62,199 nucleotides of DNA, filler included, from Rhizaria sp. SCN 62-66 (GCA_001724265.1; 2 parts of 2 records of this genome joined end to end with filler, not necessarily neighbours in it); one strand, 5' to 3'; shown: positions 1-62,199, numbered from the whole stretch's first letter. Notes: a model not told the origin generated them from the letters alone. Numbers and translations are program-made.

Positions 1-2923
1 GACCCCGCCGCCAGCGCCCGCGCCAGGGACGCCGGCTGCTGGCGCGAGGGCGGCGGCGGTGGCGGCGGGCGCGATGCCCGCGGCCGCGGCGGCGACGGCG
101 GCCACGCGCGCGCGCGCAAGGGCGAAGCGGGCCCTGGGGTCGCCGGTCAGGCTGACCTGGAGACCCGAGTTCGCGTCACCGTTGCCGTTGCCGTTGGCGA
201 TCGCAGGGGTATCATTCTCGTTGTTAGCATTGTTGGCGTTGGCCGCGTTGACAGCGGCATTGTACGCGTTGGCGCGGCGCTCGCGGACCGCGGCCGAAAT
301 GGCGTCGGACAGCGCGGCGAAGGGGTCACGTGTTCCAACCCCAGCAGCGCCAGGAGTACCAGGAGTACCAGAAGCACTGGGGGCGTCTACGGCGGCCTGC
401 GCAAAGCCCGTGCCCAGCATGGCGAGTGGCACGGCCATGGGCCCGGAGGGGGTCAGGAACACGGCAGTGCCAACGCCAGCGCCAGCGCCAGTGCCAGCGC
501 CAGCGCCTGCGTTGTTCGCAGCGGCGGCAGTGTCGACGCCGGAGCTCGCGCTGGCGTTGGCGTTGCCTGCAGGGGCGCCACCGCCCTCCTCCTCTTCCTC
601 CGCAGCAGCAGCAGCAACCTCCGCAGCAGCCTCAGAAGTAGTACCAGCGTTCGCGGCCGTGTTCGAACCTGCATCAGCTTCAGCCTCCTCAGCCGCCTCA
701 ACGGCCTCGGCCGCGTCGGCGTCGTCGGCGGCGGCAGCCAACAGGCGCACCGCCGCCGCCGCCGACAGAGCGACTGCGATCGCTGCGCCCCGGCCACGCT
801 CGCGCGCCTGCGTCTGCGCCTGGACCCGCGCGCGCGCGCGCTCCGAGGCCTGGACGCGGGCCAGCGCCAGCGCGGTCTCGAAGTTCGCGATCGCGTCGCT
901 CGCCACCATCGCACCGCCACGCGCGTTCGCGGCCGCGTTGCGATTAGCGTTATCAGCGTTCGCGATGGCGTTGGTGTTGCTGGCGCGAGCGCGAGCGCGA
1001 CCGCGAGTGCCGCTGGAGATTGTGCCTGTGCTGCTCGCGCTGCTTGTGCTGCTCGCGCTGCGAGCTGCGGTGTTTCCACTGCTGGGGTTGATCGCGGCGT
1101 CGACGTCGTTTACCCACTGCCCGACCGCGTCCTCGTCCTCGTCCTCGACGGCAGCGTCGTAGCCGTCTCCTTCGTCGCCCTCACCGAAGTCGCCTTCGTC
1201 GTGATCGCCCTCGTAGCCGTCGTCGGCGGCGTCCTCTTCGGTGTAGTATCCAGAGTCGGAGTCGTTGTCACCGCCAGCGTGGTCGTCGTCAGCATCCGCA
1301 CCGTCCTCGTCCTCATCCTCATCCTCGTCGTCGTCGCCGTCACCGTCGCCGCCGTCGTTGTCGTCGTCGTCGTCGTGGTCAGCGTCAACGCCGTCCTCAG
1401 CAGCGTCATCGTCCTCGACGTCGTCGTCGTCGTCGTCGCTGCCGTCGCGGCGCCCGCGCCCGCTGCCGTTAGCGTCCGAACCGGTGCTGTCGCCTTCTTC
1501 GCTCTCGCTCGTGCTCACCGCGACGTCGACGAACGCCGCGGCGCGCGTGTCGCTGAAAGGATTACTCCACTCCTCCAGGCGACGCGTCTTCTTCGCAGCC
1601 GCCGCAGCCGCCGCAGCCGCCGCAGCCGCAGTGCCAGGGCCTGAACATGAGCCTGAGCCAGAGGCTGAGGCTGAGGAGCTAGCTTTAGACAACGGACGAC
1701 TCGTCAGCGAACGAGGACCCCGGTTTTGACTCTGGCTTTGACTCTGACTCTGACGGCGACGGCCTCGACTAGCGCCCGCACTCGCGCTCGCGGTCTTAGC
1801 GCCAGCGCTCTTGTCAGCGGCGGTATGCGCAGCGGCAGTCCTGGTCGCCTTCGTCGTCGTGACAGCAGCCTCCGCAGCACCAGGGGCAGCGGCAGCGAGC
1901 GAGCTCGACTCTCTCCCGCCGCCACCGCCGCCTCCGCTAACAGTCGGCACAATCGCACTCCGACTGACACTAGGATTCGCAGGCGCATTCGAGCCAGCGT
2001 TGTTAGCGTGATGAGAGTTCTGAGCGTTCGTGTTAATGTGCGCCGCGCGCATGGCGTCCCTGTTGTTGGCCTGAACGTATTTGCGCAGCAGCGCCCTGTT
2101 GTAGGCCTTGACAGCGCGCCGCTCGCGCCGCTGGCGCCCCAGCAGCAGCCGCCCCCCGTCGAGCACGCTCGCGCCCGCCTCGAGCAGCTCGAGCGCGATG
2201 TCGACGCGCATCTCGCCCGTCGGCTGCACGGCCCCGCACAGCCCGCCGACGTGCGCGCCCGCGAGCGCGGGGTGCAGCGCGAGCATCAGCGGCGTGTTGC
2301 CGTCACAGTCCCGCGCGTTGGGGTCCGCGCCGCGCCCGCGCAGCAGCGCAGAGACCACCACGGCGTCGTTGGCCGCCACCGCGAAGTGAAGCGGGAAGGC
2401 AACGTCTCTGGCGGGCCAGGCGCCCCAATCGCCACCGCGGCCTTCACTGGGGCCGGATGACGCGGCGCCGCGCGCGGCCGCGGCGTGGCTGATCGCCAGC
2501 TGCCGCTGCAACGCGCGCGGGACGCCCCGCTGCGGCAGCGCCACGCGCGCGCCGCGCTCGACCAGCACCTCGGCAACCCACGCGGCCGCGGCGCCGTGCG
2601 CGGCGTGTGGATCGGCCCAGCCGCCGCCGACCGCGCGCAGCGGCGCCGCGGCCGTCAGTCGCAGCAGGGCGCCGAGCACAAGCGTCGAGTCCATGCTCGT
2701 GTCGGCGGCGCCCGCGCGCAGCAGGGCGAGCGCGGTAGGCAGATCGCGCAGGGCCACCGCGTGCGCGAGCGGCGAGTGACGCGGCAGCGGCCAGCGCGGG
2801 GGCCGCTGCGGGACGCGCAGGAGCCGGTGCAGCGAGACGGCGGCGCTGAGGGCGATCACGCGCTGGGCACGCATCACACCTGCGTTGGCAATCGCGCCTG
2901 CGTTAGTGTTGGCGAGGACGACG

Positions 2924-2959
<36 letters not shown>

Positions 2960-5900
2960 GTGACAGTGTCCTTGCCCTTGTGGGAATGTAAGTGGTCGAG
3001 CAGAGGGGTAAGGGTGGGCTGCTGCGAGTAAGGGGTGGAAACACCGCCTTCGCCGAGAACGTCTAAGGGGCGGCCTAACTTCCCGGTGTGCATCCCCACA
3101 AGACTGGAGCTACTGGAGGACAGAGAGGCGGAGCCTCCACTGCGAGCATCGCGACCGCTGACGACAGGTGCGGCGGTGGTAGCAACACCGCGGCGAAGCG
3201 TGGCCAACAGGGCCAGCTCGCTGGAGGAGGCGCCGGCCCGCACGAGCGCCTCAGTGCGCCTGCGCTCCTCCGCGTCCGCGGCAGCAGCCCTGGCATTCGC
3301 ACTCGAAGAGTTAGAGTGAGGGTCAGTCTCGTCGATGTTGCTGACTGGAGAGGCCTTGGTGGCGTTGTTGCGAATCTCATTCAGAATCGCAACGTCATCA
3401 CTCGCGCTTGAGCTTGAACCTAACGCGATCGAGCTCAAGCCTATGGTCGCATCGCTGCCCTGCTGCTGCTGCTGCTGCTGTTGCTGCTGCAGCTGTTGCA
3501 TCATGGCTAGCGCCCGCGCTTCGAGCTCCGCCGCCGTGCGCCGCGCGGCCTCGGCCCCCAGCAGCGCCGCGTCCGCGAGGCGCGCGCCGCGGGTGAACAG
3601 CCACGGGAGCGCGGCGCGCGCGCGGGCCAGACGGTGAAGGTCGCGCCGCGTCTCGGGCAGGCTCAGGCTGTAGCCGCAGATGGATTCGGTCGAGATCAGG
3701 CCGCCGCCCAGCACGCTGCTGCCGCTGTGAGAATCGCCGCTGTCGCGCGCTCTGAGAGAGGAGTGACCGCGGGCGCCGCCTGAGTGACCATGAGCAGCGC
3801 CTGCGGCGGCGGCGATGGCGGCGGCGGCCGAGTGGCTCCGGCCCGAGTAGCGGCCGAGAGTGCGCACCGTGACCGCGCCCACGCCCACGCCCAAATCGCT
3901 CGCGCCAACAAACCGCGGCGGCGGCGACGGCGGCAGCGGCGGACTACCCCCGTCGTTGATGTTGCTGACAGGGGGATCAGAGCTAGAGTCAACGCTGGCG
4001 TTATCCCTACTGCTGCTGCTGCTTTGATTGCTGGTAGCCGCATTGTTGTTATTGTCGTTGTTACTGGTGAAATTGACGAAGCGCGGCGTCAGCGTGGCGA
4101 CCGTGTGCCTGCCCTGCCCTTCCGCCGCCGCGGCCGCGGCCGTGACCGTCAGGATGCCCGCCAGCACAGTCCACCCGCGCTTCACGGCCTGCGACATCAG
4201 CGATTCGCGCTCCATCGTGGGCGCCAGTTGGACGTAGCCCAGACGGCGCCGGCGGACGCGCTCGCTCCGGCGCATGCGGGCCAAGCGGCGCGCCGCGCGC
4301 GAGTGCGCCGCCGCCGTCACACCAGCCGCGGTCACACCAGCCGCTGTCGCAGCCGAGGCAGCGGCGGCGGCGGCGGCGGCGGAGTGACCGTGGGCGGCGG
4401 AGTGACCGTGGGGGCGACCGTGGGCAGGGGCAGCAGCGCCAGCGCCATTAGCGTCGGCAGCGTCGTCAGCGCCGACGGAGCGGCGGCGCGCACTATCGGC
4501 GGCGGAGGAGGAAGAGATGAAGTATCGCGCGCGCTCGGTGTCGGTGTTGTTGTCGGTGCTGGTGTAGTCGGACGCGGAGTCGAAGATGGACGACACGGAC
4601 GACAGGCCCTCCTCGGACTCGAGCTCGTACACAGCGGCGCCGGTCGTACTCGCGCTGCCGCTGTTAGTCCCGTTCGCGTCCGCGTTCTAAGCGCCGATAA
4701 CGTCGCGAGCGCGACTGCGAGCGCGAGGGCTTGACTCGGCGGTGCTGCCGCCAGTCGAGCTGGCCGCAGTTGTCACAGTTTTGCCATGCGCAACAGCAAC
4801 AGCAGCAGCAGCAGCAGCGGTGCTAGCAGCAAGACTGTTACTGGTCGTCAAGCTCGCACTCGAGTGCGCCTGCGACTGCGAACGAGCCGCCGCCGCCAGC
4901 GCGAGCGACGCAGCGGTGGCAGCGAGCCTCTGAGCCTTGGCGGCCTCGCGCGCTGCGACAGTCCCACGGTCACCCAGCTCAAGCGCGACGGTCTGCGCAG
5001 GGGTCAGGTACCTTCGCCCGCCGAGCCGCTGCTGTCGTTGCTGCTGCCGCTGCCACTTCCTCTCCCGCTCCCGCTGCCACTCCCGATGCCGCTGCCGGAG
5101 CTGCTGCTGCAGCTGCCACCGCGGAAGCTCGCCGCCGCCGCCGTTGCCGTTGCCGTTGCCAGCAGCGGCAGCCGCCTCGTCTTCCTCTGGGTCGGCGTTG
5201 GCCAATTCGTCATCATCATCATCATCATCGTCCTCGTCATCATCGTCGTTGTCGCCGCCGCCATGAGCATCGTCGTCGTCAGCTTCTGCGTCGTGCTCAA
5301 TGGCATCCTCCTCGTTGTCGTCGTCGTCATTGTTATTGTTGCCATCGTCATCAGCAGCAGCAGCAGCAGCAGCAACAACAACAACGGCGGCGTCAGTGGC
5401 GTCAGTGGCGTTGTCCTGCCCCGGCTCGGCTTTGCTCTTGGCCTTCGCGTGGCGACTGCTGCCGAGATGCTTCCTGCGCCGGTGCCGCGCGGGCTCAAAC
5501 GCGGCTACGTCAGCGCCGGCCTGCACCAGCTCCACCGCGATCGCCTCCGCGACGCTTCCGCCGCCGAGCCAGGCCCCGCCGCGCGCGCCGCCGCCCTGGC
5601 CGAGCGTCCATGACGCCGCCGTCGAAGCCGCCGCCGCGGCGCGCGCGAGCACTGGCTCAGCGGAGTCGTCTCCGGCGACGGCGTCGGTAAGCATGAGCGT
5701 GCGGCGCGAGGGCGGGCCAAACGCTGTGGGCGACCAGTGGCCCAGCGCGGCGGGCAGCGACTCGCGGAGCAGGAGCGCGAGGGCGGGGGTGGGGTCGGCG
5801 CCTGCGTCGAGCAGTTGGGTCACCAGCGCGAAGTCCAACGCCGCGGCTGCGATGGAGAGCAGGCGCGTGGCGAGGTCGGGCGGGAGAGCGAAGGCGTCGG

Positions 5901-7833
5901 CGAGCAGGCGGCGGTGGAAGAGCGCCACGGACCGAGGCGGGTGAGTCGAGTGGTCGAGGCGGCAGGTCGCGCAGGCAGGCCCGGGGTACAGGTCGGCGCC
6001 GGCGCCGGAGCCGGAGTCATCAGAGTCGCTGGAACTGCTAGAACTTGAACTTGAACTAGAACTGGAACTAGAGTTGGAGCTCGAGCTGGAGCTAGAGCTG
6101 CTTGAGCTAGAGCTAGAACTGCTAGAGCTAGAACTGCTCGAGCTAGAGCTGTGGGTCTGCTTGAAGAGGAGATCGATGTCGTCTGCGGCTGTGGCGGCAG
6201 GATTGCTGTCGCAGATAGCAGAGCCCGCGTTGATGTCCCTTCCGCTCGCGTCAGCAGCAGCAGCAGCAGAGACTGAGACTGAGTCAGAGACTGAGTCAAC
6301 AGCAGTCACAGAGTCAGCTGCAGCAGAGCCCGACTCGGACTCAGGAGCAGCGGCTGGGACCGAGAAGGGGGCGTAGGGTGACGGCGACGGTGACAGAGCC
6401 TCGTCCTCGGGATTCATTGCGACACGACCACGTTCACGGTCACCAGCGGCCTTGTTACCACTGCCGCTGACGCTGCTCACGGTCAGTTGGCCACCGCTGA
6501 GACTGCTGCTGCTGTTGCTGATGCTGTTGTTGCCGCCGTCATCGCTCGCGGTCACCGGGCTCCCGTCGCTGCCCGCATCAGCACTCGCGTTCGCGCGACT
6601 GCTGGCGCCCCCGTCGTCGTGACCAAGACGGTGACCGTCGTCGTGACTGGGACTGAGACTGGGACCGCTACTGCTCGGCAGTGTGGCCAAGAGGGCCTGG
6701 CTCCGCGCCGCGGCCTCCTTCGCCGCCGCGACCGCCGCCCTGGCCTTCGCGCCGGCCTCGCCCCGCTCCCTGGCGGCTTCGGCGCGCTCTGCGGCGCTCT
6801 CGTCCTCCAGCTGCTGCATGAGCAGCGGGAGACGCAGAGCCTCGCGGCCGCGGCGGAACTGCAGCAGCTCGTGCGCCGCGTCTAGCTTGCCGTGGTCCAT
6901 CGCCGTGTAGATCAGCGCGAACAGCCGCGCCTGCCGCTCGCGTCGCCGGTCCTCGAGCTGCTGCTCACCCAGCCCTGCCGCGCGGTTGTTGTTACCTGCC
7001 CTGTCGGCGACGCCGCCGCCGCCCGGGACCGCGCCCGACTGCAGCGCAAAGCGCAGCGCTTGGGTGGTGTAGCGGTTGACCGTGAGGCAGTACGACAGCA
7101 GGTCCTCGGGGGACTCGCAAAGCAGCGTTGGGTCCGCCCCCGCGAGCAGCAGCTCGCGCATGATGTGGGGGGAGCCACGCCGCGCGGCCCAGAACAGCGG
7201 CGCCAACCGCGTCCCGTTGGCGGCCGCGTGGGGCGAGTTGTTGTGGACGAGGTTCAGCGCGCCGGGGTCTGCGTGGATGAGGTGGCGGATCGTGGTGAGC
7301 GACGCGTTCTGCACGGCGTCGATGAGCGGCAGCCGGCCGCGGCGGTCCTGCAGCCGCGTGTCCGCCCCCGCGGAGAGCAGTAGCGCGACCAGCTCGGGGT
7401 GGGACTGCCACGCCGCCCAGTGCAGCGGCGTGCAGTTGTCGACGTCGAGCGCGTGGACGTCCGCGCCCAGCATCAGCAGCTCGCGCGCCAGGGTCAAGTG
7501 CCCGTGGCGCGCCGAGTCGAGCAGCGCGAGGTCGAGCGCGCGCGTGAAGGCCGGCGAGGCCCACACGGCAAGCGAGGGGTGTGCGCCGCGGAGCAGGCGC
7601 AGCTGGCGCGCGTCGAAGGTCAAGCCGCCGGAGCGCAGGGCCTCGGCGTGTGACAACGCGAGCTCGTCCAGAGACACCGCGGGCTCGGGCTCCGGCACGG
7701 GCTGCGGGGCCGGGGCCGACGACGACGCAGCAGCAGCGGCAGCAGCAAACGGCAGCGGCGGCAGCGGCGGCAGCGGGGGGCCTGCGCCGGGGAACGGCGG
7801 CGGCGGGGGAGCGGGAGGGCCGTTAGGGAACAT
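1..7833 (-). CDS. Very large ankyrin-repeat protein (>2,600 aa, 3' end beyond the window edge), reading through an in-frame TAG at 4687-4689
   Basis: ATG at 7833. The N-terminal part has ankyrin repeats (LLMLGADVHALDVDNCTPLHWAAWQSHPELVALLLSAGADTRLQDRRGRLPL). Past the TAG the same frame appears open to position 1 (spot-checked; the ORF track shows no stop-terminated ORF in that frame). It encodes another ankyrin repeat at ~2400-2250 (FPLHFAVAANDAVVVSALLRGRGADPNARDCDGNTPLML) with unchanged codon style. Poly-S/D/N/Q/A tracts throughout. Confidence 0.8.
2923..2958 (-). repeat. (AAC)12 microsatellite encoding poly-Asn
   Basis: Perfect (gtt)n run on the + strand, in frame with the minus-strand ankyrin gene. 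Confidence 0.85.
6031..6150 (-). repeat. Poly-serine tract built from degenerate hexanucleotide repeats with alternating AGY/TCN codons
   Basis: The + strand reads (gaacta/gagcta/gaactt)n, giving about 40 Ser in the ankyrin gene. Confidence 0.8.
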
Positions 7834-8406
7834 GTTGGGTGCGTTGTCGTTGCTGCAGAGTGACTAATCTAAGGGAGGCCTGTTTGTTCAGACCGACTTC
7901 AGGCGGTTGGCGCGAAGGCTACTGAGAGGCGACTGGTCGTAAACAGCGCTTGAAGGGCGTTAATAGAAGTGATCTCGCTGCGAGTCGTGCGGCTTCTGTT
8001 ACGGATGCAAGGATGAGCAAGGCGGCGCGATGATTTGGGGTATAGGGGTTAGTCGGTGAGTGAGCCAGAAAGAAAGGGCGATGCAATTGGGGCAACATGA
8101 CGTGGGCCATCGAATGGGAAAGAAAAGATAGAACTGCACTAAAAACAAGCTCTTATTCAATCTAGAGTCTGGAAATCTTTGTGGACAGAAGGGAGCGCGC
8201 GCCTGCTACCCGTTTCGAAGCTTGGCAGATCGCCGCCTCAGCTCCCATGTTGCCACCACAACCAGGCAGCAAGACGGCTGGCTGCCGGTTGAGCGCGATT
8301 TGTGGTGGGAATCAAAATATCTTGAAATTCAGCGTATGACCGAGTGTTTTGAGATAATAAATGTATTTCTAAGTTAAATAAAACTAAACTATATAGATTT
8401 CTGGAA

Positions 8407-11400
8407 TTAAAAATCCGCCCTGCTCTGCTTCTGCTGCGCGAGGAAGTCCACAAACGCCAGCTTCCCTCCACTGCTACTGGCTATCGCATTGTCACGGTTC
8501 GCATCAGCGTCAGCGTCGGCTGGGACGAGCGTAATAGGGATACTGTGGGGGCGTCCTTCGCGGTCCAACAGCTCCTCGTACCCGCTCCGCACCCTCCTGA
8601 TGCTCTCATTCCCAACCTGAAGCGACAGCAACGCCGACGGATCTTGCTCAGCTTGCCCGGTCTCGCCGTTGCCGTAGCTCTCCACTGCGGGCGCCACGCC
8701 GGCTCCAGGAGGAATTGTCTCGGCCTCTACTTCAGCGCGCCACTGCCGCACGCTCGCTTCGACCAGCGCCTGCCAGCGGCGCGCTTCCCCGGCGAACCTC
8801 CCCGCGAAAACCCCCGCCTCGTTACTTTGGCCGAACTGACCGTTGTTGTTGCTCACCTGCGCAGCCATGACGAGCGCGGTGTCGATGAACACGGCGCTGC
8901 CGTGCATGAGCGCGTCGGCCAAGTGCTCCCCCGCGGCCGTAATGCGCCGCACCGCCATCGCCGCCGCGGCGCGGTACGCGGCGCGCATCGACGCCAGCGC
9001 CGAGTCCACGGCCTTGAGCCGGGACTGCGCGGCCGCGGCTGAGGACTCGTGCCGCAGACACTGCTTCGAAAGCTCCTCCACGGTCGCCAGCGCCGCGTGC
9101 AGCACTGCTGAGTCAGCAGCAGAGTCGCCGCTGCCGCCGGTGTTGCCGCTGCTGTTGTTGTTGTTGGACTTAGACTTGCCGTTGAATCGAGAGGTTGAGC
9201 GGAAGCTGGCGTTGCCGGCAGCGAAGTTGCTACTAGAGCCGCTACCACCGTTGCCACTGCGGTTATGACCGCCACGGGCATTGTTGTTGAAGAGAGAGCC
9301 AGAGGCAGTGCCGGGGCCATAAAGGTCGTTTTCGTTGCTCTTTTGCCCAGAGCGCCACTCGCGCCCGTCTAAGGGAGTACTTAGACCGGCCTCGGCGGCC
9401 GCCGCTGTGGTGAGCGAGCGGTCCAGCGCGCGGCGCGTGGCCGGCGACCGCGCGGAGACGATGTGGTAGCGCGGGATGGCGACGCCGGAGGGGCCCTCGG
9501 TGACGATGGTGCGGTCGAAGCTGTCGGGGTGAACAGCAGCCGAGTGACCGTGAGCAGCGGCAGCAAGGGGGTAACCGGTGAGGTTACCATGGCTCACTGT
9601 CACCTCGCCGAATGCAGCAGTCTTGTTATTATTATCGCCACTATTGTCGCCGTCTGCGTTGTTGGCGTTGTTGCCGTCGCCGTTGCCGTTGCTGTTTGTG
9701 ATGGGAATGAGACGCGTCGCCGGGCCTGAGCGTGACGCGCACAGCGCCCCACCACTTAGACCGCCGCACGGGGTACTCAGACTCAGCCCTCCAGCGCAGT
9801 CGCAGCCGCCGCCACAAACACCACCACGTGACCGCGACCGAGACCGTGAGCGGGAGTGAGCGAGACAGCCGCCGTGGCGGCTGTTAAGCCTGTGCTGCCG
9901 CTCTTTGAGCAGCCGCGCGCGGAGCCGGACGGCGCGGCACCACCCGCAGCGGCAGCCCTCCGTAGCGCCGGCTCCCGCGGCGCCGCAGCCGGCGGCCACG
10001 GCGGTCGGGAGCCCCAGCAGCGCCGCCGCGCGCGGGTGGCCGGCCGCGGCGGCGTTGCGGCTGTGCAGGCCGGTCAGGGGCGCGTTGTAGCTCAGCGGCA
10101 TGGAGTCACCCCCGTTGGGAGCGGCATCGGAGCTGTTGTAGTCGCCGTCGTCTTCGTCGTCCTCGTTACCATCGCTGTCGCCGTCGCCGGCGTCGCCATT
10201 GTTGCGGCCGAACTGCCGTTGACCGCGATGATGCTGCTGCTGTTGTTCTGACAGCATCGCCAGGCGCACCGTCGCGCACCGCGGCTCCAGCTGCCGGACC
10301 ACCGCGGCGGCCGGAGTTGCGTAGCTCGCCTTGCGCGCCAGCGTCGCCAGCTCGGCGCGGTGCGCACGGCGCTCCCCGGCCACCGTCTGGTCGATCTTGC
10401 TCTTCCAGAGGCTGTTGGCGGTGTCGATGAGCAGGCGCGCCGACGCCGCGGCAGCGACGGCGCTGTTGACGGAACTCGCGCTCGCGCTCGGGCCAGAGGA
10501 AGCGTTTGCGCCGCTGTTAGCGATGCTACTAGCGTTGTTGTTGTTGTTGTTCGTGCGGGAGCGGGCGATGCTTGTGATAAGCTGCTTGAACAGGGACGCG
10601 GCGCCGGTCGGCACCCAGGCTGGGAATGCGCGCGCACACAGCGCGGCGGCGTTGATCGCGTCGGTCTGAGAAGCGGCCGCCAAGTCGGCGGAGGAGCTAC
10701 TATGGGAGAGGCGGGGGCGCGATGGGGGCGCGGTGCGGGGGCGCGCGTATGAAGGGGCGGCCAGACTGCTCACAGTCACCTTGCCGCCGCTGCCAGTCGA
10801 CTTACTTGCAGTTCTCGCAGCAGCAGCAGCAGCAGCAGCAGTGTTCGTCTTGTTGCTCGACTTTGCAGCGGACTTTGACTGTGATTCAAGCTGCTGCCGC
10901 TGCTTCTGCACAGTCGCGTTGGCTGCGTCCAACTACGCTTGTAGCTGCGCAATCTGCTCTTGCTGCTGCAAGAGCACGGTGATGTGCGACTGCAGCCACA
11001 GGCCGCGGTGCTGGATCTGCGCGATGTTGTGTTCAAGAACTTGAAGCTGCTTGACGTATTCATCGCGCAACACGCGCGCGTTGTGATAGACTTCGCTCTC
11101 GTCCCCCTCCAAGTAGCCAGCGCTCGTGTTTGGCCGGTCGCCGAGCCGCGCTGCTCCTGCTTCTGCCGTTGACGTTGAAGTTGAAGTTGAAGTTGCGGCA
11201 CTGGTGCGCTGCTCAAAGTCTTGACCTTGATCCTGATTATCACGTTCTTCTTGGTCAGACTCGACTTGCTCCTGCTGCTCCTGTTGCTTCTGCTGCTGTT
11301 GTTGCTGCTGCTGCTGGCAGTCGCTCTCGACGGTGGCGATGCCGTGCGAAAGCTTGTCGAAGCCGTCGCGCACGCGCGCGTGCTCGCGCAGCACCCGGTG

Positions 11401-14400
11401 ATACATCGAGTCCAGCCCGGTGAGTTCAGACTGCAGGGACTGCAGCAGGGACTGGGACTGCGTCTGAGCCTGGACCTGAGCCTGCAATTGTGACTGGGAC
11501 TGGGACTGGGACTGAGACGGAGCCTGAGGCTGAGACTGAAACTGTGACGTTGGGTTAGTCTGTGGTTGGGCAGACGTCGTCTGTTGCTGTTGAGGGAAAC
11601 TGAGAGCAGCAGCACTAACAGAAGAGGAGTTGTTTGATAAGCCAGCGCTCGCGTTAGAGCCGCGCGCAACATCAGAGTGAAACGACACGTTGCTGCCGCT
11701 GTTGTTGTTGCTTTTACGCTTCTCAATCGCGCTTTGCAGCTCGTTGTTTTCGGCAACATTGCGCTCGATTTCGCTCCACAGAGCCTCCCGATGGCGCGCC
11801 CCGACCCACCGGCCGGCCCGGCCCAGCAACGGCTCAGTCGCAGCGCCAGCGCTCGAGACTGGTGCGACGCCGGGCAGAGTGCTGAACAGTGTCGGAACAC
11901 CGGGGTTCGCGGCCGCCGCTGTGGAAGCCGCGAGAGAGGTCGGAATCAGCGCCGAGTACGCGTGGCCCGCGAGTTGCGAGGTCAGCGGGGCGACGGGGAA
12001 CTGGGGCGGGTAAGGAGTCGTGTAAGGGGCCGTGTCAGGGTCTAAGTAGTTGGTCGCGACGGGGGGAACGAAGTGACCTAAGCTCGCCCACTTAGCAGCC
12101 TCATCCCCAGTGTAAGTGCCCTGCGCACCGCTGTAAGTAGGCGCCGAGCCGGGTAAGGGCACAAACCCCAGTCCCCTGGGCCCAGCGCCGGCCGCCAGCG
12201 CCCGCCGCTGCCGCTGTGCCGCCGCGTCAGTGCCCATGTAGTCGCTGGCGCCCCACTGCCACTGCCCGTCGCCGAATCCAGGCTCGCAGCCACTCACGTC
12301 AGCGTGCCCCGCCGCGTTGATGCTCGTGTCGGCGTTCCCGTCGCCGCTGAGATAGTTGTTGTTGTTTGAGTCGAGCAGAGGGTGGTAGCCCATGTGGAAC
12401 GGCGGCAGCAACGGTATCAGCCTCGGCCCCACTCCGCCCGCAACATCGGCCGACACCGGCATCGGCGGCGACGGAAACAGCGGCGGCGGCAGCGGTAGCT
12501 GCCAACCGCCGGCCCCACCGTGACCGGGGGCAGCGCCCGGGACCGGGAGGAAGGGTTGCTGAGTCAACAGCGGCGGGTAAGGGTACGGGTAAGGGTACGG
12601 ACACCCGGGCGTCTGGCCAAAACCGGGCGTGCGGTGCCTCGAGCCGCGCGCCGCCATTGCTGACTCAGCAGCGTGATCGTCGCCACCAGCGCCATCAGCG
12701 TGAGGATCGGTGACGTCGCCGTCCCAGAAGTCCGCGCCAGCGCCCAGCGTGAGGCCGACCGAGGCAGCGGCGTCGGCGGCCGCGGCGTGGCTGCCGCCGC
12801 CGTGTGCGGTGCCTGCGCGCGCGATGGCGGTGACACCGGCGGGAATGGCAGTGCTGCTGCGGGGGACGTTGACGTTGTTGCTTTGAACAGAAGCCGCCGC
12901 AGTGTTGTTCTTGTTCGCAACGATGGAAGAGTTACCACTGTTGACGCTGTGAGTGTTTGAGTTCGTATTCGCAGCGTTCTTATTCGCAGCGCTAGCGTTG
13001 TTCTCATTGGCACCGTTGATCATGTTTGTGAAGATGTTGTTTCCGTTACTCTCGTCGCCGCCGTCGTCTTCCTTGTTCAGCCGACCCAGCGCAAACAGTG
13101 AAATGAGCCTCTTTGCATCGCTCTTCTTCCGGGGATCCAGCGGCAGCGAGGGAAACAGCGCGAAGGTCCCCTCGTCGTCACTCTGCTGCACGGCAGCGCC
13201 ATCAGCAGTCGCGTCAAGGTCGTCCTCATCGTTGTCCTTCTTGTCTTGCTCCGTCGCCTCAACCACCGTCACTTGCTTCAGAGCCTTGAGATCCTTGCCG
13301 CTTCCTTTGCCCTGCGCAAACTTGAGCGCGACTTTCGCCGCCGTCATCGCCTGCAAGTCAAGCCGCACCCGTTCGCGCTCACCCGCGGCCTGACTTAAAA
13401 CCACTGCGTCCTTGACCGCCCGCTCGGCGCGCTCCTTCTCCCTCTGCAGCAGGCACAGCGTTTCGTCACGCAAACTGACCGCGCGCGTCAGCTGCGTGAC
13501 CTTGGCGGCGTGCGCGGCCGCGACTTCCTCGATGACGACGCGCGCGTGTTTTGTCTGGTGCAAGTCCTGCGCCTGCATCGACAGCAGTTCGTCGCGGCGC
13601 TGCAGCTCCTCCTCGCGCGCCAACAGCTCCTGCCGCAGCTGCTTGATGTCGCTGCGCGCCTCGGACAGGTCAGCCAGCAGCGCGCCAGCCGTATGCGGCA
13701 GCGACGCCGGGTCCGGGATCCCCGACGCCAGCACGCCGCCGCCGCCGTCGGTGTAGTACTCGGCTCCAGCACCAGCCCGGCCGGCGAAACCGTAGTGGCC
13801 GTGGGCGGCGGCCGCGGCGGTCGGGATTGCTGAGTCAGCGAGACTGTGGGCCGAGCGCAGCATGGACAGCGCGTCGCCGTAGCCGCGCTGCGCGGCGTCC
13901 AGCTCGCGCGAGAGGGCCGCGATCGTGTCGGCGGCGGCGCTGTCGGGGGCGATTCCACTGTGAGAGTGGCCGGGAACAGAGCGGCTAGTCCAGTTGCCGT
14001 TGCCGTTGCCGTTGCCGCTGCCGTGTTGGATGAGGGAGGAAACGCGGGGGCTTGATCCGGACTGCTGCTGCTGCTGCTGCAGTCGCGACTGGGACTGGGA
14101 CCGTGAGCGGGAGCGGGAGCGCGCCACGCTACTCCCCCCACCAGCAGCGCTCGCACCCACACTCATATTACTGTTGTTGATGTTATTGTGGCTGGGATTG
14201 TGGCGGCTGGGACTCGCGGTGTAGCGACTGCGATTTGTGTGGCCAGAGGCGATAGACGACGGCGACATCCCGCGCGACCGCGAGGGACCGTGAGCAGCCT
14301 CAGCGCTAGAGCCGGCGCCGGAGACGGAGTGGTGGCTGCTGTAGTGACCGTGAGCGGGCCGGGGGCTAGGACTGGCGCCGCTGCGACTCGCACCGCCGTC

Positions 14401-14958
14401 GCCGTAGCCGTGGGGCGCGTGGCTGCCGCTGGCGCTGCTGGCGCTGAAGCCGAAGGCGATACCGCCGCTACCGCGCGCGCTGTGGCTAAGGCTGTGACTG
14501 CCGCTCATGTAGTTGGTGTTGTGGGCTGAGCCGGGGCTGGAGGTTGAGACCGAGCTTGTGCTGAGGCTGGGGCGGCGGTGAGGGGAGTGCCGGGATAGGT
14601 AGTCTGTCGCAGCGGCGAGCGCAGCAGCGGCCTCGCTCCCACCACCACCAGGACCGAAATTGTTATTGTTGTTGTTTGATGCGTCAGAGAAGGAAACGCG
14701 GCGCGCGCTCGAGAACGCGGCGTCCTGCGTCGAAGACACGCGCGCTGGGCCATACGACAGCAATGATGGCGGCAAAAAGTGTCCGCCATGCGCGCCGGGC
14801 GCGGCGGAGAGCGAGAGAGCCTCGCCGATGTCGGCGGCGGCGACAGCAGAGCGCTGGTGCGCGATGTGCCGCTCCAGCCGAGCGCGGGCGTCGGTGACGG
14901 GGCCGGACGGGGTGTACCGCGCCGAGGACGGGGCGGAGCCGCGGTCGCCCGGAAACAT
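8407..14958 (-). CDS. Hypothetical ~2,183-aa coiled-coil/low-complexity protein, reading through an in-frame TAG at 10933-10935
   Basis: Track ORFs 10933..14958 and 8407..10932 abut in the same frame, separated only by one TAG inside a heptad-like segment (LLQQQEQIAQLQA*LDAANATVQKQRQQLESQ). Ends at TAA 8407-8409, followed by AT-rich sequence. No family recognised. Confidence 0.75.
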
Positions 14959-15799
14959 CCGCGTGAGACGAGTGCACAGGGGCTGTGCAAGGGCGAGAGT
15001 CGAGGAGAAAGAACAAGGCGAACTCTGGGAAACTGAAACTCGGCGAGGGTCCTGAAACGAGATTGAGGGAGGTAGAATCAGGGTATATGATGGCTTTTAG
15101 GCAATGAAATTGAAAAGATTATACGTTTTCGTTATTTTCAGTCTTGTTTTCATATTGGCAGAAACAACAACGGAGTTCTATGCGGTGATCAAGACTGTCT
15201 TTTATCATCGGGCTGAGGAGGCGCGCACGACCACGAACCCTAGCGCGAGGGTCAAAGGGAGACCGGATATCTCGCTGTTCAAGATGCGATGCGCGGTAAG
15301 ATGATCGTCAATGGCTGTGATGTTCTATTATGCTGCTTCTCTTTTACTTTTACGTATTTTCACAAAATATTTTTATGATCCATGGCGTTGAAGGCTGTCA
15401 ACCGCAGTCAGATGTCGTCATCGACTCAAGACCATTCTTTTTGCTTCACCATCTCAACTCCTCATGGCTTTCTAGCCTATTATATGCACTGTTCTTATCA
15501 GTTTCTTGGGGTATGCGCTGCTTTGCAGTTTCTTTTTTGCCTGCTGCTGATGTTTTCACCCCTGTGTGTCAATGGTTCACCATGTACTGTGAAGCTGGGT
15601 TCGAAGTGATCAAGATCTCAACAACTGCTGCAACAACAACACAGTCTAAGATAGTCGCGCCGTCCCTGATCCTCAATGTATATACATGTATTTCATTTTT
15701 TCACAGTATTGCTAATGTTCTATGCTAACATTGTTTCTCCACTTCTTTATCTTGCTTTGCTCTGCACACATAGAGCGTTCTCAAGCCTCTCGTTTGAAC

Positions 15800-16765
15800 A
15801 TGCTTCGCTCCCTCGCCCTCGGCTCGCGCAAACGCGCCAGCGCTGCCCTATTGAACGCCACAACAGCGGCTAGCGCGCGCTCTTTCTTCTCGGGCAGCGG
15901 CAGCGGCAGCTACAATAGCGCCCTCGCCGCCGCCTCCTTCTCAACTCTCTCGAACAACAACAACAGCAACAGCAGCAGCGGCGGCAGCAGCAACCGCAGC
16001 GGCGTCGGCCGCCTGGCAGTCACCCTCTCTGCCCCCGACGCGCGCCCCGTGCTTTACGTCTGCGACGTGCAGGAGACCTTCCGTCCGCCCGTGTTGCCGC
16101 AGCTGCCGGCCGTGATCGTCGGCGCGCGCGCGCTGATGCAAATCGCCAGGGCGCTCGACATGCCCGTGTTCGTGTCGGAACAGCGCCCGTTCAAGCCCAC
16201 GGTCGCCGAGCTCCGCACGCTCTACGACCCCGCGGCCACGGGTGACGCCGCCGCGGCCACGAGTGCCCCCACGAGTACCCCCGCAGGTGCCTCAGGTGTT
16301 CCGAGGGCAGCTCCCGGCGTGACCGTGGTGGGCGACAGCGAGGTCGCGTTCGCCGCTGAAGGGCTGCACCCCGTGACGCTGCTGCACAAGTCGTCCTTCT
16401 CAATGCTCGGCGACGGCCACGCCCCGCGCCTGCTGGCCGGGTACCCGCGGGCTGTGGTGCTCGCGGGCATCGAGGGCCACGTGTGCGTCCTGCAGACGGC
16501 GCGCGACCTGCTCCAGCGCGGCGTGTCGGTGTGGCTGCCCGCCGACGCCGTCGCCTCGTCGGACCCCGCGGCGTGCGCGGTCGCGTTGGAGCAGCTGCGC
16601 GCCGACGGGGCCGTCATCACCACCGTCGAGTCCGTGGCCTTCGAGCTCATGGGCACCGCCAAGAACCCGGCGTTTAAGAGCGTGATCGCCGTGATCAAGG
16701 ACCTCAAGAAGAGGAAAGACGAGCTCGCGGCGGCGACGGCGGCAGCGGCAGCGGGGAAGCAGTAA
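15800..16765 (+). CDS. Isochorismatase-family (ISOC-like cysteine hydrolase) protein with probable mitochondrial presequence
   Basis: Motifs VCDVQE, VFVSEQ, KSSFSM, VLAGIEGHVCVLQTARDLL, ADAVAS and ITTVESVAFEL. Arg/Ser/Ala-rich N-terminus MLRSLALGSRKR from ATG 15800. Stop is TAA. Confidence 0.9.
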   Translation: MLRSLALGSRKRASAALLNATTAASARSFFSGSGSGSYNSALAAASFSTLSNNNNSNSSSGGSSNRSGVGRLAVTLSAPDARPVLYVCDVQETFRPPVLPQLPAVIVGARALMQIARALDMPVFVSEQRPFKPTVAELRTLYDPAATGDAAAATSAPTSTPAGASGVPRAAPGVTVVGDSEVAFAAEGLHPVTLLHKSSFSMLGDGHAPRLLAGYPRAVVLAGIEGHVCVLQTARDLLQRGVSVWLPADAVASSDPAACAVALEQLRADGAVITTVESVAFELMGTAKNPAFKSVIAVIKDLKKRKDELAAATAAAAAGKQ

Positions 16766-17355
16766 GCTGCGAGAGCTCCGCATTGTGGTATTGGTGTGTA
16801 ATTTGCAGGCATGGAGCCTATATCTTCTTTCACTAAATTATAAAACGATAAATTATTATAACACATGTGTGGATATGTACGACTGTCTATTCTTGGACGA
16901 AGTTATGCTTGTTGTCACTGTGTTTATCTTTGAAAATAGTCTCTTGCTACACTTAAAAGTGTTTGTGGTGGAAAGCAAAGTTGCTACTGCACCTGTTACA
17001 CACTTACCATTGCGTTGACGAGCAACGGAAAGCGCTTGAAACCAGCATGATGAATCAAAATGGCAGCCTAAACGCTGCTTGTTGAGTGATCTTACTACTG
17101 GTGCTTTCTTACTCATCCAATGTGCTCGTTGTGCATCAGCCGGATTCAACAATCATGAATTCAGTGGTACATGAGACTCTGTCAAAGAAATAACAAGATA
17201 AAAAGTAGAATGTATTTTAGAAATTTCTATTTTATTGTGAATATTGCATTGCCTGTAATATACCCTTCAAAAAGATGGAATTAAACATTTGGCAAATAAA
17301 GATATTTAGATACTAAATTATTGACACTTTGACATAAAATGCTTCACAGTGTTGG

Positions 17356-17427
17356 TCCCAAATAGGATAACGGCTAGTCCGCGTCGCTTTCACCGTCGAG
17401 ATCCGGGTTCGATTCCCGGTTTGGGAG
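17356..17427 (+). tRNA. tRNA-Glu, anticodon TTC (17389-17391), intronless
   Basis: 72-nt cloverleaf: acceptor TCCCAAA/TTTGGGA plus G discriminator, anticodon loop CTTTCAC, T-arm CCGGG-TTCGATT-CCCGG. Followed by a T-run. Confidence 0.95.
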
Positions 17428-17429
17428 CC

Positions 17430-17440
17430 TTTTTTTTTTT
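17430..17440 (+). terminator. RNA polymerase III oligo-T terminator of the tRNA gene
   Basis: Run of 11 T starting 3 nt after the tRNA 3' end. Confidence 0.75.
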
Positions 17441-19937
17441 CCCTCTACTCGCAGCCTCACTCCTCGGCCACAAGGCACATCTGGACTATTTCTTTTTGTT
17501 TTGCTCAACTTCATCTCCATCGTCATCAGTGCCCGTGATACTATCATGGTTGATACAGCTGTAATTGCAATTGTTAGCAAGTGTGCCCAACACTACTGCA
17601 AAGATCACAAAGTTTCCGCATTGTCCCTACACTCGCCAGTCTTTGTGCCAAGAACTCTGTAGCCGCACGGTGCCCGGACCGGCACGCCCAGTTCCACAGC
17701 GTTGACTCTTGTAAGCACATCTATCATTATGCCTGTTGAATTGCTTTGAGTTGTGACACTGTGTGAGTGTTTCTTTTGATGACACATTACTAGTATACTA
17801 TTTTTTTGTGCAATTCAGGAACACAAGTGACGCTATTTGTAGCCGTAGCTAAAACGACTGCAACTGCACAACTCTTCATGTGTCGAACGCTTCTCAGTTT
17901 CTTTTGTTTGTTCGCGATTCTGTTGCTGTCCGATTCCTCCAGCTTCTGCCATGATAGAGTAGCAACCAGTCTCATGCTACTAGTATCAGCGCCGCGGTGA
18001 GTCTTTGCGCCACCACTGCTGCGGCCGCCGCTGGTGCAGCCTTAGCAATAAAAAAATATTCGTCCTTTGTTCATCTTCTCGACATTAGCCTTCCCAAACC
18101 CCGAGTAAAACTAGGTTCAAACTTAGTCTTTCATATATATATCTACCAATTTGAGTAGATCACTTGAAAAAAGCGATATTCATTTGTGAAAATAATACTC
18201 ATATGATATATTCAACACATATGTTGACATATCACTATTCCGCCTATATAACTCAAGTTTTAGTTGCAAAACCGGCCGGCGCGGTCAAAATTTTAATTAA
18301 ATATACTGCTCATTCTTTTATGTTAAAATTGCAATTATTATTTTTGAAGCTATTTTAGATGAATTATAAACAATATGACTATCACCAAAAAAATAGAGAA
18401 GATTTGGGGGAGATATCAAATGGAATATATATAAGGACAATCTTTATTATGATTCATCACAGTTTCAGCAGTCATAGGCAACATGGGGGACGGCATACTT
18501 GTATTGGAACACTGCTAACGAATTCTTCAAGTCAAAAACCTGACGATAGATATCAATCATGACTTGAAGTAGATACACCGAGAGACTAGCAACGTCGCAG
18601 CACAACCTTACACTCAGGCCTTAAGGAAATCTCATTCTTTCACTTGCCTCGTGAGGAGATTCCTTCGCAGATGTTGCGGAGCCAGCACCGCCATTCGCAG
18701 CGCCGTCGCGCGGCCGTGGTGTCATCATTCGCCAAACCTCCCGTGGCGAGGTCAAAACGCTTTGCATTGCGGGTGACCCTGATGTACCTCATGCGCGTCG
18801 AGTCGCTTGATCGATGACATTAACTGCATCGCAATGGCAGTTTCGGGAATATCGTCATTACAGCTCTCAGTTCCATTGAGGATATTATTCAAAATAATAA
18901 TTCAACGACACACGTTGAAAGTTTGAGATGGGTGGAGACGGTTGGTTGGGCATGTATCGGTCAGTTACCAGTGGTCAGATGGCCTTCCATCACTTGGTCC
19001 TGACCATACGGTGACCATGGTGATTTCGTGATGTCCAGACCCTTGTGCTGACTTCGATTTCTCCTCGTGGATATCTTTCATCCTTCCGTTGAACTAGATT
19101 TCACGGCGGTCTTACAATATTTAAGAGAGATTCATATTAGTTCATGAAATTAAAATGTAATAGGAGGCTTTTATCACCAGCAACGCGACAAGTTCACGAA
19201 TGGCCGCTCAGACTTCATGGCTACCCGTTGCCAACACTTCAGACAGTCTCGTCTAGCTCCGCAGCTTGCGAGGCTTTGGAACTAGGGGCGCTCACTAAGA
19301 CGCACATTACGGGAATGCTTTGTTTGAGACTTGCGGGCGCTTCTTAGCGTTTTATTTGCAACACAACAATTCATCGAAACAGTCGCAGTCGCATGACGAG
19401 CAATGCCTCCTGCTTGCTTCAATGATAGCTTGACTGCACCCACGCTTTCGCAGTCACTGAGCTCCCACTAGAAGCTACTCTGCTGCCTGTACAAATCGAG
19501 CGTTCTTAGCATCAGTTTTGTTTTTTCTGTTTGCGCGTTCAAACGCTCTGCTTACGCGATCGCTCAATGCTTTAGACAACAAGCACACTCAATGCACTCC
19601 TGTGTTGCTCTGCGATGCGAGGTCAAGATGACGCGCCGCGTGACCGCTTGCCCGCACTGACATATCCTCCGCATTTGTTGCAGTGGAGCACCGCAGTGTT
19701 CTGTGTTGAGATGAACAACACAGCGCACATCTCTCGCAAGAAACAGCAAACGAACTTTGATCGCGGTGGCCGTTGCAAAGCTCTTTGCGAGCAAGGATGG
19801 CTAGAATGAACAGGAGGCCTCAAGAAACCAATTAATTTGTGTACGCTGACTTTTTATTGATTATTCTCTCAAATATTTGTCTAATTTCTTTTGTTCTGCG
19901 TTGTTTTTGGCTTCTCGCAGAGCCGCCTTCTCAGCAC

Positions 19938-21318
19938 ATGGCCGGCGCCAGCGCCAGCGCCAGTGTCAGTGCCAGCGCCAGCGCCAGCGCCAGCCTGGGT
20001 GTCAGCGCTAGCGGCGGCAGTGCCACTGGCAATGCCCGTGTTAGTTCCGTCAGCGGTGTAAGTGGCAGCGGTGTAAGTACCGCCGGCGGCGTAAGTACCA
20101 GCGGCGTTGACTGGTGCGCGCGGCTCCGGGGCTTCGTCACGCTGGTGCCCGGGGTGTGCGCGTTGATGTCGACGTATCACACGCGCGTGCTGCTGGGCGC
20201 CGCGGTTGTTGCCGTGCTGCTGAGCGAGTACTACGACGTCACGCTCTCGAATCACAGCAACAGCAACAGCAACAGCAACAGCGACATCTACAACGACAAC
20301 AACAACACTCTCACAAACGCCGCAAACGCTGCGGCTGGCGGTAACAAGAGCGTTTCGAATGCTACTAGATGGAGTTTTGAGCGGAGTGAGCGTGTGTTGG
20401 CGATTGTGCTAGGTATTGCATGCTTTGTTGCGGCGCATTTTGGCACTCATGCACTCTCCGCAGCATTCTACAGTACTATCTTGGTACGTTCGTAACAACA
20501 CATTGAACAAAACAGCAGAGTAAAACAAGTAGTTTTCATCACTTGTCCCTCCGTTATTCAACTTAATTTTGCTCTATTTTTCTTTAGTTGTTTTTATTTA
20601 ACAGTATCAAACTTGATTTAACTTAATATCTATTTGTTTCCTTGATGTTATCGCGCAGATGTCGTGTTTTTCCGCGCTCGCCGCCGCCGCCGTGGCCCCG
20701 CACCAGGCTCCGCCCACGGTCTGCTGGGCCGCTCTCACTCGGGCTCTGGCCGCGCATTGCTGGCTGTCGTATCTCTTTGCGCACGCGGGGCTGCTGCACG
20801 CACTATCCCAGCAACAGCAGGCTGTATTGGACACGGCGTTGGCGAGTGCACAGACTGCGGCAACCTTAACACCAGTTCACGCCGCCGTCTCCCCGCTTCC
20901 CGGCGGCCTCTGGCTGGTGCTATACCCCATTCTCACCGTCGTCGTGGGCGAAAACACCGGCCTTGTCGCCGGCGCGCTGCTGTCCCGGCTGCAGGGCGCC
21001 GGCGCGCACCGGCCATTCCCCACCTTGTCCCCGCGCAAAACGACCGTGGGCTACGCGGCCCAGGTCGCTGGCTCGGCGCTTTCCGCGGCCTATCTCGGGG
21101 CGCCGGAGCGGGTTTGTCTTAATATCATGCTCGGGGCCGCGTTTGGCGTGGTGGGCGCGGCGGGGGATTTGGTCGAGTCGCTGTTTAAGCGGGCGCACGA
21201 GCGGAAAGACGCTGGTGCCTGGCTGCCCGGCTGGGGCGGACTGCTGGACCGACTCGATGGAATTCTGTTCGCGTTCCCGTTAACCTTTTATATCTATACA
21301 CTTTTTACTCCTTATTGA
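19938..21318 (+). CDS. Phosphatidate cytidylyltransferase (CDP-diacylglycerol synthase, CdsA/CTP_transf_1 family), divergent. Exons 19938-20483 and 20659-21318
   Basis: C-terminal family signature SPRKT...GDLVESLFKRAHERKDAGAWLPGWGGLLDRLDG and several hydrophobic helices. Phase-0 AT-rich intron GTACGT...GCAG at 20484-20658. Stop is TGA. A possible 5'UTR intron (GTACGC...GCAG) lies at 19841-19920. Confidence 0.8.
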
Positions 21319-21931
21319 CGTAATAGCGAAGTTGTATTACAAGAAACAAGTCTTTATTCAGGTTCCTCGCACTGATAATCAAGTCTCCGAGCGTGTTAAA
21401 GTTTCAGATCTCAAGTGACTGTGAGCACCCTGGGTCTGGGCGGCCCGCAAGCCGAACTGCGACGTCACAGACCTGGGTCGGAAATTTCTATCAGACACTT
21501 GCTGTTTCTACGGCGCATGCCCGCGTCTAAAACTTAAATGTGAAGGAAGCGGCGCTTATGTACTTTATTATGTTATTAGATTTTCAAGTCTAACGCCGTT
21601 CTTCGTCCCCATTTTCACTCGTAATCCAACGTTGACCCCACGTTGATATGTCCAAGCTACCCACAATATCTCTTTCTCTCTTCCACCCTTCGTCATTTCC
21701 TTATTTCAAAACCACTCTATATAGTATTCTCACACACGACATTTTCTTCACCCTGACATTGCTATTTCTTTCATTTGATTCGACTAACCACCTCAAATAT
21801 ATCTTCCGTAGACACAAACCCGTCCACTTTCCCAGCCTGCCCGTCGCTGCCAGCCCCCAAAAGCCCTCTCGCTGCCCCGCGTTTCCGCTTTTGCCCCTCG
21901 CCCCCGCCCTGCCCGCACCGTTTCCGCCACG

Positions 21932-23976
21932 ATGCTCGCCTCCACCCCCGCCTCCGTGGTCACCTCGGCCCTCCGCGCCGCGCGCGCGACCCACGCCGTG
22001 ACCGTGTCCGCCGTCAAGACCTACTGCCCCGGCGCCGCCACCGCGACGCTCGCCACGGCGTCCCGCACGCTCACGGCCACCGCCGACGGCGCGCGCTTTA
22101 TCCGCGGCCTTGCAAGCGACTACGCGCGCGCGAACCCGCCCCTCGCGGCGCTGGTCACGACCTTCAACGCGCCCCTCGCGTGGCTCGCCGCCAACGCCGA
22201 CGCCACCGCGCGCAACCTCTCGTTCAAGAAGCCCCGCTCGAGCTACGACTCCGAAGTCGACGCCGAGGCCGAAGCCGAGCACGACTCGCGCGTCGGTTCG
22301 CTCCCGGCGCCCATGAACCCCGTCGCGGGCCGCTTCTGCGCCGCCTTCGAGCGTGCCGTTGCCTTCCCGCCCGCCGTGCTGCCAGTCACGCTGCTGCCGC
22401 CCTCGGCGCTCTCGGCCATCGGCATCAAGGCCAACCCGCCGCGCCTGCCGCTGTCGGACTCGTTCGCCGTCGTCGCCGCCGTCGCAGTCCTGCTTTTCCT
22501 GTTCTCGCGCCTCCTCAAGGGCGTCTCGGCCGCGCTCGGCCTCGGCCCCCGCCGCCATGCCAAGGGCCACGGCCCGCACAAGGGCACTGGCGTGGGCGCG
22601 CGCCCCAACGGCGTGGACCGCAGCGTGTTCCTGGTGGACATTGCGACGGTGGAGAAGTTCGACCCGCGCTGCGCGGTGACTCAGGCCCAGTGGTTCCCCC
22701 ACATCGTCAAGTACTTCGGCACCGAGCAGGAGGAGGTCGATTTCGACCGCAAGATCCTTGAGCGCAGCGGCATTAGCGAGACGACGCACCTGCCTCTGTC
22801 GATCCTGTCCAAGCCGCCGAACATCAACATCAAGACTGCGCGCCAGGAGAGCGAGACTGTCATGTTCGACGTCGTTAAGCAGCTGCTGGACCGCAACCGC
22901 ATCAAGCCGACCGACGTCGACATCCTCGTCGTCAACTGCTCTCTGTTCAACCCCACGCCCTCGCACGCCGCGATGATCATCAACCACTTCAAGATGCGCT
23001 CCGACATCGTGTCTTATTCCCTCGCCGGCATGGGCTGCTCCGCGTCCGTCCTCGCCACCGATCTGGCCAGTGACCTCCTCGCCACCTCGGCCAAGAAGGA
23101 CCCCATCGCCATCGTCGTCTCGTTCGAGAACCTCACTCAGAACCTCTACTTCGGCAAGGTCAAGCCCATGCACCTCGCCAACGTGCTCTTCCGCATGGGC
23201 GGCGCGGCTGTGATGCTGACCCGCTCCGCCAAGTCCGTGACGAAGCGCCACCCCGACGCCAAGTGGCGCCTCAACACGCTCGTGCGCGTGCACATTGGCG
23301 CCGACGACGCGGCCTACCAGTGCGTCTTCCAGGTGCGTCACACATTCTATCCCAAAACAAGAAACAAGAAAATTAATGATATGCTCATTTGATGTTTTCA
23401 TTCTCCATTTTCATTCATCCTGACTATTGCTCATTCACTTGTTTATTAAACTTTCTCTTGTTTTGCTTCATACAGGACTGCGACGACAAGAACCTGGTCG
23501 GCGTGTCGCTGTCCAAGGACGTGCCGCGCGTGGCGACCCGCGCGCTCACACTCAACATGTCTTCGCTCGGCCACCGCATCCTGCCCCTCTCGGCCAAGCT
23601 CGCGTACGCGGCGCGCGAGGTCATGCGTTCCGTGCGTACCAAGCTCTTCCGCCTCACCGGCGGCAGCGCCGAGGACGCCAAGAAGCGTTTCCCGCCCACG
23701 GTGCCCAACTTCAAGGCCGCAGTGGACTACTTCTGCATCCACGCCGGCGGCCGCGCGGTCATCGACGGCATCAAGGACACGCTCAGCCTCACCGAGAAGG
23801 ACGTCGAGGCCTCGCGCAGCATCCTGTACAAGTACGGCAACACCAGCTCCAGCTCCATCTGGTACGAGTTCCAGTTCACCGAGCGCAACAACCGGGTGAC
23901 CAAGGGGCAGAAGCTCTGGCAGATCGCCTTCGGCTCCGGCTTTAAGTGCAACTCCGCCGTCTGGGAGAAGCTCTAA
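21932..23976 (+). CDS. 3-ketoacyl-CoA synthase (FAE1/KCS-type very-long-chain fatty acid elongase condensing enzyme). Exons 21932-23332 and 23476-23976
   Basis: Motifs DILVVNCSLFNPTPS, GMGCSA (catalytic Cys), LFRMGGAAV, FCIHAGGRAVID (His), YGNTSSSSIWYE (Asn) and QIAFGSGFKCNSAVW. Phase-0 intron GTGCGT...ACAG at 23333-23475 joins CVFQ|DCDD. Stop is TAA. Confidence 0.93.
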
Positions 23977-25342
23977 GGAGGAGAAGATCTAGGTAGGAGA
24001 CGCTCTAAGTAGAGGTAGTTTGCGCGCTTTTATCCTGCGCTCTTAGAAGATCTTGCGAACTTACAGCTTGAAGTACTTAAGCGAAAGGACTTTGCTTGCG
24101 AACTTCAGAGAGCGAGACAAAGAGTGCCCTTTAACGTAACGTCTTTGCCACTCTTTGTTGCTGTTCAGTTAAGTCAAGTGGAGGCTTTAGTTCAGGTTCC
24201 GTTTTCCTTTATTTTTTTTTCGTTGTTTTTATTTTTGAAGCAGCAGTTCTATTAGTCGTAACGCAGGGATGCTGGTTGATACGAACTTAAACAACATGAG
24301 CTGCGTATGCGAAAGATAGAGCTGCTTCTTCGCTGTACATATTGAGTGGTTTAATCTCAACGTTTTTTCTTCGTCTTATAGTTTAATTTTTATCTTTCTC
24401 TCAAGCATTATCACGAGACGAATACTCTCCTGAGTCCCTTGTCACTTGCCTTTGCATACGTCGTCGTCAGTTGTCTTAGGTCATTACAGCAACACTTTGT
24501 TTACACACTTGCTACCACACATACTTACCTACATAATCATTGTTCGCTATTGCTCTAAGAACCGCTAGTACTTAGACATGACTCATAATAATAATAGCAG
24601 CGGTATTTAGCTTTGTAGTGTCGCGTAGCAAGTGTGCTTAGTCGTTTTTGTTCTGTCAATGCAATTGATGATGCCCTTATGCTTAAGTTACCACATGTTC
24701 ACAGGAAATGATGGTTTTTGTTGTGCTTGTTGGTGTTTTCTCTCTCCCTCTATCTTTTCTTTGCGTTTGCAACCTGTGACTTGTTTCTGTCTTTCTTTCT
24801 CTCTTTCTCTCTCTTTTGTATTCGTACGTTTATCATCATTTTCTTTCTTGTTGTTGCTACTGTTATCATTTTCAATCAATTCAATTCATAATATGCTGCT
24901 TTTATGTCAAAGTCAAAAGTAACGCATTGTTCGTTGTCGAGAAATAACACACACGTTCTCTGGCACATAACATAACTCTCTTAACATGACAACAGTTTGT
25001 TTCGCTTTCTACTGCTCACACAAGTGCTACTACATTTCCGCTATTAGGGGCATATTCGTGACGTCTAAGGCGCATTCAGCTCGCTGTCGTTGTTTTGTCG
25101 TGTGTTGTAATGTGAAGTTGCACGTTGATGATGTTGTTGTTTTTTAATGGTAATCTAAGTCGTGGTGGCACGAAGTGAACTCTTTCGCCTTTCATACACA
25201 ATGTACATTTACTAGTACAAGAACTATTCTGAATCAAAAAAATCTTTTTGTATTCGTCCAAAGTCAATCAATAAATAAGAGGTATAAGTAACAGCACTTC
25301 TTCAAACACACACACACAAAACTTAGCGTACTATCAAGGAAG

Positions 25343-27565
25343 TTACTGCTTGGGCACAGTGCGCGCGGCATGCTCCAGCAGCTCCACTGGCAGCGCCGGC
25401 AACACACGCCTTTGCCCCTTCCCAGTCCCATTGCCAGCGCCCGTCTTCGCGTTAACGCCGCGGTTCACTGCGCTCGCGTCAGCCCCGCCGGTGCTGCTGT
25501 TGCTGCTGGCGTTGAGGTGCGCGAGCGAGACGGGGAACGGCGCCACGGGCCCGGCGGCCGGCGCCGCGCCCGCGCCCGCCTGTAGCGGCGGCAGCGCGAC
25601 GGCCGCGGCGGCAAACGGCGGCCGCTCGAACCCGGCCAGGCGGCGCACGCCGGGCAGCTTGACGACGAGGCTCTGTGTGGCAGCCGTGGACATGGCAACG
25701 ATCCAGTACAGGAACAGCGAGGCCGGCAGGTGCAGCAGCAGCGGCGTCGCGGCTACGGCGCAGACCTGCAGCGTGGTGCTAAGTTTGGCCGCCATTGGGC
25801 TCAGACCAGCGCGGTTCACTCCGTTGCCGCCGCTCGCACTCGAACTCGAACTCGAATTGTCGCTAGAGCTATGAGCAGGAGCGCCAACGCCGCTGCTCGT
25901 GACTCTCGCGGTGGCGTTGTTCGTGTTAGAGCTGGCGCTCGCGGTGTTGTTGTTGTTGTTGGGGTCGGTGGGCGAGGGCGCGAAGCGGTGGAACGAGACG
26001 TTGATGTTGACGAGCGTAGCCGCCAGCGCCAGCAGCGGCAGCACCATTGTCTCGTCAGGCACAGTCAAGTCGGGCGCGAACCAGGGCCCCTCGGTGCGGA
26101 GGCCGTGGATCAGCGCCGCCGTTGCTGAGTCAGCAAAGTTCGTCAGTGAAGCCGCGCCGGAGGACGCCGCAGCTGCTGAGTCAGCGGTGGCGGAAACCAG
26201 ACCGCTCACAGTCGCTTCGCTGCTGCTTGCACTAAGTGAAGCCGCATTGTTGCTTAACGACGCCGAGTTGACTCCCGTGAATGCGTCCTTCGCATTGTAC
26301 GCAGTGTTGGCGGCGTTGCCGTTGCTGCCGCCGCTCAGACTGGGATGCGCGGTGTTGTTATCGTTTGCGATCGCGAGTAAGCGGCGACACGCTTGGTTGA
26401 AGGTGACGAACAGCGGAATCGACACGCACATGGGCGCCAGCAGCCGCAGCACGCTGACTCGGTGCATTTTGGCGTAGACGCGCAGCACGCGCAGCGCGGC
26501 CTGCGCGGCCTTAGCCTTGCCCGGCCGCGGGATGGCCACGGAGTCCGGCGGCAGCGCGAGCAGGGCCTGATACAACCCGCGCGTCTTGGCCAGCGGGGCC
26601 CTGAATCGCGCCACGCGCGCGGCGGCCCGGAGCTGAAAGGCGGCCACGGGGACGACCGCGAGGCGGAACACAAACGCGGCCAGGGCGAGGGACAGATACC
26701 ATGGCAGCCCCGTCGCGCTGTGGAGGGAGAGCAGGAACCGCTGGGCGGCCGCGATGGGTAGGGGCGAGGAGAGAGTGAGCAGGAGATCGCTGGCGGCTGA
26801 ATCGAGCGCCGTACTGCCGGGAAACGACGCAAACGCGGCCGCGTCTGATGAGTCAGCGGCGGCGGCGGCGGCGGAGTCGGCGAGCGGCGGAGTGGCTCTG
26901 ACGGTGTCGAAGAAGAATGTCGCGCCGCCGCTGGGACTTGCGCTGTTGCTAACACCGACACCGACGGCGGCGGTGGCGGCGTTGTTGGCGGCGTCTGTCG
27001 TTGTTGCAGCAGCAGCAGCGCTTGCGTCGGCAGAGGCAGCCGTCGTTGCTTTGCCGTTGCCAAGGAGTCCCCAAAACCACGCTTTGCGCGCCTGAGACGC
27101 TTTTGATGCATTGGTCTGTGACTGTGGGAGCGAGCGCGACAGACACTGCGACTGTGCGTGAGAAGCAGACGAGTCAGAGCTAGAGCTCGTCACCGAGCCA
27201 GTTGTGGCAGCGGGAGCAGCAGAGGACGCCGAGACAGAGGCTGAGGCAGAAATATTGCAAAATGCAACAGGGCCAAAGGTGGGGAGCGAGGGGGAGGACT
27301 CAGAGGCAGCAGCGAAGCCAGAGCGGGGCGTGCGGCTTGCACATGCTGTCAAAGAGCTCGCAACAGGAGTTAAAGCAGGAGAGAGCGCGGCAGAGTGCGC
27401 TTTGAGAGCAGTACCGGCGGCAGTGGCGCTGGGAGCCAAGGAGCGCATGTTGCTGTAGCTGTGGTTGTTACGAGCGATGAGCACGGCCGAGGTGGAAGTG
27501 CTGGAGACTGCGCTGGAGACTGCATGAGTAGCAGCCCGGGAGATGGCTGCTGAGCGTGCAAGCAT
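25343..27565 (-). CDS. Mitochondrial YidC/Oxa1/Cox18-family membrane insertase
   Basis: LHSATGLPWYLSLALAAFVFRLAVVP, SIPLFVTF, GPWFAPDLTVPDETMVLPLL and LPASLFLYW match Oxa1/Cox18 motifs. Long Ser/Ala/Arg presequence-like N-terminus. Stop is TAA. Confidence 0.85.
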   Translation of the reverse strand: MLARSAAISRAATHAVSSAVSSTSTSAVLIARNNHSYSNMRSLAPSATAAGTALKAHSAALSPALTPVASSLTACASRTPRSGFAAASESSPSLPTFGPVAFCNISASASVSASSAAPAATTGSVTSSSSDSSASHAQSQCLSRSLPQSQTNASKASQARKAWFWGLLGNGKATTAASADASAAAAATTTDAANNAATAAVGVGVSNSASPSGGATFFFDTVRATPPLADSAAAAAADSSDAAAFASFPGSTALDSAASDLLLTLSSPLPIAAAQRFLLSLHSATGLPWYLSLALAAFVFRLAVVPVAAFQLRAAARVARFRAPLAKTRGLYQALLALPPDSVAIPRPGKAKAAQAALRVLRVYAKMHRVSVLRLLAPMCVSIPLFVTFNQACRRLLAIANDNNTAHPSLSGGSNGNAANTAYNAKDAFTGVNSASLSNNAASLSASSSEATVSGLVSATADSAAAASSGAASLTNFADSATAALIHGLRTEGPWFAPDLTVPDETMVLPLLALAATLVNINVSFHRFAPSPTDPNNNNNTASASSNTNNATARVTSSGVGAPAHSSSDNSSSSSSASGGNGVNRAGLSPMAAKLSTTLQVCAVAATPLLLHLPASLFLYWIVAMSTAATQSLVVKLPGVRRLAGFERPPFAAAAVALPPLQAGAGAAPAAGPVAPFPVSLAHLNASSNSSTGGADASAVNRGVNAKTGAGNGTGKGQRRVLPALPVELLEHAARTVPKQ

Positions 27566-27699
27566 CGCGCGCCGCAGCGTTTCTAGACGAGGGCAGGGAG
27601 GACAAGTGCACGATAGGGTTGGGGGAAGGTGGACAGATCAGGTGGGGAGGAAGTGAGCTCAACTTTCGAAGGATAGAAAACCGTGAGGAGTCCGTCAAG

Positions 27700-30544
27700 A
27701 TGCTGAGGAAACAGATTTCCAAAGTTTACACTGGACCTTTTGGTCAAATTCTAAAAAATACCACTTCAATCTCTTCCGAGACGCTCGTAACACATGTTTC
27801 GGGTATTGCTGCAGCCTCGCAATTCGCGACTGCTCCGTCACTGCCCACAGTCTCCGCCTCCCGCGCCTCCCTGCGCTCCACTAACGCTTCGCTTTTTACT
27901 GCAACCGCTGCGAGCGCGCAGCAGCGCTAGCAACAGGCCCTCACAGCGCTGATGAGCTCGCCCGCGGCCAAGCGCGGCGCGCTGCTGGCGCTGAAGTGGG
28001 TCGCAGCAGCAGCGCCCGCCCGCGCTTTCTCCGCTGCGGCTGCCAAGACACAGCAGCAGCGGCGCGCCCCGGGACAGATGCTGACTTGCAGCAAGCCTGC
28101 TGGTGGCTGCAGCACGGCTCTTGGCGCGTCTTTACTTGCAAAGGTACGTCTTATGAGTTTTTGTTTGCTCCATGTCCTGTTATTCCTTTGTGTTGATCAC
28201 TGCAATTCGACGATGAAAGACTCTCGGTGCACTATCTGCGCTAAATCACGCTACTGCTTTGTGACTAACTCATATCAAAACAATAGTTGGCTTCAGAAAC
28301 TTTAATTTAATTTTAAATCTATGTATACTAGTATTATTCTATATATTTGAATTCTCACCGCATCGCACTTATCCAAACTTCCTTGCTCTGTCGCTGCTGT
28401 TAGCCTGTTGTCGCCGCCGCCGCGGCCTCTGTGGCGACCGCCCCCGCGCGCGCCTTTGCCTCTGACCCGACGCTGACGGTGGGCCGCGGCCCCCGCGCGC
28501 GCACCTACGTTCTGCGGCCCTGGTGGAAGCGTCTTCTGCGCGCCCTCGGCATCGGCCTGGGTTCCATATGCGGCTTAGCTTTGGCGTACGGACTCTACGT
28601 GTACTGGGCGCCGCCGACATTCTGGCTCTACGCCGCCGCCATCTGGGCGCAGAAGCCCGCGCTGTTTGCGCGCCTTGCCGCCTGGGGGCTCGACCCCAAC
28701 GTCAAGGGCTTCGGCGGCTACAGCCCACTGCACTTACTGGTCGACAGCGACGACCTGACCCCCGGCTGCGACGCTCGCATCCGCGCCCTCATCGACGCCG
28801 GCGCGGACCCCAACGCGCGCGGGCCCGGCGGGCTGACGCCGCTGCACGTGCTGGGCGTGTCGCTTGTCGGCCGCAGCGTCTTTGACCGCGTCGACCCTCT
28901 CAGCCCGCAGTTCGTGCTCGCGGCCGCGCGAGCCCTGTTAGCCTCAGGTGCGGACCCGAACCTCGCCACGGACAACGGCGGACGGTTCCTCCACTCGCTC
29001 TGCTTCTCTAAGGGGCTCGCGTCGCTTGTGCACGAGCTTAGCGATGCGGGGGCGGACTTGGAGGTCCAGGACTCGTTATCCTACCGGCCCCTTCACTATG
29101 CAGTCGTCAACGATGACGCTTCGCTCGTCGCCGCGCTGCTCCAGCGGTACGCAAACAAAAGATATATCTTACAGTGATAAAAAACACACACATTGGATTA
29201 TTGTAATGAATTTCTATGCCGTTGTATGTCTATTTTTTAATGTTATACCAGTCTTGTTACTTAATTTTATACTGCATTTTGTCTTTTTGCTGCTGCGAAT
29301 ACAGCGGCGCCGACCCTGCCGCGCCGCTGCTGGCCGAGCACGGTGTGAGTCCGCTCGTGCTGGCCGTCAAGAGCGGCTGCAACCAGGCCCTGCGCGCGCT
29401 GCTCGACGGCGGCGCCGACCCCAATTACAACCCCCCGCCACCTGCCGTCACCAACCGCGGCCTCGACGGGGACGAGAGCGCCGCCTACTATGGCTCCCTG
29501 GGCAGCGCCTCGCCGCTCGCGATTGCGGTTGCCAACAACAGCTTTGAGGCCGTGCGCCTGCTGCTGGAGCGCGGCGCCAAGGTGACCAAGGAGGAGAACG
29601 AGGCGTTGCTGCTCCGCAAGGCGCAGATGCTCAACACCAGCGGCGGCGGCGGTGCGCCCAGCGGCTACGCTGCGTTTCCTGGACTGCAGCAGCAGCAGCC
29701 GCAGCAGCCGCCGTTTGGCGCGTACAACGCGTATGGCGCGTATCCGGGCGGCTATCCTGGTCCGCAGCAGCAGCAGCCGCCGCCGATGTACGCCGGCAAT
29801 CCCGGCAGCATGAGCAGTATGCATCAGCACCAGCAGCCTCAGCAGCAGCAGGACCCGCAGCAGGTGTTGCAGCAGCTGCAGAGCATCATCGCCGCCGGCA
29901 ACAGCGCCGGAAGCAACCCCAAGGCCGCGGCCGCGAGCGCGCACCTCGCCAGCATGACCGGCGGCCTGGACGCCGGCCACGGCCACGGCAGCGGCGGCTT
30001 TGCTGGTAACCCCTATGCCGGCCAGAACTTCGGCGGCGCGTACGGCAACGTGACCCCCTTACCCCACGGTACTTACCCTGGCGCTCCCGGCGCTTACCCA
30101 GGTGCTCCCGGCGCTTACCCAGGTGCTCCCGGCGCTTACCCAGGTGCCCCTGGCGCTTACCCGGGCGCGCCTGGCGCCAACGGCGGATACGGCGGCTTTA
30201 ATCCCGCTGCCGCCCCCGCTGCCGCTGCTGGTGCAACTGTTGGCGGCGTCGCTGGCGCTGGCTTCAACCCTGCTGCCTATGGACTTAGCCCGAGCCCGTC
30301 CAACCCGTACCTGAACCACAGCAGCGCCGGCGGGAGTGCGGGCGCTGGCACTGGCATGTTCATGGGTAAGCCCACCGGCGGCGCAGCGGCAGGCGGCGGC
30401 GCGGGAGGCGGCTTGAGTTCCGGTAGCGCGTCGCGCGACCAGCAGGCTCTGCTGCGGATGCTGATGAACCCGGACGCGGACCCGCGTGCCGGGGTCAGCA
30501 CGCCCGAGGTCGGCGCCGGTGAGGGCAGGGGGCGCGGCAAGTGA
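27700..30544 (+). CDS. Ankyrin-repeat protein with a hydrophobic segment and a G/P/Y/Q-rich C-terminal tail. Exons 27700 (or 27952)-28143, 28404-29146 and 29305-30544
   Basis: Ankyrin repeats (GYSPLHLL...LIDAGADPNARGPGGLTPLHVL; RPLHYAV...LLQRGADP). Introns 28144-28403 (phase 0) and 29147-29304 (phase 2, restores LLQR-GADP). Stop is TGA. The start is uncertain: ATG 27700 requires reading the TAG at 27928-27930, ATG 27952 does not. Confidence 0.75.
30070..30177 (+). repeat. About five copies of a 21-nt coding tandem repeat encoding YPGAPGA
   Basis: Near-identical units such as TACCCAGGTGCTCCCGGCGCT, in frame. Confidence 0.9.
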
Positions 30545-31217
30545 CGTCAGGTCACTAGTCAGCAAACGAAGCGAGCGACGAAGTAACACAGTGCAAGTTT
30601 TGGTTACAGTGTCAGTAGTAGGTTGTCTCAGGATACTGTTGTAAGCTTTGCGTGATATGAAGATTGTTTGGTGAGGTCATTTACAAATATTTATGTGGGT
30701 TTTAAGCTATATTGGCGTTTTTAGCGCAATTTGTGATGTATCAAGTGTGTGGTCGCTGTTTCTAGCGACCACACTGTTGCTTTCTGGAGAGTGAATCATT
30801 GTTGTGAAGCAGGTATTATCGAAGCTAAAACACCTTCTGTGGCCATTGATAGTAATAAAGTGTAAACATTAGATCAACACCACACTTTTAATGCCACTTT
30901 ACTTTGTAATGGATCACTCTTTCTCTAAGTTCGAGCATGTGATACGTAAAAACAGTTTACGTTAGGAGCAGTTCATATGACGTGGAAACAAGACAAAATC
31001 ATTTTTTTTGTTTTGTTCTGTATTTTTTTGACTTATTGTTTTAAAGCAAGTTGGTTTAAAGCATACTGTTGGTATATCGCACGTAAATCGTCCCTATATC
31101 ATCATCACACACAATCAACAACGTTACATGGTCGCTTGTCTCATTAGTTTGTGACTTCTGGACAGTGACCGGCGGTCGCGTTGCCGCTCTGTGCAAGAAC
31201 GCATGACTGCAAGTCAC

Positions 31218-31314
31218 TTACTGGGAGCCGGCAGCAGCGCGGGGAGGGCGGTCACCACGGGGGGGGCGGTCGCCGGCGGGGCGGTCACCACGGGGGGGGC
31301 GGTCGCCGGCGGGG
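31218..31314 (-). CDS. 3' fragment of a gene cut by the gap: ...PAGDRPPRGDRPAGDRPPRGDRPPRAAAGSQ-stop (33-nt tandem repeat)
   Basis: Open GC-rich frame with codon usage like neighbouring genes, ending at TAA 31218-31220 and followed by an AT-richer UTR-like stretch. Confidence 0.6.
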
Positions 31315-31414
31315 NNNNNNNNNNNNNNNNNNNNNNNNNNNNNNNNNNNNNNNNNNNNTTAATTAATTAANNNNNNNNNNNNNNNNNNNNNNNNNNNNNN
31401 NNNNNNNNNNNNNN
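31315..31414. other. Artificial scaffold spacer: 44 N + TTAATTAATTAA + 44 N
   Basis: Exactly 100 nt, with a central palindrome placing stops in all six frames. This is a joining linker, not biological sequence. Confidence 0.95.
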
Positions 31415-34400
31415 CCGAGGCTCGTCAGACTCACATAATAGTTTGTGCGTTGGCCGGATCCTGCTTCTGTAATTGCCCGCAATGACGACCCAATAAACGA
31501 ATGCATCGGGTAAGAAATGCGAACGCCATTGTTTGCGTCGCGATTGAGGAGCTCCGCTGCCGTCGCCGTCCCGTCCCACGCCCAGTTCCAGTGCGAGCAG
31601 TCAACATGCGCAGAGCTGTTAGTCACAGCGTCGGGCTGAACACAGTACTGCATGCGCACGTAGAGATCAGCACCCTGGCCTGCACTCAACGTGCACTTGA
31701 CGCGGAAGTAGCGCAACACACCTTTGGCAAGAATCGTTGACACAGTAACGTCTGTACAGTCATAAGTTGAAAGCGTGGAATCTGGATAGAGCGTGACGTC
31801 TGTGTTGATATACTGGACGCGAGAGAAGTACGGCGCTGCTACATTTGCACCAGCGTCGAGCGTGAAGGCAACTATCTGCCCTCCATAAGAGCTACTGGGA
31901 ATGATCTCCTGTGTATCTGCGTTGTAGGACACAGAGCCCTCGGACGATGCAACAAACTCCGGGGCAATATCAAGTGTGATGTGTGGCGTGCAGACGTAAG
32001 AGCCAAACGTGTTGATACAGCGTGAGTTTCGTCCATAAAGGACAGTGCAATCAACGTAGTACTTGCCGTAGAATATATCGAGGTTGCATTCGTCAATGTC
32101 AATACAAATCGGCGCGACCGGCAACCACTTCGCAGTAGCTGCGCATTGACGCTCATAGTGGTCCTGACCTGTTGAAATAGTGAAGCCTGGCTTGCAGCGG
32201 TAGACGGCAGTAGCCTTATAGCGCGTTGGGCCCGCGATGGTGAGATCGTCGTACTCATACTCGATTGGCTCGCTGTAGGCCACCGTGGCGTTTTTGTCAG
32301 CTGGGCCACAGTCGATTGCGCTGCATGTTGGCGCGGTAACAGGGATCCAGCCCTCTGCAAGTGTGCCGCAACGCCGCTTTGATGAGGTGGCGATGTCTAA
32401 AAGTGCATCGCGCGGCTCGTAACCTGCGTTACAGACGTATGTCGCAATGGTACCATACGAACGCGCAATTAGGCCGTTGTTGCCAGTACTAGAAGCATCC
32501 TCAAACGTAATGCTGGCTCCATTCACGGGAATCTGCAGCGATGCGCATTGGTTAACTTCGCAAGCCGGAAGCGTGAGCGGGATCCAGCCGCGTGGCGTGC
32601 ACTCGCGACGTGCGCCAAGCACTAACGCGTTCTGTTGCGTGAATTGGATTACGTAGCCTGTGCCGTCGGTGAGGTTGTAGCCTGTATACTTGAGGTTGTA
32701 GCCGACATTGCAGTGATACTCGACAATGGACGTATTGAGGTACATACCCAGCTGACCGTGAGTGCCATTGCTGGCAATACTTACTTGTGCAAAGGAAACA
32801 CTTTCAGGGACGCCGCAGCTGTATGGGCTACATGTACGTGCTGAACCTGACCACGTACCAGCTGAAGTACAGCTAATACTGGGATCAAATTGGCTTAGAA
32901 CAGCACCGTAGTCGCAGGAGTAAGTGGCTACAACTCCAAACATGTTCGTCAAGCTCGCTGGGCTCTGTGTAACTTGGCCGAGATCAACAGTGGTGAGAGA
33001 AGGACATGAGACTGGTACACAACGCGGCGCATCAACAGGCTGCCATCCCTCGGATATCATACAAGTACGCGAAGTGATCCCGTTTGTGTCAGTGTCCCAG
33101 ATATGGCCGTCGGCACACGTATACGATGCGACCGTACCGACCGCGTACACACTTGTCACTGGGTCGTAGGTGACAACACTGCCAGCGCGCGTAAACACAA
33201 TTGGCTTCATTGCCGTAGAGTCAGGGTAAATGCGGACACAGGAGTTAGAACGGCAAACTGGTGCAATACCAGACCATGTCAGGTTTGCTTGGCATACACG
33301 CTTTGTGTCGCCCCCGGTGAGGAGGTACAGATCAAGACACTCGTGTGTGGCCACGGACTGATACTTCCTTGTTCCGTAAGGGAGCTCCGAATAGATGATT
33401 TTGCCAACGTTGTTAGCCGTTTTGAGGGTGGGGCACTCGATGGGAACGCAGGTAGGCGCGGTGGACGAACTCCATCCTCCCGCAGTGCACGTAATATCGG
33501 CTGTTGAAGCGAGCACAAAGCCGTCAATGCACCCGTACGTGTAGCGCGCACCGAATGCTGTTGCGTTGCCTTCTAGCGCTAATTGAGTCTGTACAGGCGC
33601 CGTGCCAAAGGTCGGGTAGCGCTCTGGCACTGGGCCGCAGTTGAACACTTCGCAGGTGGGCGGCGGCGCAGACCATCCTGTGGCAAGGCATGTTATGCGC
33701 TGCACGCACGTTTTCACCGTAGGCGTCGTAGCCCTGTCGATAAGACAAATCTTGTTGGTCACATCTGAAGCAATCAGTTCATAACCGGAATTGCATGAAA
33801 TTTCCGCTTCTGCCTTGTAGTATGTAAGACCAAATCCGTTGTCCGCGTACAAAACGGCCCCACGCGCAATCTCAGCAAGGGGTTGGCAGTTGATGAGCGT
33901 GATGCGTACAGGCTCGGATGTAAAGCTCATAAAGGCAATTCCGCTTGTACGCTTGATCAAGATTCGCGGCACAACCGCACCCTCAATGAGCTCACCTCCT
34001 TGTGGGTGGGTGTAGTTCATACATTTAAACCAGAACGAAAAATATGTTGTTTGTACAGCAAGAAGTTCCAGTGTACTGCTGGCAAGGCTCACCCATGTAC
34101 CATCGCTAGGTACACCGCCAGTGGCAGTATTCAGAGCCGCACCATAGCAACTTGTGTAATTTGAATCAACTGAGATGACAACCCGAACTGACCGCCCAAC
34201 AGAATTGACAGAATCGGTCGGGGAAAAGGATGTGGTGAGCAGTGTCGCTTCTTGAACGTGGATTGCCTCAGGAAGTGTTGGCATGTCAAAACGATTTTCC
34301 ACAGCAAATGAAGCGGTGGTAAAGTTCCCAAAGAAAGTCGCGGCATCACTGGCAATCGTGAGCGTGACAAATGGGTTAGAATTACTGCAGTAGAGTGCGA

Positions 34401-37400
34401 TTAAAACCTCAGAGACACCAGTCGCAACATGAAGCTGCGAACTATTTGTGAACAAAGTGGAGTTCGTAGCATCAGAGGGCGCAAGCTTGCAATCTGTGCT
34501 TGAAGAGGTCACAGTAAAAACGGCTTCATGCGTTGGCGCCGGCATCAAACGCACACGCACACTGTGAGTGAGCTTAACAGCAACGCGGGCTAACGTAGTG
34601 GGTGAAGATAACGGTGGGAAAGCAACGGCGCGCGTAGCGAGAGAGTCTTCAATCCAGACTGCACCACGAACGCGGAAGGGCGCGCTGCGAAAAACGTCGT
34701 ACCAAGTGTTCTTGTCATTTGTGATAAGCAAAGTGGCGGGGTTGATCTCAGTCTCAACGGAGCAACTGACGGCAATGTCAACCGCAAGCATGGTGGCGTC
34801 GAACATGAACTCGAACGCACCATATGTGAGATTCTCGTACGCAGTCACGTCGTTGACAAGACGAAAGGCACATGTAGGCTGCGGGCCTGTGATGGAATCC
34901 GCAAGAACATCAACAATTAACGTGGTGACTTCAGCAGCGTAAGGTGCAAGCGCAATTGTAAAGACCCAGTCGCGGTTAGCGACAATCTCACCCTTAAACG
35001 CAAGTGCAGCTTCAATCTGTTCTGTGGAGAAAAGCACCGAGCCACGTACAAAAAGCGGGACTGACAACATTGGAAGGTAAATATCTCCTGAAACAGTCTC
35101 AGCAAGCAACATCACTGAAGATGACGTTGTAGAGCTACAAGAAGGGTAAATTGTTTTAACAGCATCCCCGAGAACAAAGATAACATTCAGAGTGTAGCTA
35201 AAGGACGCAACACCAGTGACCGAGTAGATCGTGAAGCCGCACATGCCAGCCGTAGTTGTAAAACTTAAGCGCATCGTTGTCATCGCCAGGACTGAAGGGA
35301 TCATGCCTAAGCGCATGCTTGTAACATTTGTGTTCGGCACGCGTAAGTAGTACGGGCTCTGCAACACTGCGGCACCAGAGGGTGCGGCTGTAAGCTCAAA
35401 CTTGTCACGAGAGTCGAGGTCCGTGATATCACGTTCAGCGCCGACTATGTTGTCTGGCACGATGAAGTCGAGCCCGATAAGGCCATATACAGGAAGAGGC
35501 CCGATAGTTGAACCCATGTAGGCATTACTGTCAATGACAATGTGCGAGCCAACGTTGTGCGTGTGGCGACACTTCATATTGGCAGTAAAATTCTCGGCGA
35601 CATTACTCTGCGTGAACACGGGCTCGCTCGTGTATAGCCCAACGCCGCGCAGCTGGAACACGCAGTCAGCAGGAGTCGTGATTTGTGCTGTCTTGACAGT
35701 CTGCACAACCTTGGGTGTTGGAACGAGCTGCGCGATGATGGGATATACTTGACCTGCGACAAAATTCGCATACGAATCAATTGAAGTGCCGTTAATTGTG
35801 AACACAAGTTCACCCTTGGTCTGTAGCGCTGTGGACAGGAAGTCTCGATAGTAAACATCAGACCCAGCAGCAAACTGTGCGATGATTTGAGGAGGCTCTG
35901 ATGCAGGGAAGTTGCACTTGACATCAGTGGTATAGCTGACGGCGCTCTGAGCGATCGCAATAGAGCCTGATTCCGCATTGAGACTGACGAAAATACACTC
36001 TGCAGTCGGGTTGCTAAATGACAACTCAAGAGTTGCCGCTGCGGGGAGTTCTGGCGAAAAGGTAAACTGCAGCGGTGTCGCATCGTAGAGAGGAAATTCG
36101 ACAATAAGCGCAGGATCCGTGAGATTGAGAACGCCACCGGGAGTAGCTGCACTGAGTGTCGTGCGGCCCATGAAGCGCAGGCGTTGCACACGCCACACTT
36201 CACCAGTGATGCCGCCAATCGAAATGCGTGTCTCAAGAACCTCAGAAGAGCGCATTACGGAGCAGGCAAAGAGGAAGTCAAAAGATCCTGTCGCAGCGTC
36301 AGTCGTGAGTACTTCACGGGTAATGCTTATTTTGGCAACATCTCCGCCAAAGAAACACGGGCCAATATTGGCGTAGGTAAGAGACACAGTCGCGTTGGCA
36401 GTCCGGACTGAGGGTAAGGTCCACTGGAGCTGAAGCAAGACGGGGAGAGAGTCGAAGAAGTATTCATATGACGCCGGTTCGTCATATGCAGCCCCCATGA
36501 GTGCGTTCGGACCCCGCTCTGGATCATACACTTGCGCCCGGGGCTGTAAAGTGAAGCTAAACGTATCAGGATGTGACACCAACCGTGGCGGGTACAGATA
36601 TGAGTCCGCGTGACGGGTCGCGGTTATATTCACGGAGTCAAGCACAGCTGCCGCCGGGGAGCACATAAACAGCACAGCGTGCCGTCCGTCCTCAGTCGCA
36701 GAGAGGCTGACACGGTGCACAACAGACTGCGAGAGCAGTCCATTTGCAAGCGCATTTGCGAAATCTGCCTCAGATCGGACTGCATCAATTGCAATGAGAT
36801 CGTCTGCAAAGCCAAACGCACAGATGGAGTCCGCGGTGTGCTCAAAGATGTTTGAGGTGAAACGTTCAATGTGGGCAGCAACATAGACCTCGATATAAAT
36901 GGGCGTGAGCACAGGAATAACAGTATAGCTCGAGGCCAGAGGTGAATAGGCGCTCACAAGTCGCAAGGAGGAATTTAACCACGCCACAACGGCGTTGTCA
37001 ATGATGTTGTACGACCCGTCATTATCAGGATAAGAGAGCGCTAACATAACATTCTCAGAAGGAGCGATGGCTTCAATGCAATCCATGGTGATTTCGACAG
37101 GCGTAAGCAATGATACATTGACACTCCGAGCACCAGAGATGGCGCCATACGACAACGTACAAGGCACTGTAAGCGGCATCGAGTTACGCGTGAGCTCAAC
37201 GGTGATTAAACTCGCAGACGCAAACAGCGGTTCCGCATAAAGTGTCACCTTGCGCGGCTGCGGAGTCCCCGTGACTTCGAACTCAAAGGGAAAGGGCATC
37301 GTTGCCATGGCGAATACGTTGCCCGTGACAACCCGCGCAGGGAGTTGCCTAGCGACGAACCCCTTATCTGTGGGGACAGCAAGTGTGACAACAACGCCGG

Positions 37401-40400
37401 TCTCAACCGGAGTCGTACACGACATGCGTGCGATGAGAATTGAGTTGTTGTCAAGGAGTGACTCGTCCAAAGGAATAGAGATAGGGGCAGCTAGTGTTTC
37501 AGCTGAAACACCGACCGGCTCAATCGCACGGAGGTACATGCATCCAGCAAGTGCGTGTGATGATGACAATGTAAACACAGTTGATTCCAAGAGCGGAACG
37601 TCAAAGTATACTGTGACATCAACGTTTGTGCCAGCAGGGTACACCGTGGGTGTCGAGTCCACCGTCGTCCCGACGTGTATAGTAGTTTCAAGCCAAAATG
37701 TTGGCCGGATATGCAACGGCTCGTCAAGCAGGAGCGCGTCATCGAAGGCATAACCGGCCGCCAGCGAGCCGACCCAAGGTGTGAGCTCTAGACGAGCTGG
37801 GTTTGCAGACAGTGTCGCATCTGAGCAGGAGATCACAAACGAGCTCGATAGCCCGACATAAGCTGCAACCGAGACAAGAGTCTCCGACACGTTGTCAATT
37901 GTGCATGGAGCCGCAGTGCCATCGTTTAAGCGGACGCGCACGCGGTATTTCTGCGCTTTGGCGGCTGCTGCTTCATCAAACAGAGCGAGTGGTTCTATTG
38001 AAAACGCAGACAAGAACGACACAGCTTCGCGAGTGTTTGCAACGGCGAGTTTGGGTGACCATGTGAAATTTGCTGAAGCCTGTGGCGTTGACCGCACCAT
38101 GTCCGAGCTTGTCGCCGTGGGCATCGCGGGACCGGTCCAATTGGGGGCGAGGGCCCCGGTATAAGACCATGCGACGTCCGTGGGACTTTGCATGTCCACA
38201 CGGTGCATGCATACCACGCTAATCTGGACCTCGCTGCTCGTATCAATAGACGGGTTGGTCGCGTTGACGACAGTCACTTGCCATAAGCCGGTGGAGCCGG
38301 TGAGACCACTGTCAACAGTAAACGAAAGAGTGTTAAGCACGGTAGTAATATTTGTAACAACGCCAGCCGTTGAAGCAGGGACTGTGTCAATTGTAACAGG
38401 CGATACAGCGGCAATCGAATCAAACGACGCTGATATCGGACCCCAAATCGTGCACGCAGCGTGCGAAACGGGCATCGGGAAGGTTTGTAAAGAGAAAGTC
38501 ACCGTCCACGTCGCCAGCGCACCGCGAACCAGGTTATCAATTATAACCGTTGTTGGCGTCTCTTCAACAGTCCGCATAAACTGCACCACCGGCGTTTTAC
38601 TCGGCCTGAGCGCTCCCATGACCGCCAAGTATGCGCCGTGTTGAGTGTAGGCCATGCTGACAATGCGCATGAAGTCTGTATCGCGCGTGTAATAACGCGA
38701 CGCATCGCTGCTGCTGGTGTCGTTGATATCGATTCGGTCAGCAGCGCGGTATTCTCGCGTGGGGTTCACAGCAACGTGCATCATAGAGCCGACAGTCTGA
38801 TCGCTGCGCAACAAAAGGCTCATGAGATCAGTGTTTGTCAGGATACGAACGGATACAAGCGCGCCTGTGTCAGCACAGCCAACAGTGAGCATGGTCCCTG
38901 AAGGGTGTACAGCGAGCGCGGAAATTGGGCAGACGGTACGGAGTGATCGCACGGGGTTAAGAGTGTACGCCACGATGCCTGCGACGACAGCGAAACGAAG
39001 CGTGACGATATCACCTTGATCTGTGCCAATGTAGATGTTGCCGGAGGACACATCAATTGCTGCAGTTGTGGGAGTGACTGGTGCGCCGTCTGAGGCAACT
39101 AGCGCCTCTGTTGCAGAGCCAAAACCAGAACATGTAAGTTCAAAGTCATCAACAGTTGGATCGTTCTTAGCACGGCTAAGTACAGCAAGTTTTTCGCGGA
39201 TTGAGGCAGCACAAATGCGGACGGCACCGGAGGCGTAAATGAAGACAATGCGCGTGGTAGGAGACGTCTTGATTGTAAGTTGCGTTGGAGCAGTCCAGTC
39301 GACTACCGCGACCAGCTCGTCGCCCGAAACTGGACTGGCAAAGCTGATGGACGTCTGCATGCGGTTAAGGAGCTCGCGGGTGAGAACGTTGGCACCACCT
39401 GAAGCACGCAATGTACGAGGGTTGAGCCTGGCCATCATCACGACTTCCTTATTGTCGTTGTATACAATAACGAGCGCGCCAGTAATTTCAGCGGACGAGA
39501 CAATGTACATGTGCGCTGCGCCACCACCAATGCGATGTTCAAAGAGGTCGGGATCAAATGGAAGATCGAGGTAATGTTTCGCGTCATCGACTGGTGGTGG
39601 TGCTGCCGCCGAGGTTGTGAGGAAGCGCATTGCGCCGACACGCGTGCTTGTTGGCGTTTCAGGCACCAGGCTGACAAAAGTTCCTTGGACACCGTATGCC
39701 GCAGCATGAGTGCTGACAGGAGCGGCGCGCGTGCTGTCTTGAGCTGTCCAGTCACCTGTAATCGCGGTTGACTTAAACTCGGCCCTGTAACACCCACGGT
39801 GGTAGCTGGAAAAGGCATAGCAGAAGGCGTAGTGGGAGTACGCATTCCAACTCACCATAACACCGGAGCTAGGAAGGTACCTTAATGGTGCGCGGTGAAA
39901 GTAACCGAAGTGTCCAGTTGGACGAGTGGCTGGCTTCCTAAAAGCATACACCGCTGCTGTAACACTTGCCGTCGTGGCCCGGGTTGCTGAGAGCATGTTT
40001 CCAGCCACAGGAGCTAGTAAATCGCTGGCAGCGGTCAGTGTGCCAACAAGGTCAATACGGAACACGACGGGGCTAGGGTACGTCTGCAGTGTGTTCGCTG
40101 TGCAGGTGATTGTCGTGGTCACTGTGCCGACTGCACACGTCGCTGTGTAGTTCAGATCAGAGTTGTGAACCACAACAACCACTGTCTGTGATACCATATT
40201 AAAGTATGGCTGTGTGAACGTCCACGTTGTAGAACTGTGCGTTGCATCAGGCGAGGCAAAGATAATGCTCATAGTGCCAGCTTCACCCATCACAGGGTTC
40301 AGATACTCAACAGCAATTATGGTAGGCGTGGTGCCATCAAACCAGCTTGTTTCAGGAAATGCAGCATCGCCTAAGGCGAGCAGAGCGCTCTCACCAGGAA

Positions 40401-43400
40401 TCTGCGCTGCAATGCGCAACGGGTTATTGATAGCAATAGTGCTGTTGATGGTGAGACTAGCAAACACGCCATATGCGAGGTCGCGTGTGTAGGGAGAAAT
40501 CGTGTCGTATAACGGGGGATTGAGCAGGAAAGTAGAAGGCACTGTTAGAGTTGTCTTGTAATCTGTGCTTGTCGCAGTCGATAAAGTGACGTACGAGCCG
40601 GCAGTTGTGCCTGGCGTTGTCATCGCGATTGCCTCACTGTCTAGCAAGAACACACTTGCTTCGCCACTGCGAACGTAGCTTGTGGTGATATCTGTAGAGG
40701 ACAGAGCGGTAACTACAGGGCTAAGCACAGGCATGGCGCGTAGCGTGCGCCAAAGCGCTGGGGCGCCAATTGCAACAAGGAATGTCTCACGATCAGGCGA
40801 TGCTAAGATAGCAGGAATGTTCGTATGCGTGGCGGAGGTAGCAGCTGAAGGAAGCGTGAAACTGATCTTGGTGTGGATACCGCTGCTCTCGTAGTGGGGC
40901 GTATCACTAATGCGCGACAGTACTGTGATGTAGCCATATGTCGTGAGCATCTTGCTTGCGGCACTCGTGCGGAACAACACAATCTGGTTCTCGAATGATG
41001 TAAACTTCATGTCAACGATGGGCTCGCCTGGAACAATAGCGACAATACTGGCGTTGTTGCTAGCGCCAGAAATCATAAAGACGTGGCTCAACAACGGTTC
41101 ACCAACCGTATCAATCCTTGTGGCGACGGCGAAACACTCTTCTGGACCAATGCCTTTGTACGCACTAAAACACATGTCAACAGCGGTCACAACGGCGCCT
41201 GGACGTGTGTCATTGTAAACGGTTGAGTCAGTAAACGTGGTCGTCAGCTGATCGCGTGTCAGAAGCTTACACGTGCTACCAGAGGATGAAGATCCACCCG
41301 AGCTAACGCGCACACATGCAATGAAGCCCAGTGCAGCTTGCGAGCTAGCAAGCGCGGTAATCACGCTGAGGTCATTGTACAAGACTTGCGTGCGCAAAAA
41401 GCTCAATGTGTTGTCGTTGGCCAGCGTGTAAGTAACCATTGATGGCCCAACAGGAACAAGCGCAACTGCGAAAGCAGTGTTGCGCAAATGCCAGCCATTG
41501 ATTACGGGCGCAAACACCGCAAACTCGGTTGCGACGAGCGCAGGGTAAATGGGCACTGCCTGAAGCGGGATTGCAATGTCGCATACAATGTGCCCGTCGG
41601 AAAAACTCGCGCCAACCGCTACAAGCCGCACGTTGTCAATATTAACAAAAACAGTGCGCTCGTCAGGCGCCACGGTCATTGCGTAGCGCGTGCCCTTTGG
41701 CAGATTGGCGACCTTAACCCACGCCGCACCCCGCAACTGGTACGAGGTGTGCGGCGACGATGCATAAACCAATTTCGAAGTAGCAGCATTCGACATGTAC
41801 AAAATGCTACCCGAGATGACATACAGTACATTCATGCTTGGTGACTGAGCTGTCGCGGAGATCTCGGGAAGTGTGGTGAACATCGAGGTTGCCGGTGCAC
41901 CCAAGTACAAATTACGCGGCACGATGCGGTTGCGCGGCGGAGGCGGCGCGTAGATCATGAGGTACTCGCCCGAGACTGTCGTGAGGGCCATGTTCATATA
42001 CCAGGCTGCAAACAATGCAGGCGCTGGGATTGACTCAGTGAAGCCTGCAGTCGAAATGATGTGCGAGATACCGTTAATCATCATGGTGACCACGTTCGTG
42101 GTCTGTTGTAGACCTTGTACAACAGTTTCAGTGCACAAACACTGCGTCGGGAGCACATAGGAAAGCTGCTCCGGGGCCCATAATGGCGCCGCATGCACAG
42201 AGGCGCCATTGAATTCGATCAGTGCGTCCAAGAGCTTGTAAGTATTGCATGTCGCAAGTGAGAACGTGGCCGTCTCCCACTGGTTTGGTGCGGAAACGCC
42301 AGTTGTATGAAAATTCACTGTAGTTGTCGATGTTGTCGTGGTTCCAGTGGGCAGCGAGAAACAGAATGATGCCTCGCTCGCGGAGGGCACGGTCTTGACC
42401 TTAAACGACACCGCCATTGCAAAGCTCTCACCAAGACCGATATAGCCATCGCCTTGCACCGTGGCGTCAGCCGACAGATAAACTGGTGCTACGGTGCTAA
42501 ACTTGCGGTCAGCTGCAAGATAGCGGTATGGTCCAGTCAAAGTGAAAGATAGATTGGCTGTTGGCACAAAAGCCATACGCGGCTCAGGACGTGGCTTTGT
42601 AGAGAGCATATACAGAGGCGGACTTGTCAGCGCACCGGTGAAGACGAAACTGTTAAGTGCGGTCATCGTTATTGAAACAGTGCGAATTGTAATAGTGATG
42701 TTCTTTTGGACTGCAAGTGAATTGCGGTAGCTCGAATCCTGCTTGTAATATATATTTTTCGTGACAAGCGTGCACGTGATACCCTTCGCCACAGCAGTGT
42801 CACTGTAACTCAAGACATACTTGAATCCGAGAGCCTTCTTAACAGTTGTATACGTTGTGTCGGTGAAGCCGTGGGAGAACAGGTCAAACACGGGCGTTTC
42901 CTGTGTCACAGTCGTCCCAGCGCCGCATGTAAGCGTGTTCGTCGCAGTGGTTGAGAAATAGAGACGAGATTGTTCGTGTGCAACGCCAGTTAACACCGGC
43001 ATCGACGGGAATATGATATAAAGCAAAGCGAATACACTTCCGGATTCCGGCATGAGCATCGGTGTTGGTGCAGTAAATGTGGTTTGTAAAGAGAACGCAC
43101 GCCCATACGACCCTCCGTGTGCAATTGGATTGATCACGAACAGGACAATCGTTGGCACAGCAAAGTCAGTGCGCAGTGCAAGAGGCACGGTGCTTTGGGC
43201 AATGGCAGTCGCAGCAGCCGAGGTCCTATCATAGCAGACAGTCATGGTAGCTGTCGGCGGGTCGACCAACGATGAAGTGTCAATAGTAACGTTGCGACGA
43301 ACCATAATGAATGACCTCCCTGCGGGCCATCCTTTAGTGAACTGAATAAAGACCTCCCCTGTTGCGGAGTCAACGCCACTCGTGCTGATGTCGGCGCTGG

Positions 43401-46400
43401 AGTAAGGCAATAGCGTTTGAGAAGATGCAACGATGAACCCTAGTGAGTTCATAAGGTTTGCCCATGATACGGCCATCGTCAGGAAATAATATGGCGGAAT
43501 CGGCATCGCTGGTGTCACCAAAATACCCATGTCAAGAGCAGTAGTAGTCGTGTAAGGACCAGGGAAGTCCCCCGTTTGAGGCGGCAACGAGAGGGCAAGA
43601 TCGCCCCAGTTTGTATACAAACACATCACGTGCATCGCTGCAGCAATCGATCCCATATTGTTTGTGGGACTGACACTGTAATCACCGGTGCTGACGGAAG
43701 CAGTTTTGGTATAGACCGGTGAAGAACCACTGAAATAGACAGAGTACGAAACGGAAACTGTTGAGTTGGAAATACAGATAAGGCCGGGAACGTTCACAGT
43801 CTGCGAGGACGTATCTGCTAACTGAAACGACATCGTGGTAGTTGGCACGTCCCACTCTCCAGGACGCTGAAACGTGTAAGACGAGACTCCTGTGTTGTGC
43901 GAAGTGCGCAGGACTGTTAAAAATGGAAAGAAATTGCAACGCCCGTCAAGACTGATCGTGATCGATGCTTCTGCCAACAATGCGACGGAGATCGCACTAA
44001 ATTGGCCGTTTAGCGTCAAGTATGTGCGGCTCGATGCAAGATGCTTTGTGAATCCCAGCGTGGGCAACAATGACAACGTCAGAGAAAGCTGAGCTGGTAG
44101 TACTGCAAGATTTGAGTAGCGAACGAGGCCACCCACAGACACAAGATCCAGCTTGTAAGCTTCTCCGGCCGTATAACTGACGGGGAAAGTATGGACCGGC
44201 TGCAAGCGCAGGGATCACAGCGATTGCGCGCAGGATGGTGCCGGAGAGAAGGCGCAACTCGATCTCTTGCTCGGCGACAAGACGACTGCAGGAGAAGAGA
44301 ACGCGCAGAGTCGGAGCAGCGGTAGCCGCGGCAAGACAAGTGTCTAGAGGCACATTACCACCGACAGTGACAGGAGTGCACAGCGAGCTCACTGTTGGTA
44401 ACAGGCTCTGAGCACTTTCAAGACTCACGTCTGTAGGCGTAACATGTGGTGAAGCGTCGCGCGTAGCCAAGGCAAGGGCCATACTGGCGGACACGTCGTT
44501 GATCGATGGCCACGCAACATCGCATGTCACAGTATAGCGGGCCGTCCCGACAGAGTGAGTACATGACTGTAAGACGACGATCGCGGGCTTGTCGGAGAGG
44601 ATGAGCTGCTTTGTCGCGTAGGCGAACGAGGTTGAAATAGCAGTCGCGGCAGAGCCATAGCCAAAGTTCATGAGCTTTTGAGCGTACGATGTCGTTGTTG
44701 CAGATGTTGTGCGGCTTCCAACAAGCTCAACAACAACAGCCAGACGCTCGGCCGGTACAGAGACTGTGACCTGCTTTAAGGTCACCGTAACATTGGTGTT
44801 GGCCATGCCGGCAATATAGGCAATTGTGATGATGCCCGCAGCGCCAACGCTTGCATATGCACTTGCCGTGCCAGTTCCTACAATCACGCTATATTGAGCA
44901 GAACTGTAACTGAGACCAGTCGTAGGAAGCGTGAGAATGAGATTCAAGCCAAAGGAGCTCAAAACAGACTGCGTGGACAAAATAACCATGCTCATACTCC
45001 GTTCATTCGCCCCAGAGATAGTATCTAATGCACTGAGAATAGACAGCGGCGGAGAAGGCACTAGTTGCGGCTGAAGAGCCTCTGGCAACACCACAATCGG
45101 CACTTCTGTGACAATCTGAGCCGGGTCAGACGCGGCCCGCGAGAGAATGGTGAGAGATCGCATTGGGTTAGCAGGACCTGGTGCGAACTCTCGTGTGAGC
45201 GGGATGCGCAACACGCAGCTAGCGGTGCTAGAACACGCAGAGACTGATGTTGTGGCTTCCGTGGTCACCGTCACAACAAGTGATGATGTTGGAACCCCGA
45301 TCGTTTTAAAACCGGCTACGGCGGGACTAATTGCCATGGGGTAGGAGTAATACGTGTAGTCACCTCCAGTGGGTAGCACAAAGTCAAAGTTGGGGACGCC
45401 AGCGAACCAGAACAGATCAAAGAACATGACTTGTAGGTGAAACGGAGCTAGAGAATACAGATCGGTCGCGCGCGTACGATCAACCACGGCTTGCAGCGGC
45501 GGCGGCGCGCCCACAGGGCCAAGCGAAACGCCGGAAGCAGTGGAGGTACCATACGCAATATCAACGACAATGCAGTTAGATGCATGATATGTTGGGGAGT
45601 CAAACGTGGCCAGCTTTGTGGGATCAAGTTGCAAGTGGGAAAAACCAAATACAAACGGGTAAGGTGGATAGAAAGGGCCATTGATGCAGGTTACAGTTAA
45701 CAACGTCGTTGTGACACTTGTAAGTGTACAATTAGCGGTGCCAGCGTGGAACGCGGTGTTGATAAAGCTCGACTTTGGCGACACAGGGCAGGTGGTAGTA
45801 TTGGCACTGAGGGAGACGACAACATCGACAGTCGCAGAAGTAATCACGTTGGTGAGCACTGTGCGAACATCAAAGCGTGCACGGTGCAGGGTTTCCGTGG
45901 AGTCGCGTGTCAATGTGACGCCATACATAAACATGTTGGGGGGCGGGATTGCGCCAAGCTCAACGTCATCCAATGGCTGGAAAGTCTGAACAGGTGTTAC
46001 GGCGCTAGTCAAAGTGAAACAATTCTTAGGAATGATCTCGGTGTCTTTGAAGGCACTTTCATGCGCGTTTTTAAGAGAATACGCAGCAGAGACGCGGAAT
46101 CCAACGTATTTGGGCTGAGGCGTTGGCATACAAGATGTCGGCACAGACATTGTGGTGAAACCGCCAATGTACCGCGTCGTGCAAGAACCGGTAGCCTGAT
46201 TAAGAAGGCTTACTGACTGGCCACTAGTGTAAACGCCACAGTCAGCCCCGAGCGAGAGAGTGTAGTCATCAACTGGCGAGCGCAGGGGAAATACGAAAAT
46301 GTGGATTGCCGCGGTTAGGTCAGTGACTGCCCATTCACGATCTGCGAGCATGATGTAGTAAGCAAAGGGCAGCACGCTGGAGTCAAGAGGTTTTGCCAGT

Positions 46401-49400
46401 GATTGACCGAAAAAGGCGTTGGCAGTCTGTGTAATAAGACCACCGAAGAGATACGTCGCATCAAGCGTGAACTTGAAGTCGGTGGTGGCGAACTAGCTCA
46501 GCTCATATGGTACACGGTAAGTCACGTTGAATTGCGTATACCGAAGGCCTGCAAGAGAGCAGCCGGTCAGCGTATCTGCAACCTTACTCGTGCACGTCTC
46601 AAATGAGGTTGGTGGGCTTGCGATTTGCGTTGATTGTGTGTAAGCGTAGCTGATTGTGAGAGTAGTCACCGTGCTGAAGAAAAATACCTTGGCAGTGTAA
46701 ACCTGGTTCGTCTGGGCAAATACCTCAGGCGGCTCCGTCACGTTTGACACGGTAGCAGAAATTACTGTGGTAATCATGTGCGACACAACAACGCTTGGAG
46801 GGGAGTTTGTGATCGTCTCATCCGTCAAATCGGTATTTTGCATCGTGACCGACACACCAACCACGTTGGAGCCCAGCATGCCCGCGGAAGATCCATAAGT
46901 TGTAAACAACATTTGGTAGTCGGAGTAAGTCGTTCGCACAGGACCAAAGCGGATCACCCGAACTGCATAGTACGCGTTACCGGGGCTTGTGACAGCATCG
47001 CAGTTGGTGAGTCGCAACAAACTCGTACTTTCCACAACCGGTGTGCAGGACATGGCGGTGTACTCAGTCAGGGTAGAGGCCGTTGTCGTGATGCCGGACG
47101 AGAATTGCAAGCCGGGCGCAATGGCCGCCTGCGTAGTTAGATTCAAAGCCCAATTGGTAGCAAGTGTGGTGTGGCCAAACAAAAGCAGCTCCCATGTCAC
47201 ATCAACCGGTGCAGTTGCATGTGTGGCATCGGCTGGATTCACAGTCGACGCGAGCTTTGCCGAAACAGGATACATCGTAAAGTCAAAGTGACGACTGAAC
47301 GCAGTAAGCGCGATTGGCGCAGTACCTGCCCGGGCCAGAGTACCCGCTGTGGTAGTTATGGTAATGTAGGTAGAGGGTTCAAAAGGATAGAACACGCTAT
47401 CAGTAACGTCAAAGCGCACGCCTACCGTATCGCGTGTGGTGACACGATAAGACGTTGCTGAGTTAAGCGCAACGGAGCCAGTGGCGCCAGACACCATGAC
47501 GTGCGGGCCAGAGGTCATGTTGGCAATAGAGTAGTCAAACGTGCCTGCAGCAGGTTTCGATGCGTAAATGTACATTCGAAGCGAAATCAGGAGGTGACGC
47601 GAAAGGACAACAGTGACACCAGTCACCATAGTACGATCGAGAGCTGTGAAGTGCCAATAGAATTGAGGAGTCGACGCGACACGCAGCAAGAGCGGTGCCT
47701 TGGCGGCCACACCGTTGGTCGGGTTGCCCGGCGTAAGAAGCTTCACCGCAGTTGCCACCAGCTCATAGGGATCCAAGGTAGAAACGCGATGAGCGTTGTT
47801 GTCAAACACAACCGCCATGTTTGTTACTGTACAGCTAATTACGGAATCGACGCCTGCTGTGAAAGATTTCGTTGAGGTGACTTTGAGCGCTAAAACGGAC
47901 TTGCTCTGAAGAACGCAGTCTCCGCCTACAGCCGCGGCCGAGAAATCAAGCGAGTTTGCAGCTGCAAAAAATGTGAGTTGACTCGCGCTTGTAAAATCTT
48001 CAGCTGAGTTGATGACGAAGACACCTCCAACAGTTGTCGTCACTTGCATAGGGTCTAAAGCCGGTGTGATGCTAAAACTGGAAGCGGTATAGCCAAACGT
48101 CACTAACGGAATGCGTCCATAGGAAACGTCGTGAAGAGCGGTGAACGTTCCGTTAGTGTTGGTGAGACTAAAACACTCCTTTGGCAGAAGCTGTGTACTT
48201 GCAAACGCGTTGCTCTCTGCGCTGCCAAGATAGTAGCCGTCAGTGACACGAAGACCAAAGTACTTGGGCTGAACGGAGGGCAGGCATGTTGCGTTGGCAG
48301 TCACAGTTGAAAACGTAGTCCCGTAGCAGGACGCAATCAAATTCAAGGTAGTAACAGCTTTGCCAGATCCCTGGAAAAGCCCGCAGTCGCTGCGGATAGT
48401 GACCGTGCTGCTTGCGACAGAAGTGCTGAGGGGGAAAATATAATTGGAGCACCGCGGTCAAATCAGTGCCAATCCAGGCATTGTTTGTCAAAAGCACGTG
48501 AAATGCAAATGGCATGCCGGCAACAACAGGCACGGCCAAAGATGTGCTTGTGAAGGCGCCGACTGTGGCAGTCTGAGCGCCGCCAACAACGTATGAAAAC
48601 GACAGTGCAAACGAAAAATCAGTCGTTGCAGCGGTGGCATACTCATAGAGGACAGTATATGACTGAGTGAAAGAGACCGGCATTGGCACCGTTGCTGATG
48701 ACGTGCATGTGACGCTGCCTGCAGTCAGTACAGTGCAAGAGTCAGTGGAGGTTGGGGCGCCAATGGTGGCACTTGCGCCCGAATAGGAGTACGCTGCTGT
48801 CATGGTCGAAATTCGTTTAAAGAAAAACACCTTCATCAAGTACGTCTGTGTCGTCGATGCAGTATCTGTTGGTGTCGTTGCTGTTGGGCTTGTCACTGCG
48901 GCCGAGTTGACCACCTTGGTCTTCATCTGGGGCACGACATTAGGCAGCGACGTAGACGCAATAATAGTCTCGTCCGTCAAATCGGTATTCTGCTGAGAGA
49001 CCCAGACGCCGGACGAGGCAATTGTGCCAATCATACCTGTTGTCGTCGAATACGTTGTAAACATGGCCATATAGCTCGCGTAAGTGGTGCGCACTGGCCC
49101 GAAGCGGAGAACGCGCGGCACAAAGCGCGCAGAGCCCGCGGTGGTGATTGGGGCACAGGAAGAAAACTGTATGGTGGTCTCCGCTGTAACAGACGGCGTG
49201 CATGTGACGGCCGTGTAGTCGGCCGACGCCGATGTCTCCATAGCAATTCCTGACTTGAACACGGTTGCTGGTGCAATGCCAGCCTGCGCGTTGATGATAA
49301 ACGACCAGCTGGCGCTGAGAGCGACGTGCGCGAAGATGACGACTTCGAACGACACGTCGACGGGCGCTGTTGTATGGCCGGCGTCTGCGGCGACGACGGC

Positions 49401-52400
49401 CGAGTTGAGGGCGGCGGACACGGGGTAATAGGCAAAGTCAAAGCTGTGAGAGACTGCGTTCAGCGCAATTGAGGCGGAGCCAGCTTGGGCAATTGTACCG
49501 GATGAGCTTGCGACATTAAAGCAGGTCGCGGGGCTGAGAGGATAATAGGTCGAATTGGTGATGTCAAACTCAACAACAATAGTTGTCACGATTGTAACGC
49601 GGTAGTTCGTTCCGCTATCAAGCACCTTTGAGCCTGAGCCCGATGTGATGATGAGCGCGGAACATGCAGCTGTCGTGGTCAAGGCATAGGAAAATGTTTG
49701 TGACGCAGGAAAAGAAGAGTACACATACATGTTAAGCGGAACACGCAGCCTCCGAGTTGTCGCCATCGTCGAGCCCTGGACCACGGTGCGGTCAGCGGCA
49801 GTAAAGTGAAACCAGTTCTTTGTGTACGAACTGGGTCGGAAAACAGTGTTGCTCGATGCGACCGCGCCATCAGTGGGATTCTGTGGCGTGCGCAATACAA
49901 TGGATGATGCTAATACAACATACGGGTCGACGGTAGACGCACGTACTGCCTCGTTGTCAAAAAGAACAGTCATTCCTGCAACTGTGCACGGCGTGATCGA
50001 GGTGACTCCTGTCGTGAAGGTCGCCGTTGATGTGAAAGACAAAGTCGTCGAATTCGGGGTGCCGCTTATTATGCAGCTGCCATTGACGGACGCACCAGAG
50101 AAATCGACGGTGGTCGAGTAGAGCGAAAAAATGCTACTGGACGTCATGTCTTCAGCACTGGTGATGTTAAAAAGCCCCGAAACCGTCGTCACAGTTCGGG
50201 TAGGGATAGAGTCTGGACTAATAACAAGAGTCGCCGCAGTATACGTATATTTGACCAGCGGAACGCGGCCAAAATAAACATCATGCAGAGCGACAATGTT
50301 GCTTGTTGATGAATTTGTCGTTGTCAACACAAAGCAACTCTTGGGCAAGGCCTGCGCGGAAGCGTACGCGTTGTTATCAGCCGCGAGAATCTGAAAGGCG
50401 TTGGTCATGCGGAAGCCGGCGTACTTAGGCTGTGATGACGGCAAACAGACCGAGTCGAGCGTAAGAGAGCTGAACGCCGTGTATGTCGGACAGGAGCTTG
50501 GTTTGTTAATCGCAATCGGAGCAGTCGCAACATACGTTCCGCCGCACGCGCTGCCAAAGTTGACTATGTGCGTGAAAATTGTGCCTTTGAGTGGGAAAAC
50601 AAAGAGGTTCAGGGTCGCTGTCAGATCTGTCCCCACCCATGAAAGGCCTGACAGCTCAACGTGGAACGCGAACAACGGTTGCGCTGAGCTAGCAGGACTC
50701 GTGAGATAAAACGCCTGGGAAGCGCCAACAGTCGTGGCCGCCACAGTTCCATTCGTGACGTATGTTGGTGTAATTGTGAACGAAAAGTCTGTGTTCAAAA
50801 AGCTTGCTACCGAGTAGTCCAGCGTGTAGATGGTCTTCAGCATGACCACCATGCCGAGATACGGAGTACAAGTAACCGCCCCCACTGCGAGAGAGCTACA
50901 TGGCGCAGATACATTCGTTGGAACCCCAACAGCCGTGGAAGACTTGGTGTAGCTGTACGTGATTGTCGCTTGAGTGGCGGTGCGAAAGAAAAAGATTCCT
51001 ATCTGATACGTCTGGTCGGTGGGCACACTGATGACGGGTGTGGTCACAGTAATGTCAGCAACTGTGGCCGAGTTGACGGTGGTTTGATAGTGCAAAACGA
51101 CCGCACAGGGCGGTGATAGTGAGAGATCAATCATGTCGTTGACGATATTGGTGTTTTGCATTGGGATTGCGCTGCCATCCTTGTCAATTGCCATCATGGT
51201 TACAGCGGTTGAGTAAGTCTTGAACATGGTGTTATAATTTCCCCAAAGCACACGCACAGGCCCAATGCGGAAGATGCGCGGAGTGTACATATAAGCGGTC
51301 GTATAACTAGTGCTAATTGCGGAGCATTGCCTGAGCTTGATTTCTGAGCTGCTCACATAAGAAGGGACACACACAATCAGGCCCATCGAAGATGTAGATG
51401 CCGTATACCCGGTGGTTGACAGAAACTCGATTGGTAGGCCAGATGTCTGCGTTTGAAGAGTAAATTGCCAATTAACTTCGAGCCCTGTGTGCGCATAAAT
51501 AATAATGTCCAAATATACGTCAAGTGGTGTGTCAGCGGGCATTGCAGCCGCAGAAGTGACTGAAGACCCAGCGATACTGACTTTAGTCGGATAAAGAACA
51601 AAGTCGAAGTACTGGGTATAGGTGTTAGTAATGGTCGCCGACTGCGGAACACCGCGACTGATGGATCCACTAGACAAAGTGAAGGACAGGCAGCTCGTCT
51701 CTACGGGGTAGAAGGACAGCGTTGCAACATCGTGCGTGAGCGGGAATGCCGCATACGTCGTGATCTGCGCGGCCTCCGTTGTTGTGAATATGCCCGACGT
51801 CACAGAGAGAGTGACGCCCGTGCAGACCGAGGAGACCGTGTACGTGTACGTTCCTGCGGCCGGCTTCGTCGCATAGAAGTAGAGCGTGACTTCGCGGGTG
51901 ATGAGGCGCGTGGCCTGAGTCACCACGTCGCGGTTGAGATACCGCGAGCCGGTTGCCGGCGCGAAGTGGAAGTAAAACGTCGGCGTCGCCGAGGCGCGCA
52001 TGAACATGTACCCCGATGCGGCCACGCCGGCGGGGTTGTACGGCGTCTTCACCAGCACGGCCCCTATGAGAAAGATGTACGGGTCCGCCGCCGTGTAGCG
52101 CGCCGTCGTGGGCAAGAGATTGACGACCATGTTGCGCACGGTACACACCATCTTGACCGAGGTCGTGCCGGCCAGTCCAGACGTGAGCGTGACGGCAAGC
52201 AAATTGGCGGAGGCTGTGACAGAGCTCGAGCGCACACAGTCGCCAGCTACAGTCGCAGAGGTGAAATCAATGACGCCGTAGGGCGAGGTAAAGTTCATCA
52301 GCGTGCCCGATGGCATGGGTTCGGAGATATAGCAGGAGAAATTTCCCGCGGCGACAGTGCGAAACGAGAGGCCGTCAGCCGCAGGCAGGATCTCGAGCGA

Positions 52401-54574
52401 GATCGCGGAGTACGAGTACGTTAGTATGTACAGCCTGATGAAGAACTCTTCCGCACGGCTCACGGCGTAGGTCAACAGCGGCGTCGTCGTGCCGGCCGCG
52501 GACACCGAGTTAAAGTGGAATGCGACGTTGTTCGGGCTGATCAAAATCTCCCGCACGCCCGGCGAGACGTTAACGTCTGTGAGCGTGATGACGACGGCGC
52601 CGGTGCCAATGTTCGCGGTGCTCGTGCAGAGGAAGTAGATCAACGCCGCACCGACGTTGAGGAGGCTGCAGCCTGAATTAGCAATAGTGGTGTTTGGAGA
52701 AAACATTATGTCGTCGTTGTAGATGCTGATAGATCCATGAAAGCTGACACCCGCAGTACGGAAGGCAGAGTCAACTCCGGCTCCAGTGAACGTTTGAAAC
52801 TCAAGCGTCCACATATCGCCATACATAAATGACGTCAACTCTTTACCAGTGATTGTGATGACAGTTTGAGCAGCCGTAAACTTGCGCATCACAGACGCAG
52901 CGCTCCAATCGCAGGGCAGTGCAAATTCGTACGGATACGGGTATTGATCCATCGAGCTGCCTTCGTAGCCAAGCCGCGCGGCACCATCGATCGCGATGCC
53001 ATCCCAGTTGATTTTGCTCGGCGTGACCGAGAGCCGCACCACGATACGTTCGTCCGCTGCGAGCGACGTGAAGTTGTTGAACGAGTGGCTCAAAATCGCC
53101 TTGTACGTGGTGTGCGTCGAGTACGTCGAGTTGAGCGCGACGCTGAGGACGTTAGCCGTGATCTCCTTGTACGACAGCGCGGTCAACTCAAGAATTTCAA
53201 AGGGTGTGAAGTCGTCCTTGAAGTAGCCCGCGCTGGTGAGCAACGAGAACACGATCGAAGGCGTGGGCCTGACCAAGCGCGAGTCAAGCGAGCCCGCATA
53301 GCGCTTTGTCTCGTCGGTGTTGAAGTTCTTGATGTGGAGCTCGAGAACAACCTTGTCGGCCGTGCCAGAGGTCGCGTCCACCGACGGCGCGTTGAGGGCC
53401 GTGACGACAATGTTGGCGCGGTAATAGCGCGGCACGCGCGTGGGCGTCGTGACGGGCACCACAGGGTTGGTAGAGTCAAAGAGAAAGTACTGCCGCGCGG
53501 AAACCGTCTGACTGTACATATTTGTGGGGTCGCAGTCTTCTGCGCCGTAGGGGGCGGCCGGCGGGATGGACGTGGCGTAGCGGAGCCAAATCATCCTGCT
53601 GTCGCCAAAGTTGCCTGTACAGCCCGAGTATGAGACGGTGGTGATTGTGAACGTCGACGAGTTTGTCGTGTGCGTCGCAGTTGTGCACCCTGTTAAGAAT
53701 AGCAAGAATAGCAAGAACAAAAAGAGTGCAAAGCAAAACAGTCCAAGCCGTCATGACGTGAGCAAATGTGATGACCAAGAAGCCGCTTACGGGTCACAGC
53801 AAAAAGAACATAGTGCGTGCTTTTTTTGCATCGCGTGGGGATGCGATTCACGGACCTGCTTCGGTGGCATTGTAAACTGCCACGTAAATTGAGTCGTAAA
53901 TTTTTGGATACAGTGTCGTTGTTTGGTTAATTGTGAACGAGAGCGTCGTGCAACCCGTTGTACATGCTACACAAATTATAACATGGAGTAAAAAAATGAC
54001 GGTGCGTGAGCTAACAATCCAGGAAAAATGTGTGATTGGCGGGGTTGGAATATAATTTAAGACTGTGTTTCGCTGACTTACTCGCAACGAAGCCGTAGTC
54101 CACGGCGGTCTCGCGGTGGACTGCGCCCGGGTTGGTGGTCATGCCCATGAAATGCGCCATCGCCACGAGCGATATGCTTGTCACGGCCGCCGACGAAAAC
54201 ATCGGTAGGGGGAGCGGTGCCGCGCCACTGTACGCAGCGGCGGCGCTGAATGTCTGGTCGCCGGACGCATCAGAGCTGCTGGTGAGACGGTGGGCAACCG
54301 CGTCAGCGATGTCACGGTCAGCAAACATGGCAGTGCTGCCGCGACTTGCGCCAAACGCGGCCGCGCTGCTGTGGCCGTCGCCTTCCTGCGCCAGACCGCT
54401 GTGAGTGGACGCTGACAATGGCGGCAGCGCAGTCGTTGTAAGCGAGGACTGCGACTGGGAAGGCGACGTTGAGAGCGCAGAGGCCGCGGGAGTGGCAGTG
54501 GCTGGGAGAGAGGCTGACAGCAGGAGCAAGAGTGTGAAGTAGAGAAAGCCTGACCGCGCGATGGCGGATATCAT
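31415..54574 (-). CDS. Giant secreted/cell-surface protein (>7,600 aa, truncated by the gap). Exons 54574-54082, 53966-53856 and 53689-<31415, with one in-frame TAG (46493-46495) and two +1 frame changes (~48435, ~44186)
   Basis: Signal-peptide-like start MISAIARSGFLYFTLLLLLSASLPATA (alternative upstream ATG at 54646). Phase-1 introns 54081-53967 (GTAAGT...GTAG) and 53855-53690 (GTCCGT...ACAG) keep the frame. Three ~720-aa internal repeats run colinearly across the first frameshift and the TAG. Then a T/S/V-rich beta-type region, 8 sushi/CCP modules (~33890-32105) and a calcium-binding EGF-like module (IDIDEC...CINTFGSYVC, ~32100-31990). Confidence 0.75.
45950..52300 (-). repeat. Three diverged tandem ~2.16-kb (~720-aa) coding repeats within the giant gene
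   Basis: Recurring anchors about 2,160 nt apart: DFTSATVAGDC/DFSGASVNGSC/DFSAAAVGGDC (~52265/50105/47945), IGPVRV/FGPVRT/FGPVRT, and QPKYAGF/QPKYFGL/QPKYVGF (~50425/48265/46110). Confidence 0.85.
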
Positions 54575-56796
54575 AGCAGTTATTTCCAATGTTGTTGGTG
54601 TGGTAGAAGGTGCGGCACCAACAGCGCCCGCTGTGGACTGAGGCATCGTGACTTGAGAGCGCTCTAATGGACGTGGCGAACGCGCAAGAACGCATATAGG
54701 GGTACAACCCGTTCGTATTTAGAAAGATCGAGACTGGTCCAGCTTGGGAAAGGCAGAATTTGCGGTGAGCTTTTTCGAAGGCAAGATCGTTACAAAATGT
54801 TACTTTACAATAATATCCTAAATATGAGCCAACTTTGTGCCTGAAAAATTGACGCAATAATGCGCTGCAATGAATTTGAAACGTTTACTGGGTAGTTTTA
54901 ATGAATGCAGTCTGCCAGAGAAAAGCGGGCGTTCGGCAGGATCGGAACACAAAACCAGCTCACAAACCATGAAGACAGAGATTGAAAAAGGAAATAATCG
55001 CAGAGACGCAACGTAGAACATATTATTATGCAACTAATATGCACATTAACGGTATTAATTTGCTTCAAATATCGATTTTCCGCACCATGATGGCCAGGCG
55101 CCCATGTGCGACTGTGGGTGGCCAGTCAGACAGCCAACAACAAACACAGGAGAGTCAGATTATGTCGCCGCGTGATGAGCGGCTTCAGGTTTGAGATCGC
55201 AATATGTTGTTTCAACAACGCGGATCTGTTGGCGTATGTCCTGCAGACTTGCTTGCGAACGGTGTCTGGGAAGCGTTGCTGCCGTGTTTGCACAACCCCC
55301 AACGACTATGTATCGTACGCGCTGTGGCCATCGTGACACGCGCGGTCCCTTGCGCGCGTATGTTTGAGATTTTGCGTCTGTCTTCTCAGTCCGCACTCGA
55401 GCAACTGCGGCTTTCCCTCGCCCGTGTTGGGCCAACGCGCGCGCTTGATATGCGTTCGGAACTCCGCTTTCTCAAATCTCTCGTCCAAGCGTCTGCTGAC
55501 CGAGCTGACGAGCGTGATCCGCGCCTTCGAGTCCGTAGAAACCGTCGGCAGTCTTGTCTCGGTGAAAGCGGTGCAGGAAAGAGAGCCGCTGGTGGGTTCA
55601 CTGCGGAGTTGTGTCGCTGCGGGGGCTTTGAACCCCGCGGCGGCGGTGTTTCTCGTCAACGACGGCCGCCGCGCGCTGCGCAGGCTCTTCGGGCTCGAAT
55701 CGGACGAGTGCGGCGAGTGCGGGGGCGCTCGCGCGCTGTGGATGCTGCTCGAGGCGACTGCACCGGGCGCGGTGGGCCGGCAGAACGCGGTTGCGGGGGA
55801 GCCGTCGGTGGACGAGGAGAGGGCGATGGGTCGTCGTGGTGCAGCAACGTTGCCCAACGCGTTTAAAGTTGTGGTGATATTGTCAGATATGCAAAGTCGA
55901 CGTGCCTGACTAGGATTGGGGCGTAATTCTCATCAAGAGATTGATTATACTAGTACATCTACATGTATTGACTTAACCATCATCAGTAGAGAGATATAAC
56001 GAGAAAGCGAGCATAATGAACTTATTACATGGCATTGAATTTCAAGAATAACACCGTGATCTTCTGCATACACACGTTATAATTACGTCAAAAATTATAT
56101 GCTGAAATTTCAGTTTTATAGCTTGTTATCACGTAGAGATATCGCGATTTTTCTGTTTTGTCCACAAATGGTTTTTAGAGTCGTGAGAGCCTTCGAGCTC
56201 GCGGAGCCGCGCTTTTACGAAATGCACGTAACTAAACAAATATATCTTGGAATTGCGCCAAAGATTGATGTTTTATTAATTTCTATGAGCTTTAGTTTTA
56301 GACGCATTTACATCACTTCGAAATATTATGTATTTAAGGCAGGCAAATGCTTGGCAAATCAAGGCGCGGGTGCTCAAATCTTCGAGAATGTCAAATTTTG
56401 GACAGCTATTTGCGAACCATGATGACGCTTTGTGAATGTTATTAGCTTTTCATAGGAATCTACTCCAATTTGTCTATTGGATATGCATTAATTGATGCCA
56501 GTTCTGACACATCGGTGGTGAGTCGGCGCATTTCGGTTAATTGAGCAGGCTGGAAGCCACGGTCGGCAGTCTTTGGAGATATCATCAAATCGATTGAAAA
56601 TGACGTTGTGTTTGGAGATTCATCAGTTCTCTGCAGGTGTAGCGAGAGCCTACACTGCCGATTTAATTGATCGCGTTATATTGTATCTCATTGGACATGT
56701 ACAAGTTCCTTTTTGCGCCTTAAAGACCACTGAACTATTCTCGTCACTCACTGCTCGTCCGCACCCCCCTATTCCATGCGTGTAGTCACACACCTT

Positions 56797-59700
56797 ATGG
56801 GCACATATCAGCAGTTCAAGGCACTGCTGGTAAAGAATGCCCTTCTCAAGCGGCGCAAGCCCATATCAACCTTCATTTTCCTCGTGCTGCCCGCACTGTT
56901 CATGCTCCTGATCGTGTGGCTGCACAGTTTCACAGAGTCGCAGTACTACCCTGCGGCGCACCACCTCGACGACACATGCGACCTCTCCGTCGATGCTGCG
57001 CTCACCACACTCGCGCCGCGCCTCGCACTTACCGACGGCTTCCTTGCATTTGCCCCGGCGCCCGCGTTCGCCTCCGTCGTCGCACGCCTCACCGATCCCG
57101 CCGCGAACGTGTCGCTCGCCGAGAAGTATGTCCGCACTTTCCCCACCATCGCCGACCTCGACGACTACATCACCTCGAAGCGCTACGGCACCGCCGGCTA
57201 CCGCAACGTCTACGCCGCCGCCATTGCGCCCTCCGGCTTGCTGACGGGCCCTGATTATGCGTACACGCTGCGCTTCAACGTCTCCGCGGGCGCGTACTCT
57301 GGCACGCCGGACACGAAGAGGGTCGCGCGTTTCAACGACGTGACGCCTGGATACTCCGCGTCGTCGTTCAACATCTACTGCGACCGCGGGTACATGGCGC
57401 TACAGCTCGCCATCGACACCGCAATCCTTCACGACGCCGGCGCCTACGTGCACACAACGAACAGCAACGAGCCGCAGCTGCAGGTGGTGCCGATGCCGAC
57501 GCGCTAGTACACGCAGGACAAGTTCAGCGACCTCATCGGCAGCTACATGGGCTTCTTCTTCACCGTGCTCGGCGTGCTCCCGCTCACAATCGTCGTCGGC
57601 GAGCTTGTCTCCGAGAAAGAGCTGCGCATCCGCGAAGGCGCGCGCATGATGGGGCTCAAGGCGTGGGTCATCTCGGCCACCTGGCTCACCACGTACGCAG
57701 TCATGTTCGTCATCACCGCCTTGCTGATGGCCCTCGCGACGGGCTGGTCCGTGTACAAGCACTCGATCCCGGTGATCATTTTCGCGATGTTCTACCTCTT
57801 TTACATCTCCCTGTACGCCTTTGCGTTCTTCATGTCGTCGTTCTTCTCGCGCGCGCAGACTGCGGCCGCGTTCTCGGCCATCATCTTTATCGCCTCACTC
57901 TTCCTCGGTGACCTCGCCACCAACGCTGACAGCCGCGGCGCGAAGCTTCTCGGCGCCCTGGCGCCCCCTGTCGCGCTCTCAATGGGCTCGCAGACTGCGT
58001 CGCGCCTCGAGTCCGCCGGTGTGGGCGTAACGCGGGGCACGTTCACCTCGCAGATCGACTTGTTCTCCGTCGCCGACAGCCTTCTCATGATGTTCATCGC
58101 CTCAGTCATTCTCATGCTGCTGGGCGTGTACTTGCAGGAGGTGCTGCCCAACGAGTATGGCACCCCGCGCAAGTGGTATTTCTTCCTCAAGCCCTCGTTC
58201 TGGTGCGGCAGCGGCAGCGGCAACGACAGAGTCGCAGTCGCCCCCGCCGCGGACCCCGTCGTGCGCCCGCACTCTCTCAACGACGCCGTCGGCCACGTCA
58301 GCCTCAGCGGCAGCCGCGGTGGCGGTGCGGACGCGGCCGACGACGGCACTGGCAGCGTTTTGACGATCTTTGACAACGAACCCTACTCCAAGATCGAGCC
58401 GCCGGACATGGTGCTGGCGGGCCGCGAGCTGGTGCGTCTGCGCGGGCTGCGCAAGACGTTCCCGCAAGTCAACGCGGCGGGCGAGACGGTCCAGTTCGCG
58501 GCGGTCAACGCGCTCAGTCTCGACATGTACGAGGGCCAGATCTTCACACTACTGGGCCACAACGGCGCCGGCAAGTCGACGACGTTCAACATGTTGACCG
58601 GGCTTTTTCCTATGACTAGCGGCAAGGTGACCGTGCTAGGCCGCGACCTGGCCGCTGAGATGGATCAGATCCGCAAGCACATGGGCGTTTGCCCGCAACA
58701 CGACATCTTGTACTCGCACCTCAGCGTGCGTGAGCACCTGGAGCTGTACGCCGCCATCAAGGGCGTGTCGCAGCTTGACATTCCGGCCGTTGCGCAGAGC
58801 ATGCTCGACGACGTTGGGCTCGGTATTGCGGGCGACAACAAGGCCGACGCGCTTGCTGGCACGCTCTCCGGTGGCCAGAAGCGCAAGCTCTCGGTCGGTA
58901 TCGCGCTCATCGGCGACTCAAAGATCGTGTACCTGGACGAGCCGTCTTCAGGCATGGATATCGCGTCACAGCGCGTGATTTGGGACCTGCTACTGCGCTC
59001 GAAGGCCGGTCGCGTGATTGTCCTGACAACCCATTCGATGGAGGAAGCCGAGCTCGGCGACCGCATTGCAATCATGGCTAGTGGTAAGCTCATGTGCAAC
59101 GGCTCGTCGCTCTTCCTCAAGCACCAATACGGCGCCGGCTACACGCTCACGATCTCCAAGGCCAAGGTGGGCGCGCTCGTCGCTGCTTCTGACGCGGGCC
59201 CTCAGTCTCCTGATGCCTCCGCCGCTGTCGTTAACGCGCTCGTCTCTGCGACCCCCGTGGCGTCGCCGCTGTCCCCGTCGAGCGCGGCTGAGGTCGACGC
59301 CGCGGTCAACAGCGCGCTCGCCGCCGCGGCCGCCGCGGGCATCACGCCCGTGCGCGCGCTCGTCACGGCTCTCGTTCCCGCTGCAGAAGTGCTCTCAGAC
59401 GCGGGCGGCGAAATCTCGTTCAGGCTCCCGTTCACCGCGGCGAGCACGTTCCCGCTGCTTTTTGACGCGCTGGAGCAGCGCAAGGTCGAGCTGGGCGTCG
59501 CCGCGGCGGGCATGTCGGTTACCACGCTGACGGAGGTGTTCCTGCGCGTCGGGCACGGCGTCGCTGCTGACAACGACACCGCCAGCAGTGGCAGTGGCAG
59601 TGGCAGTGGCAGTGGCAGCAACGCTCACGCTGGTGCTATCGAGGACAGTGTTGTGAAGACAACTGGCAGCAACTCGATCGAGTTTAAGGGCGACAGCAGT

Positions 59701-62199
59701 AGTCTTGCACCCAACGGCAACGAGGTTGACAGCGTCGGCAGCAGCAGCAGCCACGTTGGCGCAAGCGCAAGTCTTGCCAACGTCAATGTGACCGTGGGTA
59801 ACGCCGCCGATCGCGCGCTGAACGACGATGCTGAGAGAGAGCACTACGCTGCGATGTCGATCGACGAGGCCGAGGGCTCAGTGCGCACTCTCCCGCGCGC
59901 TGAGGTTCTCATCCGCCACACGCGCGCGCTGATTCTGCGCCGCCTTCACACTGCGAAGCGCGACCGACGCATGTGGGTGTGGCAGCTGCTCTTCCCGTTC
60001 CTCATCCTGCTCGTGTTTATCCTTGCTACGAAGTTCGCCATCAAGGCCACGTTCCCCGCCACAATCACCACGCTCGCGGCGATCCCGAGCGCCGTCACTG
60101 TGCCGTTCGCCAACGCCACGCGCATCGCAGGCACGACTGCGCCGGACGCGCTGCAGGCGCTGATGGTTGGCGTTGAGGCCCAGAACTCGCGGCTGACGCT
60201 TGAGCCGCTGCAGGACCTGCCTGTTGACCCTGAGGCGACGTGGCCGCAGCGCTTCTCTGACGTGCTGCTGGCTAAGATCAAGGACGGTGATGATGAGAAC
60301 GCGACGGACTCTGTTGCGGATCACGACTCGGGCGCGACTGCTGTCTCTGAGTCTAGGAACGCGCAGACGGGCGCTGTTGCAAGCTTTGTGACGCACGCGA
60401 ACGAGTATTTGCGCGACGTTGCTGCAGCGCTGCTTCGCGTTGTCACTGACGAGGATGACAGTGACATCCCGCCGCGGTACATCGCGATGGGCTACAGCCA
60501 GCTGACGAACTTGCCGAGCGGCGTGACCGACGACAGCGAAGTGACCGTGGGCGACGAAGAAGATGATACCTTTGTCTCGAGCGTGCTGTTCGTCAACGCG
60601 ACCGTGCGCGACGGGCTGCCCATCGCGGTCAACACGTGGACCAACTCGCTGCTGCGCGCCACGCACGCGGTCAACGCCGCTGCGGACCCAGTGCCGACGG
60701 TGACTGTGACGAACTAGCCGCTGGACAAGACCCGCTCGCAGATGGTGCTCATGTCGGCAACGGCCGCGTTCGCCGTGTGCATCGCTATGGCCTTCGTGCC
60801 GGCCACGTTCGCCGCGTTCCTCGTCAAGGAGCGCGCGGATAAGGGCAAGCACCTGCAGCTCATCAGCGGCGTGTCGCCCATCGCGTACTGGCTCTCTGCG
60901 CTGCTGTGGGACCTCGTCAACTTCGTGCTGCCGTTCGCGCTCGTGATGCTGGTGCTGCTGGTGTTCGACGTCACGTCACTGCTCGGCGAGTCTGTGGGGG
61001 TGACTGTGCTCGTGCTCTGGCTCTTCTGCCTCGCAGTCGCACCTTTCACGTACTCGATGTCGTTTCTCTTTGACTCGCACTCGGTGGCGCAGAACATGAC
61101 TCTGCTCGTCAACTTCTTCTTCTCCGTGCTCCTGCTTATCGCCTACATTGTGATGCAGATCAACCCGTCGACGTCGAGCCTCAACAGCCACCTGGCGTTC
61201 GTGTACCGTCTCTTCCCGCCCTTCTGTCTCGGTGAGGTCATGGCCAACCTCATGGTTCGCGACTCGCGCACTGCCTTCCGCACGCCGCTGGGGCCCTGGG
61301 ACCTTAAGGTCTCTGGCTGGGCTCTCATCTTCCTCGTCATCGACTTCGTGATCTACACCGTCCTGCTTGCGTGCATCGAGCACGTGCATTCGAGCGGCTC
61401 TTTCTCCGCCGCGCTCAAGGCGCTGCCCTGCGGGTCTCGCCACCGCGAGTCCGGTGTGGCAGCGGCCACGAGCCAGAGCAGTGGCCTGAGCCGGTACACC
61501 GAGCTTTTCAATGACGGCAGCGCCTCGAACTCAGCTGCTACTACCAACGGCGTGAGTCTGGGTGACGGCGAAGATGAGGACGTGGCCGCTGAGCGCGCGC
61601 ACATCTTGGCCGGCCAGTGCGACGATCCCGAGCGGTTCATGGTCACGATCAAGGGCTTGCGCAAGGTGTACCCGTCGCGCCTCGGCGCCAAGCCGCACGT
61701 GGCCGTCGCAGACTTGTACTACAGTGTTGGCAAGGGCGAGTGCTTTGGCTTCCTCGGCGCGAACGGTGCGGGTAAGACAACCAGTCTCAAGATGCTCAGT
61801 GGTGATGAGACGCCGACATCCGGCACTGCGCTGCTGGGTGGCTTTGACATCCTGCACAGTCCCTACGAGGTCCGCCAGCTCATCGGCTACTGCCCGCAGT
61901 TCGACGCCCTGCTGCCGCTGCTCACCGCGCGCGAGCACCTTTCGCTGTACGCGCGCATCAAGTGCGTGCCGGAGGCGCGTGTCGCGCGCTTTGTGGCGGC
62001 GTTGATCGCGAAGCTCGGCCTCGATGACATCGCTGACAAGCCTGCCGGCACGTACTCCGGCGGCAACAAGCGTAAGCTCTCGGTCGGTATCGCTCTCGTT
62101 GGCAACCCGCTGATCGTGTTCCTGGATGAGCCGTCGACGGGCATGGACCCGCAGGCGCGTCGCTCGATGTGGAAGCTCATTTCGTCCACGATGGCCAAC
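56797..62199 (+). CDS. Full-size ABC transporter, subfamily A (ABCA), intronless here, 3' end beyond the window, with two in-frame TAGs (57505-57507, 60715-60717)
   Basis: N-terminus QFKALLVKNALLKRR, then EKELRIREGARMMGL. NBD1: GHNGAGKST, LSGGQKRKLS, YLDEPSSGMD, LTTH. Second half: FLVKERADKGKHLQLISGV. NBD2: GANGAGKTT, YSGGNKRKLS, FLDEPSTGMDP. All in one frame, interrupted only by the two TAGs. Confidence 0.95.

Follow-up and report, generated by a model that had tools for sequence, protein, structure and literature searches.

Five in-frame TAG codons in four genes

Does a GC-rich microbial eukaryote whose source habitat is wastewater bioreactors decode UAG as an amino acid and still end its nuclear genes at UAA and UGA? 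The question is raised by an ABCA-type transporter gene and its neighbors, in which a sequence-only reading had noticed single TAG codons interrupting frames that are otherwise continuous. We analyzed these genes within one stretch of DNA of 62,199 nucleotides (hereafter the window). Positions 31315-31414 are an artificial spacer (N44, TTAATTAATTAA, and N44), and the window therefore consists of two joined contigs of 31 kb each, together carrying several genes. The TAGs do lie on both sides of what had been called a gap, but this gap is the spacer between the contigs. The genes in the window have a GC content of 53-70%, and the introns are AT-rich, have GT-AG borders, and measure about 120-140 nt. 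The transporter gene and the five TAGs are located as follows:

56797..62199, + strand: ABCA-type full ABC transporter gene, the 5' 1801 codons, running off the window
57505..57507, + strand: first in-frame TAG of the transporter gene, residue 258 of P0001, in transmembrane domain 1
60715..60717, + strand: second in-frame TAG of the transporter gene, residue 1328, at the start of transmembrane domain 2
46493..46495, - strand: in-frame TAG of a giant repeat-module gene, between same-frame ORFs of 655 and 832 codons
10933..10935, - strand: in-frame TAG of a low-complexity coiled-coil gene (2183 codons)
4687..4689, - strand: in-frame TAG of an ankyrin-repeat gene (>2611 codons)

All five positions proposed earlier are correct, and each TAG joins long open reading frames in the same frame (257-1562 codons), with the five spread over four genes, both strands, and both contigs. 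The coiled-coil gene (8407..15096, - strand) is composed of same-frame ORFs of 1388 and 842 codons, and the next Met after its TAG comes about 200 codons on. The ankyrin gene (1..7863, - strand), which has Ank Pfam matches near its N-terminus, is composed of same-frame ORFs of 1059 and at least 1562 codons. The GC content at third codon positions (GC3) goes from 0.66 before to 0.69 after the TAG at 10933, and from 0.62 to 0.82 at 4687. A further TAG at 7864 was rejected as coding, as it lies upstream of the ankyrin start.

We counted in-frame stops in the 10 gene models of the window (16,884 codons), leaving out the TAG at 28401, where there is a probable intron acceptor. We found five TAGs, no TAA, and no TGA, which agrees with the earlier claim that no TAA or TGA interrupts these genes. 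The other two frames of the same stretches (33,768 codons) contain 164 TAG, 192 TAA, and 654 TGA. TAG is 16 times rarer in frame than in the other two frames (5/16,884 versus 164/33,768), and is therefore still strongly avoided; if it is a sense codon, it accounts for about 0.03% of all codons.

The transporter TAGs lie in intact coding sequence

The frame of the transporter gene (56734..62199, + strand) is split by its TAGs into 257, 1069, and at least 494 codons, and it matches the Pfam families ABC_tran and ABC2_membrane_3 in two stretches apiece. Compared with P0002, its closest homologue, it shows 63% identity over 1843 aligned positions, starting at residue 23, which is the Met at 56797. 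A C-terminal fragment of this same transporter (P0243, 624 aa) aligns with P0002 at 78% identity, terminates at the identical residue, and shows conservation of the Walker A, signature, and Walker B stretches of NBD2. The gene had been described as intact, and we found it to be colinear with P0002 to its natural end, with the 78% identity holding past the second TAG. The ABCA of the closest sequenced relative is without an internal stop. In our comparisons, the transporter groups only with unnamed sequences.

Both TAGs fall within Pfam domain matches (the one at 60715 inside the ABC2_membrane_3 match 1078-1545), and GC3 goes from 0.88 before to 0.93 after the TAG at 57505 and from 0.83 to 0.93 at 60715. 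At site 258, all 103 covering homologues align without a gap (E 43, A 31, K 10, P 7, D 4, Q 3, other 5). At site 1328, a residue is present in 118 of 121 homologues (H 67, Q 10, W 7, K 5, S 5, and others) and a gap in three. P0002 has K at both sites, and the flanks of both TAGs are identical to its own (PMPTR-x-YT and TVTVTN-x-PLDKT). These single-residue columns and shared flanks exclude introns at the two transporter TAGs, in line with what had been argued from their sequence surroundings.

Tiny in-frame introns around the TAGs, or mistakes in sequencing or assembly, are extremely unlikely as an explanation and already contradicted for the transporter gene, even though one contig of run X4 joins 57282 to 57529 and omits 246 nt (a multiple of three) that include the TAG at 57505. 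The shorter side of this joint spans only 22 letters and its ends are not GT/AG; the joint is as weak as three others that link Walker A to signature motifs, and would remove 82 residues that align gaplessly with P0002. Moreover, the real introns are of the longer, AT-rich GT-AG kind, and independent assemblies concur on the TAGs. The transporter gene therefore contains in-frame UAGs in intact, homologous coding sequence that are not removable as introns.

The TAGs recur in independent sequencing runs

We examined run contigs at the TAGs at 57505, 60715, and 46493. The source run, X1, is from 2015, and X3 and X4 belong to two other studies, dated 2017 and 2025. The TAG at 57505 is unchanged in an X3 contig (57010-58194) and in an X5 contig (57264-57535, with no other letters), the TAG at 60715 is kept in X3 and X4 contigs, and the TAG at 46493 is unchanged in X3 and X4 contigs. 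The expectation that independent reads would carry the TAGs is thus borne out at all three sites, except that one X5 contig (60608-61053) has CAG at 60715, its sole difference in 446 nt. The other transporter variants among the matches listed, at 58548, 62088, 62094, and 62100, sit between and after the TAGs, and all four are synonymous third-position changes. The TAGs are real DNA, and they lie within continuous, homologous, and selectively maintained coding sequence.

The X5 library is labelled RNA-Seq cDNA, and the C at 60715, with no other change along that contig, is what would be seen if UAG were corrected at the RNA level, with U-to-C editing of the mRNA turning it into CAG ahead of translation. 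We consider such editing very unlikely: despite its label, X5 was rated as probably DNA, a second X5 contig retains the TAG at 57505, and a strain polymorphism is the simpler account. To our knowledge, there is no nuclear U-to-C editing of such kind. In the polyA-RNA run X9, none of eight pieces crosses a TAG, among the matches listed.

Genes in the window end at TAA or TGA

The genes of the window terminate only by TAA or TGA. All seven ends are as the sequence-only reading had given them, with five TAA, two TGA, and no TAG:

8407..8409, - strand: TAA end of the coiled-coil gene, GC3 0.72 before and 0.49 after, next 150 nt with GC 0.39
16763..16765, + strand: TAA end of an isochorismatase-family gene (Pfam match), GC3 0.96 before and 0.30 after
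21316..21318, + strand: TGA end of a cytidylyltransferase-family gene (Pfam match), GC3 0.71 before and 0.42 after
23974..23976, + strand: TAA end of a FAE1-type 3-ketoacyl-CoA synthase gene (Pfam match), GC3 0.97 before and 0.42 after
25343..25345, - strand: TAA end of an Oxa1-like gene, GC3 0.87 before and 0.37 after
30542..30544, + strand: TGA end of a second ankyrin gene (Ank matches), GC3 0.81 before and 0.38 after
31218..31220, - strand: TAA end of a gene fragment at the edge of the first contig, GC 0.85 before and 0.41 after

The drop in GC3 was tested at six of these ends (four TAA and two TGA) and that at the seventh, 31218, by plain GC; after all six TAA and TGA ends tested, GC3 collapses to 0.30-0.49. 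The 3-ketoacyl-CoA synthase gene has two exons, separated by a GT-AG intron at about 23335-23475, and the Oxa1-like gene is a weak match to 60KD_IMP (24.3 bits against a curated cut-off of 35). The fragment ending at 31218 is a 31-codon open frame; this TAA closes a different gene fragment, located where the first contig ends, and is not supported as the end of the giant gene, whose 3' end is missing from the window. Within the window, UAA and UGA are thus retained as terminators.

A probable sixth in-frame TAG had been suggested at 27928..27930 (+ strand), and this suggestion is not supported. GC3 upstream of it is low (0.53), a Met eight codons downstream is followed by an N-terminus that resembles a presequence, and the TAG may lie in a 5' UTR.

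It is conceivable, but quite unlikely, that UAG has a dual meaning, still terminating at some gene ends while, within genes, near-cognate tRNAs or a weak suppressor let ribosomes pass it efficiently. The great rarity of in-frame TAG (0.03% of codons), its occurrence at tolerant positions only, and the mixed residues of the orthologues (K, K, and A) would suit this idea, and a sample of seven gene ends is too small to rule out termination at TAG; however, none of the seven is a TAG, and a transporter with two internal TAGs requires near-complete decoding at each of them. The contexts also vary, as had been pointed out earlier: the next codons are TAC, CCG, TTC, TTG, and AAC (+4 bases T, C, T, T, and A), with no shared motif and none known for readthrough. 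Programmed stop-codon readthrough likewise involves a ribosome passing a UAG, but usually only a minor share of the product is lengthened in this way, by a short stretch at the C-terminus, whereas the TAGs described here are hundreds to ~1700 codons away from the gene ends, in four genes.

Frame disruptions in the giant gene

Aligned to the gene's own paralogous modules, the TAG at 46493 falls in a gapless column with T and S. The closest orthologue, P0363, has A in this column, and others have T, T, T, S, F, and I. The giant gene also has two genuine frame disruptions, found in independent runs too, and given these disruptions its TAG may be mere decay. A TAG at 43997 was rejected as coding, because it is out of frame beyond a frame change.

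Such decay could in principle apply to all five sites. Under the standard code, the TAGs would be nonsense mutations in a clonal lineage that experiences relaxed selection, either loss-of-function alleles (fixed or heterozygous) or young pseudogenes. We regard this as unlikely, although several observations fit it: the giant gene combines two real frame disruptions with its TAG, every TAG is at a variable position, and the CAG found in one run at 60715 could be the intact allele. In addition, the genes are rich in CAG (371 codons), so that C-to-T changes creating a stop would mostly yield TAG; the step from CAG to TAG is the most frequent nonsense route here, and TAG accounts for 55-58% of the single-step paths to a stop. 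Nevertheless, nonsense mutations would knock out four of about ten genes, the transporter twice, whereas the transporter, coiled-coil, and ankyrin genes (6,595 codons) have no frameshift and no TAA or TGA. Furthermore, the transporter remains colinear with P0002 to the last residue at the high identity seen past its second TAG, GC3 is 0.93 downstream of both of its TAGs, and its other variants among the matches listed are all synonymous (4/4). Runs of two other studies (2017 and 2025) share the TAG alleles with the source run from 2015, the probability that five out of five random nonsense mutations would be TAG in this codon usage is 0.05-0.07, and TAG is found at none of the seven gene ends. 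The hallmarks of a pseudogene (mixed stops, frameshifts, and relaxed constraint) are absent from the transporter, coiled-coil, and ankyrin genes and are partly seen in the giant gene alone. The earlier claim that decay does not explain the TAGs is thus supported for the transporter, whereas in the giant gene decay may explain the TAG.

UAG as a probable rare sense codon

We therefore propose that UAG is probably a rare sense codon in the nuclear genes of this organism, with UAA and UGA as stops, which would be a variant code of a rare type. This reading, put forward earlier, is the best fit to the alignments, GC3, the intact transporter, the independent runs, the synonymous variants, and the gene ends. 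A tRNA with the anticodon CUA would decode UAG, and eRF1 would have lost or weakened its recognition of this codon. A tRNA(CUA) combined with an altered eRF1 is the mechanism argued in PMC5304391 for known UAG-only codes. In the 62-kb window, the sole tRNA is a tRNA-Glu(TTC), and we found neither a tRNA(CUA) nor an eRF1 gene there; a scan of two collections returned no contig of this organism. All five TAGs lie outside conserved columns, with K, K, and A in the closest orthologues. These poorly conserved positions, together with the rarity of the codon, suggest that the reassignment is recent or still weakly used.

Glutamine is the leading guess for the amino acid, because of the CAG at 60715 in one run and because of precedent. 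The main alternative is lysine, because the closest transporter orthologue has K at both sites. Serine is possible, as S occurs in two of 103 homologues at site 258, in five of 121 at site 1328, and in one of the paralogous modules of the giant gene. Leucine would be a poor fit, since it occurs in none of 103 homologues at site 258, in one of 121 at site 1328, and not at all at the giant-gene site. We also considered a joint scenario, which is improbable as a whole: a deep-branching clade of wastewater eukaryotes would only just be beginning to capture UAG, maybe as lysine, and may in addition tolerate +1 frame changes in the 7,000-codon surface-protein gene (the giant gene), whose 4,258-codon frame downstream of the frame changes is still open. 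If true, lysine would be an assignment of UAG that is not known from any nuclear code.

Comparison with known UAG codes

UAG is also decoupled from UAA in phyllopharyngean ciliates and Protocruzia tuzeti, for which UAG is given as Gln or Leu with UAA as stop, in Scotinosphaera (UAG as Ser), and in the ciliate PL0344 (UAA as Lys and UAG as Glu) (PMC11687900, PMC10553269). The window has multi-gene contigs of 31 kb, genes of 53-70% GC, and ordinary GT-AG introns, features that would set it apart from AT-rich ciliate genomes with gene-sized chromosomes.

In the fornicate Iotanema spirale, UAG is reported as Gln, with UAA and UGA as stops, and makes up about 8% of the Gln codons (PMC5304391). As in our proposal, only UAG is reassigned there, UAA stays a stop, UAG is a minor codon, and its amino acid, Gln, is our leading guess. 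However, relative to that reported usage, UAG in the window is scarcer by a factor of about ten (5 versus 486 CAG and CAA, or about 1% if it is Gln), and the window has GC-rich genes and an Oxa1-like gene (the weak match above).

The rhizarian 'exLh' (Sainouroidea) is described as reading UAG as Leu, and most of its 384 in-frame UAGs, counted over 71 genes, occupy conserved Leu positions (PMC5304391). On that description, it resembles the present case as a non-ciliate protist with a UAG-only reassignment and UAA as its main stop, but differs from it in the amino acid, given the poor fit of Leu here. Among the better named matches of the 3-ketoacyl-CoA synthase is P0131 (53% identity), labelled Lygus hesperus, whose transcriptome contains exLh contamination according to PMC5304391. 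Kinship to exLh would thus be a lead, resting on one protein at this level of identity.

TAG is the only stop triplet inside the genes

We sought joins between open reading frames (ORFs) in all six frames and found that long same-frame ORFs abut at five single in-frame TAGs, as the sequence-only reading had claimed. Specifically, TAGs at 57505 and 60715 split the ABCA gene into 257, 1069 and at least 494 codons, and single TAGs lie at 10933 between 1388 and 842 codons of the coiled-coil gene, at 4687 between 1059 and at least 1562 codons of an ankyrin gene, and at 46493 between 655 and 832 codons of the giant gene. When TAA or TGA was taken as sense, the six-frame scan gave no comparable ORF joins. 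The genes concerned and the other features of the window are as follows.

Features of the window (coordinates, strand, description)
56797..62199, +, ABCA-type full transporter gene (translation, matches, Pfam)
31415-54700, -, giant gene with repeated modules of ~720 residues and Sushi repeats at its end
TAG at 10933, -, long coiled-coil gene
TAG at 4687, -, one of two ankyrin genes
end at 30542, +, second ankyrin gene
21812-23976, +, FAE1-type ketoacyl-CoA synthase gene, two exons with an AT-rich GT-AG intron
end at 21316, +, cytidylyltransferase-family gene (Pfam), also intron-bearing
end at 16763, +, isochorismatase-family gene (Pfam)
end at 25343, -, Oxa1-like gene (weak match)
17356-17429, +, tRNA-Glu(TTC) within an AT-rich spacer (ARAGORN and Rfam)

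The gene set is eukaryotic; the genes have a GC content of 53-70% and are separated by AT-richer spacers across the 62,199 nt, and ARAGORN and Rfam found no RNA gene in the window besides the tRNA-Glu(TTC). Positions 31315-31414, earlier read as a gap, are not genomic: they consist of N44 + TTAATTAATTAA + N44, an artificial spacer with stops in all frames, which makes the window a pair of contigs from one bin (1-31314 and 31415-62199) placed end to end. Accordingly, the TAA at 31363 belongs to this spacer and is not a gene terminus, and the 3' end of the giant gene is absent from the window, the second contig starting at 31415.

Across ten gene models (16,884 codons), the in-frame counts were five TAG, zero TAA and zero TGA, in agreement with the earlier claim that neither TAA nor TGA occurs inside genes; 164 TAG, 192 TAA and 654 TGA were counted in the other two frames of these stretches. 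Further TAGs were rejected as coding: the one at 28401 lies at a probable intron acceptor, that at 7864 is upstream of the ankyrin start codon, and that at 43997 is out of frame, past a frame change. The TAG at 27928, put forward as a probable sixth site, was dropped because a Met follows eight codons downstream and the coding signal upstream is weak.

Genes end in TAA or TGA

Seven gene ends are visible, of which five are TAA (8407, 16763, 23974, 25343 and 31218), two are TGA (21316 and 30542) and none is TAG. All seven precede AT-rich composition of a non-coding kind: third-position GC drops to 0.30-0.49 past six of the seven, and at 31218 GC falls from 0.85 to 0.41. The claim that every visible gene ends in TAA or TGA thus stands, with coding composition lost after each. 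We consider it quite unlikely that UAG has a dual or leaky meaning in this organism.

The ABCA TAGs lie inside coding sequence

Within the protein collection, the ABCA protein is closest to P0002 (1912 aa), with which it shares 63% identity across 1843 aligned positions; the alignment runs through both TAG sites with identical flanks and a Lys facing each TAG. In homologue columns taken from local BLASTP alignments, the residue at TAG 57505 (site 258) is covered in 103 homologues with no gaps, and that at TAG 60715 (site 1328) in 121, of which three are gapped. This continuity with P0002, together with the nearly gapless columns, argues that no intron is hidden at either TAG; tiny introns are ruled out on these grounds, and both they and sequencing error are excluded as the source of the ABCA TAGs. 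A joint in contigs of sequencing run X4 that skips 57283-57528 was discounted as a weak, short-sided join. For the TAGs as a whole, introns or errors are an extremely improbable explanation.

Both sites fall within ABC2_membrane_3 Pfam matches, and third-position GC rises from 0.88 to 0.93 across TAG 57505 and from 0.83 to 0.93 across TAG 60715. Judged from sequence, the two TAGs clearly lie inside coding sequence. In addition, the protein collection contains the window gene's own C-terminal fragment (P0243, 624 aa), begun at the first Met past TAG 60715. This fragment shares 78% identity with P0002, retains the NBD2 motifs and stops at the very residue where P0002 stops. In keeping with the sequence-only reading, the gene is not decayed: it is colinear with P0002, has the NBD2 motifs and reaches its natural end. 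Past both TAGs it is conserved and apparently under purifying selection.

The remaining TAGs and the frame changes of the giant gene

The giant gene exceeds 7,400 codons, and its modules of ~720 residues are 33-42% identical to one another. Besides the terminal Sushi repeats it has no Pfam match, and a relative in the protein collection (P0369) reaches 7,944 aa. Its GC content of 0.53 (third-position GC about 0.55) is far below that of neighbouring genes (0.64-0.70). TAG 46493 faces Thr and Ser, without gaps, in the gene's own paralogous modules; P0363, the closest orthologue at 61% local identity, has Ala there, and further homologues have T, T, T, S, F and I.

Two +1 frame changes, at ~48435 and ~44189, each beside a TTTCCCC(C) run, occur in the giant gene (- strand), and the 4,258-codon frame downstream of them is wholly open. 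The change at ~48435 is a simple +1 shift, across which the relatives' modules are contiguous; at ~44189, the window gene is missing about 260 residues present in two relatives (P0363 and P0366). As introns the changes fail: a 20-nt GT..AG candidate leads to the wrong frame, and an intron acceptor at the second change would lose a conserved FPL motif. They possibly represent recent damage, a tolerated deletion or programmed frameshifting.

For the coiled-coil TAG at 10933 and the ankyrin TAG at 4687, the evidence is composition and the unbroken course of the ORFs. The proteins of these two genes (1-15096) consist mostly of low-complexity runs (poly-Ser, poly-Asn, poly-Gln, Ala-rich and Asp/Glu-rich) despite a GC content of 66-70%. 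Upstream of the second ankyrin gene lie two similar Ala-rich, presequence-like stretches (27949-28100 and 28404-28470, +), each with APARAF.

TAGs recur in independent sequencing runs

According to a sequence-run index, the DNA occurs in bioreactor, wastewater and activated-sludge metagenomes. Its source run is probably X1 (2015), and runs X2, X3 and X4 contain 79-91% of the sampled words. X3 (2017) and X4 (2025) come from studies other than that of X1. The organism is recurrent in bioreactors across ten years of sampling.

We aligned Logan contigs of four runs over 43000-62199, a region covering TAGs 57505, 60715 and 46493. The X3 contigs cover all three without a different letter, and those of X4 do so for 60715 and 46493, 57505 not being among the listed pieces. 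Contigs of X5, labelled cDNA and rated probably DNA, carry TAG at 57505 and CAG at 60715, the latter being the sole difference within a 446-nt contig. The check in DNA that had been proposed for the TAGs, made here on contigs, thus upheld the codon at 57505, 60715 and 46493, with the exception of X5 at 60715. The other ABCA variants (58548, 62088, 62094 and 62100) are all third-position and synonymous; those in the giant gene are a single Ile/Thr change and a single 3-nt indel that keeps the frame. In the polyA-RNA run X9, eight listed contigs fall on the ABCA and giant genes, none spanning a TAG. RNA editing of UAG is in our view very unlikely.

Taken together, the interruption of genes by TAG alone, the conservation of ABCA, the recurrence across runs and the lack of TAG gene ends make it probable that UAG is a sense codon in this organism, with UAA and UGA as stops. 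The serious rival is random nonsense mutation under the standard code, which we regard as unlikely. Given the codon usage here, TAG is the outcome of 55-58% of the single-step paths that lead to a stop, so that five TAGs out of five would arise with P = 0.05-0.07. The giant gene is moreover truly damaged, its two frame changes being seen in independent runs (~44189 in X3 and X4 contigs, ~48435 in one listed X4 contig), and the CAG at 60715 might be the intact allele; it is either that or, if TAG encodes Gln, one side of a synonymous polymorphism. Nonsense alleles would nevertheless have to account for 6,595 codons interrupted by TAG alone, twice in ABCA and once each in the coiled-coil and ankyrin genes, for the selection apparent past both ABCA TAGs, for TAG alleles shared by the 2015 source run and two other studies, and for the absence of TAG from all seven gene ends.

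The amino acid at UAG

The homologue columns at the three TAG sites (258, 1328 and the giant gene) disagree, and all of these sites are variable. The closest orthologues have Lys and Lys (ABCA) and Ala (giant gene), while wider homologues favour Glu or Ala at site 258 and His at site 1328, where Gln comes second (10 of 121). That the lineage has or had Gln at 60715 is shown by the CAG variant, and a TAG/CAG pair is simplest as a synonymous one; Gln is for this reason our preferred guess, followed by Lys. Leu, the meaning of UAG in the sainouroid rhizarian exLh, fits the ABCA and giant-gene columns poorly. If UAG is Gln, TAG accounts for about 1% of the codons for that residue (5, versus 371 CAG and 115 CAA), a notably low usage compared with about 8% in Iotanema, as given in PMC5304391.

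Relatives and known UAG-only codes

In a FastTree phylogeny of 64 of the 121 listed ABCA matches (the first 58 plus the named ones, with at least 400 aligned residues), the window ABCA and P0002 fall in a clade that has no named member, and no match above 45% identity has a taxon name. The ABCA C-terminus matched 80 loci in metagenome_contigs (best 46% identity), without the same organism or a close relative, and gave a single, bacterial match (26%) in genome_contigs. An Atlas search gave nothing beyond a family assignment. Matches of the ketoacyl-CoA synthase come from plants and green algae, apart from one record that carries the label Lygus hesperus (P0131), which at 53% identity is among the better named matches. 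PMC5304391 describes the L. hesperus transcriptome as contaminated by exLh, a UAG-only recoder; together with the P0131 match, this is a suggestive, sequence-based lead that may point toward sainouroid rhizarians. TAA is the favoured terminator in the window (5 of 7) despite a coding third-position GC of 0.7-0.97, which is unusual in such a GC-rich genome and recalls Guttulinopsis, a relative of exLh in which, per the same text, UAA ends nearly all genes.

The meanings of UAG and UAA nearly always shift jointly, and the sections available of PMC11687900 and PMC5304391 name only a few nuclear lineages with a sense change of UAG alone. These are exLh (Leu) and Iotanema (Gln) (PMC5304391), and Scotinosphaera (Ser), Protocruzia (Gln) and three phyllopharyngean ciliate events (PMC11687900). 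In one ciliate, the abstract of PMC10553269 reports UAA as Lys and UAG as Glu. Our literature searches found no report of a variant code in a wastewater eukaryote, and a giant-virus catalogue (PMC13524828), in the part available, was irrelevant to the TAGs here. The window is probably a further case of this rare code, resting on five sites. If so, the organism carrying it is an uncultured, GC-rich eukaryote outside the ciliates, and the ABCA of a relative (63-78% identity) is free of internal stops. The two would form a natural lineage pair for studies of stop-codon capture, which could show the order of tRNA and eRF1 changes and the first positions to which the codon spread. Gene callers that use the standard code break up the organism's genes wherever a TAG occurs, and its ABCA, giant-gene and other proteins are fragmented in the public protein collection (P0243, P0364 and P0365).
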